This document shows positions 1 to 64,000 of a DNA stretch of 64,000 nt, in pieces (position 1 is the stretch's first letter; every line of letters starts with the position of its first letter). A program made the position numbers and the translations under genes. The DNA is from Macrostomum hystrix (Eukaryota; Animalia; Platyhelminthes), in contig CATNEN010000039.1 of NCBI GenBank assembly GCA_950097015.1, positions 17,174,001-17,238,000 of the forward strand, given 5' to 3'. The notes beneath the pieces are model-generated. The model did no database searches. It saw only the letters and a program-made list of their open reading frames with translations, and was not told the origin of the DNA.

Positions 1-632
1 CCTGTCTAACACCCTGTATAACACCCGGTCTAACACCCCTGTCTAACACCCTGTCTAACACCCTGTCTAACATCCCCGTCTAACACACTGTCTAACACCC
101 TGTCTAACACACTGTCTAACAACCTGTCTAACACCCTGTTTAACACGCTGTCTAACAACCTGTCTAACACCCTGTCTAACACACTGTCTAACAACCTGTC
201 TAACACCCTGTCTAACACACTGTCTAACAACCTGTCTAACACCCTGTATAACACCCGGTCTAACACCCCTGTCTAACACCCTGTCTAACACCCTGTCTAA
301 CATCCCCGTCTAACACACTGTCTAACACCCTGTCTAACACACTGTCTAACAACCTGTCTAACACCCTGTTTAACACGCTGTCTAACAACCTGTCTAACAC
401 CCTGTCTAACACCATGTCTAACACTCTGTCTAACAACCTGTCTAACACACTGTCTAACAACCTGTCTAACACCCTGTTTAACACGCTGTCTAACACCCTG
501 TGTAACACCCTGTGTAACACCCTGTCTAACAACCTGTCTAACAACCTGTCTAGCACCCTGTCTAACAACCTGTCTGGCACCCTGTCTAACACACTGTTTA
601 ACACGCTGTCTAACAACCTGTCTAACACCCCT
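1..632. repeat. 12-bp minisatellite (CCCTGTCTAACA) with 230-bp higher-order duplication
   Basis: Direct inspection; the variant block at position 1 recurs at 231. Confidence 0.95.
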
Positions 633-1120
633 GTTTTTAAATAAAAAAGATAATGTAGTCTGCAATGAGATTTTTCTGCCAACACCTGCCACGCAATACC
701 TTGCCAAAATCACAGTTTTCTGTTGCGCATTAATTTTTTAGCAATTTTTATCTGAGCATCTATTTTAAGAGGAGCCCATTGTCTGCTGCCTAGCTCTAAG
801 AGACATAAAAGGAAAAAGATTTTCGTTCTGTTTCTGGCCAACCGTATCAGCGCGCAATTTTTTTAATAGAAAATTTTTTAATTTAAAATTTACAGCGAAA
901 AAGCATGACGAAAAATGAATTATTAAATTTAAAATCTGGAATTGAAAACGTTTTTCCGATTTTCAATTTTAACACAGCTGTGAAGGCTTTGGCAATAAAT
1001 CAGCTCAAAGCCAGGGCGACTATTGCGAAGGATCGAAAATAAAATTCTGCGAGATCCCAGTTCAGATTCCCAGTTATAGGATACAAATCATATTTCCAGG
1101 TTATTTGGCATTCAGACTCC

Positions 1121-1830
1121 AATTCAAAAGATTCAGATCCCAACTCAAAGGATTCAAATCCCAACTCAAAGGATTCAGATCCCAACTCAAAAGATTCAGA
1201 TCCCAACTCAAAGGATTCAGATCCCAACTCAAAGGATTCAGATCCCAACTCAAAGGATTCAGATCCCAACTCAAAAGATTCAGATCCCAACTCAAAAGAT
1301 TCAGATCCCAACTCAAAGGATTCAGATCCCAACTTAAAGATTCAGATCCCAACTCAAAGGATTCAGATCCCAACTCAAAGGATTCAGATCCCAACTCAAA
1401 AGATTCAGATCCCAACTCAAAGGATTCAGATCCCAACTCAAAAGATTCAGATCCCAACTCAAAGGATTCAGATCCCAACTCAAAGGATTCAAATCCCAAC
1501 TCAAAGATTCAGATCCCAACTCAAAGGATTCAGATCCCAACTCAAAAGATTCAGATCCCAACTCAAAAGATTCAGATCCCAACTCAAAAGATTCAGATCC
1601 CAATTCAAAGATTCAGATCCCAACTCAAAGGATTCAAATCCCAACTCAAAGGATTCAGATCCCAACTCAAAGGATTCAGACCCCAACTCAAAAGATTCAG
1701 ATCCCAACTCAAAGGATTCAGATCCCAACTCAAAGGATTCAGATCCCAACTCAAAGGATTCAGATCCCAACTCAAAGGATTCAGATCCCAACTCAAAGGA
1801 CTCATATAGCAACTCAGAGGATTCAGATCT
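1121..1830. repeat. 21-bp minisatellite (AAAGGATTCAGATCCCAACTC), DAT intron
   Basis: Direct inspection. Confidence 0.95.
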
Positions 1831-1897
1831 TCAATTTTAAGGACTTAAATTAAAAATCCCAACCGCAACCGTTGTCAACCGCACTTTTTCCCCGCAG

Positions 1898-4800
1898 TTC
1901 GGCGGCTCTGAGGCGATCATCACGGGCATCAGCGATGAGTTCCCGGTGTTTCGCAGAAACCGGGAGCTGTTTATTCTGGTTCTGTTCGCATTTTACTACG
2001 CCGTCGGCCTGACGGAAGTCACGCAGGGTGGCATCTTTGTGCTCAACTTGTTGGAGCGATACTCCGTGCAGTATTCGATTCTGCTGGCCGTGCTATTTGA
2101 GACCGTGTGCATCTCGTGGATTTATGGTAGTTGAAGATTGTTTAACATTTAATGAGCATTCAATGAGCACTAGGAGAAATTTTAAATGCAGTATTTTATT
2201 AATAATACTGTTATAGTTTTTAGTTTTTTTTGTTTTTCTATTTATGCCTCGACATTTAAATTTGTTAGATTTATTGTTCCATTGTTCGATCGATTAATTT
2301 ATTATTAGCTCGTTGTGTCTAGCCGAGCTGATTGACTGTTTGTTGGTTCTTTGTTTGTTTGATCAATTAGTTGATTAGTTGATTAGTTGATTGGTTGATT
2401 GGTTGATTGGTTGATTGGTTGATTAGTTGATTGGTTGATTAGTTCATGGGTAATTTGGTTGATTGGTTGATTGGTTAATTGGTTGATTGGTTGATTGGTT
2501 GATTGGTTGATTGGTTAATTGGTTGATTGGTTGATTGGTTGATTGGTTAATTGGTTGATTGGTTAATTGGTTGATTGGTTGATTGGTTGATTGGTTGATT
2601 GGTTAATTGGTTGATTGGTTGATTGGTTAATTGGTTAATTGGTTAATTGGTTGATTGGTTAATTGGTTGATTGGTTGATTGGTTGATTGGTTGATTGGTT
2701 AATTGGTTGATTGGTTGATTGGTTAATTGGTTGATTGGTTAATTGGTTGATTGGTTGATTGGTTGATTGGTTGATTGGTTAATTGGTTGATTGGTTGATT
2801 GGTTAATTGGTTAATTGGTTAATTGGTTGATTGGTTAATTGGTTGATTGGTTGATTGGTTGATTGGTTGATTGGTTAATTGGTTGATTGGTTGATTGGTT
2901 AATTGGTTGATTGGTTAATTGGTTGATTGGTTGATTGGTTGATTGGTTGATTGGTTAATTGGTTGATTGGTTGATTGGTTAATTGGTTAATTGGTTAATT
3001 GGTTGATTGGTTAATTGGTTGATTGGTTGATTGGTTGATTGGTTGATTGGTTAATTGGTTGATTGGTTGATTGGCTGATTGATTGGTTGATAGGTTGATT
3101 AGTTGATATGTTGATTGGTTGATAGGTTGATTAGTTGATATGTTGATAGGTTGATTGGTTGATTGGTTAGTTGATTGTTTGATTAGTTGATTGGTTGATA
3201 GGTTGATTAGTTGATAGGTTGATTGGTTGATTAATTGTTCGTTTTCGTCGATCAAATCACCTGGTTTGATTGATTAATTATTAGTTTCGCTTGCTGACTA
3301 ATTTCTGATAGGTTGATAGGTTGATTTATCAAATTGACAGTTTGGTTGACAAACGACAAATCACACCTGTTTTGTCTAATCGGCTAATTACTAAATGCTC
3401 GTATTTTCCAGGTGTAGATGAATTCCGCGAAAATATTCGCGAGATGACCGGCTTTCTGCCCGGCATGTACTGGAAACTCTGCTGGAAATTCCTGGCCCCA
3501 GTATTTATAATTGTAAGCTAAACTAATAAATAAAAAAACTAATGAAATAATTTTCATCAAGACTACTTCAAGTAGTGCAGAACAGACTAAGTAATACAAG
3601 TGAATATTATATTATCTCAATTGACACAGTTCAACATCTCGTTTGGTCTCTACCAACACGAGCCATTGAGTCTTGGAGCCTACAAATACCCGGTTTGGGC
3701 TAACGTGATTGGCTGGATGCTGGCTGCTTCATCAATTGCCTGGATACCTGGGGTGGCGGCTGTTCAACTTTGCCTCACGCCTGGCACCTTCACAGAGGTG
3801 GGCAAGCTGCATGGGAGTTTAAATAGCCAGATAAATGCTGGAAATATGGGTCAGGGTGGACTCAGGTAGCTTGGAAAGATGGGTCAGGGTGGACTCAGGC
3901 AGCTAGGAAAGATGGGTCAGGGTGGACTCAGGTAGTTAGGGAAGATGGGTCAAGGTGGACTCAGGTAGTTAGGGAAGATGGGTCAAGGTGGACTCAGGTA
4001 GCTAGGAGAGGTGGGTCAGGGTGGACTCAGGTAGCTAGGAAAGATGGGTCACGGTAGACTCAGGTAGCTAGGAAAGATGGGTCAGGGTGGACTCAGGTAG
4101 TTCGGGAAGATGGGTCAAGGTGGACTCAGGTAGCTAGGAGAGGTGGGTCAGGGTGGACTCAGGTAGCTAGGAAAGATGGGTCAGGGTGGACTCAGGTAGC
4201 TAGAAAAGATGGGTCAGGGTAGACTCAGGTAGCTTGGAAAGATGGGTCAGGGTGGACTCTGGTAGTTAGGAAAGATGGGTCAGGGTGGATTCAGGCAGCT
4301 AGGAGAGGTGGGTCAGGGTGGACTCAGGTAGTTAGGAAAGATGGGTCAGGGTGTACTCAGGTAGTTAGGGAAGATGGGTCAAGGTGGACTCAGGTAGTTA
4401 GGGAAGATGGGTCAGGGTGGACTCAGGTAGTTAGGAGAGGTGGGTCAGGGTGGACTCAGGTAGCTAGGAAAGATGGGTCAGGGTAGACTCAGGTAGCTAG
4501 GAAAGATGGGTCAGGGTGGATTCAGGCAGCTAGGAGAGGTGGGTCAGGGTGGACTCTGGTAGCTAGGAAAGATGGGTCAGGGTGTACTCAGGTAGTTAGG
4601 GAAGATGGGTCAGGGTGGACTCAGGTAGCTAGGAAAGATGGGTCAGGGTGGATTCAGGCAGCTAGGAAAGATGGGTCAGGGTAGACTCAGGTAGCTTGGA
4701 AAGATGGGTCAGGGTAGACTCAGGTAGCTTGGAAAGATGGGTCAGGGTGGACTCTGGTAGTTAGGAAAGATGGGTCAGGGTGGATTCAGGCAGCTAGGAG

Positions 4801-5179
4801 AGGTGGGTCAGGGTGGACTCAGGTAGCTAGGAAAGATGGGTCAGGGTGGACTCAGGTAGCTAGGAAAGATGGGTCAGGGTGGACTCTGGTCGTTAGGAAA
4901 ATGGGTCAGGGTTGACTCAAGTAACAATCAGACACCAAATGGTATGAGATTTACTCAGAGAAAATTTTTTTGTTGAGTTTCTGAAATACAGCAATCTCGC
5001 CAACAATTTTCCAATCTAACATTGAGCAGCGGCTGCGATTTCTGCTCAAGCCGCAGCTGGGAACTGCTCAGCAGGTAATTGGCAGCCAACAGCGAGCGAA
5101 GGTTGCTGACACGGAGGAGGCGATAGCGGAGGCGCTGTTAGCCGCAGATTTCGGACAGTTGAAAGAGGTCGCGGTGTAG
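1898..5179 (+). CDS. DAT: Na+/Cl- dependent dopamine transporter (SLC6), last four coding exons; 5' part lies outside the window
   Basis: Exons 1898-2126, 3412-3512, 3630-3797 and 5030-5179, all GT-AG and frame-consistent. Translation [25 protein letters not shown]...[13 protein letters not shown]...[31 protein letters not shown]...[12 protein letters not shown] covers TM8-12 of an SLC6. FGGSEAIIT and RNRELF are typical of invertebrate DATs. Confidence 0.9.
2364..3235. repeat. 8-bp satellite (GATTGGTT/AATTGGTT), DAT intron
   Basis: Direct inspection. Confidence 0.95.
3845..4920. repeat. 33-bp minisatellite (GATGGGTCAGGGTGGACTCAGGTAGCTAGGAAA), last DAT intron
   Basis: Direct inspection. Confidence 0.95.
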
Positions 5180-5504
5180 AATCGGTCCATGAACTGAACA
5201 GTTGAATACAGTCTTTAGACACTATACCACACCTGCTATGTGTCATTTTCTATATTTTGTCTATCTTTCTGTGTGTACATTCCAACAAAAATATCAACAT
5301 TATTTTTTCTAGGCTATTAAATGTGCCTTTTTTCATTCTTGTTATCAGCAGAGTTTTCTATGGTTTTAAAGTACACGCGTTTGTCAAGTATAATTAAATT
5401 TATAATTCATTAGTGCTGTGAACCGTCGTTGTGATAGAAAAAAAATGTTTTGTTCTAGCATATAATTTGTGTGAAAGTGAAAAACAAGTTGTCTAATTTT
5501 ATTT

Positions 5505-6120
5505 TACTGTCTAACAGTCACCTGTCTAACAGTGTTAGACACTTACAGTCACCTGTTAGACACAATCAGTCACCTATTAGACACTATCAGTCACCCGTTA
5601 GACACTATCAGTCACCTGTTAGACACTATCAATCACCTGTTAGACACTATCAGTCACCTGTTAGACACTATCAGTCACCTGTTAGACACTATCAATCACC
5701 TGTTAGACACTATCAATCACCTGTTAGACAGTATCAGTCCCTGTTACACACTTACAGTCACCTGTTAGACACTATCAGTCACCTGTTAGACACTATCAGT
5801 CACCTGTTAGACAGTATCAGTCACCTGTTAGACACTATCAATCACCTGTTAGACACTATCAGTCACCCGTTAGACACTATCAGTCACCTGTTAGACACTA
5901 TCAATCACCTGTTAGACACTATCAGTCACCTGTTAGACACTATCAGTCACCTGTTAGACACTATCAATCACCTGTTAGACACTATCAGTCACCTGTTAGA
6001 CAGTATCAGTCCCTGTTACACACTTACAGTCAGCTGTTAGACACAATCAGTCACCTGTTAGACACTATCAGTCACCTGTTAGACACTATCAGTCACCTGT
6101 TAGACACTATCAGTCACCTG
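5505..6120. repeat. 21-bp minisatellite (CACCTGTTAGACACTATCAGT)
   Basis: Direct inspection. Confidence 0.95.
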
Positions 6121-6539
6121 TTTATCCTAGGAATAGACATTATTAAAAGATTAGGAAGGACTATTGAATTGAATGAATTAATAAGCAGGTGATTTAAAGA
6201 ACAAATTTTTGTTTTATTGATGGCGGGGCTTATATTTGATGAATTATTGTTGTGAAATAATTCAAAAAATATTTTTAGTTTTTTTTCTATTTTTTCGAAA
6301 CAGTTTTTTACAACAATTACAAACAGCATTAAAATAGTTAACTACAGATGCAACTTCACCACAAAATAATAGTCTAATTCAGACTTTAAAACGATATGAT
6401 ATCGAAAAACTATAAGCAGAAAAACACCAAACATTTTGCATTGCAGTATTCTTAGAAAAATCTTTAAAATATGTGCTTCGTTAATTAGTAATTACTTAGT
6501 TATTAATTAACATGCTTCGTTAATTAGTTGGTAAAGTGG

Positions 6540-7450
6540 TAAGTTGGTCAGGTAGCTAATTGATCAGGTAGTTAATTGGTCAGGTAGTTCATTGGTCAGG
6601 TAGTTAATTGGTCAGGCAGTTAATTGGTCAGGTAGTTAATTGGTCAGGCATTTAATTGGTCAGGTAGTTAATTGGTCAGGTAGCTAATTGGTCAGGTAGC
6701 TAATTGGTCAGGTAGTTAATTGGTCAGGTAGTTAATTGGTCAGGTAGTTAATTGGTCAGGTAGTTAATTGGTCAGGTAGTTAATTGGTCAGGTAGCTAAT
6801 TGATCAGGTAGTTAATTGGTCAGGTAGTTAATTGGTCAGGCAGTTAGTTGGTCAGGTAGTTAGTTAGTCAGGTGGTTAATTGGTCAGGTAGTTAATTGGT
6901 CAGGTAGTTAATTGGTCAGGTAGTTAATTGGTCAGGTAGTTAATTGGTCAGGTAGTTAATTGGTCAGGTAGTTAATTGGTCAGGTAGTTAATTGGTCAGG
7001 TAGCTAATTGATCAGGTAGTTAGTTGGTCAGGTAGTTAATTGGTCAGGCAGTTAGTTGGTCAGGTAGTTAGTTAGTCAGGTGGTTAATTGGTCAGGTAGC
7101 TAATTGATCAGGTAGTTAATTGGTCAGGTAGTTAATTGGTCAGGCAGTTAGTTGGTCAGGTAGTTAGTTAGTCAGGTGGTTAATTGGTCAGGTAGTTAAT
7201 TGGTCAGGTAGTTCATTGGTCAGGTAGTTAATTGGTGAGGCAGTTAATTGGTCAGGTAGTTAATTGGTCAGGCAGTTAATTGGTCAGGTAGTTAATTGGT
7301 CAGGTAGTTAATTGGTCAGGTGGTCAGTTGGTCAGGTAATTAGTTGATCAGGTGGTAATTTGGTCAAGTAGTTTGTTGGTCAGGTGTTTAATTGGTCAGT
7401 TGGTTGGTTGATCAGGTAGTTAATTGGTCAGGTGGTTGGTTGGTCAGTTG
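6540..7450. repeat. 16-bp minisatellite (AATTGGTCAGGTAGTT)
   Basis: Direct inspection. Confidence 0.95.
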
Positions 7451-7751
7451 ATTATTTTTTGTTCGTATTATTACTAGACTATACTAAATCAATAGACATA
7501 TTTGACATTCGAGGTACGAGTAAGTGATTAAGTTTCAGCGAAATTCGATCTTGCTGATTGGTTGAAAAACATGATCGCTTAATAAGCATGCCGTCAAGTC
7601 AAGCCTGTTACCATTCTAGTTTACACATTTTGGAATTCGAATTGGGGCAAAGCCGGTCTCAAGTTAGATTCAGAGAAGGAACTGTTTATCTCGACAATGT
7701 GTGAGTCCGTTTTTGAGTCTTGAGTCAATTATGTGGCAGATCTTGCCTCTT

Positions 7752-10270
7752 CTAAAAGCAGTGCAGCGAAGCTATTCGCTTGCCGGCCTCGGCCGTGGCG
7801 GCCGCAGCCGCAGCGTCCGCGGCAGCCCCCGGCATGGCTTCGACCAGGCTATCGCCTCGGCGGAACCCGCCGACACCGTCCAGATCAGCCGCTGCTGCCG
7901 ACGGATCGACCAAAGCCAAGGCCAGATTGTCGGCCTGTCCCCAGCTTGGCAGGCGTAGGCCCATCTTGGTTGCTATGGAGACCGGGATCACCCGGCCGGC
8001 CAGGTAGTGACGCCGGCCGGAGAAGTCTAGCGAGCAGCGCTTCGGCAGGAACAGCGAAATCAGCGAGTCCGGCCTGAGCTGCTGCGATTGGCTGGCGCTG
8101 GGCGGCCTGTCTGCCTCCCAGCCTGCGATTTGGGGTTGGATTAGTCGTGAGTTTTATGATGAATAGTTAACTTTGCCTAGTGAATTTTCCGATTCTAATT
8201 TAGCTTGCTTTTATATATATGCGCTGGGTGGAATTCCTGTTCTATTTTTAGCTCAGTTACATATTTGTACAGGCGGGATTTCCGATTCTTTTTTTAGCTC
8301 AGTAATATACTTGCACAGGCAAGGAATTTCCTGTTCTATTTTTAGCTCGGTATTATATTTGTATAGGTGGGGAATTTCCTGTTCTATTTTTAGCTCGGTA
8401 ATATATTTGTATATGTTGGGAATTTCCTGTTCTATTTTTAGCTCGGTAATATATTTATTTAGGCGGGGCATTTCCATTCTATTTTTAGCTCAGCTTAAAT
8501 CGACATGTGGTAGATTCTCCAATCATATCTCCGCCTAGACTGCTGAAGTTAGGGATGAGTTTATCATCTATTTTTGCTGCTGCTATTTAGCTCCATATAG
8601 TCATTGGGCTATAAGTAAATTCGATAAGTTTATAAGGTGTCAGCTCATTTGGTTTCCCTCACCGCTGGGTACATCGATGCTGACGATGGGCACGGTGGTG
8701 TCGCACAGTTTGCCAAACACATCGGCCAGATCCGGCTTCACCGGAGCCTGGAAGCTGAAGCCAAACAGGGCGTCAACAATGAGACTGTAATTGTGCTGCA
8801 GCACCTGGACGTCGCCCGGCATGTAGCTGAGGAAAGGAATGTCCAGCTTCTCGCACTGGTTTAGCAGCAGACGATAAGCTGGCTTTGTTGGCGTTTTCGG
8901 ATAGAATACTGTCAGCTTGTAGCCCTGGGTTGGGGGATTCGGAGTCAAATTGTCTGACGCTTCACGTTTATTATAATCGTTTTTTATTAACTTTCCTACT
9001 TTAGGTAGTTTGTTCAGTAGTTTGAGGACCATAATAATCGAAAACTAACAGCGTGGCAGCATCGACGATACGCATCAAAAAGAAAAATAATATAATGAAA
9101 TTATAAAAAAAAATAAAAGGAAATGTCATCACTGCCTTCCGATATGTAAAGAAAACTATGAATATCACGTGAAAAATGTTATGCACCTATTATTTAGGAT
9201 AATTATAAGATCAACAACGGAAAAACGTAAGAATATATTTAGACGTATGTTTATATACAAAAAATACAGAAAAATACTGAAATCTGAGTTGACCGATATG
9301 TATAGAAAAATCTAGAAATCTAGAAATCTGAGTTGACCGATATGTGTTTAAAAATTTAGAATCTAAGTTGACCGATATGTATAGAAAAACGCGAGCTTAC
9401 GAAGATCTTAAGATACTTGGCGCAGGCCAGTCCAAAGCCGCCGTTGTCGCCGGGGCCGCAGCAGACCAGAGCGGCGCCGTCTCTGGCCAGTGCTTCTCGC
9501 GAGTACAACCGACCGAAGGCCAGAGCGGCTGCCAGGCCGCCGTGCTCAAGCAGCTGCTCAAGGGTCATGCCCAGTTCGCCCGTCAGGTCGGCGAACAGCT
9601 GCTCAGCCTGGCTCCGGCTGAGAATATTTTCAGCATTATCCCCACTCATTATCCCATCTTGTCGTCCGATCAACTTATACATCTGAATATTCAATCTCAT
9701 GATCCCATCTCCCATCCCATCACCCATCCCATCTCCCATCCCATCTCCCATCCCATCTCCCATCCCATCTCCCATCCCATCTCCCATCCCATCTCCCATC
9801 CCATCTCCCATCCCATCTCCCATCCCATCTCCCACCCCATCTCCCATCCCATGTCTTATCCCATTTAATGATTCCAATTTATGATCTCATCACCATTTCC
9901 TCAGCTATTATCCGATATCCTAATCCCATTTCTTAATCCCATCTCTATATACAATCTCTTTAATTCCATCTCATTATCCCATCCCTTAACACAAAAAATC
10001 AACCCGATTCAACAACCCAAGTCACTATCACATCTCTTTGTCCCGTTGTACTCTGACTCACGTAATGAAGGAGCACTTTTGCGTGAGATCTTCAGCTGAG
10101 TCCCGTTTCGAGGCAGACTTTTGTGGCTTCTTACGAAAGCTGAAACGAAAACGCGCTGAAGTGTTGCCGCTGGCTGGCTGCTGCTGCTGCTGCTGCTGCT
10201 GATTAGAAAACTGCCTCGCCAAATAACCACTAGTTAAACTGTCTCCCGCTGCTTGTTCCGGATCACTCAT
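7752..10270 (-). CDS. NAXE: YjeF N-terminal domain protein, NAD(P)HX epimerase (NAXE/AIBP) or YJEFN3-like, ~352 aa, divergent active site
   Basis: Exons 10270-10062, 9617-9401, 8924-8663 and 8122-7752 (1059 nt, GT-AG, in frame). Motifs [44 protein letters not shown] and HYLAGR match the NAXE family. Confidence 0.85.
8228..8495. repeat. Diverged 48-bp tandem repeat, NAXE intron 3
   Basis: ggaatttcctgttctatttttagctc recurs at 8323, 8371 and 8419. Confidence 0.85.
9700..9850. repeat. 12-bp repeat (CCATCCCATCTC), NAXE intron 1
   Basis: Direct inspection. Confidence 0.9.
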
Positions 10271-10419
10271 GACCTGGGAAAATTGATTTTGAACTTACTC
10301 TTACATTATTTGATTCAATATTTAGAGAATAAGTTGAGATTTCGCTCTCTAAGCAGATTTTGTCTTTTTACTTGAGTAGGACTCAGTACAAGCGTATGTA
10401 ATCTGAGTTTTGGACTAAG

Positions 10420-11120
10420 ATTTGAGTAGGTTTTAGTCTGTAATCTGAGTAGGTTTTAGTCTGTTATCTGAGTAGGTTTTAGTCTGTAATCTGAGTAGGT
10501 TTTAGTCTGTAATCTGAGTAGGTTTTAGTCTGTAATCTGAGTAGGTTTCAGTCTGTAATCTGAGTAGGTTTTAGTCTGTAATCTGAGTAGGTTTTAGTCT
10601 GTAATCTGAGTAGGTTTCAGTCTGTAATCTGAGTAGGTTTTAGTCTGTAATCTGAGTAGGTTTTAGTCTGTAATCTGAGTAGGTTTTAGTCTGTAATCTG
10701 AGTAGGTTTTAGTCTGTAATCTAAACTGGTTTTAATCTGTAATCTAAACTGGTTTTAGTCTGTAATCTGAGTAGGTTTTAGTCTGTAATCTGGGTAGGTT
10801 TTAGTCTGTAATCTAAACTGGTTTTTGTCTGTAATCTGAGTAGGTTTTAGTCTGTAATCTGAGTAGGTTTTAGTCTGTAATCTGAGTAGGTTTTAGTCTG
10901 TAATCTGAGTAGGTTTTAGTCTGCAATCTGAGTAGGTTTTAGTCTGTAATCTAAACTGGTTTTAATCTGTAATCTAAACTGGTTTTAGTCTGTAATCTGA
11001 GTAGGTTTTAGTCTGTAATCTGAGTAGGTTTTAGTCTGTAATCTAAACTGGTTTTTGTCTGTAATCTGAGTAGGTTTTAGTCTGTAATCTGAGTAGGTTT
11101 TAGTCTGTAATCTGAGTAGG
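10420..11120. repeat. 23-bp minisatellite type 1 (GAGTAGGTTTTAGTCTGTAATCT)
   Basis: Direct inspection. Confidence 0.95.
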
Positions 11121-13372
11121 TTCTACTTTATTCTGTGAGTAGGTTCTACTTTTTTCTGTGAGTAGGTTCTACTCTATTCTGTGAGTAGGTTCTACTTTAT
11201 TCTGTGAGTAGGTTCTACTTTATTCTGTGAGTAGGTTCTACTTTATTCTGTGAGTAGGTTCTACTTTATTCAGTGAGTAGGTTCTACTTTATTCTGTGAG
11301 TAGGTTCTACTCTATTTTGTGAGTAGGTTCTACTTTATTCTGTGAGTAGGTTCTACTCTATTCTGTGAGTAGGTTCTACTCTATTCTGTGAGTAGGTTCT
11401 ACTCTATTCTGTGAGTAGGTTCTACTCTATTCTGTGAGTAGGTTCTACTCTATTCTGTGAGTAGGTTCTACTTTATTCAGTGAGTAGGTTCTACTTTATT
11501 CTGTGAGTAGGTTCTACTTTATTCTGTGAGTAGGTTCTACTTTATTCTGTGAGTAGGTTCTACTTTATTCTGTGAGTAGGTTCTACTCTATTCTGTGAGT
11601 AGGTTCTACTCTATTCTGTGAGTAGGTTCTACTCTATTCTGTGAGTAGGTTCTACTTTATTCTGTGAGTAGGTTCTACTCTATTCTGTGAGTAGGTTCTA
11701 CTTTATTCTGTGAGTAGGTTCTACTCTATTCTGTGAGTAGGTTCTACTCTATTCTGTGAGTAGGTTCTACTCTATTCTGTGAGTAGGTTCTACTTTATTC
11801 TGTGAGTAGGTTCTACTTTATTCTGTGAGTAGGTTCTACTTTATTCTGTGAGTAGGTTCTACTTTATTCTGTGAGTAGGTTCTACTCTATTCTGTGAGTA
11901 GGTTCTACTCTATTCTGTGAGTAGGTTCTACTTTATTCAGTGAGTAGGTTCTACTTCATTCTGTGAGTAGGTTCTACTTTATTCTGTGAGTAGGTTCTAC
12001 TTTATTCTGTGAGTAGGTTCTACTTTATTCTGTGAGTAGGTTCTACTCTATTCTGTGAGTAGGTTCTACTCTATTCTGTGAGTAGGTTCTACTCTATTCT
12101 GTGAGTAGGTTCTACTCTATTCTGTGAGTAGGTTCTACTTTATTCTGTGAGTAGGTTCTACTTTATTCTGTGAGTAGGTTCTACTTTATTCTGTGAGTAG
12201 GTTCTACTTTATTCTGTGAGTAGGTTCTACTCTATTCTGTGAGTAGGTTCTACTTTATTCTGTGAGTAGGTTCTACTTTATTCTGTGAGTAGGTTCTACT
12301 TTATTCTGTGAGTAGGTTCTACTTCATTCTGTGAGTAGGTTCTACTCTATTCTGTGAGTAGGTTCTACTTTATTCTGTGAGTAGGTTCTACTTTATTCTG
12401 TGAGTAGGTTCTACTTTATTCTGTGAGTAGGTTCTACTTTATTCTGTGAGTAGGTTCTACTTTATTCTGTGAGTAGGTTCTACTTTATTCTGTGAGTAGG
12501 TTCTACTTTATTCAGTGAGTAGGTTCTACTTCATTCTGTGAGTAGGTTCTACTTTATTCTGTGAGTAGGTTCTACTTTATTCTGTGAGTAGGTTCTACTT
12601 TATTCTGTGAGTAGGTTCTACTCTATTCTGTGAGTAGGTTCTACTTTATTCTGTGAGTAGGTTCTACTTCATTCTGTGAGTAGGTTCTACTTTATTCTGT
12701 GAGTAGGTTCTACTTTATTCTGTGAGTAGGTTCTACTTTATTCTGTGAGTAGGTTCTACTTCATTCTGTGAGTAGGTTCTACTCTATTCTGTGAGTAGGT
12801 TCTACTTTATTCTGTGAGTAGGTTCTACTTTATTCTGTGAGTAGGTTCTACTTTATTCTGTGAGTAGGTTCTACTTTATTCAGTGAGTAGGTTCTACTTT
12901 ATTCTGTGAGTAGGTTCTACTCTATTTTGTGAGTAGGTTCTACTTTATTCTGTGAGTAGGTTCTACTCTATTCTGTGAGTAGGTTCTACTCTATTCTGTG
13001 AGTAGGTTCTACTCTATTCTGTGAGTAGGTTCTACTCTATTCTGTGAGTAGGTTCTACTCTATTCTGTGAGTAGGTTCTACTTTATTCTGTGAGTAGGTT
13101 CTACTTTATTCTGTGAGTAGGTTCTACTTTATTCTGTGAGTAGGTTCTACTTTATTCTGTGAGTAGGTTCTACTTTATTCTGTGAGTAGGTTCTACTTTA
13201 TTCTGTGAGTAGGTTCTACTTCATTCTGTGAGTAGGTTCTACTTTATTCTGTGAGTAGGTTCTACTTTATTCTGTGAGTAGGTTCTACTTTATTCTGTGA
13301 GTAGGTTCTACTTTATTCTGTGAGTAGGTTCTACTCTATTCTGTGAGTAGGTTCTACTCTATTCTGTGAGTA
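11114..13372. repeat. 23-bp minisatellite type 2 (GAGTAGGTTCTACTTTATTCTGT)
   Basis: Direct inspection; abuts type 1. Confidence 0.95.
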
Positions 13373-14063
13373 GAGGCTTTATTCTAGCCTCGGTGATTGC
13401 TCATACTAGCACAGAAAAAATCGAATTGAGTTGTCGGAACTTGAGTTGCACATCTTAATTTGTGAGTTAATTTCTCTGTCAAGTCATATGAGCACTTGGT
13501 AGTCAGGCGGTAGTCTGACTAGTCTGACTATGGACACCAGAAATTCAATTTGACACTTGCGCAGACACTGGGTCGTTGCACTTTGTAAAAAATGTTTTTT
13601 TTCTTAGGTCCTAGCTTTGTAGAATTCATAAAAGCGACTGTCTTTTCTCTTTGACGCTTAAATAATTCAATTTCGTGCCAGTCTGTCAGCGAGTGTGGGT
13701 GTCTGCTGTGAGTCAATTTGGATGATGGACAAATTGTGCAACTAGCTCGTATATGTATCGTTGCTGACTGTTTGAGCACATTCTGAGTAGTGTTATCGAA
13801 ATCAATAAAAAAAGAACATTTTTTATAGAAACAGTTTCAGAGAACATGGAAAATTAAGCTAAAGGAGGGAGAAATCCTTAAAAAGGTCAAAGGAAAGAAG
13901 ATTCTCTGATTGAAAAGGATTCCCAGGAGACAAGGTTAGACAGAAAGTCATAGCGCGAGAGTTGTCCTAGTAAGCCATATTTTTTTTCTTAGAAAACTGT
14001 ACACGAGCTTCAATTTTCCACTCTATCCTGACGACGACGCTGCTTTAAAAGTTTGTTCATTGT

Positions 14064-14411
14064 CAAGAGGCGGCGGTGGCAGAGCGGTTATCGCGTTTGC
14101 CTCTCGCACCAGGTGCCTAAGTTCGATTCCCGGCGAGGCCACATTCATTTGGGGCGCAGCCGCGGAGAGAAGGCTTGGGGGCTTGTCGTGCAATTTACGC
14201 CATTGAGGGCCAACCTCCAAGGCACAGTGACAGTGTACACTGCCTGACGATGAGAAAGTCAGGGCAGATGTACACACCTGTGTGCGTGTGTGCTCAGGAG
14301 TCAGCGAAATTGGCAGAATTGCCTCCTCGCTGGCTGCGGGTCTAGTGTCACTAAATGATGTGCCATTGCCCGCAGTCCTCCTACAATTATTATTATATTA
14401 TTTTATTATTT
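14064..14411 (+). mobile_element. tRNA-derived SINE family A, full-length copy
   Basis: A box TGGCAGAGCGG, B box GTTCGATTC, (ATT)n tail, candidate TSD TTCATTGT (14056-14063 / 14412-14419). Homologous copies occur elsewhere in the window. Confidence 0.85.
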
Positions 14412-15106
14412 TTCATTGTGAGCCAAGGGTGGAAAATTTTTAGTCATAAGGTGGACTTTCATTCGGTCATTCGGTTTTGGGAGCTATAGTGAAATGGGTA
14501 TTGGAATTGCCACGTGTTATTTTTCCAGGGGGTGAAATAGCGTGTTTTTTCAATGCTGTTAAGCTAGTCGCAAATTCATCTCATTCTGTTCTGTTTCAAC
14601 AGCGCATGAATATTTGACTTTATCGCTACAGTGTGAACATGTCCGCGATTATTACCGAGCTGTCGCGTCCTTTCTAGTCTACTTGACACCACTCTATGCG
14701 ACTCAAATCAGTGTGCTCACACGATTTTGTCTAGCAGTAAGCCTTATCTTATCTACGAGTCTGTGATGCAGCAGCTTGATTCCTTGAGTAGGCTATGGTC
14801 TCTGAGCAGTCTCGACCAGCTAACTTGCTTCACTCCCGGTCGGGAGGGGGGATGGGAGGACGGGAGTGGAAAATGAATGAGAGCATATGAGAGAAAATCT
14901 AATACGTGCTCAGTGTAGCGATGCAAATTCGTGTTTTCTTGAGCAAAATTTTCTCTCTCTACAACCGCAGTCTCAATCAAGATGGACGAGTGTGTGAGCT
15001 GGACCCCAACTCAAAATTGCTGCTCACTCAAGCCTCACTGAAATCAGCTGCTCAGACTAAATAAGCACTTCTGGCAACACCTGGCTTGACTTTCAGCTGT
15101 ACATCT

Positions 15107-18100
15107 CTTACCCAACATCAGATCATTTTGAGACACCACTTACCCAACATCAGATCATTTTTGAGACACCACTTACTCAACATCAGATCATTTTTGAGAC
15201 ACCATTTACCCAACATCAGATCATTTTTGAGACACCACTTACCCAACATCAGATCATTTTTGAGACACCACTTACTCAACATCAGATCATTTTTGAGACA
15301 CCTCTTACCCAACATCAGATCATTTTTGAGACACCACTTACCCAACATCAGATCATTTTTTGGACACCACTTACCCAACATCAGATCATTTTTGAGACAC
15401 CACTTACCCAACATCAGATCATTTTTGAGACACCACTTACCCAACATCAGATCATTTTTGAGACACCACTTACCCAACATCAGATCATTTTTGAGACACC
15501 ACTTACCCAACATCAGATCATTTTTGAGACACCACTTACCCAACATCAGATCATTTTTGAGACACCACTTAACATCAGATCATTTTTGAGACACCTCTTA
15601 CCCAACATCAGATCATTTTTGAGACACCACTTACCCAACATCAGATCATTTTTGAGACACCTCTTACCCAACATCAGATCATTTTTGAGACACCTCTTAC
15701 CCAACATCAGATCATTTTTGAGACACCTCTTACCCAACATCAGATCATTTTTGAGACACCACTTACCCAACATCAGATCATTTTTGAGACACCACTTACC
15801 CAACATCAGATCATTTTTGAGACACCACTTACCCAACATCAGATCATTTTTGAGACACCACTTACCCAACATCAGATCATTTTTGAGACACCACTTACCC
15901 AACATCAGATCATTTTTTGGACACCACTTACCCAACATCAGATCATTTTTGAGACACCACTTACCCAACATCAGATCATTTTTGAGACACCACTTACCCA
16001 ACATCAGATCATTTTTGAGACACCACTTACCCAACATCAGATCATTTTTGAGACACCACTTACCCAACATCAGATCATTTTTGAGACACCACTTACCCAA
16101 CATCAGATCATTTTTGAGACACCTCTTACCCAACATCAGATCATTTTTGAGACACCTCTTACCCAACATCAGATCATTTTTGAGACACCTCTTACCCAAC
16201 ATCAGATCATTTTTGAGACACCTCTTACCCAACATCAGATCATTTTTGAGACACCACTTACCCAACATCAGATCATTTTTGAGACACCACTTACCCAACA
16301 TCAGATCATTTTTGAGACACCACTTACCCAACATCAGATCATTTTTGAGACACCACTTACCCAACATCAGATCATTTTTGGGACACCACTTACCCAACAT
16401 CAGATCATTTTTGGGACACCACTTACCCAACATCAGATCATTTTTGGGACACCACTTACCCAACATCAGATCATTTTTTGGACACCACTTACCCAACATC
16501 AGATCATTTTTGAGACACCACTTACCCAACATCAGATCATTTTTGGGACACCACTTACCCAACATCAGATCATTTTTGAGACACCACTTACCCAACATCA
16601 GATCATTTTTGAGACACCACTTAACATCAGATCATTTTTGAGACACCTCTTACCCAACATCAGATCATTTTTGAGACACCACTTACCCAACATCAGATCA
16701 TTTTTGAGACACCTCTTACCCAACATCAGATCATTTTTGAGACACCTCTTACCCAACATCAGATCATTTTTGAGACACCACTTAACATCAGATCATTTTT
16801 GAGACACCTCTTACCCAACATCAGATCATTTTTGAGACACCACTTACCCAACATCAGATCATTTTTGAGACACCTCTTACCCAACATCAGATCATTTTTG
16901 AGACACCACTTACCCAACATCAGATCATTTTTGGGACACCACTTACCCAACATCAGATCATTTTTGGGACACCACTTACCCAACATCAGATCATTTTTTG
17001 GACACCACTTACCCAACATCAGATCATTTTTGAGACACCACTTACCCAACATCAGATCATTTTTGGGACACCACTTACCCAACATCAGATCATTTTTGGG
17101 ACACCACTTACCCAACATCAGATCATTTTTGGGACACCACTTACCCAACATCAGATCATTTTTGGGACACCTCTTACCCAACATCAGATCATTTTTGAGA
17201 CACCTCTTACCCAACATCAGATCATTTTTGGGACACCACTTACCCAACATCAGATCATTTTTGGGACACCTCTTACCCAACATCAGATCATTTTTGAGAC
17301 ACCACTTACCCAACATCAGATCATTTTTGAGACACCACTTACCCAACATCAGATCATTTTTGAGACACCACTTACCCAACATCAGATCATTTTTGAGACA
17401 CCACTTACCCAACATCAGATCATTTTTGAGACACCACTTACCCAACATCAGATCATTTTTGAGACACCACTTACCCAACATCAGATCATTTTTGAGACAC
17501 CACTTAACATCAGATCATTTTTGAGACACCTCTTACCCAACATCAGATCATTTTTGAGACACCACTTACCCAACATCAGATCATTTTTGAGACACCACTT
17601 ACCCAACATCAGATCATTTTTGGGACACCTCTTACCCAACATCAGATCATTTTTGAGACACCTCTTACCCAACATCAGATCATTTTTGAGACACCACTTA
17701 CCCAACATCAGATCATTTTTGAGACACCTCTTACCCAACATCAGATCATTTTTGAGACACCTCTTACCCAACATCAGATCATTTTTGAGACACCTCTTAC
17801 CCAACATCAGATCATTTTTGAGACACCACTTACCCAACATCAGATCATTTTTGAGACACCACTTACCCAACATCAGATCATTTTTGAGACACCTCTTACC
17901 CAACATCAGATCATTTTTGAGACACCACTTACCCAACATCAGATCATTTTTGAGACACCACTTACCCAACATCAGATCATTTTTGAGACACCACTTACCC
18001 AACATCAGATCATTTTTGAGACACCACTTACCCAACATCAGATCATTTTTGAGACACCACTTACCCAACATCAGATCATTTTTTGGACACCACTTACCCA

Positions 18101-19720
18101 ACATCAGATCATTTTTGAGACACCACTTACCCAACATCAGATCATTTTTGGGACACCACTTACCCAACATCAGATCATTTTTGGGACACCTCTTACCCAA
18201 CATCAGATCATTTTTGAGACACCTCTTACCCAACATCAGATCATTTTTGGGACACCACTTACCCAACATCAGATCATTTTTGGGACACCTCTTACCCAAC
18301 ATCAGATCATTTTTGAGACACCTCTTACCCAACATCAGATCATTTTTGGGACACCACTTACCCAACATCAGATCATTTTTGGGACACCACTTACCCAACA
18401 TCAGATCATTTTTGGGACACCACTTAACATCAGATCATTTTTGGGACACCACTTACCCAACATCAGATCATTTTTGGGACACCACTTACCCAACATCAGA
18501 TCATTTTTGGGACACCACTTAACATCAGATCATTTTTGGGACACCACTTACCCAACATCAGATCATTTTTGGGACACCACTTACCCAACATCAGATCATT
18601 TTTGGGACACCACTTACCCAACATCAGATCATTTTTGGGACACCTCTTACCCAACATCAGATCATTTTTGGGACACCACTTACCCAACATCAGATCATTT
18701 TTGGGACACCTCTTACCCAACATCAGATCATTTTTGAGACACCTCTTACCCAACATCAGATCATTTTTGGGACACCACTTACCCAACATCAGATCATTTT
18801 TGGGACACCACTTACCCAACATCAGATCATTTTTGGGACACCACTTAACATCAGATCATTTTTGGGACACCACTTACCCAACATCAGATCATTTTTGGGA
18901 CACCACTTACCCAACATCAGATCATTTTTGGGACACCACTTAACATCAGATCATTTTTGGGACACCACTTACCCAACATCAGATCATTTTTGGGACACCA
19001 CTTACCCAACATCAGATCATTTTTGGGACACCACTTACCCAACATCAGATCATTTTTGGGACACCACTTACCCAACATCAGATCATCTTTGGGACACCAC
19101 TTACCCAACATCAGATCATTTTTGAGACACCACTTACCCAACATCAGATCATTTTTGGGACATCACTTACCCAACATCAGATCATTTTTGGGACACCACT
19201 TACCCAACATCAGATCATTTTTGGGACACCACTTAACATCAGATCATTTTTGGGACACCACTTACCCAACATCAGATCATTTTTGGGACACCACTTACCC
19301 AACATCAGATCATTTTTGGGACACCACTTAACATCAGATCATTTTTGGGACACCACTTACCCAACATCAGATCATTTTTGGGACACCACTTACCCAACAT
19401 CAGATCATTTTTGGGACACCACTTACCCAACATCAGATCATTTTTGGGACACCACTTACCCAACATCAGATCATCTTTGGGACACCACTTACCCAACATC
19501 AGATCATTTTTGAGACACCACTTACCCAACATCAGATCATTTTTGGGACATCACTTACCCAACATCAGATCATCTTTGAGACACCACTTACCCAACATCA
19601 GATCATCTTTGAGACACCACTTACCCAACATCAGATCATTTTGAGACACCTCTTACCCAACATCAGATCATTTTTGGGACACCACTTACCCAACATCAGA
19701 TCATCTTTGAGACACTACTT
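15107..19720. repeat. 33-bp satellite (TTACCCAACATCAGATCATTTTTGAGACACCAC), ~4.6 kb
   Basis: Direct inspection. Confidence 0.97.
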
Positions 19721-19732
19721 CCTCTAATACGA

Positions 19733-20030
19733 GCTGGAGGGCTGTGGGCAGTGGCACATCATTTGGTGACACTAGACCCGCAGCCAGCGAGGAGGCAATT
19801 CTGCTCATTTCGCTGACTCCTGACAGCGAGGTGTGTACACTCCTGAGGTGTGTACATCTGCCCTGACTTTCTCATGCCTTGAAGGTTGGCCCTCAAGGAT
19901 GCAGATTGCACGACAAGCCACCAAGCCTTCTCTCCGCGGCTACGGCCTAAATAAATGTGGCCTCGCCGCGGAATCGAGCTCAGGGACCTTGGTGCGAGAG
20001 GCAGACGCGTTAACCGCTCTGCCACTCACC
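19733..20030 (-). mobile_element. SINE family A copy
   Basis: Reverse complement of the 14064 element (shared ggagagaaggcttgg..cttgtcgtgcaat, gagaaagtcagggcagatgtacac, gggtctagtgtcac). Confidence 0.85.
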
Positions 20031-20659
20031 CATTAAAGTTAGTCCACAATAATTTTATTATGAAAATCGTTACCTACTCCAATCGGGCTCAGAAAGTTCC
20101 GGTGACTTAAGAAAGATTTTCAGCTATAACTTTGCAGACTTCCGAAAAAAAACTGAAAAATGTCTTTTTATTATCAATATTGAGTCTCAAGGCAGTACGA
20201 GTGCATGAATATTGATTTAGCTGCTCTAGTTGCAAAGCCTAGACATCAGAGTCATTGTTTAGATATTGGCACTATTTGATCTCCCTAGGGGAAAAATGTT
20301 GTATGAGGCTGACAGTTTTTTTGACGACGTACGGTTTTTTCTAGACGCAATAAATATTTCGTACAAAAATAACTCTGAGTGGGAAATGTTTTTGCGAGAC
20401 CACTGCCTAGCCTATAAGACTAATTATGTAATGACCGGAATAGGCAAGCAGATAATTCGCTCAGCATTTCCGTAATTAACAGCATGGTGAAGCATTAATA
20501 CAAGCTGGAAAGGAATCGACTGCGATTATTCCTAATCTAATTGTAGCCTTCCTAACGCTATCACAGAAAAAAAATTTTTTGCTTTTAGTTGGCTGAGATT
20601 TCTTCGGAAGTTTGAGCACTAAAGTAAGGTCAGTAACTTACCTGGCAACAAATATAGTC

Positions 20660-21870
20660 CTTATCTGGTCCTACAGACACAAATATGATCACTATCGGGT
20701 CCTAAAATCACGATTTTGGTCCTCGACTGGTCCTACAGACACAAATATGGTCCTCATCTGGTCCTACAGACACAAATGTGGTCCTCGACTGGTCCTACAG
20801 ACACAAATGTGGTCCTCATCTGACCCACAGACACAAATGTGGTCCTCATCTGCCCCACAGACACAAATGTGGTCCTCATCTGCCCCACAGACACAAATGT
20901 GGTCCTTATCTGGTCCTACAGACACAAATATGGTCCTCGACTGGTCCTACAGACACAAATGTGGTCCTCATCTGCCCCACAGACACAAATGTGGTCCTCA
21001 TCTGCCCCACAGACACAAATGTTGTCCTTATCTGGTCCTACAGACACAAATATGGTCCTTATCTGGTCCTACAGACACAAATATGGTCCTCATCTGGTCC
21101 TACAGACACAAATGTGGTCCTCGACTGGTCCTACAGACACAAATGTGGTCCTCATCTGCCCCACAGACACAATTGTGGTCCTCATCTGCCCCACAGACAC
21201 AAATTTGGTCCTCATCTCCCCCACAGACACAAATGTGGTCCTTATCTGGTCCTACAGACACAAATATGGTCCTCATCTGACCCACAGACACAAATGTGGT
21301 CCTCATCTGCCCCACAGACACAAATGTGGTCCTTATCTGGTCCTACAGACACAAATATGGTCCTCGACTGGTCCTACAGACACAAATGTGGTCCTCATCT
21401 GCCCCACAGACACAAATGTGGTCCTCATCTGCCCCACAGACACAAATATGGTCCTCATCTGCCCCACAGACACAAATGTGGTCCTTATCTGGTCCTACAG
21501 ACACAAATATGGTCCTCATCTGGTCCTACAGACACAAATGTGGTCCTCATCTGACCCACAGACACAAATGTGGTCCTCATCTGCCCCACAGACACAAATG
21601 TGGTCCTTATCTGGTCCTACAGACACAAATGTGGTCCTCATCTGCCCCACAGACACAAATGTGGTCCTCATCTGCCCCACAGACACAAATGTGGTCCTCA
21701 TCTCCCCCACAGTCACAAATGTGGTCCTCATCTGGTCCTACAGACACAAATGTGATGAGTAACGGGTCCTAAAATCACGATTTTGGTCCTCGACTGGTCC
21801 TACAGACACAAATATGATCGGTAACGGGTCCTAAAACACGATTTTTGTCCTCAACTGGTCCTAAAAACAC
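20660..21870. repeat. 30/31-bp minisatellite (CAGACACAAATGTGGTCCTCATCTGCCCCA)
   Basis: Direct inspection. Confidence 0.95.
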
Positions 21871-22411
21871 AATCCTAGTCCTAAAATGGCCGAAAAATCC
21901 AAGCTATTGTCCTAATATAGCCCTTAAATCCCATGTTCTTAACTTCAAGAGATCATTAAGTCCTAGAACCCAGCACTTGGACACTGATCTCGGATTCTGT
22001 CACGAGAATCGTGTGGCCTCAGATTTTTAAGTAAGGTTGCAGATAGCTTAAAGCTTTAGAAATTTTATCCCCACAAAGAAATCTTAGCCCCTACGTCACG
22101 AGAACGTTCGCGTGCTTTCCAAGCCTAACAACTGTCCCGATCATTCGGATGGAATAGTAGTATTTTGCGTTCTAGTTATCTAACAAACTGACTGTGTTTA
22201 GGTAAGAATGGCTTGCTAAAGATCTGCTTTTAAGCTCCTGTCTATAAAACTTCTTTTCACATGCTGAAATTCAAAAGAATTACTGGAAAAAATATGTACT
22301 CAATTATATTTCCCTTAGTAATTGGGTTAAGTTCAGTCCTGCCAATTGCAACAAGATTTTGGGATTAAACAGTTAAATTTTAAGACAAAAGCTCTTTACA
22401 AATGTGTTAAC

Positions 22412-25065
22412 TTATCCTACTGTCTAACAGGTTATCCTACTGTATAACAGGTTATCCTACTGTCTAACAGGTTATCCTACTGTATAACAGGTTATCCTAC
22501 TGTATAACAGGTTATCCTACTGTCTAACAGGTTATCCTACTGTATAACAGGTTATCCTACTGTCTAACAGGTTATCCTACTGTCTAACAGGTTATCCTAC
22601 TGTCTAACAGGCTATCCTACTGTATAACAGGTTATCCTACTGTCTAACAGGTTATCCTACTGTCTAACAGGTTATCCTACTGTATAACAGGTTATCCTAC
22701 TGTCTAACAGGTTATCCTACTGTCTAACAGGTTATCCTACTGTCTAACAGGTTATCCTACTGTATAACAGGTTATCCTACTGTATAACAGGTTATCCTAC
22801 TGTCTAACAGGTTATCCTACTGTCTAACAGGTTATCCTACTGTCTAACAGGCTATCCTACTGTATAACAGGTTATCCTACTGTCTAACAGGTTATCCTAC
22901 TGTCTAACAGGTTATCCTACTGTATAACAGGTTATCCTACTGTCTAACAGGTTATCCTACTGTCTAACAGGTTATCCTACTGTCTAACAGGCTATCCTAC
23001 CGTCTAACAGGTTATCCTACTGTCTAACAGGTTATCCTACTATCTAACAGGCTATCCTACTGTCTAACAGGTTATCCTACCGTCTAACAGGATATCCTAC
23101 TGTCTAACAGGTTATCCTACTGTCTAACAGGTTATCCTACTGTCTAACAGGTTATCCTACTGTCTAACAGGTTATCCTACCGTCTAACAGGTTATCCTAC
23201 TGTATAACAGGTTATCCTACTATCTAACAGGTTATCCTACTATCTAACAGGTTATCCTACTGTCTAACAGGTTATCCTACTATCTAACAGGTTATCCTAC
23301 TGTCTAACAGGTTATCCTACTGTCTAACAGGTTATCCTACTGTCTAACAGGTTATCCTACTGTCTAACAGGTTATCCTACTGTCTAACAGGTTATTCTAC
23401 TGTCTAACAGGTTATCCTACTGTCTAACAGGTTATCCTACTGTCTAACAGGTTATCCTACTGTCTAACAGGTTATCCTACTGTCTAACAGGTTATCCTAC
23501 TGTCTAACAGGTTATCCTACTGTCTAACAGGTTATCCTACTGTCTAACAGGTTATCCTACTGTCTAACAGGTTATCCTACTGTCTAACAGGTTATCCTAC
23601 TGTCTAACAGGTTATCCTACTGTCTAACAGGTTATCCTACTGTCTAACAGGTTATCCTACTGTCTAACAGGTTATCCTACTGTCTAACAGGTTATCCTAC
23701 CGTCTAGCAGGCTATCCTACTGTCTAACAGGTTATCCTACTGTCTAACAGGTTATCCTACCGTCTAACAGGTTATCCTACTGTATAACAGGTTATCATAC
23801 TGTCTAACAGGTTATCCTACCGTCTAACAGGTTATCCTACTGTATAACAGGTTATCCTACTATCTAACAGGTTATCCTACTGTCTAACAGGTTATCCTAC
23901 TGTATAACAGGTTATCCTACTGTCTAACAGGTTATCCTACTGTCTAACAGGTTATCCTACTGTCTAACAGGTTATTCTACCGTCTAACAGGTTATCCTAC
24001 TGTATAACAGGTTTTCCTACCGTCTAACAGGTTATCCTACTGTCTAACAGGCTATCCTACTGTCTAACAGGTTATCCTACCGTCTAACAGGTTATCCTAC
24101 TGTCTAACAGGTTATCCTACTGTATAACAGGCTATCCTACTGTCTAACAGGTTATCCTACCGTCTAGCAGGCTATCCTACTGTCTAACAGGTTATCCTAC
24201 TGTCTAACAGGTTATCCTACCGTCTAACAGGTTATCCTACTGTATAACAGGTTATCCTACTGTCTAACAGGTTATCCTACCGTCTAACAGGTTATCCTAC
24301 TGTATAACAGGTTATCCTACTATCTAACAGGTTATCCTACTGTCTAACAGGTTATCCTACTGTATAACAGGTTATCCTACTGTCTAACAGGTTATCCTAC
24401 TGTCTAACAGGTTATCCTACTGTCTAACAGGTTATTCTACCGTCTAACAGGTTATCCTACTGTATAACAGGTTTTCCTACCGTCTAACAGGTTATCCTAC
24501 TGTCTAACAGGCTATCCTACTGTCTAACAGGTTATCCTACCGTCTAACAGGTTATCCTACTGTCTAACAGGTTATCCTACTGTATAACAGGCTATCCTAC
24601 TGTCTAACAGGTTATCCTACCGTCTAACAGGTTATCCTACTGTCTAACAGGTTATCCTACCGTCTAACAGGTTATCCTACTGTCTAACAGGTTATCCTAC
24701 TGTCTAACAGGTTATCCTACTGTCTAACTGGTTATCCTACTGTCTAACAGGTTATCCTACTGTCTAACAGGTTATCCTACTGTCTAACAGGTTATCCTAC
24801 TGTCTAACAGGTTATCCTACTGTCTAACAGGTTATCCTACTGTCTAACAGGTTATCCTACTGTCTAACAGGTTATCCTACTGTCTAACAGGTTATCCTAC
24901 TGTCTAACAGGTTATGCTACTGTCTAACAGGTTATCCTACTGTCTAACAGGTTATTCTACTGTCTAACAGGTTATCCTACTGTCTAACAGGTTATTCTAC
25001 TGTCTAACAGGTTATTCTACTGTCTAACAGGCTATCCTACTGTCTAACAGGCTATCCTACTGTCT
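22412..25065. repeat. 20-bp satellite (TGTCTAACAGGTTATCCTAC), ~2.65 kb
   Basis: Direct inspection. Confidence 0.97.
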
Positions 25066-25429
25066 TTCCAAAAGGGAAGTTGGAAAGATTGACTTTTCCA
25101 TTCTACCAGTGATCTGCAAGCCGAAAGTGGCTGCAATTTCGTAGAAATCGACTCTTCAATCAATGCTTGGGGAGTTTAGACAACTGGTGAACGCCTGAAT
25201 AATGTATTCCTCTGGGGACTCGACAGCTCCATATTTTTGGTTGATTTTTTCAGCTCATGCGTTTAGTGGGTAGAGTTACTGCAGATTTGTACTTCTGACT
25301 ATGGAATTAATGTCTGTAGGTGATGGCTGAGGAATCAAACACAGGAAAATGCTATTTGGGATAAAAATTTTTACACATTAGATTCAGCGCAATTTAAGGG
25401 AATTTCAGCGAACATTTGGTGTCATTTTT

Positions 25430-27355
25430 TTGTATTTAGTGCCATTTTGGTTCTGTATTTAGTGCCATTTTGGTTCTGTATTTAGTGCCATTTTGGTTCT
25501 GTATATAGCTCCATTTATTGGTTCTGTATTCAGTGCCATTTTGGTTCTGTATATAGTGCCATTTTGGTTCTGTATTTAGTGCCATTTTGATTCTGTATTT
25601 AGTGCCATTTTGGTTCTGTATATAGCTCCATTTATTGGTTCTGTATTCAGTGCCATTTTGGTTCTGTATTTAGTGCCATTTTGGTTCTGTATTTAGTGCC
25701 ATTTTGGTTCTGTATTTAGTGCCATTTTGGTTCTGTATTTAGTGCCATTTTGGTTCTGTATATAGCTCCATTTTGGTTCTGTATTCAGTGCCATTTTGGT
25801 TCTGTATTTAGTGCCATTTTGGTTCTGTATATAGTGCCATTTTGGTTCTGTATTCAGTGCCATTTTGGTTCCGTATTTAGTGCCATTTTGGTTCTGTATT
25901 TAGTGCCATTTTGGTTCTGTATTTAGTGCCATTTTGGTTCTGTATATAGTGCCATTTTGGTTCTGTATTCAGTGCCATTTTGGTTCTGTATATAGTGCCA
26001 TTTTGGTTCTGTATTTAGTGCCATTTTGATTCTGTATTTAGTGCCATTTTGGTTCTGTATATAGCTCCATTTATTGGTTCTGTATTCAGTGCCATTTTGG
26101 TTCCGTATTTAGTGCCATTTTGGTTCTGTATTTAGTGCCATTTTGGTTCTGTATTTAGTGCCATTTTGGTTCTGTATTTAGTGCCATTTTGGTTCTGTAT
26201 ATAGCTCCATTTTGGTTCTGTATTCAGTGCCATTTTGGTTCTGTATTTAGTGCCATTTTGGTTCTGTTTATAGTGCCATTTTGGTTCTGTATTCAGTGCC
26301 ATTTTGGTTCCGTATTTAGTGCCATTTTGGTTCTGTATTTAGTGCCATTTTGGTTCTGTATTCAGTGCCATTTTGGTTCCGTATTCAGTGCCATTTTGGT
26401 TCTGTATTCAGTGCCATTTTGGTTCCGTATTCAGTGCCATTTCGGTTCCGTATTCAGTGCCATTTTGGTTCTGTATTCAGTGCCATTTTGGTTCTGTATT
26501 CAGTGCCATTTTGGTTCTGTATTCAGTGCCATTTTGGTTCTGTATTCAGTGCCATTTTGGTTCTGTATTCAGTGCCATTTTGGTTCCGTATTCAGTGCCA
26601 TTTCGGTTCCGTATTCAGTGCCATTTTGGTTCTGTATTCAGTGCCATTTTGGTTCTGTATTCAGTGCCATTTTGGTTCTGTATTCAGTGCCATTTTGGTT
26701 CTGTATTCAGTGCCATTTTGGTTCTGTATTCAGTGCCATTTTGGTTCCGTATTCAGTGCCATTTTGGTTCTGTATTCAGTGCCATTTTGGTTCCGTATTC
26801 AGTGCCATTTTGGTTCTGTATTCAGTGCCATTTTGGTTCCGTATTCAGTGCCATTTTGGTTCCGTATTCAGTGCCATTTTGGTTCCGTATTCAGTGCCAT
26901 TTCGGTTCCGTATTCAGTGCCATTTTGGTTCCGTATTCAGTGCCATTTTGGTTCTGTATTCAGTGCCATTTTGGTTCTGTATTCAGTGCCATTTTGGTTC
27001 TGTATTCAGTGCCATTTTGGTTCCGTATTCAGTGCCATTTCGGTTCCGTATTCAGTGCCATTTTGGTTCTGTATTCAGTGCCATTTTGGTTCTGTATTCA
27101 GTGCCATTTTGGTTCCGTATTCAGTGCCATTTTGGTTCTGTATTCAGTGCCATTTTGGTTCTGTATTTAGTGCCATTTTGGTTCTGTATTCAGTGCCATT
27201 TTGGTTCTGTATTCAGTGCCATTTTGGTTCCGTATTCAGTGCCATTTTGGTTCCGTATTCAGTGCCATTTTGGTTCTGTATTTAGTGCCATTTTGGTTCC
27301 GTATTCAGTGCCATTTTGGTTCTGTATTCAGTGCCATTTTGGTTCTGTATTCAGT
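25430..27355. repeat. 23-bp minisatellite (AGTGCCATTTTGGTTCTGTATTY)
   Basis: Direct inspection. Confidence 0.95.
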
Positions 27356-27905
27356 GTGTATATACTGTGTACTTTAACTATACCAAAAATGAAAGTGTAA
27401 ATTTTATAATTACTATTGTAGAATTTTATCTTTAATAAAAACGTTAACTTACGTTGTTAAGTTGCTGAAGAATGTTAAAAGATGAAGCCCTGCTGTTGAA
27501 AGTGATCAGTTCTTGTCTGATTGCAAGAATTCAATATCAAAGACAGTTTCAGGCACAGTTTGCACTTGTCAAATAGTAGTAGGACTTCCGTGCTAACATT
27601 GATTACCGAAGCCGCTTCACCACGGGATAATTTAGGGATCGGGTGGGATACGGAAGGGGTGGAAGGGAGGGAGAACTGAAGAAAACGATAGTAAGGATAG
27701 GAAAGGAGTGGCTGTGTTTGTAGCTGCCAATCAGAAGAAGTTGAGACTTGCTTTAACTAGCCTTGGGGTTGGGTGACTGCACAAGAGAATCAAGTTGTCT
27801 TTGAGTTGGGCTTCTCTTAAGGGATCTCCGATTAAAGATGTGGCAACATTTGTAGGGCCTTTGAATGCTTCTTTACGTGCAATAGAATTGATTGTCATCT
27901 AGGAC

Positions 27906-28400
27906 ATGGAGGATGACCGCACTGAAGGGTCATATGGAATGGAGGATGACCGCACTGAAGGGTCATATGGAATGGAGGATGACCGCACTGAAGGGTCATA
28001 TGGAATGGAGTATGACCGCACAGAAGGGTCATATGGAATGGAGTATGACCGCACTGAAGGGTCATATGGAATGGAGGATGACCGCACTGAAGGGTCATAT
28101 GGAATGGAGTATGACCGCACTGAAGGGTCATATGGAATGGAGGATGACCGCACTGAAGGGTCATATGGAATGGAGGATGACCGCACTGAAGGGTCATATG
28201 GAATGGAGGATGACCGCACTGAAGGGTCATATTGAATGGAGGATGACCGCACTGAAGGGTCATATTGAATGGAGGATGACCGCACTGAAGGATCATATGG
28301 AATGGAGGATGACCGCACTGAAGGGTCATATGGAATGGAGGATGACCGCACTGAAGGGTCATATGGAATGGAGGATGACCGCACTGAAGGGTCAAATAGA
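27906..28400. repeat. 33-bp minisatellite (ATGGAGGATGACCGCACTGAAGGGTCATATGGA)
   Basis: Direct inspection. Confidence 0.95.
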
Positions 28401-28763
28401 ATGGATTTCCTAAATTACATTTTACTTGTGTGAGTTTGGTTCTCAACAGCAAAGCAAACAGGTCTATTAGTGTTTTTTCGGTCGAAATTTTTTGCTTTTA
28501 GATTTTGATCTGCCTTTTTGTGTATTTGAAATGAATGCTCTGTTATTTACAATAGGCGTACCATTTCAAAGCTTCATACTCAGTTGATTTAATCCAGATA
28601 TTTCGATTTGCAAGAACATTTATGAGACGGCTAGTTTTCTTCTCAAACGAATTCCAAAGAGGCGAAAAAAGAGAAAATAAAATATAATTCCTCCCTCTTT
28701 CGTTACCTAAACTGCTAAGTCAGCACTACTGCGAGTAGACATGAAGAGACTTGCTCTTGATTA

Positions 28764-29622
28764 AGTGAGTGAGGAAGAAGCTGGTTCTAGGCTGAGTGAG
28801 TGAGGAGGGAAGCTGGTTCTAGGCTGAGTGAGTGAGGAGGGAAGCTGGTTCTAGGCTGAGTGAGTGAGGAGGGAAGCGGGTTCTAGGCTGAGTGAGTGAG
28901 GAGGGAAGCTGGTTCTAGGCTGAGTGAGTGAGGAGGGAAGCTGGTTCTAGGCTGAGTGAGTGAGGAGGGAAGCTGGTTCTAGTCTGAGTGAGTGAGGAGG
29001 GAAGCTGGTTCTATGCTGAGTGAGTGAGGAGGGAAGCTGGTTCTAGTCTGAGTGATTAAGGAGGGAAGCTGGTTCTAGGCTGAGTGAGTGAGGAGGGAAG
29101 CTGGTTCTAGGCTGAGTGAGTGAGGAGGGAAGCTGGTTCTAGGCTGAGTGAGTGAGGAAGCTGGTTCTAAGCTGAGTGAGTGAGGAGGGAAGCTGGTTCT
29201 AGGCTGAGTGAGTGAGGAGGGAAGCTGGTTCTAGGCTGAGTGAGTGAGGAGGGAAGCTGGTTCTAGGCTGAGTGAGTAAGGAGGGAAGCTGGTTCTAAGC
29301 TGAGTGAGTGAGGAGGGAAGCTGGTTCTAGGCTGAGTGAGTGAGGAGGGAAGCTGGTTCTAGGCTGAGTGAGTGAGGAGGGAAGCTGGTTCTAGGCTGAG
29401 TGAGTAAGGAGGGAAGCTGGTTCTAAGCTGAGTGAGTGAGGAGGGAAGCTGGTTCTAGGCTGAGTGAGTGAGGAGAGAAGCTGGTTCTAGGCTGAGTGAG
29501 TGAGGAAGCTGGTTCTAAGCTGAGTGAGTGAGGAGGGAAGCTGGTTCTAAGCTGAGTGAGTGAGGAGGGAAGCTGGTTCTAGGCTGAGTGAGTGAGGAGT
29601 GAAGCTGGTTGAATGGTGAGTG
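28764..29622 (+). repeat. 32-bp minisatellite (GCTGGTTCTAGGCTGAGTGAGTGAGGAGGGAA), array 1
   Basis: Direct inspection. Confidence 0.95.
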
Positions 29623-29937
29623 AGAAGACAATATTCAGACTCAGAATTATACAATTCACTAAAGTAATTTTTTGCAGATTCTATTGCTTTCAAAGTTGCA
29701 CGAACTCATTCAGCTGAGACGTGCAATCCGATTGTATTTTACTGTTTATTTGAAGCAAGCAGTTTTGATCAATTGGATGATGAAAACGAAACGACGCAAA
29801 AATATAGGTAGTATTTCATTGTAATTCAGTCTGATAAGTACTGCCAGTACAAGCAAAAGTTAGTAATAAAAAAATACGACAGACATTCATGAAAATTTCG
29901 ATGTCCTTGACTTCTGATTACTAGCTTGGCTTAGTGT

Positions 29938-32900
29938 TCAACACGCCTGTAGTAGGTACAGCGAGTCTTTCGTAGCAGCGAAGATGTCGATGACCCACGA
30001 CTTCGACTTGCCGGCGTTTCTGGCGCCTTCCATCAGCGGTTGCTCGTTCAGACAGCAGATGGCGACGAAGGACTGACCGCCTTCAGAAGCCGGGTGGGTC
30101 AGCGCGACGCAGCCCAGCTCCTCGCTGACGCTGTAGATGTTTCCCTTGTCTCTGCACAGGGTTAGCAGCCGCTGGATGGCTTCGTCTCCAGCTGGGGCCG
30201 ACTCGTCTGCCGACGATCGGGGCGACGGTAGGGCGAGGAGTCGACCTGGCTGTAGGCCCTCGAATTTCCAGTTACTGACCTGCCGAGGGTGAAAAATAAT
30301 TTGACAGTCACTCACTGACATTGTTGGAATTTGCTGTCAGCACTACTGCGAGTAGACGTAAATAGACTTGCTTAAGTGTGAGTGAGGAGGAAGCTGGTTC
30401 TAGGCTGAGTGAGTGAGGAGGGAAGCTGGTTCTAGGCTGAGTGAGTGAGGAGGGAAGCTGTTTCTAGGCTGAGTGAGGGGGAAGCTGGTTCAAGGCTGAG
30501 TGAGTGAGGAGGGAAGCTGGTTCTAGGCTGAGTGAGTGAGGAGGAAGCTGGTTCTAGGCTGAGTGAGTGAGGAGGGAAGCTGGTTCTAGGCTGAGTGAGT
30601 GAGGAGGGAAGCTGTTTCTAGGCTGAGTGAGGGAGACGCTGGTTCTAGGCTGAGTGAGTGAGGAGGGAAGCTGGTTCTAGGCTGAGTGAGTCAGGAGGGA
30701 AGCTGGTTCTAGGCTGAGTGAGTGAGGAGGGAATCTGTTTCTAGGCTGAGTGAGGGGGAAGCTGGTTCTAGGCTGTGTGAGTCAGGAGGGAAGCTGGTTC
30801 TAGGCTGAGTGAGTGAGGAGAAAGCTGGTTCTAGGCTGAGTGAGTGGGGAGGGAAGCTGGTTCTAGGCTGAGTGAGTGGGGAGGGAAGCTGGTTCTAGGC
30901 TGAGTGAGTGAGGAGGGAAGCTGGTTCTAGGCTGAGTGAAGAGGAAGCTGGTTCTAGGCTGAGTGAGTGGGGAAGGAAGCTGGTTCTAGGCTGAGTGAGT
31001 CAGGATGGAAGCTGGTTCTAGGCTGAGTGAGTCAGGAGGGAAGCTGGTTCTAGGCTGAGTGAGTGGGGAGGGAAGCTGGTTCTAGGCTGAGTGAGTCAGG
31101 AGGGAAGCTGGTTCTAGGCTGAGTGAGTGAGGAGGGAAGCTGGTTCTAGGCTGAGTGAGTGAGGAGGGAAGCTGGTTCTAGGCTGAGTGAGTGAGGAGGG
31201 AAGCTGTTTCTAGGCTGAGTGAGGGGGACGCTGGTTCTAGGCTGAGTGAGTGAGGAGGGAAGCTGGTTCTAGGCTGAGTGAGTGAGGAGGGAAGCTGGTT
31301 CTAGGCTGAGTGAGGGGGACGCTGGTTCTAGGCTGAGTGAGGAGGAAGCTGGTTCTAGACTGAGTGAGGAGGGAAGCTGGTTCTAGGCTGAGTGAGTGAG
31401 GAGGAAGCTGGTTCTAGGCCGAGTGAGTGAGGAGGGAAGCTGGTTCTAGGCTGTGTGAGTCAGGAGGGAAGCTGGTTCTAGGCTGTGTGAGTGAGGAGGG
31501 AAGCTGGTTCTAGGCTGAGTGAGTGAGGAGGGAAGCTGGTTCTAGGCTGAGTGAGGGGGACGCTGGTTCTAGGCTGAGTGAGGAGGAAGCTGGTTCTAGA
31601 CTGAGTGAGGAGGGAAGCTGGTTCTAGGCTGAGTGAGTGAGGAGGAAGCTGGTTCTAGGCCGAGTGAGTGAGGAGGGAAGCTGGTTCTAGGCTGTGTGAG
31701 TCAGGAGGGAAGCTGGTTCTAGGCTGTGTGAGTGAGGAGGGAAGCTGGTTCTAGGCTGAGTGAGTGAGGAGGAAGCTGGTTGTCAACTGTGAGTGAGAGG
31801 AATATGGTAGTAAAATTATAATACTCCACTGTACGAGAATAAACCGGTGTTGTTTAGTTTTACGAGTGCATATTTTTACACGAACTCAGAATGAACGCGT
31901 TAAAACTTGATTGAGCATTTAGATCAGTGCAAACTCTGCTATGTGGATGCATTGGCAACTAGAGTAATGAAAATACACAGTAATTAGTATCTGTGTGAAA
32001 ATCAGTCGAATGAATAAATGTTAGAGTTGCATTATAGACTTGTCTCTAGGATGCAACGCTTTGATTAGTCTATGGTCTAAAGTCTGCTGCGCAACCCCTG
32101 TACGGACATGAAATCAGAGAAGCTATCAATCTATTTAAGCAACACTAATTTTTAGCTTAACTAAAAGTGCATGCGGCAGCAGCTATGACCCAATACATCT
32201 ATAAGAAGAGTTGCGGAATCGCGCATACGAACTGCACCGTCGGTGCGATGACGGCTGCAGCGCCGTCAGCCCAGAAGCTCGTGGCTCCGACAGTCGAGAT
32301 GAGGCCCAGACGGACTAGAAGAGCCCGTTTAGTGCACTTCATCCGGCGATTGTTCACTGCGCCACTACTAGCACCGCCTGAAGTTGTTGACTGCGGACTA
32401 GGCTGTGGACTTGGCGCTGTTCCTTCGACTCAAGCCTGCTCAGATGACGACGAAACCGATGATGTCAGCTGCCGCCAGACTTGCACACAGTTGCAGCAGC
32501 AGCACTCGTGCCAAAGTCCCCACTGTAGAATTCAACATCGCGGTTCCATCCGCTATCGGCTCGTCATCAAGTTGGTCGAGGCGGACGGCTCGGCGTCTCC
32601 GCCCAATCAGGACACGCCTCGTCCGACTCCTTCGCCGCCGCCGACGCCGCCGAAGCGGCCCTCCCAGCCGAACAGAATTACGCCAAACTCCATCTCTGCC
32701 GAGTTTCGTCAGGCGGCATTTCCGCTGGAGGCATTTCCATCGACTGACTCCCGTCAAACCAGCTGTTCCGATGCTGCTACAGCGATGCCTGCAGAACAAG
32801 CGACTGAGTTTTCAACGCCTAGACGCCCAGCTCCATCGTTGCAGCCTTCGACACTGAGTTCGACAGGGTCGTTGTTAACGAAGGACCAGCCTGAAGTTCT

Positions 32901-35900
32901 GAACCGCAATGCCCCCAATACTGGTGGTTCTGTCAACGCTAGTCTGCAGCGAGCTCCATTGAGCCTGCGGGAGCTGATTGCCTCATCGCACGCGGACAAA
33001 AGGCTTGAAGTGCCAGCAGAAGCTGATGCTTCTGTAAGGTGCAAAACATTTCCCAAATTACACAAGGTCACCGCTCAAATTCTGTGGCAGCATCTGGAGA
33101 CCACGGCTCTGCTACCGCCGCCGCCAACAAGCAGATCTGCAATCACCACTAAGATGACGCTTGTGGACATTGGTGCTCATAATTGCCTGCTACAGGTGCA
33201 CCAGGAGAAGCAGTCCACTGTGAAGGACGGACCTCCAACAGATCTGGCAGTTTTTCAAGCCCGAGATTGCGAATTTCGCGGTCGCGTTTGCATGGTCGCC
33301 CAGATTCCAAGACTCTCGCGCATGCCAGACATTGCTGAAACTGTTGAAGGCTCAAATCAGCGGGCCGAAGCTGACTCGAAGCAGTCTGTGGCAACTGACG
33401 CTGTGGATCATGCGACAGCGACAAGACCCGAGTCGACAACGGCGTTCGTTGGTCGCGTTGCACAGACGGTGCAACGGTTCAATTCCATGTCGATACCGAA
33501 TATGAAGGAAGCTGTCAAGAAGTCAGCAGTTGTGATTCCAAAAACGATCATTCAGCAGAGGCAGCTGCGTCAGAACAACCTGCTGCAGAAGAGGCTAGGC
33601 GAGCTGAAGCATAATAATCAATATTCAGTTTCAGCAACGGCGTCGTCGAAAACGACCGCTGAAGTCAGGCCTGTGCTTAGAGCCACCAGTGAGAAGGAAC
33701 CTATTTCAATAGTCGACACGAATTGTGTTCAAACTGCTGAGTCAGCTGATACCAAGACAAGGATGAGCCTGTCCGACCTGTTGGCTCGATTTGAGTCTCT
33801 CGACAGGCGCAGGTGTGAACGAACGGCAGCTTCAAAGGCGATGGCTAGCGAGGCAGCGGCCAGGGTGGCATCGGCTGGGCTGAAGACGCCAGCTTCAACT
33901 GCTCCACTTGAGCTGCCTCAACCGGCCATAGAAATGGTTGCTGACGCCTCGACGGTAGGTAAGGACAAACCTTGCCTCTCAGGCGAAGTGAATCCTGAGA
34001 CTCAGCAGCGACTGGAAATCTCAGAATCGAATGTTCAATTCTCGTGTGCCGACATCTTAATTTACTTCTTCGTGGTACTGCTAGTACTGATAGTAGCCTA
34101 TGTAATACATACTGAATTAATTTAAATACTACTTAAAGTAGATTACAGGGACCGAAACGCCTAATTATTTCACTTTGATCAATGTCTTAGCAGAGCATTT
34201 TTAGCCCAAATTCTGATTTTATTTTTGCTTCCATTCTCTGGAAGTTTATTACTTTTTTCTCCCAGTAAGTTGGCAGAATTTTACGACGCATTACAAATAC
34301 CAATAGCAGCGATAGTCATACGAATACTTCATTTTTGCTGTCAATTAACTCAAAATATATTAGACTAATTAGTCAGCACTTCACTCTGAGAGTAGTTGCT
34401 GAGCAGCAGATTCTGGTAGAAATTGCTAAAATAATGCCGAATTCTCAATCTGGCTAATTCAGAAATAAAGCACACCAAAAACAGCGAAGGCAATGTGACA
34501 TAAAAACATATGCTTTAATATTTACTGTTGATTTTTTAACAAAACAAGACGCTTCCGTCCTTACTCAGCATAGAACCAGCTTCCCTCCTCACTCACTCAG
34601 CCTAGAACCAGCTTCCCTCCTCACTCACTCAGCCTAGAACCAGCTTCCCTCCTCACTCACTCAGCCTAGAACCAGCTTCCCTCCTCACTCACTCAGCATA
34701 GAACCAGCTTCCCTCCTCACTCACACAGCATAGAACCAGCTTCCCTCCTCACTCACTCAGCCTAGAACCAGCTTCCCTCCTCACTCACACAGCATAGAAC
34801 CAGCTTCCCTCCTCACTCACACAGCATAGAACCAGCTTTCCTCCTCACTCACACAGCATAGAACCAGCTTCCCTCCTCACTCAGCAATGAACCAGCTTCC
34901 CTCCTCACTCAGCAATGAACCAGCTTCCCTCCTCACTCAGCAATGAACCAGCTTCCCTCCTCACTCAGCAATGAACCAGCTTCCCTCCTCACTCAGCAAT
35001 GAACCAGCTTCCCTCCTCAATCACTCACACAGCCTAAAGCCAGCTTCCCTCCTCACTCACTCACACAGCCTAAAGCCAGCTTCCCTCCTCACTCACTCAC
35101 ACAGCCTAAAGCCAGCTTCCCTCCTCACTCACTCAGAATAGAACCAGCTTCCCTCCTCACTCACACAGCCTAGAACGAGCTCCTTGAGGAAACTCCTGGC
35201 TGCTCACCTTCATCCAGTCCTTGGTGCTTGCTGGCGCTGCTTCTTGCTTCTCAGCAGCCTCCGGTGGCGGTCGGCGCATCGGAAAGGACAACAGCCGATG
35301 CTTGACTTGGCCTGTGGCGAGGCCGTTGGGGCTGGAGGACTGTTGCATCGACACCCAGCAGCGCGGCACCTGACCCTCGGCATTCGTACAGGCAACGAAT
35401 TCCGGCCTGTGCCAGCTCCGAGTCCCCAGCTGGATTTTGAACAGTTTTCTTTTGAAGTCGTCGCTCATCTTAAAAATCTGCGAGCCGTGACCGTCGGGCG
35501 TCGGGCTGGCAACAACCAGCTGATCGTCGGTTGGGTCGATGTCGAATCCTAGGAACCGTGGCTGCGGTAGCTCCTTGGAGGCCTGAAACCAGAACAAAAT
35601 TCAGTCTGGAGACATTGTGTTTTTTTATTTAATATTTTCATTGAGGTTTTGTATTCTACACCGTATTTGCATCCGCCTCTCGCTCCCAGGTCCCTGAGCC
35701 CGATTCCGCGGCAAAGCCGCATTTATTTGGGTTGAAGCTGCGGAGAGAAGGCTTGGTGGCTTGTCGTGCAATCTACGCCCTTAAGGGCCAAGGCACTGAG
35801 AAAGTGTACACTGCCTGACGATGAGAAAGTCAGGGGCAGATGTACACACCAGTGTGAGTGTGTGCCTGCGTACAGTATCTGTGTGCGTGTGTGCTCATTA

Positions 35901-38900
35901 TTCAGTGGAAGAGGCAGAATTGCCTACAGCCCTACAGCCTTCCTACAAATATTATCTACTCTGTTTTTTCATTCTGTGGCTTTATCATTTGGTATAGGCC
36001 ATTCGTTAAGTAAGTCTACAAGACCTCTCTCCACGGTCGCACCCCTAATGTAGCTCAGGATCATTGGTGCGCGAGGAGTGAGTTCCGAAACGATACATTC
36101 GGTTATAATTCGGTTATAATTCGGTTATAATTATAAATTGTTTCAGCAAAAGTTTCGTCTAACTTCACTACGAAACAAGTTATAATAAAATAACGTATAG
36201 TTCGCCTCACCTCCACTAGAGGTTGTAGCCTAGTGGTTAGGGCGTCGGACTCACGACTTGAAGGTCGGGGGTTCGATTCCTGACTCCCCTGAACAATTTG
36301 TGTCCTTTAGCAAGACACTTAACTCTGCATTGCTTCAGTTCACCCAGCTGTTAAATGGGTACCAGCATCAGCTGGGATAATTGAAGGTGGGTGTGGCGTC
36401 CCCCCAGTCCATGGACTGAACAGCTGTACGCAGCCTTCAGATGCGCCGCGCATTAGCTGCGGCTGTGCTGTCGGCTGCACATCTGACCCAATTGGGGCAG
36501 GTGTAATCAATTAATCAATTATAGTTCGCAATGATATGAAACTGAAAACTTGGTCAGTTACTAGCGATGGAGACCTGATTAGTGCCGAGAAACACGAATG
36601 TGCGTCAGTGCGATTAAGAATTTTTCTGATCTTATCGTGTGCACTGTAAACTCTTAAGTTATAAAAAATGCTACATTTTCAACTGTTGCCCCTACAGTGA
36701 AGCCGTTTCTAAGGCCCGACCATTTTTATTAACCATTTGCGTTTGCTGCATCTGCGCCGATTGAGACAGCTACGATAATAATTTCATAATTTTTCCGTTT
36801 TAACGCGTTGTTAACTTTTTTAGCAATATTAATTTGTTTGGTTGAAATTAAAAGCAGCCACTTCGGCGGCACCCAACCCAACATGACCGGATGTTCATGG
36901 TCGCCGTCGATGTCCTTATCAGATAGTGAATTGTTTAGTTAGAGAGAGGCAACCTAAGGGTATCTACAATCACGAGCAAATAAATTTGGCTAGATTTCCA
37001 CATTGTATACAGGCGAATACCTGTATTCAAACTCAAGGCATTGCCGGGGCCTGTGTGGCGACCTTATCAAATGTTTACAGTGAAATGGCTGAAATAAGAA
37101 TTTCACATATTTATATATGTCAGCTAGTAAGAAACGCAGGGTAAGGGAGATTGGGTTATTTTAAGCAACGTGAGCATTGTAATTTTTTTGACAGGCAATT
37201 TAATCTTACGTTTTTCGTAAACGTTAAACGAGCGTACAGTTAAAACAAATAGTTCATTTTTATGTTGTTCGTTTCTATACGAGCGTATCGTCATTATTAA
37301 AGTAATATATTATTTATTTAATTATGTTTTCCTAATGAAATTGTGGTGACGTGACTCTGGTTGCGGCTAGCAGGCCCAGTCGAGGGCAAGATGCTGCTGG
37401 TGGTCCTCGATGCCCACTCCAAGTGGATGGACGTGCATGTCATGACGTCCAAAACTTCGGCTGCGACCATCCAGAGGCTGCGGCAGAGCTTCTGCACTCA
37501 TGGGCTGCCAGACATCATCGTGACGGACAGCGAGGAGATGGAGAAGTTTCTGCAGCAGAACGGCATCCGGCACGTGCGGACCGCGCCCTACCACCCGGCG
37601 GCCAACGGGCAGGCGGAGCGAGCGGTCCAAACGCTAAAGAAGTCGCTGGCGAAGCAGAAGAGCGGCTCGCTGGAGAACCGGGTGGCGCGCTTCCTGCTGA
37701 CCTACCGCGTGACGCCCCACGCCACGACTGGCGCCCCGCCATGTCAGCTGCTGATGGGGAGGCGGCTGCGGTCCCTACTCGATCGAGTGCGGCCCGATCT
37801 TCCAGCGAGGGTGGCTCTCCAGCAAGCGATACAGAAACAGCAACACGACGCCAACGCCCGTGATCGCCACATCGAGGTAGGCGATGCTGTGGTGGCGAGA
37901 GACTTCGCGGCAGATGGCAGATGGAAGCTTGCAGTGGTGACTGCCAGCGTCTTTCTCGTGCCAGTTCGACGACGGCCGGCAGGCTCAGCGCCACATCGAT
38001 CAGCTGCGCAAGCCGCTGCCAACCGCGCCAGCCGCTGCGGCCCAGGAGTCGGAAACCGAGCCGGTCGCGGAACCGGCGGCAGCGGAAACCCAGACATCTG
38101 CTGCGGCAGCTGCTGTCGCCAGCGACGCCGCAGGCACGGGCAACTCGGTGCCGATTCGACGGTCAACCAGACAGCGAGCTGCACCTGACAGACTGAGCTT
38201 TTTTTTAGTCACTGACATTTTTTTGTCATGACTTTTGCTTTGCTTCATGGTTAATTACTTTGATTGCTTTATTCCCCGGTTCCAGATTTTTTTGTGGGGA
38301 GGGATGTGGTGACGTGACTCTGGTTGCGGCTGGCTAAGGCAGGTGTGTTGTGCACCTGCCCGCACGTTATCTAATTATTTAGATGTAGATGTAAAGTGTG
38401 TGTACGTGCTTTTAACCTTTTAACGTTTCTATCCTATGTGCACGCGCGGAGTCCCTAATACTGCTATCGATTTGATCAATATAAAAGTCACTGCATCATC
38501 TCTTTGAGAGGTTGAGAATCGTTCTACGAGTTGGGATCTGTGGAGTGAACCATCTATTGTGTGTGTGTCTTGGGATCTGTGGAGTGAACCATCTATTGTG
38601 TGTGTGTCTTGGGATCTGTGGAGTGAACCATCTATTGTGTGTCTGTCTTGAGATCTGTGGAGTGAACCATCTATTGTGTGTCTGTCTTGAGATCTGTGGA
38701 GTGAACCATCTATTGTGTGTCTGTCTTGAGATCTGTGGAGTGAACCATCTATTGTGTGTGTGTCTTGGGATCTGTGGAGTGAACCATCTATTGTGTGTGT
38801 GTCTTGGGATCAGTGGAGTGAACCATCTATTGTGTGTCTGTCTTGGGATCTGTGGATTGAACCATCTATTGTGTGTGTGTCTTGGGATCTGTGGATTGAA

Positions 38901-40522
38901 CCATCTATTGTGTGTGTGTCTTGGGATCCGTGGAGTGAATCATCTATTGTGTGTCTGTCTTGGGATCTGTGGAGTGAACCATCTATTGTGTGTCTGTCTT
39001 GGGATATGTGGAGTGAACCATCTATTGTGTGTCTGTCTTGGGATCTGTGGATTGAACCATCTATTGTGTGTGTGTCTTGGGATCCGTGGAGTGAATCATC
39101 TATTGTGTGTCTGTCTTGAGATCTGTGGAGTGAACCATCTATTGTGTGTCTGTCTTGGGATCTGTGGAGTGAACCATCTATTGTGTGTCTGTCTTGGGAT
39201 CTGTGGAGTGAACCATCTATTGTGTGTCTGTCTTGAGATCTGTGGAGTGAACCATCTATTGTGTGTCTGTCTTGAGATCTGTGGAGTGAACCATCTATTG
39301 TGTGTCTGTCTTGAGATCTGTGGAGTGAACCATCTATTGTGTGTGTGTCTTGGGATCTGTGGAGTGAACCATCTGTGGAGTGAACACACAACCATCTATT
39401 GTGTGTGTGTGTGTCCTGGGACGAGTACAATCTTAAGCAAAGTCTTTTTACATAAACAATTACTTCTATTGTCATTATCATAAAATAAGTTATCACTCAC
39501 ACTAAATTGCCACTGTTTCAAATGGGTTTTACTCCAAAGCCTTTCTCGTGAGAGTTTATAAGCTTCAGAGAAGCCATTTTTTGTTTTCTTTTACTTTTGT
39601 TTTTCTGGTATTACTCACAAAGCTCGTCAGTTCAAATAAAATATGTTAGTCTTTGTTCAAAGAGATTTCATGTTATTCCGTTCAAAAAACACCTATTGTT
39701 ATCATGCTTGTTTTACTGAATTGAAATCCTAGGAAAATTCTTCGTTACTGATTTACTCACCTGTTCAACCACGCCGTCAAAACTGCAGCGCACAATAGCT
39801 GACAACGGCACAGAAGCATCTCCAACCTTTCTCTTCAGGTGTCCGCAAACGTACAGTCGCTCTTTGTACACCTTGACATCGGTTGGGCGCAGCTTGACGC
39901 CGCCGTGAAGCCGGATCTGCAAGATTTTGCACGCCTTGGCCATCAACAGATCCGAGCTGGCCGACTTTGACCGCGTGTCCAGCCTCAGAATGTCTGGCGA
40001 GTCTTTGAAGATCAAGAAGGCCAGGCCGTTGTTGGACATTGCTATCCCCACAATGTCACCGTCCACTAACGGACGATTCTGCTCCTCGGCGTTTTCCTGG
40101 GCGTCGCCAGTGGAGTCCAGGAGCAGATTCTCCCGGCTGCTGGCGTTGAACTCCTCGTCGGCTCGCAGGCTGGCCACGTTCAGCAGCATGAAGGTTCGAT
40201 AGCCACCGCGGCTGCTGGCTTTGGGACTGAGTCCGGTACTCTCCGGCGCGATATTCTCTTCGTCGGTTTCCAGCAGCGGCTGGTGCAGAAGCTGATGATC
40301 GTCGTGGCCTCTGACCGGGATGTAGGCACTCAGAATGTCGCTGAGGCGTTTCAGACTGTCGCGACCTTTGGTGCGCCGAAATGTGACCGGGGCGCCGGGG
40401 GCAAAGGAGCCCAGGTCGACGCTGGGTTCGTCGGCCGCTGCTATGTCAGCCTCCATGCTGCTGCCGGCTGGGTGCTCTTTCTCATGGCGTCGACGAAGAG
40501 CTGCGGTGTCCGCTGCAGCCAT
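29938..40522 (-). CDS. Uncharacterised ~492-aa protein; disordered N-terminus plus possible beta-propeller (NHL/TolB-like) region
   Basis: Exons 40522-39761, 35582-35208 and 30279-29938, both introns phase 0 with GTGAG donors and CAG acceptors. Repeated beta-strand-like segments (IVGIAMSNNGLAFL, PTDVKVYKERLYVC, LGFDIDPTDDQLVV, LGCVALT) suggest propeller blades; the fold is an inference. Confidence 0.75.
30375..31798 (+). repeat. 32-bp minisatellite, array 2 (same orientation as array 1)
   Basis: Direct inspection. Confidence 0.95.
32248..34125 (+). CDS. Intronless orphan ~625-aa Pro/Ser/Thr-rich protein with a single C-terminal transmembrane helix (tail-anchored), nested antisense in intron 2 of the 29938-40522 gene
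   Basis: Non-repetitive GC-rich 652-codon ORF (32167-34125) in AT-rich surroundings. TATAAG near 32200 precedes ATG 32248 (ATG 32185 is an alternative). C-terminal hydrophobic run ILIYFFVVLLVLIVAYVI followed by HTELI*. Confidence 0.75.
   Translation: MTAAAPSAQKLVAPTVEMRPRRTRRARLVHFIRRLFTAPLLAPPEVVDCGLGCGLGAVPSTQACSDDDETDDVSCRQTCTQLQQQHSCQSPHCRIQHRGSIRYRLVIKLVEADGSASPPNQDTPRPTPSPPPTPPKRPSQPNRITPNSISAEFRQAAFPLEAFPSTDSRQTSCSDAATAMPAEQATEFSTPRRPAPSLQPSTLSSTGSLLTKDQPEVLNRNAPNTGGSVNASLQRAPLSLRELIASSHADKRLEVPAEADASVRCKTFPKLHKVTAQILWQHLETTALLPPPPTSRSAITTKMTLVDIGAHNCLLQVHQEKQSTVKDGPPTDLAVFQARDCEFRGRVCMVAQIPRLSRMPDIAETVEGSNQRAEADSKQSVATDAVDHATATRPESTTAFVGRVAQTVQRFNSMSIPNMKEAVKKSAVVIPKTIIQQRQLRQNNLLQKRLGELKHNNQYSVSATASSKTTAEVRPVLRATSEKEPISIVDTNCVQTAESADTKTRMSLSDLLARFESLDRRRCERTAASKAMASEAAARVASAGLKTPASTAPLELPQPAIEMVADASTVGKDKPCLSGEVNPETQQRLEISESNVQFSCADILIYFFVVLLVLIVAYVIHTELI
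34555..35178 (-). repeat. 32-bp minisatellite, array 3 (inverted relative to arrays 1 and 2)
   Basis: Units TTCCCTCCTCACTCACTCAGCCTAGAACCAGC are the exact reverse complement. Confidence 0.95.
35672..35955 (+). mobile_element. SINE family A copy (5' degraded, internal deletion)
   Basis: Shares the body with the 14064 element, including ctgcctgacgatgagaaagtcagg. Confidence 0.8.
36206..36519 (+). mobile_element. tRNA-derived SINE family B with CORE-like central domain, full-length copy
   Basis: tRNA head (TAGCCTAGTGG; GGTTCGATTCC), central TGTGTCCTTTAGCAAGACACTTAACTCTGCATTGCTTCAGTTCACCCAGCTGTTAAATGGG, candidate TSD TATAGTTCGC (36196-36205 / 36520-36529). Confidence 0.85.
37342..38500 (+). mobile_element. 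Internally deleted Ty3/Gypsy LTR retrotransposon (integrase remnant, polypurine tract, 3' LTR)
   Basis: Integrase-like translation AGPVEGKMLLVVLDAHSKW...GLPDIIVTD...TAPYHPAANGQAERAVQTLK...YRVTPHATTG. The 27-mer TGTGGTGACGTGACTCTGGTTGCGGCT occurs at 37342 and 38305, the second copy directly after the purine tract GGGGAGGGA. The LTR 3' end is uncertain. Confidence 0.88.
38531..39420. repeat. 39-bp minisatellite (TTGGGATCTGTGGAGTGAACCATCTATTGTGTGTSTGTC)
   Basis: Direct inspection. Confidence 0.95.
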
Positions 40523-40571
40523 GATGGATTCTTGCGATGTTGTCGCCTCTAACAGATGATAGAGGAAGGTG

Positions 40572-40655
40572 AGTGGCTGAGATGTCAAATGCCTCCGCGC
40601 CGAGGCCACACTTATTTGGGACGTAGCCGCCGAGAGAAGGCTTGTCGTGAAAGAC
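40572..40655 (+). mobile_element. SINE family A fragment
   Basis: cgaggccacacttatttggg..agccgccgagagaaggcttgtcgtg matches the family A 5' body. Confidence 0.6.
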
Positions 40656-41035
40656 ACCGCACGTCTCACGCCCCAGCGCCAACGCACACAACTCACACAA
40701 CGCAGAACAGGCACACAGAAAGGTAGGAGCGAAGCTATTATTTCAAGCTTTGATTGCACGAAATATGGTGCACCTCCGCCGGTCGCTACAGTCCAAACCC
40801 ACCAACAAGTCCCGAAATTAATCGTGACTTGAAGGGTGAATCGAACTAGCGTCCTTTGGAGTGCGAGGCAGCGACGTTAGCCGCTGACCCACTCGCCCCC
40901 TGGATTCGCCATAGAACAATGAACATAGTACAGAGCAATTTTTGTTCTTGTCACCAGGGTATTTTCACAGTTGTCACAAAAAAACGAGATCGCTGAATAT
41001 CTCGAAGATCCTGGCTAGGACGGTTTTGAAAATTA

Positions 41036-41096
41036 CGTGTACACACCTGTGTGCGTGTGTGCTCAGGAATCAGCGAAATGGGCGGAATTGCCTCCT
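41036..41096 (+). mobile_element. SINE family A internal fragment
   Basis: gtacacacctgtgtgcgtgtgtgctcagg..tcagcgaaat..gaattgcctc is nearly identical to 14269-14327. Confidence 0.7.
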
Positions 41097-41671
41097 ATTT
41101 TAGCAATTTGGTGGAAAAAAAGTTACTTACGTAAATCAAATTGAGACCCAATACTCGTTTGCGGAAGTCTTGGGTGTTGCAAATTGACGTCAGACAGTTA
41201 AATTCGACCTTGCTTGAACTGATACTTGTGTTAATAACTATACTAAACTCTATATAAATATTCAGCATGCGTTTCCTGGTGCACACAATCAGCTATAAAA
41301 TGTGCAGAGGTACAGAGGAAAGTGTCTAACCCGTCAGTGTCCGCAGCTATTGGCCTAGCTAGAAAATTTCAACTCTGTGCCTATGCACTCAATACTAGTG
41401 AGTGCTGCGTACACGAAACAACTTATAGTTGGTGAATTGTGGAATTCGCTGCACATATTGCGCAGTATAGGCCGTGCATGTTTGCATCTGTCGCAGCCCA
41501 TCAAACTGATCTCTCAAGTAACGAAGCATTAGAGCTATAGAGCTTGTAGTCGCTAATGCGAAATGAAGAAACGCGCACGAAGTGCAAATAATAATTTCAG
41601 TGTATGAGGGGCTTTTTAGGGTTAATAATTTTGTTCATGTTTTTTGTATATCTTCGAATTGCAAGAGGTAA

Positions 41672-42027
41672 AAACTCAAAGTCTGGGAACTCAAGGTCTG
41701 GGAACTCAAGGTCTGGGAACTCAAGACCTGGGAACTCAAGGCCTGGGAACTCAATTTCTCGGAACTCAAGGTCTCGGAACTCAAGTTCTCGGAACTCAAG
41801 GTCTGGGAACTCAAGGTCTGGGAATTCAAGGTCTGGGAACTCAAGGTCTGGGAACTCAAGGTCTGGGAACTCAAGGTCTGGGAACTCAAGGTCTGGGAAC
41901 TCAAGTTCTCGGAACTCAAGGTCTGGGAACTCAAGTTCTCGGAACTCAAGTTCTGGGAACTCAAGGTCTCAGAGCTCAAGCTCTCGGAGCTCAGGGTCTC
42001 GGAATTCAAGGTCTTGGAACTCAAGGC
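41672..42027. repeat. 15-bp minisatellite (GGAACTCAAGGTCTG)
   Basis: Direct inspection. Confidence 0.92.
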
Positions 42028-42532
42028 TTTTAATTAAAGCGAAAACGAGTTTCCTGTGCTGTGAATTGTACTGTAAAGAACCAATTGGCCTTCAAACTGC
42101 TAAATTATTCATAGCGTATTTTGATTAAGTCAAACTGCCCGCAGAGCCTGGAGAGTTAATTAAGAAAATCTGGGCAACCTAATGATGGCCCCAGAATCTG
42201 GCGATAACTTTTTAAGCTGTTTTTGCGGTCTCGCGCTGCCAGGTTTATAAATTATTCAAATACAAAACCGCCGCTGTATATAAATTCTTTTAGACCACGG
42301 CAGAATAGTCTCACATAAGAGTCGAGCAGTGAATCGAGAGCTGCTCTGAGCTCGTCATTTTAATTTTAATTTTCCTATTTTAGGCTGGTATTTAGCAGGC
42401 CAGTGTGCAAGCTCGAGTGTACCCACACGTACATTCTGGAGTGTTGCCAGAATATTAACTAGCTGCGCTGTGCACATTCTCTCTCTCTCTCTTTCGCTCT
42501 CTACCGAGTCTAGTTCGAATGTGCGAGCATTC

Positions 42533-42547
42533 GTTGCCTAGGACAAC
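42533..42547 (+). promoter_or_regulatory. Candidate RFX X-box upstream of the DYDC-like gene
   Basis: Imperfect palindrome GTTGCC-TAG-GACAAC about 130 bp upstream of the ATG of a probable ciliary gene. Confidence 0.55.
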
Positions 42548-42678
42548 AAGTTGTTATAATAGCCCCCAGTTTTGTCTGACCAATTCTACCCGGCGCCAAT
42601 TTGAATTCATTTAGTCGCAAAGTATTCTGAAACAAATATTCTGTGAAGAAAGTGTTTTAATACAGTAACAATCGAAGC

Positions 42679-44489
42679 ATGTCGTCGACTCCGTTCAACC
42701 TGGACAAGGTGCAAACTCGGGACTTCACACCTGAGCCGAGAAAGCCGCACTCCAAGGCCACCAGGGAGGCGCAGTACCTCATCGACCAGGTGGGCCCAGC
42801 GTTGACAGCTGGCGTGTCTCAAATTGTTCAACAGAAGCCGCGCGATCCTATTGAATTTCTCAGTCAGTACCTGATGAAATACGCCGACTCGATTCGCTAC
42901 CACAAGGAGCAGGAGGAGCTGGCGCAGAGGATCAAGGAGGAGGAGGAGGTGAATGAGGGGAACGGGATGTCATTGTTAAACATCTACCCACTCGTAGATG
43001 AGCTGTTAGATCGCTGTTCCAAAATGATCAAATTATATCAGAACGAATCTATTAAGGAACGCAGCTTTTAGACAAAAACGCGGATGGAAAATTCGGAAAT
43101 ACGTCGCAATACAAAAATAGAAATGTCGTTACTGCTAAGGGCAGAGCTGTCTGACGGATGGAGCACTCATCTTCAAACGTCTGGTGCTTCCACGATTTAT
43201 CCGAAGTGTCTTGCAACAGGACAAAACTTTTTTTGGAGTCCGGAATCGAACCCCCGACCTTCAAGTCGTGAGTCGGACGCTCTAACGATTAGGCTACAAC
43301 CCTGCAAAGCCAACGGCCACTCAGAAATTACCATCGTCGCACAATTTATGAAGCATTCGCAATCGAAAACCAATTATCCGCAGGCCGAGCGTCTTGAAGA
43401 GCTTCGACGCAAGGAGATCGCGGAGGAGCAGCGCCAGATGCTGGAGCGCAAACGCCAGCTGGAGCGGGAGCGCGCCGAAGAGGAGGAGCGACAGCGCCGA
43501 GAGGCCGAAGAAGCTCGACTCCGCGCCGAAGAGGAGGAGCGACAACGGGCCGAGCGGGCGGCCGCCGAGGTTGAAATCCCGGAGGGCGACGCCGACGATG
43601 ACGGCGAGACGAAGGAGGACGGCGAAGGTAATACAAGTCGAGTTTCCTTGGCAAATATAGTCAATGGAAAATAAGGCTATAGCGACCTTAATTTGGGACG
43701 TTGTTAAGACTTTCTTTTCGATGCCGATGTTCCGGCACCCACGCACAGTGTACACATCTGCCTCTGATTTTCTTGTCGTCAGGCTCAGTGTCCACTCTCA
43801 CTGTGCCTTGGCTGTTGGTTTCAAGGTCGTAAATTTCCGAGCCAAAAGATAAAATAGGTAATCTTAGAAGCGACATTTTAACTACAAATCCTTGAGAGTA
43901 AGCAGTTCTTTGAAGTAGGAGTTTTAACCTAGAGGTTAGAGCATGGACTAACGACCTGGAGGTCGTGCAGGGGTTCGATTCCCGAATTCACTGGAGCAAC
44001 TTGCGTATTTTTGCAGGACACTCACTCTACATCGCTTCAGTTAGCTGTGTGCTAGCATTATGGGGTATTAAGGGTGGGTGTGACGTCCTTCCAGTCCATG
44101 GACTGAACAGCCGTACGCAGACTTCAGATGCTCCGCGCAATAGCTGCAGCTGAGCTGCTGTCGGCTGCATATCTGGCTTAATTGAGCAGTTGTAATAAGT
44201 TAGTATTACTTTTAAGTTATAAAGTTTTGATAGTTCTATTTATAGCAACAAAGAACCAGGCAAAAATATTTATTTCGATTTATTTTCGTTCAGAAAAGTT
44301 TTGTAAAGCTGCTTATGTTACATCACAGGCGAGACATCAGCTGCTCCACCAGCTGATCAGGAGGGCGAGTCAGCTGAACCTGCGGCTGGCGATGATACTG
44401 TCGCAGCCGAAGGCAATCAAGAAGGCGAGGCTGAGGCCGAGGCTGAGGGCGAGGGCGAGGCGGCGGAGGAGGAGGAAGATGCGGAATGA
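42679..44489 (+). CDS. DYDC: DPY30 domain-containing protein (DYDC1/2-like, probably ciliary), ~224 aa
   Basis: Exons 42679-42948, 43384-43627 and 44329-44489 (675 nt). Dpy-30 motif YLIDQVGPALTAGVSQIVQQKPRDPIEFLSQYL, then an E/R coiled coil and an acidic tail. Confidence 0.8.
43203..43302 (-). mobile_element. SINE family B 5' fragment (tRNA head)
   Basis: Reverse complement reads ggttgtagcctaatcgttagagcgtccgactcacgacttgaaggtcgggggttcgattcc, as at 36221. Confidence 0.75.
43925..44197 (+). mobile_element. SINE family B copy (diverged)
   Basis: Shares ggttcgattcc, ccagtccatggactgaacag and gctgtcggctgca with the 36206 copy. Confidence 0.8.
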
Positions 44490-47069
44490 TGACGTCAATA
44501 TTTGTCCCCTGATTTAGCAGTGTTCATGGGAGAACTAATTATATAATAATTGGTGAAAAGTTTGCCGCACTTCAAAGAGAAATTCTCGTACCAAAAAGTT
44601 TTGTTTACATTTTTTACATAGATTTTGTAATTTCTTCTGCTTTTGTTTATTTTTCATGTTTCACGGATGAAACTTTCTGAATGCGTGGAAAATATACTAC
44701 ATGCTTACTTTAAAATGAACCGGATGGTATTCAAAAGTATTGTTTGCTTTGCTCAGCGTTTACTTAATTATGGAACCAGGACAATTGCTAAACTTCCATG
44801 CTGTTTAAGATTTGTGATTTGGCAATTCGAGAGCAGGAACCTTCAGAACTCTAAAAAGCAGTCAAAATTGAAAAGCAATATTATTCTCATTTAGCTTTGA
44901 ACTTATTGTACAATTATGTCGAATTCTTCTTCAGGTGCATCTATCTAGTGTCACAGCCTAATGTTCTTCTCATCAAATATTAGCTCCTTCCTGTACCTTG
45001 TATAATGAACGCATACGTGCTACATGAACTATTAAAAACGGTTACAAATTAATAAAACTGCAGCTGCCCCATCGTGTGGAAGAAAAGTATTTTCATGCTA
45101 ATTATTATCGGCTTTCGATGCTTAATAGCTCTGATGAGGTAAAATATATAAGATGCGACATCATTTGATAGTGTAATTGCGAAGAACTTCGTATTATATA
45201 GTTGGTTAATGTAGGAACACGCAGCAAATTAGCACATGCAAGTTACAATTGTCACATCGCGTGCAATTCGACCTCATGGTTTCATATAATCTTAATTCGC
45301 ATATATATAGTTATTATCCAGAAGGTGCTAAATGAGGATGATTTATTTAATCGCCGTAAAATACAAGGAGGACTGGAGTGTCGTTTATGTAAGTAGTCCT
45401 TGGTAAAATCTTGAGCTTATCATTCAAAAAGTGTCTATCTGGCACTTTAAAAAAACCAGATAGGATTTAGGATTTAGGGTTTAGGATTTAGTATCCTAAA
45501 TCGTATGCAGAGAAGAAGTAAACCCAAAGCTAAAAAAGTTAACTTTTTTGTTTATAATTTTTTTTGCTTGTAGAACTTTTTACTGAACCGTTTCTCTGTT
45601 TTTATATCAAATGTCACGCGTTTTGGCACCGCTTTAAAAGGCTGATTTTCATAGAAACCGCTGAGCCAATTTCGGTTTCATTGCTGAATCCCGATGGTCG
45701 ATGAAAAGCGAGGCTACCTACCCTCAAGACTCGCACTCTGGATGCACTCTTCCAAAACACACATGGGTGGCCAGACTGTCCATGACAAACTGTGATGAAA
45801 TATTTGACCAACAATTGTGTCCAGCTTGCAGTCTGAAGTCAAGCATGACCATGGGCTTTGATAGATGTATTTTGGTGCTTTGATAAACAAAATGTAGCTT
45901 CACTTAGGTTTGATTGAATTTTGATTATGTTTGATTTGATTAAAGCAAAAAAATCTAGGTTATTTTCTTTATACTAGTATTAGTCTGCAATAACATTTTC
46001 TGTGACAGAAGTATAAACTGAAGTTTGAATCTACTAGCTAATTCTAAATGTAAAAAAGTATTGTTTCTGTAATTTAGAATATAAAACTATTTGTATTTTT
46101 GGGTCAATTGTAGCTTGCTGAAGATTAAATATTATGTTTCATTCAAAAAATTATTTTTTTATCTTTGCTCAAAAAGCAATCAAGATAGGCCTACATGATG
46201 GATATTTCAATGAAGATTCAAAACTTTTTTGAACATCACATTCTAGTACAAGTAATAGGGCCTGCTAGTATTATTTGTTAGCAAATATGTAAAATGCCTA
46301 TTTACCATGTAATCTAGCTAGGCTATATTGTCATGTAACTTCTGTGTTTGCTTTAAAATAAGAACCATAGCCATGACCTATGTCTTGTCTTTTATATAGC
46401 ATATAAAGGATATTTATGGTATTAAAATATAATTAGTAGCCTCCTTTCCTAATTGACTAATGTCTGGTTCATTGAAGTAATTCAAGTCAGGAAATTTTTT
46501 CTGTTGTCATCTACATACAAAGCTTTCTACCTTGCTAGCTATTTTATTGACTTGTTTGGTACAATTCAACTACGAGCGTGTTTGCCACACCATGGCTTCT
46601 TTAGAAGTAGTTTTAACATTTTTGTGAATATGCAGAGGTAGTAATTGTGAACTAGCAAAATAATATCAAGATTTCTAGATAAATAACATAAAACATAACG
46701 AAATGTTCAGTAATGTATTAAAGTATGGAATTTTTCAAGTTGGCTACAACAATGGCATTAACATACTACTATATACATATACTTGTATCAACAGTAATAT
46801 TGCTATATCATGCATATTGGCACTATGAAAGTTAATAAAATAAACATGGAAGGCCTAGCTATAATTTAGTTTTGCAAACTTCTAAGTTTACTCTAGGGTA
46901 TCAATCATAAGACTGAGATTTAAAAAATGAATAAAGGAATTTTTTGCTAGTTCAATAACATTAGAATAATATTATCTATGGGTGAAACATTTTATTCATA
47001 AAAATTGATTTTTAAAGTAAAAGTTCTTTAGTTTTTTAATGCTTTTTTAAACAATAAAATGTGCAGCTA

Positions 47070-47340
47070 CATACATCCGCAACCTCCCAAGTCTTAGCCG
47101 GCCGTGCAACTTAGTTTTTGCTCTCATTTGCGACTTAGTTCGTTTCATTGCTCTATTTACGACTTAGTTTGCTCTCATTTGCTCTCTTTTTCTCTCCCCT
47201 CTTTCCTTTTCTTCACGCCTTCCTTTTTTGTCCCTTGGTCCCACCTTAGATTTTTTGCGCTTGGTCGATTGGTTTTTGCGACTTACCTTGCTTGGCCCTC
47301 GTTTCACCCGGCCGGTTCGGCCGTGTGTTGCGTATGTATG
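47070..47340. mobile_element. Non-autonomous TIR DNA transposon (MITE, hAT-like) with 8-bp TSD
   Basis: TIRs CATACATCCGCAAC ... GTTGCGTATGTATG (13/14 match); perfect TSD TGCAGCTA at 47062-47069 and 47341-47348. Confidence 0.85.
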
Positions 47341-47471
47341 TGCAGCTATATTCAAGAATGAAACATTGCAAGATGTTTTAAAGCTAACTAGAATATAAAT
47401 TGTCAAGGCTACAATGTTGTTGTTAATCCTTCAGCAGCAAGCTGGATTCTTCTAGTAGCCAATCCTCGCAG

Positions 47472-47910
47472 CCGAAGCTCTGGGAGCGGCCCTGGACTCT
47501 TGACGAGATTCGCGAACGAGCCAACGATTGGTCTCTGGCTGGCGATGCTGGGGTTTGTTGGCTACAATATTTACTACTAACTTTCTCTGCTACTATTAGT
47601 AGAGTAGTGAAAATGAGGTATCCTAAATTTTTTTCTTATTTTTTCGCAGCTGCTGCTCTATCTGGAGGAGAGCAACCGCAGCCTCCTAGCCAAGACGTCC
47701 GAGTTTCAGAAGACCCTGCAGGACAGTGTCCACGAGATACGGTCTACGCAGACCCTCTTGCATAATACGTTTAACGATTTCAATGCGCTAGCCGATACTA
47801 GATTCGTGGAAAATGTGAGCCATCAAAGCTGTCATTCTGCCTCTCTGTCTATCTACCCGTCTGTTTGTCTGTCTGTCTGTCATTGTGTCTGTCTGTCTGT
47901 CTGTCTGTCA

Positions 47911-47941
<31 letters not shown>

Positions 47942-47950
47942 AGTCAGTCA

Positions 47951-48006
<56 letters not shown>

Positions 48007-49342
48007 GGCATTTCTGAAAAAGTCCAATCTACAACCTGCAAGCGAGTCTACGACGAAGACGTCGCGACCGCAGCCAGCTCGTCAGCTGACACCGCGGCAG
48101 CCGTCACCTCTCCAGCGGAGTCCGCTAAGCCGAAGACGCGCGAACAAATCGAAGCTGAACGCCTGCCGTGGATCCAGGAGGCCCTGCGAATCGGGCTGTC
48201 CATCCTGGAGACCAAGTACGATCGAGTTGAACTGGCCGACGTCAGCGACAGCGAAGACGACGAAGACGATGACGAAGCCGGCGCAGGCGAGAGGTCGAGA
48301 ACTGCCACCGCAGCAGCCATGCTGGAGCCCGTCTATCAGGCCCGCGATGTCTACAAGAATCGAAAACTGCCCCACCTGGTCGGGTCATCGGCTTGGCTAG
48401 CCGACGATTGGGTCGGATTGGCTGCGCAATTGCAGGCGAGTTGCATTTTTTCTGGATTTTTGATCACCGCCTTGATGACTGGTTTCTTAAAACAACTGTT
48501 TGATCAGTTCATAAAGCCCCTTGATGTCCAGTCGTATGACCAGTTTATAAAACACCCGTATGACCAGTCAGTGAACACCTGTATGACCAGTCAGTGAACA
48601 CCTGTATGACCAGTTTATAAAACACCTGTATGACCAGTAAGTAAACACCTGTATGACCAGTAAGTAAACACCTGTATGACCAGTAAGTAAACACCTGTAT
48701 GACCAGTAAGTAAACACCTGTATGACCAGTAAGTAAACACCTGTATGACCAGTCAGTGAACACCTGTATGACCAGTAAGTAAACACCTGTATGACCAGTA
48801 AGTAAACACCTGTATGACCAGTTTATAAAACACCTGTATGACCAGTAAGTAAACACCTGTATGACCAGTAAGTAAACACCTGTATGACCAGTTTATAAAA
48901 CACCTGCATGACTAGTAAGTAAACACCTGTATGACCAGTCAGTGAACACCTGTATGACTAGTTAGTAAACATCTGCATGACCATTTTAAAACTACCTGAA
49001 CTACTAGTACTAGTTATTTTACACCTATATGACCAGCTAGTAAACGCCTGTATAGGTGTAAATTATAATATGCTTACTTCAATTAGAACACCAAGATCTT
49101 CACTAACCTAATTAACTCGTTAATCAACTCTGGCAGCTACCGTCGGCGGCTGCCTCGGCAGCTGCTGCTGGCGGCTCTGCGCCAGGTGCGGCCGCTGATC
49201 AATATGAAGATGAGGATGATGAAGAAGAAGAGGAAGAAGAAGAGGAGCAAGATGGCGAAACTGTTGCGGTATCCGGAATTGCAGCCGCGCTCGATTCGGA
49301 CGAAGAGAGCGCCCAATTCGAAGATGCTAACAGTCGGCGCTC

Positions 49343-49379
<37 letters not shown>

Positions 49380-49647
49380 AGGAAGAAGCAGCGTCAATTA
49401 TTTGGGGACGACGAGGACAGCGACGAAGAAGATGACGAAGATCTATTCGTGACGCAGGGCGCTTCGTTGTCTGGAGCTGCGGCAGCCGCCTACAACAATG
49501 TGGCCAACGATGGAGACGAAGATCTTGACGATGAACAAGAAGAAGGAGATGACAGTGACAGACAAAAGCGTGGGCCAATGTCTGTTACGGACGAATTGAA
49601 AGCTCGCCTAAGTGGAAGATTGCCGCCGAAGTCTTCAGGTTCGCAGC

Positions 49648-49678
<31 letters not shown>

Positions 49679-52600
49679 ATCTTCGTCTGCGACGTCAGCG
49701 GCTGGCGGTACCGGCGAAGCCGCAGCCAGTCGTCAAGCCGCTGAAGCTTCGGTGCAGAAATTGCTTCAGGGATCCATTGCGCCTGGCGGTAAATAATCGA
49801 GTGAATTATGACCAGTAGGGCGATGACAATATGTCCAGTAGTGGTGGAATTAGTCAGTTATAAGATAGATAAATTTACCAGAACATATAGTAACACACGT
49901 GTGACTAGTAAATAATTTTAAAGGACAAACCTCATTATCATCCTTTTTAACAGGCCACAAAGCGTCTCTGTGGGATGACGACGATGAGGAGAGCGAGGAT
50001 GACATCTTTGCGCCTAAAAGGGCGGCAGATAAGCCCGCCGAGGTAATTTTATTGATTGGCGATAAGGCTGCAAATACTCTGCCCTTCCGGCAAAAGCAGT
50101 ACTCCGAATTCTAAAATTTCTTACCCCTCTCTGGCAGTCAGACAGCCACCCCTTCAATTTCTACCCCACCCAGCCAATAGGATACCCCCTTACACTCCTT
50201 ACACTACCAGTAAACGCGACACCCACCCCAAATATTTCTTACCCCTCCCAGCCAATCGGATACGGAACACTAAAACATCGATCCCTTCTAGTCAGCGCGA
50301 AACCCACCCCTAAAATTCCCACCCCTCCTACCCCTGCAATGCCTTCCGCTCAAATTTCTTACCTCTTATTAACCAATCGTGACAATTGTCCCTGAAATCC
50401 ATCGTTCTTAAAATCAAAATGGCGTGATATTCTAAATGACTCTGGAATAAACTATTCCCTTATTTTCTTTCGCCAAACCAGGTTGTGTCAGAAGTGAAGG
50501 CGACCGCTAAACCAGGTTACTATTTTGTGCATTTAGCTAATTGGTGAAACGTGTGATATTATACACAGGCATTATGATTATAGAAGCTAGCTAATGCTGA
50601 TTTGCTAAATAAGTCGAAAAAATTCGCAAAATTCATTGCTTATTTTTAGCAGGCCCATCAAAAGTTAATCAAACAACAGGTCAATCAGCTGCTACAGCTC
50701 CGCTAGGTGCTAAAGTGATTAAACCTACTCGATTATTCGGTATGATTCTACTTTTTTATTCTTACAAGTAGAGTATAAGAGCTATGTACATTTTTTCTTT
50801 TCATAACCGATTACGGATTCACTATTTTATTTAGTGATTGGGAGCCAAATATTTAATTATATCCTGAGTATTCGAGTACATCTCATAATGCTGAGTCAAT
50901 GATATTAAGAATGATTTGTTTGACAATTAATCAAAAATTTAGGCTCGGATTCTTCAGACGAAGACGATGATTTGTTTAAAATTCCACCTTCTGGTGCAAA
51001 TCAAAGATCAAAGGCGCCGATGTCTGTTAAGCCTAAGCAGCCTGATTTGGCTAGTAAGATTTTTTATCGATTTTTTTATTTGATTGATTGCTGTATGTTG
51101 TTTAACACTGCGACTATTTTAGTTTGTTTTGCTGCTATGCAGTGTTATAAAAGTCTGCTTTTATATTTAACTGTCATGCCAGTGCAACACCCACCCCAAA
51201 AATTCCTTTGCCTTCCCAGCCAATGCGAACCCCACAGTTAATCCTTATACTCCTTTAATTCTGTGCGACACGCGCCCCTCAAATTCCTTACCTCTCCCAG
51301 CCAATGCGGCACCAACCCGTCAAATTCCTTACCCCTGCCAGCCAATGCGGCACCAACCCCTCGAATTCCTTACCCCTCCTAGACAAGGCGGCAACCCCTC
51401 GAATTCCTTACCCCTCCTAGACAAGGCGGCAACCCCTCGATTTCCTTACCCCTCCTAGACAAGGCGGCAACCCCTCGATTTCCTTACCCCTCCTAGACAA
51501 GGCGGCAACCCCTCGATTTCCTTACCCCTCCTAGACAAGGCGGCAACCCCTCGATTTCCTTACCCCTCCTAGCCAATGCGCACCAACCCCTCGAATTCCA
51601 AACCCCTCCCAGCCATTCCGACATTCAACACTTAAATTCCGTTCCCCAATCGGTAAAAAAAAATTTTATGTGCTTGCAGGCGTGAACAACTCGCAACCGA
51701 CTCAATCAGGCTCGAAATCTACTGCCGCAGCAGCAACAGCAGCAGCGGCGGCGTCATCATCGTCTGCAAATGCTAATTCAGCAAAAGTACAGCCGCAAGA
51801 ACAGCAGCAAAAGCAGCAGCAGCAGCAGCAACAACAACAGCAGAAGAAAAAAGGCCTTTTCGACAGTGATGATGACGAAGAGGACGATCTCTTTGCAGTG
51901 AAGCCTGCGTTGGTAAGCTTTAAATGAGAACATGTTTTCAATATTTTGCGCAAATGTTTATTTTTTAATTCAATGCGAAAATTTTCCAGCCAGCATCGAA
52001 GTCGGAGCGAGGCCGCAGTCTTCTCGTAGACGAACCGGATTCTAGCGGCGTCAGACCGGAGTTGGCGTCAGCGGCTGCAGCTTCAGCCAAGCTGAAGGCT
52101 ACTAGTTTATTTCACGACGGAAGCGATAGTGACAGTGACAGTGAAGGAGGCGACGGCGACGGCGGTCTGTTTGCACCGGCGCGGAAAGCGTCAGAAGCCG
52201 ATAAGAAGAAATTTGTCAGCAGCACCGAGTCAGAAGCAGACGGTTCGACAACTAACCCAGCAAGGACTCAGCAGCAGCAGCAGCAGTCGTCGAGTAAGCC
52301 GTTCGGTGGAGTCAGCGTGTTCGGCGGAGCGGTCGACCCCGCTGCGGTGCTGCGTATACGGCAGCAGAGAGGTCAGTAGGCCCCAAGGAATGACTGGATC
52401 AAGAAGTGACTAGAGATCAAGGAGAGACTAGATCAAGGAGTGACTAGATCATGGAGTGACTAGATCAAGGAGTGACTAGATCAAAGAGTGACTAGATCAA
52501 AGAGTGACTAGTTCAAGGAGTGACTAGTTCAAGGAGTGACTAGAGATCAAGGAGAGACTAGAGATCAAGGAGAGACTAGATCTCAAGGAGTGACTAGATC

Positions 52601-55600
52601 AAGGAGTGACTAGATCATGGAGTGACTAGATCAAGGAGTGACTAGATCAAAGAGTGACTAGATCAAAGAGTGACTAGATCAAAGAGTGACTAGTTCAAGG
52701 AGTGACTAGTTCAAGGAGTGACTAGAGATCAAGGAGAGACTAGAGATCAAGGAGAGACTAGATCTCAAGGAGTAACTAAAGATCAAGGAGTGACTAGATC
52801 AAGGAGTGACTAGATTAAGGGGTGACTAGATCATGGAGTGACTAGATCAAGGAGTGACTAGATCAAAGAGTGACTAGTTCAAGGAGTGACTAGTTCAAGG
52901 AGTGACTAGAGATCAAGGAGAGACTAGAGATCAAGGAGAGACTAGAGATCAAGGAGTAACTAAAGATCAAGGAGTGACTAGATCAAGGAGTGACTAGATT
53001 AAGGGGTGACTAGATCAAGGAGAGACTAGAGATCAAGGAGAGACTAGAGATCAAGGAGTAACTAAAGATCAAGGAGTGACTAGATCAAGGAGTGACTTGA
53101 TCAAGGAGTGACTAGATCTCAAGGAGTGACTAGATCTCAAGGAGTGACTAGATCAAGGAGTTACTAGATCAAGTTTTTTACTTTCTAGCCGCCAGCAGCT
53201 CTGACTCGGAGAGCAGTGACGATTCAGACTTTGACAACCGGAAACCGATGCAGTCCCAGAAAGCTCCTGCGGCAGCTGCAGCCGCTGCGTCTGCGGCCCC
53301 GGTGCCTTCAGCACCCGCCGCGTCCGCCGCCACCACAGCCACTACCACCGTCAATGCAGCCGACGAGCCGTCGACTGTTAAGAAGCCGGCTGTAAAGAAG
53401 AATCTATTTGAATCTTCGGATTCAGACTCCGATGCGGATTTGTTCGCCCTGCCGAAAAAGCCAATCGCAGGTGGCCAGGTTGCCCCTAGCAACACACAAT
53501 TTAAACCTAGCGACAAGCCGGTCGCCTCTAGCAACGCCCCTAGCAACAGCCAGGTTGCCCCTAGCAACACACAAGGTAATCCTAGCGGCAAGCCGGTCGC
53601 CCCTAGCAACAGTCAGGTTGCCCCTACTAACACACAAGTTAATCCTAGCGGCAAGCCGGTCGCCCCTAGCAACAGCCAGGTTGCCCCTAGCAACACACAA
53701 GCTAATCCTAGCGGCAAGCCGGTCGCCCCTAGCAACAGCCAGGTTGCCCCTACTAACACACAATTTAATCCTAGCGGCAAGCCGGTCGCCCCTAGCAACA
53801 GCCAGGTTGCCCCTGGCAACACACAAGCTAATCCTAGCGGCAAGCCGGTCGCCCCTAGCAACGACCCAGCTGCTCCTAGCAACAAAGCTGTTGCAGTTAA
53901 GAAGCCAGCCGCCTCTGTGTTCGCTTCCGACTCGTCCTCGGATGACGCTGATGATCTGTTCTCCGTTGTCAAGAAAAAGACACAAGCGCCAGTCTTAACG
54001 CATCAGCCATCAGCGCCGGTTCCTGCTGCACCCCCTGCTGCCGCGGCTCCGGCTGCGGCTGCGGGCACGACTGCGTCGCCTGAGCCGCCGGCTGTCGACA
54101 AGGCAGCTATGAGCGGCCGACGCGCGCCTGTCGGCGGGGTGAGCATGTTCGGCGGCGGCCTTCCGCCTCCGGCTGCGCTTCTGCGGTCTAAAGTGGCCGC
54201 TGCGACCGCCGCCGCGGCTTCTTCCATCGCTGCTGCAGCCGCCTCAGATGACGAGAATGTTGGAGAAGCTCCTGTGGAATCAGGAGCTGCAACCGCTGGT
54301 AGACAGCAGAGTGAATCAACTGGTGGACTATTGGTCTCCGTCACCAAGGTGAGATTTTTACTTCAAGGCCCTCTTCGCCTTTCCCGCTTCGGAGTTCCAG
54401 CTTAAAATAGTTTTGATAAAACCGGCAACAAAAAATTAATTTGCAGGATCGAGCTCGACTTCCAGGGCGTCGTTTGCCTTCTCGGCGCGCCGGAGCCGCC
54501 TCAGCTTCCAGCACCGCGGCAGCCAAAGCTATAGAAGTTCCACAAGCTTCTTCAGCTCCAGTAGCAACAGCCGCAGCTCCAGTGGTCTCCGTGTCAGACG
54601 ATGCCACTGTTAAGCAGTTTATGGCGCCTGTTGACCTCGACGACGGTTCAAGTAAGCGCCCTAGCCCACAGCCACCTTTTCAACCTCGGGCTTCGACTGG
54701 TCTGCTTCGTCGAGACAGTCGAGACAGCGATCAGGACGACGATATTTTTGCATCTAGTCGACTGTCTGCTAAGCCTAAGATCCCATCCACCGACGCTAAG
54801 ATCCCATCCGCCGACTCTAAGATCCCATCCGCCGACGCTAGGATCCCATCCGCCGACGCTAAGATCCCATCCACCGACGCTAAGATCCCATCCGCCGACG
54901 CTAAGATCCCATCCGCCGACGCTAAGATCCCATCCGCCGTCGCTAGGATCGTATCATCGTCTTCCGACTCATTAGCTAGTAATATTCCAAAGCGCCCAAC
55001 TGCGTTGGATGAAGATGATGATCTGTTTGCAGATCTCATTGTCAAGGAGCAGCCGCCGCCAACCCAGACCGCTCCCGCCGAAGTCAGGCCAGAAGAAGGG
55101 AAGAAAACGAAGAAAAATCGGGACCCATTCGCTTCCTCGTCATCCAACGAAGACGAAGATATTTTTGGTAGCGACGTCAATGTCAAAGCCAAGTCGACAA
55201 CGGCACCGTCTGGCGCGAATCCGACAGCTTCGGTTAGCGATCAGCTGGATGACATTTTCGCTGCTGACATTGTTAAGAAGCCGACCGGCGCCTCAGCGGC
55301 AGCCAGCGCGGCGGCGAAGCGGCAGCAGAAGGTTGGCGCCGGCGCGTCTAACAAGAAGTCGTCGTCGTCTAAGCCAGCTAAAGCGGTCACAAATCAGGAC
55401 CTCGGTAAGCCTTTTTTCTGCTTTTTCTCAGGACTAGGAGGTCGGGAGTTCGATTCCCGACTTGAAAATTTTGTGTCATTTAGCTTGATACCCAACTCTG
55501 CATGCTTCCGTTCACCCAGCAGTTAAATAGTTACCAGTATTAGCTAAGGTAAATTGATGGTGTCCATGGACTGTACAACCGTACGCAGCCTTCAGATGCG

Positions 55601-56372
55601 CCGCACAATAGCTGCGGCTGTGCTGTCGGCTGCACGTCTGGTCCAATTGGGGCAGGTGTAATCAAGTGTTATAATTATAAATCACGATTCGCATCCGTGA
55701 TAAATGCCAATTACTGTCATTTCAAGTTTTAGATTTCGAGCACTTGTTGTACTCTTTAAGACAATGCGGCTAATTTCACTATAGTTTTTTAATGTTATAT
55801 ACAATCGTATTTCTTTGGTATCGAAAAAACCTGTCGATCGATAATTTACAGACAAAATAATTTTTTTAAATAAGATTTTTGGACTAACTAGTCTACTTGT
55901 AGTAGCCAGCATAAACTAATGAAGCACAGCGCATCAAACGACGGCAGCCCTAAGAAGGGCCGTTTTAGCAAGTCACAACACAATAGTTTCTACTAGTAGT
56001 GATGATTATATTTTGCTACATATTTTTACACCTTACGATGGAGTATTGTAATTCGAGGTTCTAGATTTAGAAGTGCTAAAAATTCTTCAATTTAAAAGCT
56101 TATTTCTAGATTCTAGCTTTTAAAAAGACAAACAGAAGAAGACACAATAAACATGCTGGCTTCCATAAAAATATCATAATCCAGATGACATCTTCGGTGA
56201 CGCAGCTCCAACTGGAAAGTCTGCCAACCAGAAGACAGTCAAAAAGCCGGCGGGCGGCGCTGGCGAGAACACGAATAAGAAGGCCAGCAAAAAGTCTACG
56301 GTGGCCGCAGCTGCAGCTTCAGCGGCTGACACTGACGATATTTTCGATGATCCACTGGGTGCTCTAAAATAA
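47472..56372 (+). CDS. WASHC2: WASH complex subunit 2 (FAM21), ~1510 aa; initiator codon not located
   Basis: Exons 47472(or 47435)-47552, 47650-47814, 48043-48435, 49137-49788, 49954-50042, 50482-50515, 50650-50739, 50943-51053, 51680-51912, 51990-52371, 53189-54348, 54447-55404 and 56185-56372, frame-consistent. N-terminal [21 protein letters not shown] and HNTFNDF..L.DTRFVENRVYDED, many LF-acidic-LF retromer-binding motifs, capping-protein-interaction-like [20 protein letters not shown]-terminal DIFDDPL. Confidence 0.93.
47843..48006. repeat. (CTGT)n microsatellite in a WASHC2 intron
   Basis: Direct inspection. Confidence 0.92.
48530..49050. repeat. 23-bp minisatellite (AAACACCTGTATGACCAGTAAGT) in a WASHC2 intron
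   Basis: Direct inspection. Confidence 0.92.
51280..51612. repeat. 38-bp minisatellite (TTCCTTACCCCTCCTAGACAAGGCGGCAACCCCTCGAW)
   Basis: Direct inspection. Confidence 0.9.
52395..53172. repeat. 16/18-bp minisatellite (GACTAGATCAAGGAGT) filling a WASHC2 intron
   Basis: Direct inspection. Confidence 0.93.
53475..53885 (+). repeat. Coding 63-bp (3x21) repeat inside WASHC2 ([20 protein letters not shown].)
   Basis: In-frame repeat within exon 53189-54348. Confidence 0.9.
54775..54950 (+). repeat. Coding 21-bp repeat inside WASHC2 (KIPSADA x ~8)
   Basis: In-frame repeat within exon 54447-55404. Confidence 0.9.
55432..55670 (+). mobile_element. SINE family B copy (5' truncated) in the last WASHC2 intron
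   Basis: B box gttcgattcc; 3' body nearly identical to 36408-36509. Confidence 0.8.
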
Positions 56373-56699
56373 TCAACTCATTGATTGATTGACTGATCTA
56401 TTTTTATTACTCTTGTTATTATTAGTTACTCGTTTATCCAGATTTTCCAATATTGCTATTTTGCTAATTGAATCCAAGTTTAAGCTAGGTAGATCAAAAC
56501 AGAGCCAAAATTAATCTGTCTGTTAGTGCGCGTGAAGCCTAATTAATTATTCTTTGATTCAACTCTGATTGGGGAGACCTATAGCAGTTCCCCATGTTTT
56601 GTATGTTTTGCCTTCTATTTTAACAAACAAGATGTGAATTTTTCCGCATCGTATCATTTCTCAATATCAATACATGAGACACCAAGGTTGCTTCCTGCA

Positions 56700-57840
56700 G
56701 GATTATTGGAAATAAGGATCACTGACAAAGGATTAAGGAAAATAAGGATCACTGATAAAGGATTAAGGAAAATAAGGATCACTGATAAAGGATTAAGGAA
56801 AATAAGGATCACTGATAAAGGATTAAGGAAAATAAGGATCACTGATAAAGGATTAAGGAAAAAAAGGATCACTAATAAAGGATTAAGGAAAATAAGGATC
56901 ACTAATAAAGGATTAGGGGTAATAAGGATCACTGATAAAGGATTAGGGGTAATAAGGATCACTGATAAAGGATTAGGGGTAATAAGGATTTCTGATAAAG
57001 GATTAGGGGTAATAAAGATTTCTGATAAAGGATTAGGGGTAATAAAGATTTCTGATAAAGTATTAGGGGTAATTTAGATTTTTGATAAAGGATTAGGGGT
57101 AATATAGATTTTTTATAAAGGATTAGGGGTAATATGGATTTTTTATAAAGGATTAGGGGTAATATGGATTTCTGATAAAGGATTAGGAGTGATATGGATT
57201 TCTGATAAAGGATTAGGGGTAATAAGGATTTCTGATAAAGGATTAGGGGTAATAAGGATTTCTGATAAAGGATTAGGCGTAATAAGGATTTCTGATAAAG
57301 GATTAGGCGTAATAAGGATTTCTGATAAAGGATTAGGCGTAATAAGGATTTCTGATAAAGGATTAGGCGTAATAAGGATTTTTTATAAAGGATTAGGGGT
57401 AATATGGATTTCTGATAAAGGATTAGGAGTGATATGGATTTCTGATAAAGGATTAGGGGTAATAAGGATTTCTGATAAAGGATTAGGGGTAATAAGGATT
57501 TCTGATAAAGGATTAGGCGTAATAAGGATTTCTGATAAAGGATTAGGCGTAATAAGGATTTCTGATAAAGGATTAGGGTTAATAAGGATTTCTGATAAAG
57601 TATTAGGGGTAATATGGATTTAAGATAAAGGATTAGGGGTAATAAGGGTTTCTGATAAAGGATTAGGGGTAATAAGGATTTCTGATAAAGGATTAGGGGT
57701 AATAAGAATTTCTGATAAAGGATTAGGGTTAATATGGATTTCTGATAAAGGATTAGGGTTAATAAGGATTTCTGATAAAGTATTAGGGGTAATATGGATT
57801 TAAGATAAAGGATTAGGGGTAACAAGGATCACTGATAAAG
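56700..57840. repeat. 30-bp minisatellite (GATTAGGGGTAATAAGGATTTCTGATAAAG)
   Basis: Direct inspection. Confidence 0.95.
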
Positions 57841-58357
57841 TAGTAGTAGAAAAGGGGGATTACTGAAGGGGCTAATAAGACAATTGAGGTAACTAAATAT
57901 TTTCGTACTATGATTTGCGTCTTTCATTCAGCTAAGTTATCGCCTGATTTAATTCCATTGAATCCTGCACTACTTATCGTGCAGAACGCATGCCCTCATT
58001 GCGTATTTGTCACTGATCATGATTTACTTTGCAACTTTAAGAAGGCCAAATTACGAATAATTCCTTTGCTTAATTTTCTGCTCGTTAGCACTTTTTATGA
58101 TTTAATAAAATTCCCGGAAGCCCGTACATGGATATAAAATGCATCTGTAAAATAAAACTACAAATTGACATCTCAGTACGTTGCAAGCTCTTTAAAGTGC
58201 TAAGAAATTTTCTTTAATTTTTCACTTGCACACAAATATATCAGCAGGCTATCACGATTAAATCAATTACAGAATTAGATTTTTATCTATGAATTATTTT
58301 TGCTAGTGATAACGATTTTGTTGTCTGCATTTTGACGTTAATTTTTACGTTGGAGAA

Positions 58358-58995
58358 AGTGGGATTTCTGTATCAGGCTGTGGGATTTCTGTGGCAGGCA
58401 GTGGGATTTTTGTGGGAGGCTGTGGGATTTCTGTGGGAGGCTGTGGGATTTCTATGGGAAGCAGTTTCCCAAAAGGGGAAATAAATGGGATTTCTGTCGG
58501 AGGATGCGGGATTTTTGTGGGATTTCTATAGGATGTAGTGGGATTTCCGTGGGAAATCTGTAGGATTTCTATCGGACAAAGTGGGTTTCTGTATGAGGCT
58601 GTGGGATTTCTGTGGGAAGCAGTTTCCCAAAAGGGGAAATAAATGGGATTTCTGTCGGAGGATGCGGGATTTTTGTGGGATTTCTGTGGGAGGATGTGGG
58701 ATTTCTATAGGATGTAGTGGGATTTCCGTGGGAAATCTGTAGGATTTCTATCGGACAAAGTGGGTTTCTGTATGAGGCTGTGGGATTTCTGTGGGACACA
58801 GTGGGTTTCTGTGGGGGGGGCTGTGGGATTTCTGTGGGACACAGTGGGTTTCTGCGGGGGCTGTGGGATTTCTGTCGGAGGCTGTGGGATTTCTGTTGGA
58901 GGCTGTGGGATTTCTGTGGGATTTATATTGGGAGACAGTGGGTCCCACTGTGGTTTGCATTGGGATATCTGTGGGGGCTGTAGGATTTCTATTGA
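58358..58995. repeat. Diverged ~20-bp repeat (GGCTGTGGGATTTCTGTGGG) with an internal ~160-bp duplication
   Basis: Direct inspection. Confidence 0.85.
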
Positions 58996-59849
58996 AGCTT
59001 GTGGGATACATGTGGGAAGTGGCTTACACAGGAAGTGGCGAAAAGGCAATTATGTTTTCAAATAATGGATAAATAAACATTTAACGAATGTCTAATTATT
59101 CCGAAGTAAGAAGCAACGGACAGATTGCACAAGATTCGAGAAATAAATAAAAAGAGAAGACACACTATTGTGGAATATTTATTTTCTGCTTAATTAAAAA
59201 CGATAAACAAAGGAAGTTAATAAATTCGCATAGATAATCAACTGCAGCCACAACCTTTCAAATAGGGCTAATTTAATTCTATAATGAGTTAATTTAGCAA
59301 AACATTCCTTGGCACACAGCTTCACAGTACAGCTTGAATGCAGTGTAAGTTTAATTCCTATCTGAAAATATTGCTATGTATAAATATTACGATTTAGGAA
59401 AAACTATTACGAAAAGCCAGAAGCTTAGAAACACAGAAAAGGCAGAGACTAGAATAAAATAACAAAACCGAAACTGCAAATTTTGGATTATTTTTAATTT
59501 TATAGGTCAATCATCGACTAGAAGAAAGTCAGAGAAAATTTAAAATGTAACAGAACAAAACGATAAAACGGCTAGAAAATAACTGACAACAAAAATATAA
59601 ATTCAAACAAGCTGTCTAATTGGAATATTTTATAGTTTTCTCTAGAAAAAGGTAAACCACTAAATAGGGCTTGTATGTTTACAAGCACGCAATTGAAATG
59701 TAGTTTCGACTGACTGGTTATAGCTACAGAAATAGCATTCATTGATTGCTAATTGACTAAAAACCGAAAATACTTAGTCCATTTCTCAAGCCATATTTTA
59801 AAATATGTCTCGTCAATTTGAAGGTACTCAAAAATGGATTGCACATGAA

Positions 59850-60082
59850 CAAATTGGGTCGGATGTGCAGCCGCAGCTATTGCTGTTCAGTCCATGGACT
59901 GGGGGGACGCCACACCCACCCTCAATTACGTAGCTAATGCTGGTATCTATTCAACAGCTGTTTGAACTGAAACAATGCAGGTTAAGTTAGTGTCTTGTAG
60001 AGTTAAGGGCATGAATTGGTTCAATTGAGTCGGGAATCGAACCCCCGACCTTCAAACCACGAGTCCAACACTCTAATCACTA
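59850..60082 (-). mobile_element. SINE family B copy (internally deleted) downstream of malectin
   Basis: Reverse complement of the family B head and body (ggaatcgaacccccgaccttcaa; gttcagtccatggactggggggacgccacacccacc). Confidence 0.8.
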
Positions 60083-60436
60083 CTAATTGCCCTGCGAAGG
60101 CACAAAAGACGCACACAAAACTCCAAATAGTTCATGTACTCGTAGATAAAGGAACTGGAATGCATTATTGATATTAGGCAACTTTAAACATGGGAATTAT
60201 ATTGTCTAGTCGAAAGAATGTGACACCTCTATTTATCCAACATGGAAAATTATTTGTAAAATTATTTTATTCTCAAATACGTCAGAAAAAAATTAGTTTA
60301 ACGACTGTATTCTGTCCTATCAAATCGTAAATAACGACGCTCATTTTTATCCCAACTCAACCTTGGAACTGATTCAATTTGAAACTAACAGAAGTCCACC
60401 TGTGACGAAATAGCCTGGTGGTGGCAGCTCGGAAGT

Positions 60437-63107
60437 TCACAGCTTGCACAGGCAGAAGAACAGCGGCAGAGCGGCGGCAACAGCGATGAGAACTGGCAGC
60501 AGGGCGGTTGAGGCGGGATCGGACTGGTAGGGATCCAGAGTCTTCGGCCCGGAGGCTAGACGCGCGCGACGTCGCCTGGCCTCTTCTTCGTCCTCCTCCG
60601 AGTTGACTCCGCGACGATCCTGACCCTGGGAATTCTGATGCTGCTGATCGCCGGGCCGCTGCTGACGATGCTGATGATCGTCGTCGTCGTCTGGCAGCAG
60701 AGGAGCCGAATCGTCGTTGTGCGACTGCGGCAGAGGTGGCAGGCGCGGTATCTCGCCTGTGCTGCCTGGAGATTTTGTTCAATAGAAAGCATAATCTACA
60801 TTTCAAATGGAAGAACAGAAGAAAAGAACAATAGCTTAAATTGCTTCCCGAGTCCGCGCCTCTAAACGATCCTAACAAATCTCTTTAATAATAATAATAA
60901 CAATTGCAGGAGGGCTGTGGGCAATGGCACATCATTTGGTGACACTAGACCCGCAGCCAGCGAGGAGGCAATGCTGCCAATTTCGCTGACTCCTGAGCAC
61001 ACACGCACACGCACACACGATACCGTACGCAGGCATTCGCTCACACAGGTGTGTACATCTACCCTGACTTTCTCATCGTCAGGCAGTGTACACTTTCACA
61101 GAGCCTTGTAGATTGGCCCTTCACACGGCGTAAATTGCACAAAAAGCCCCCTTAAGTCTTCTCTCCACGGCTGCGCCCCAAAATGAATGTGGCCTTGCCG
61201 CGGAATCGAGCTCAGGAACCTTGGTGCTAGAGGCACCGATAACGCGATAACTGCTCCTTTGCTCTTGTGAGAGATACAATTCAGACTACTGACAAAAGTA
61301 GAAAAGTAAAGACTTGGCTGCAAAACTCTCACATAACACTAAAAAAGTATCGCCATAAAATGGCAAGGTTAAAAGACACTTCTGTGCACACTAAGAGTGG
61401 TGGGAGAGGACTGCGTGTGGCTATGGCTGACTGACGAAGGCAAACAAGCCAGAAACCGGTCTCGGTCTGCCAGCGCGAGGTTCGTTCCCCACTTTTAGTG
61501 TGTTACAGCTCTCATATCTCCTATGTCACATCTTCCGTTTGCATTATCTCTAGTCTGCTTAAGTCTCCGATGCATTATCTTTCGCGTGTCAAATATCTCA
61601 TTAGTCTCATCCCACTCTAATTAAAAATCCTCCGTTTCTGCAGTCTCCTTTGTCTCATCTCCCCGTCTCTATAGCTTTGTCTCCTGCATTTTTACTCACA
61701 CGTCTCATTTATACTGTTAATTACAATTTGATTAAAAGTGATTATAATTCTAATTAAATTTAATCGAATCGAATTAAAAGTCAAGTAGATAGCATTTATT
61801 TTTTTAGGTTAATTTTTATCTAGATCCCTCCAGATGAAATTTTTCAGCTAATTTGCAAACTCACCCTTAACCAGCACGATTGCATTAATCTTTGGATTAT
61901 CTCGGTCGCCTTTTACAAACTCCAATGACAGGCGCTTTGGCGTTGATGCAATCTGAGAGGCGTCGCTGCCAACAAATAGGCGATTATCCTTGACTTTGAA
62001 TGGCACGATTTCATCATGGGCAACACCTCGGCCCACTTTGCCAAAAATGTCCAACGAGGAGACAATTGTGTGCTCGCCATTCAGAACGACATCAAAGACC
62101 TGTGGTTTTATTATTGTATTTATAGTGCCAATTCAATTTAAGTAAAAGTTCTAATCAAACATACAGCAAACATTTGTGTCAAGCCCATTAAGTTAAAAAT
62201 AAAAAAAACAAATAAATGTGATTTGTCTTTTTTTGCTCTGTTTTTTTCATCTTTAAGCAATAAAAATATGTCAAGAAATACCCCCTGTATGTAAAATTAC
62301 ATTGCTTTGTAGTTTATTTAAATGTGCATTATATAAATTGATATGCATAAAAATGAATGTATACAATTTATAATATAATAAAATACTTCCCTAATATTTT
62401 GTTATTGAAGTTGGTACCATTGTGCCTTATAAGTAGCCTAAATTAAATACTAGCAATATTATACATTTAATATGCAATGGTGTAGCCAACATAGTTTTGT
62501 CAGTTGATTAAGGGAGTCATGGCCTCCCTTGCCCTCCTCCTGGCTATGTCCCTGTTTATATGATATATAACATATGCTATAATATAAAGAATGTGTTTTT
62601 CAAGTGAAGTAAGAACAAATTTTCTATATTTGGGACCATATAAAATAGCAGAGCATTTAGATTGGTATTATAATTAGCAATCTGTAAAGTTCAAGACAGA
62701 GTCATACTTTACAAGAAAAAATATATGCTAAACAAATAACCAAATAATTTTGGTGTGAAAATTACCTTTTGGTTAGGGTTGGCAAACCACACTTCTGAAA
62801 ACTTCAGTATAAGAACATAGTCACCATCACCAGGAATAGGCAGTTCGTAAGTAAAGCTAGCAGTGTGGTATCGCTCTGTCTGATATAAAATCTGATCTTG
62901 ATGAACAACACGCCCAATAACTAAATTCCTGCCATAGTCTGATGCAACGCCAACGTTTAAAAAATCTCTTTGATAACGAATGCCATGAATGTCAGTATGC
63001 TCCGGCCCTCCGCAATTAACAGCCCATATAACATTTAAGGCTTTCGTGTAGGAGACAAACAATGCTAGGATAGTGAAGCACCACATCTGCGCTCGATAGT
63101 CCAGCAT
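60437..63107 (-). CDS. MLEC: Malectin, ~301 aa
   Basis: Exons 63107-62766, 62099-61865 and 60765-60437 (906 nt). Signal peptide, VIWAVNCGG, ASDYG, LYQTERY, LKFSEVWF, KVFDV, DIFGKVG..AHDE, DNPKINAI, acidic linker, SGP..DPY and C-terminal TM ending FCLCKL. Confidence 0.96.
60886..61267 (-). mobile_element. SINE family A copy in malectin intron 2
   Basis: Full-length reverse-complement copy with (AAT)n tail at 60886-60900. Confidence 0.85.
62474..62554. mobile_element. Possible decayed hAT-like MITE remnant
   Basis: Ends caatggtgtagcca ... tggctatgtccctg resemble CAGTGGCGTAGCC-type TIRs with CpG>TpG changes; no TSD confirmed. Confidence 0.35.
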
Positions 63108-64000
63108 GTTTTTACTCTGGACTGCGAATAAATTATATTAACTCTCACAGTTCGATCTTAAGCCGACACACAAAAGCAAAACAATTATGATATCAGGATG
63201 AAAAACAATATAAGACTTAAAATATATTTACTGGCTAGAATCTAAAGTCTTAACTAGTGACATGAAACATGCAATAAATATTTTTATTATCGTTGTAAAG
63301 CTTTTTAACATCGTGTAATCTTGAATTCGTGCTATTTTTACAGAAAGGTATGACACACGTTTACGCACGTATTTAAATTGTGCGTCATGTAAAGAACGTG
63401 TGCTGTAAGTTCAATTGCTCAAGAGATTGTGCTCTCCTTGTTGAACTACTGTCTAAAATCTAAATTATAGCCGCCCGTAATGATAAAGTATCCTCCACGA
63501 AGGCTTTAAGAATTTTTCTAGCTGAATTTTTAGCTGAAATCCTTTTTAAATTAAAGTGCTAAAGATTCTTTCGTAACATTCTTTCTTTCGTTTGCAGGTA
63601 ATTCAGCAAAAGTCGGTCTAAAACTTATCGCATTATTAGCATGTAAAGAAAATAGTTAGTCAAATGAAAATTAAAATATTTCTATCTTACAAGTATAAGA
63701 CTGAACATTATTTATGAAAGCAGGATGAAAAAAATCTTAAACATTTTCGTATATTCAAGTTAAAAAACTACCGGCAGTCTAGCAAACTGAACAGTAAACC
63801 AAAATATGAAAAATTAATAGTTCTGAAGAACAAAGTAGCCAGGCCTATTTAAAATATATATTTCTGATACATAAGGCTTAGAATAATTTATAAGTTTTTA
63901 CGCAAACCAGGATAGTAAAAACTTTCAAAGTCAAGTAAATGCCTAAATATGCACTGCTACAAGTCCTGCAACTACTTATCTATATACGGCTGTCGGTGTT

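What the first reader, a model, noticed from the sequence alone, without database searches (positions are those of the whole stretch)
30280..35207. Intron bracketed by complementary minisatellite arrays that could loop out a nested antisense gene
Seen: intron 2 (30280-35207) of the minus-strand orphan gene has the 32-bp minisatellite about 30 nt inside its donor (array 3, 34555-35178) and the reverse complement of the same minisatellite about 95 nt inside its acceptor (array 2, 30375-31798). Between the arms lies an intronless ~625-aa gene on the opposite strand. This is the only array family I saw in both orientations in the window. Inference: the pre-mRNA could form a duplex of up to ~600 bp, in many registers, that brings donor and acceptor together. 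This would be a minisatellite analogue of the (AC)n/(GT)n-bridged introns known in fish. It could also be an ADAR or Dicer substrate. Architecturally the block also resembles a foldback (FB-NOF-like) composite, with tandem-repeat arms around a cargo ORF.
Basis: partly seen in the sequence, partly recalled or inferred. Interest (0 to 1): 0.8.

Follow-up and report, generated by a model that had tools for sequence, protein, structure and literature searches.

The report
Inverted minisatellites bracket nested flatworm gene
A flatworm intron that is really spliced out holds a second, opposite-strand gene between two mirror-image repeat arrays predicted to pair into a 580-base-pair RNA stem, most likely a by-product of a repeat spreading locally rather than a device needed for splicing.

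Summary
The anatomy is real. A 32-bp minisatellite lies 26 nt inside the donor and, inverted, 95 nt inside the acceptor of a 4.9-kb intron. Contigs from 3 of 4 runs join its exons. An intronless 646-codon gene on the other strand lies between the arms, covered by contigs with a poly(A) end. Folding predicts 581 arm-arm pairs.

The case for function is weak:
- A third array of the family lies beyond the host stop codon, pairs better with the donor arm, and shares a unique flank with the acceptor arm.
- The bridging register is not favoured, and the donor-nearest units are the most diverged.
- The acceptor keeps an ordinary T-rich tract.
- Arrays fill 42% of the window, and 6 of 9 other array-bearing introns have one within 100 nt of a splice site.

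The host is no orphan: it is the Macrostomum DUF5736 gene. The foldback reading fails: no target-site duplication, no inverted unique flanks, no transposase. Best reading: a tolerated inverted repeat from local minisatellite spread (0.6). A functional bridge that also hides the arrays' own decoy splice signals stays open (0.2). No genome-wide test was possible.

The parts
39761..40522 (-). Host gene exon 1, coding part (DUF5736 gene, M. lignano BOX15_Mlig004041 homolog)
   Evidence: tblastn 60% to P0001 residues 4-272; contig lengths place the 5' end near 40620-40645
35208..35582 (-). Host exon 2
   Evidence: PF19007 DUF5736, E 8.7e-12; 76% to P0001; joined to exon 3 in contigs
30280..35207 (-). 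Host intron 2, 4,928 nt, GT..AG
   Evidence: spliced contigs in 3 of 4 runs; three exons give 492 codons with no internal stop, the length of P0001
34555..35181 (-). Array 3: about 19-20 units, purine-rich on the host pre-mRNA, 26 nt from the donor; 16 GTGAGT donor-like words
32137..34506 (+). Nested intronless transcript: adaptor-like loose end at 32137, AATAAA at 34464, poly(A) loose end at 34506
   Evidence: X2 contig 32137-34500 and X3 contig 32159-34477, without gaps
32185..34125 (+). Nested ORF, 646 aa, Ala/Ser/Thr/Pro-rich, one hydrophobic 19-residue stretch at 624-642 (predicted tail anchor); no homolog found
   Evidence: 3 of 3 coding differences in run X9 are synonymous
30375..31798 (+). 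Array 2: about 45 units, pyrimidine-rich on the host pre-mRNA, 95 nt from the acceptor; 46 CTCAC and 134 YAG words on that strand
30293..30372 (+). Unique flank of array 2, homologous to the flank of array 1 (28674-28755); core 37 nt 92% identical
   Evidence: blastn E 3e-7; score 184 against shuffle maximum 108
29938..30279 (-). Host exon 3, coding part to the stop; 3' UTR continues to about 29676-29759, AATAAA at 29745
28764..29625 (+). Array 1: about 27 units, same orientation as array 2, downstream of the host stop and of the 3' ends of the contigs

Best explanation
The 4.9-kb intron of a Macrostomum DUF5736 gene is spliced out and carries an opposite-strand intronless gene between two inverted arrays of one minisatellite, which are predicted to pair in the pre-mRNA but most likely arose by local spread of the repeat and are likely tolerated rather than needed for splicing.

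Shown: the three arrays, the exon junction, contigs over the nested gene, and the flank shared by arrays 1 and 2.

Inferred:
- One local duplication carried a flank plus repeat seed and gave arrays 1 and 2.
- A unit-only copy landed inverted beside the donor and expanded into array 3.
- The arrays sit near the splice sites because exons and the nested gene with its promoter and poly(A) site likely leave only the intron margins free.
- The duplex would form co-transcriptionally, first in the register farthest from the acceptor, and splicing would rely on the ordinary donor, branch region and T-rich tract.
For: - Array 1 lies beyond the stop and beyond the contig 3' ends (29676-29759), yet it gives 20 of the 25 longest inverted matches to array 3 and the best duplex energies.
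- Arrays 1 and 2 share a unique flank, so array 2 has a non-splicing origin.
- There is no preference for the bridging register.
- Units 3-10 from the donor differ by 3-6 edits from any array 2 unit, while units 14 and 17-19 are exact. Arrays 2 and 3 share only the consensus unit, with no mirrored variants.
- 27 arrays fill 42% of the window.
- 6 of 9 other array-bearing introns that I could place have an array within 100 nt of a splice site (by-eye gene models).
- A second family also occurs in both orientations.
- Acceptor pyrimidine share is 0.65, against 0.45-0.75 at six other acceptors.
- The 4.2-kb intron 1 of the same gene has no inverted repeat, and contig lengths imply that it is spliced.
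Against: - The arms sit at the two ends of one intron, and the whole-intron fold anchors the stem at the acceptor-near end of array 2, closing the ends to about 120 nt.
- None of the 9 other array-bearing introns examined shows a complementary pair, so the arrangement is not common here.
- On the pre-mRNA the arms carry 16 GTGAGT donor-like words and 46 CTCAC branch-like words, yet only the correct junction was seen at the acceptor, which pairing could explain.
- A by-product origin does not exclude later use.
- All tests are from one window; the base rate rests on 9 introns out of 24 other arrays.
Confidence: 0.6

Rival explanations
1. Functional bridge and shield. The arms pair to loop out the nested gene, shorten the donor-acceptor distance to 120-900 nt, and hide the decoy donors and decoy branch/AG words that the arrays themselves carry. 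Whatever its origin, the pair is now kept by selection.
For: 581 predicted arm-arm pairs, 93% of array 3. Arms 26 and 95 nt from the splice sites. The unit reads as a donor consensus on one strand and a branch-like word on the other (consensus motifs recalled). Precedent: AC/GT bridges are needed for accurate 3' splice site use in zebrafish (PMC4691745, parts 1-2 read).
Against: No register preference, a better partner outside the gene, no mirrored variants, divergence highest next to the donor; ordinary acceptor tract. The fish introns have repeats within 40-50 nt of both ends that obscure the tract (PMC4691745).
Confidence: 0.2
2. Inversion scar. One long array was split by an inversion with a breakpoint inside it, which flipped part of the array and the 2.7-kb middle block to the far end. 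The arms could still drive flip-flop recombination of the nested gene.
For: An inversion that starts inside an array gives exactly this layout. Array 3 lacks the flank shared by arrays 1 and 2. Array 1's right flank matches array 3's inner flank weakly (p 0.013, one of 72 comparisons).
Against: Array 2's inner end resembles array 1's end over about 55 nt (borderline, not significant over the longer flank), where a clean break is expected. The p 0.013 match is about what 72 tests give by chance. No alternative orientation was looked at.
Confidence: 0.12
3. Foldback (FB-NOF-like) composite transposon with tandem-repeat arms and a cargo ORF, inserted in the intron.
For: Long inverted arms made of tandem repeats around a middle block with one ORF.
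Against: No 8-10 bp direct repeat with up to 1 mismatch outside the arms. No inverted match between unique flanks. No Pfam family and no homolog for the ORF. In DNA run X1 one contig of 1,779,433 records covers the whole middle with no differences. The M. lignano model P0002 changes frame just before VSVWKF, which suggests the intron position predates this species (inference).
Confidence: 0.04

Closest known systems
(AC)m-(GT)n bridged introns of fish (Lin et al. 2016, PMC4691745; abstract, parts 1-2 of 7 and passages read)
   Same: Complementary tandem repeats at the two ends of one intron, predicted to form an intron-spanning stem in many registers.
   Different: 32-bp units and arms of 0.6 and 1.4 kb instead of dinucleotide runs; 3' arm 95 nt from the acceptor with the T-rich tract left free; a 2.4-kb gene in the loop; a third copy outside the gene; no class-level enrichment or function shown.
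Stems from oppositely oriented SINEs/LINEs in large vertebrate introns (Shepard et al. 2009, PMC2773006; abstract only)
   Same: Repeat copies in opposite orientation in one intron give a predicted stem as a result of repeat spread; a splicing role was hypothesised, not shown.
   Different: Here the arms are a tandem minisatellite, the intron is 4.9 kb rather than over 50 kb, and the animal is an invertebrate; that abstract reports such repeats as abundant in vertebrates, unlike the invertebrates studied.
Foldback transposons (Tetris, PMC4079207; passages read; FB-NOF recalled)
   Same: Long inverted arms with internal tandem repeats around a middle domain.
   Different: No inverted flanking or inner domain, no 8-10 bp target-site duplication, no transposase, no second copy seen.
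Helentron-derived HINE elements carrying central tandem arrays (oyster, PMC7492417; passages read)
   Same: Arrays 1 and 2 share a left flank in the same orientation relative to the array; such elements insert in both orientations.
   Different: Shared flank is only 40-80 nt, the right flank match is borderline, array 3 has no such flank, and no microsatellite is seen in the flank.
Nested intronless antisense genes in introns (recalled general class)
   Same: Single-exon gene wholly inside an intron on the opposite strand, with its own poly(A) signal.
   Different: No homolog found for its protein; it is bracketed by inverted minisatellites.

Membership tests
(AC)m-(GT)n bridged introns | AC and GT dinucleotide repeats | tested here: not met
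   32-bp unit
(AC)m-(GT)n bridged introns | Complementary repeats at opposite ends of one spliced intron | tested here: met
   26 and 95 nt from the sites; spliced; inside the paper's 200-nt window, outside its 40-50 nt definition at the 3' end
(AC)m-(GT)n bridged introns | Predicted stem across the intron | tested here: met
   581 pairs in the minimum-energy fold; prediction only, no shuffle control
(AC)m-(GT)n bridged introns | 3' repeat obscures branch point and pyrimidine tract | tested here: not met
   95 nt of unique sequence; T-rich tract, pyrimidine share 0.65, unpaired in the fold
(AC)m-(GT)n bridged introns | Genome-wide co-enrichment across introns, not exons | not testable with these tools
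   no genome held
(AC)m-(GT)n bridged introns | Stem needed for accurate splicing; U2AF2-independent | not testable with these tools
   needs minigenes and knockdown
Foldback transposon | Long inverted arms with internal tandem repeats | tested here: met
Foldback transposon | Inverted non-tandem flanking or inner domains | tested here: not met
   no significant inverted match between the flanks of arrays 2 and 3
Foldback transposon | 8-10 bp target-site duplication | tested here: not met
   none at 8-10 bp with up to 1 mismatch
Foldback transposon | Transposase-like cargo | tested here: not met
   no Pfam family, no homolog among 1.84 billion representatives
Foldback transposon | Multiple dispersed copies | tested here: inconclusive
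   one full-length contig without differences in DNA run X1; identical copies would collapse; no genome
HINE / Helentron-derived array carriers | Conserved left and right flanks in fixed orientation to the array | tested here: inconclusive
   left flank shared by arrays 1 and 2, right flank borderline, none at array 3
HINE / Helentron-derived array carriers | subTIR, inverted repeat, microsatellite, 3' palindrome | not tested
   only read by eye; needs many copies
Nested antisense gene | Transcript wholly inside a spliced intron, opposite strand, own 3' end | tested here: met
   gap-free contigs 32137-34500 and 32159-34477, poly(A) on + at 34506, AATAAA at 34464; run kind is a guess by the tool

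The most novel reading that the evidence does not exclude
Macrostomum uses minisatellites as splicing bridges. A unit that reads as a donor on one strand and a branch point on the other is placed in inverted arrays at intron ends, so that pairing silences both sets of decoys and loops a nested antisense gene out of the host pre-mRNA. That would be a minisatellite-based class of structured introns in an invertebrate.
Probability: 0.15. Interest if true: 0.75.

Novelty: new variant of a known kind. Interest (0 to 1): 0.36.

Why it matters
If it is a by-product, it shows that a flatworm pre-mRNA tolerates a predicted ~580-bp duplex next to its splice sites. That makes it a ready test locus for RNA editing and small-RNA handling in a model genus where transgenesis exists (PMC5730564, listing and passages). 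If the pair is functional, it would extend repeat-bridged splicing from fish dinucleotides to minisatellites and give a use to the arrays that fill introns here. One genome-wide count would decide much of this.

Tried and rejected
- Own-genome search: none held, so no genome-wide orientation test and no copy count.
- Exact 32-mer in metagenome contigs: 0 hits.
- No run was on record as RNA ('no RNA holder listed'). X10 had nothing laid. X9 covers the nested gene only in three pieces.
The two A>G differences in X9 lie among five other kinds of change and in another coded organism, so I read them as alleles.
- Nested protein: no hit in the word-indexed search (lengths 355-1131 only), Pfam, 1.84 billion representatives or the Atlas; not in the collection exactly.
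- Rfam 28000-41000: 0 matches.
- The repeat at 35675-35925 first looked like a paralog's 5' end; it is a dispersed element with copies elsewhere in the window.
- Target-site duplications around the array 1 and array 2 units: none of 7-10 bp.
- Literature: no paper on minisatellite-bridged introns came up (0 papers; 83 papers, 20 titles seen; 0) or 52 (0). The library lacks most subscription journals, so absence from print is not shown.
- Earlier scan findings: none relevant.
Full report
Setting. The window is animal DNA crowded with tandem arrays: 27 arrays cover 42% of it. Exon 2 of the host gene finds Macrostomum lignano BOX15_Mlig004041g1 (492 aa, 77% identity, E 2e-55) and Pfam DUF5736. 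I infer that the window comes from another Macrostomum species. No genome is held for it. In M. lignano simple and tandem repeats make up 15% of the assembly and introns average 1.1-1.4 kb (PMC5730564, passages). A paper on two other species says their repeat content was not analysed in detail (PMC10468722, passages).

Host gene and intron. tblastn places the homolog on three minus-strand exons: 40522-39761, 35582-35208 and 30279-29938. Together they give 492 codons without an internal stop. The homolog runs straight across the intron 2 junction. Of 4 runs laid on 29630-30372, three (X2, X5, X7; two coded studies) have a contig that leaves exon 3 at the acceptor and goes on with letters found only at 35210 onward; X10 had nothing laid. 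The tool only guesses the kind of these runs; spliced contigs imply RNA. The contigs end at 29676-29759, around an AATAAA at 29745, before array 1. No poly(A) was seen there, so this 3' end is a hint. The gene is thus not an orphan, though a search with the M. lignano protein returned only M. lignano hits (3 proteins). The Atlas gives weak leads to NHL beta-propellers (0.88).

Nested gene. The ORF 32185-34125 (+) has 646 codons. Contigs cover it without gaps in X2 (32137-34500) and X3 (32159-34477). X2 has a poly(A) loose end at 34506, about 40 nt after AATAAA at 34464 (five templated A's precede it), and a 25-letter loose end before 32137 that I recall as a full-length cDNA adaptor; that label comes from no call. 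The transcript therefore stops short of both arrays. All 3 coding differences in run X9 are synonymous third positions, modest support for a real protein. It has one hydrophobic stretch at 624-642 and no homolog in four searches.

Arrays. There are three, not two: 28764-29625 and 30375-31798 in one orientation, 34555-35181 in the other. Array 3 is 26 nt from the donor and array 2 is 95 nt from the acceptor. Folding the intron with 30 nt of each exon gives -2236 kcal/mol and 581 pairs between arrays 3 and 2, anchored near the acceptor end (no shuffle control). The duplex is a sound prediction.

Is the pair built for bridging? Five tests on the sequence say no or are neutral.
(1) Register: array 3 against ten 650-nt windows of array 2 gives -1083 for the acceptor-nearest and -1086 to -1127 for the rest. 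The first 300 nt of array 2 to be transcribed already give -561; pairing that starts there would leave up to about 870 nt before the acceptor.
(2) Partner: array 1, beyond the stop, pairs better (-1148 to -1176) and gives 20 of the 25 longest inverted matches.
(3) Variants: units 3-10 from the donor differ from the nearest array 2 unit by 3-6 edits, units 14 and 17-19 by none, and arrays 2 and 3 share only the consensus unit.
(4) Acceptor: 95 nt of unique sequence with a T-rich tract, pyrimidine share 0.65 against 0.45-0.75 at six other acceptors. In the zebrafish exemplar the GT run obscures this tract (PMC4691745).
(5) Base rate: of 9 other introns with an array that I could place by eye, 6 have it within 100 nt of a splice site, one only 11 and 15 nt from both. 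These models are not RNA-checked, two donors were set 1-2 nt off, and 15 of the other 24 arrays were not placed.

Origin. Arrays 1 and 2 share a unique left flank (core 37 nt, 92%, E 3e-7; score 184 against a shuffle maximum of 108). Array 3 lacks it. A second family is also spread locally in both orientations: 5533-6122 and 22412-25065 share 15 letters inverted, against at most 12 in 276 null pairs among 24 arrays. Local reseeding with flips is the simplest source of an inverted pair (inference). An inversion breaking one long array would give the same layout; the flank evidence for and against it is borderline.

What keeps the functional reading alive. No other intron examined has a complementary pair. 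On the host strand array 3 carries 16 GTGAGT words just after the true donor, and array 2 carries 46 CTCAC and 134 YAG words just before the true acceptor. Since these words are each other's reverse complement, pairing would hide both sets. Only the correct junction was seen, but contigs drop rare forms and I viewed it from the acceptor side only.

Foldback. Such elements have inverted flanking and inner domains and 8-10 bp target-site duplications (PMC4079207, passages). Here there is no such duplication, no inverted match between unique flanks, no transposase, and one difference-free contig over the middle among 1,779,433 records of DNA run X1, which may be this assembly's own source. Rejected.

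Comparison and verdict. It would work like the fish AC/GT bridge or the repeat-derived stems proposed for large vertebrate introns (PMC2773006, abstract), but it is not a member of the fish class: two defining features were tested and not met. I found no paper on minisatellite arms (open-licence library only; no supplements read). The anatomy is confirmed and unusual, the function is unshown, and the sequence evidence leans to a tolerated by-product: 0.6, against 0.2 for a functional bridge, 0.12 for an inversion scar and 0.04 for a foldback element.

Noticed in passing
window 1-630, 5533-6122, 22412-25065: Arrays with periods 12, 21 and 20 share a core word, in both orientations; at 5509-5533 about one and a half units in the opposite orientation abut the start of the array, as if the strand flipped at the seed.
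   Followed up: partly
window 14076-14402, 19733-20025, 35675-35925, 43735-43835, 60887-61256, 40594-40644 and 41038-41096: A dispersed ~300-bp element, about 80% identical between copies; pieces flank the host gene's 5' end, where contig lengths put the transcript start.
   Followed up: no
window 36221-36510, 43204-43301, 43921-44202, 55427-55667, 59882-60082: A second dispersed element with a tRNA-like head by eye, probably a SINE; Rfam gave no match in 28000-41000.
   Followed up: no
window 37342-38334: An integrase-like ORF fragment (37391-38188, named by eye) between 30-bp direct repeats inside host intron 1, probably a retroelement remnant.
   Followed up: no
window 52373-53188: An intron of a FAM21-like gene (named by eye) is almost wholly one 16-bp array, 11 nt from the donor and 15 nt from the acceptor.
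   Followed up: partly
window 53535-53884 and 54775-54950: Tandem arrays that lie in coding exons and are read as 21-aa and 7-aa repeats.
   Followed up: no
window 10423-28405: About 18 kb made mostly of six large arrays with short AT-rich spacers and no gene that I could recognise.
   Followed up: no
P0001 / host gene: DUF5736 protein with only M. lignano hits in my search; Atlas leads point to an NHL six-bladed propeller, below the 0.9 threshold.
   Followed up: partly
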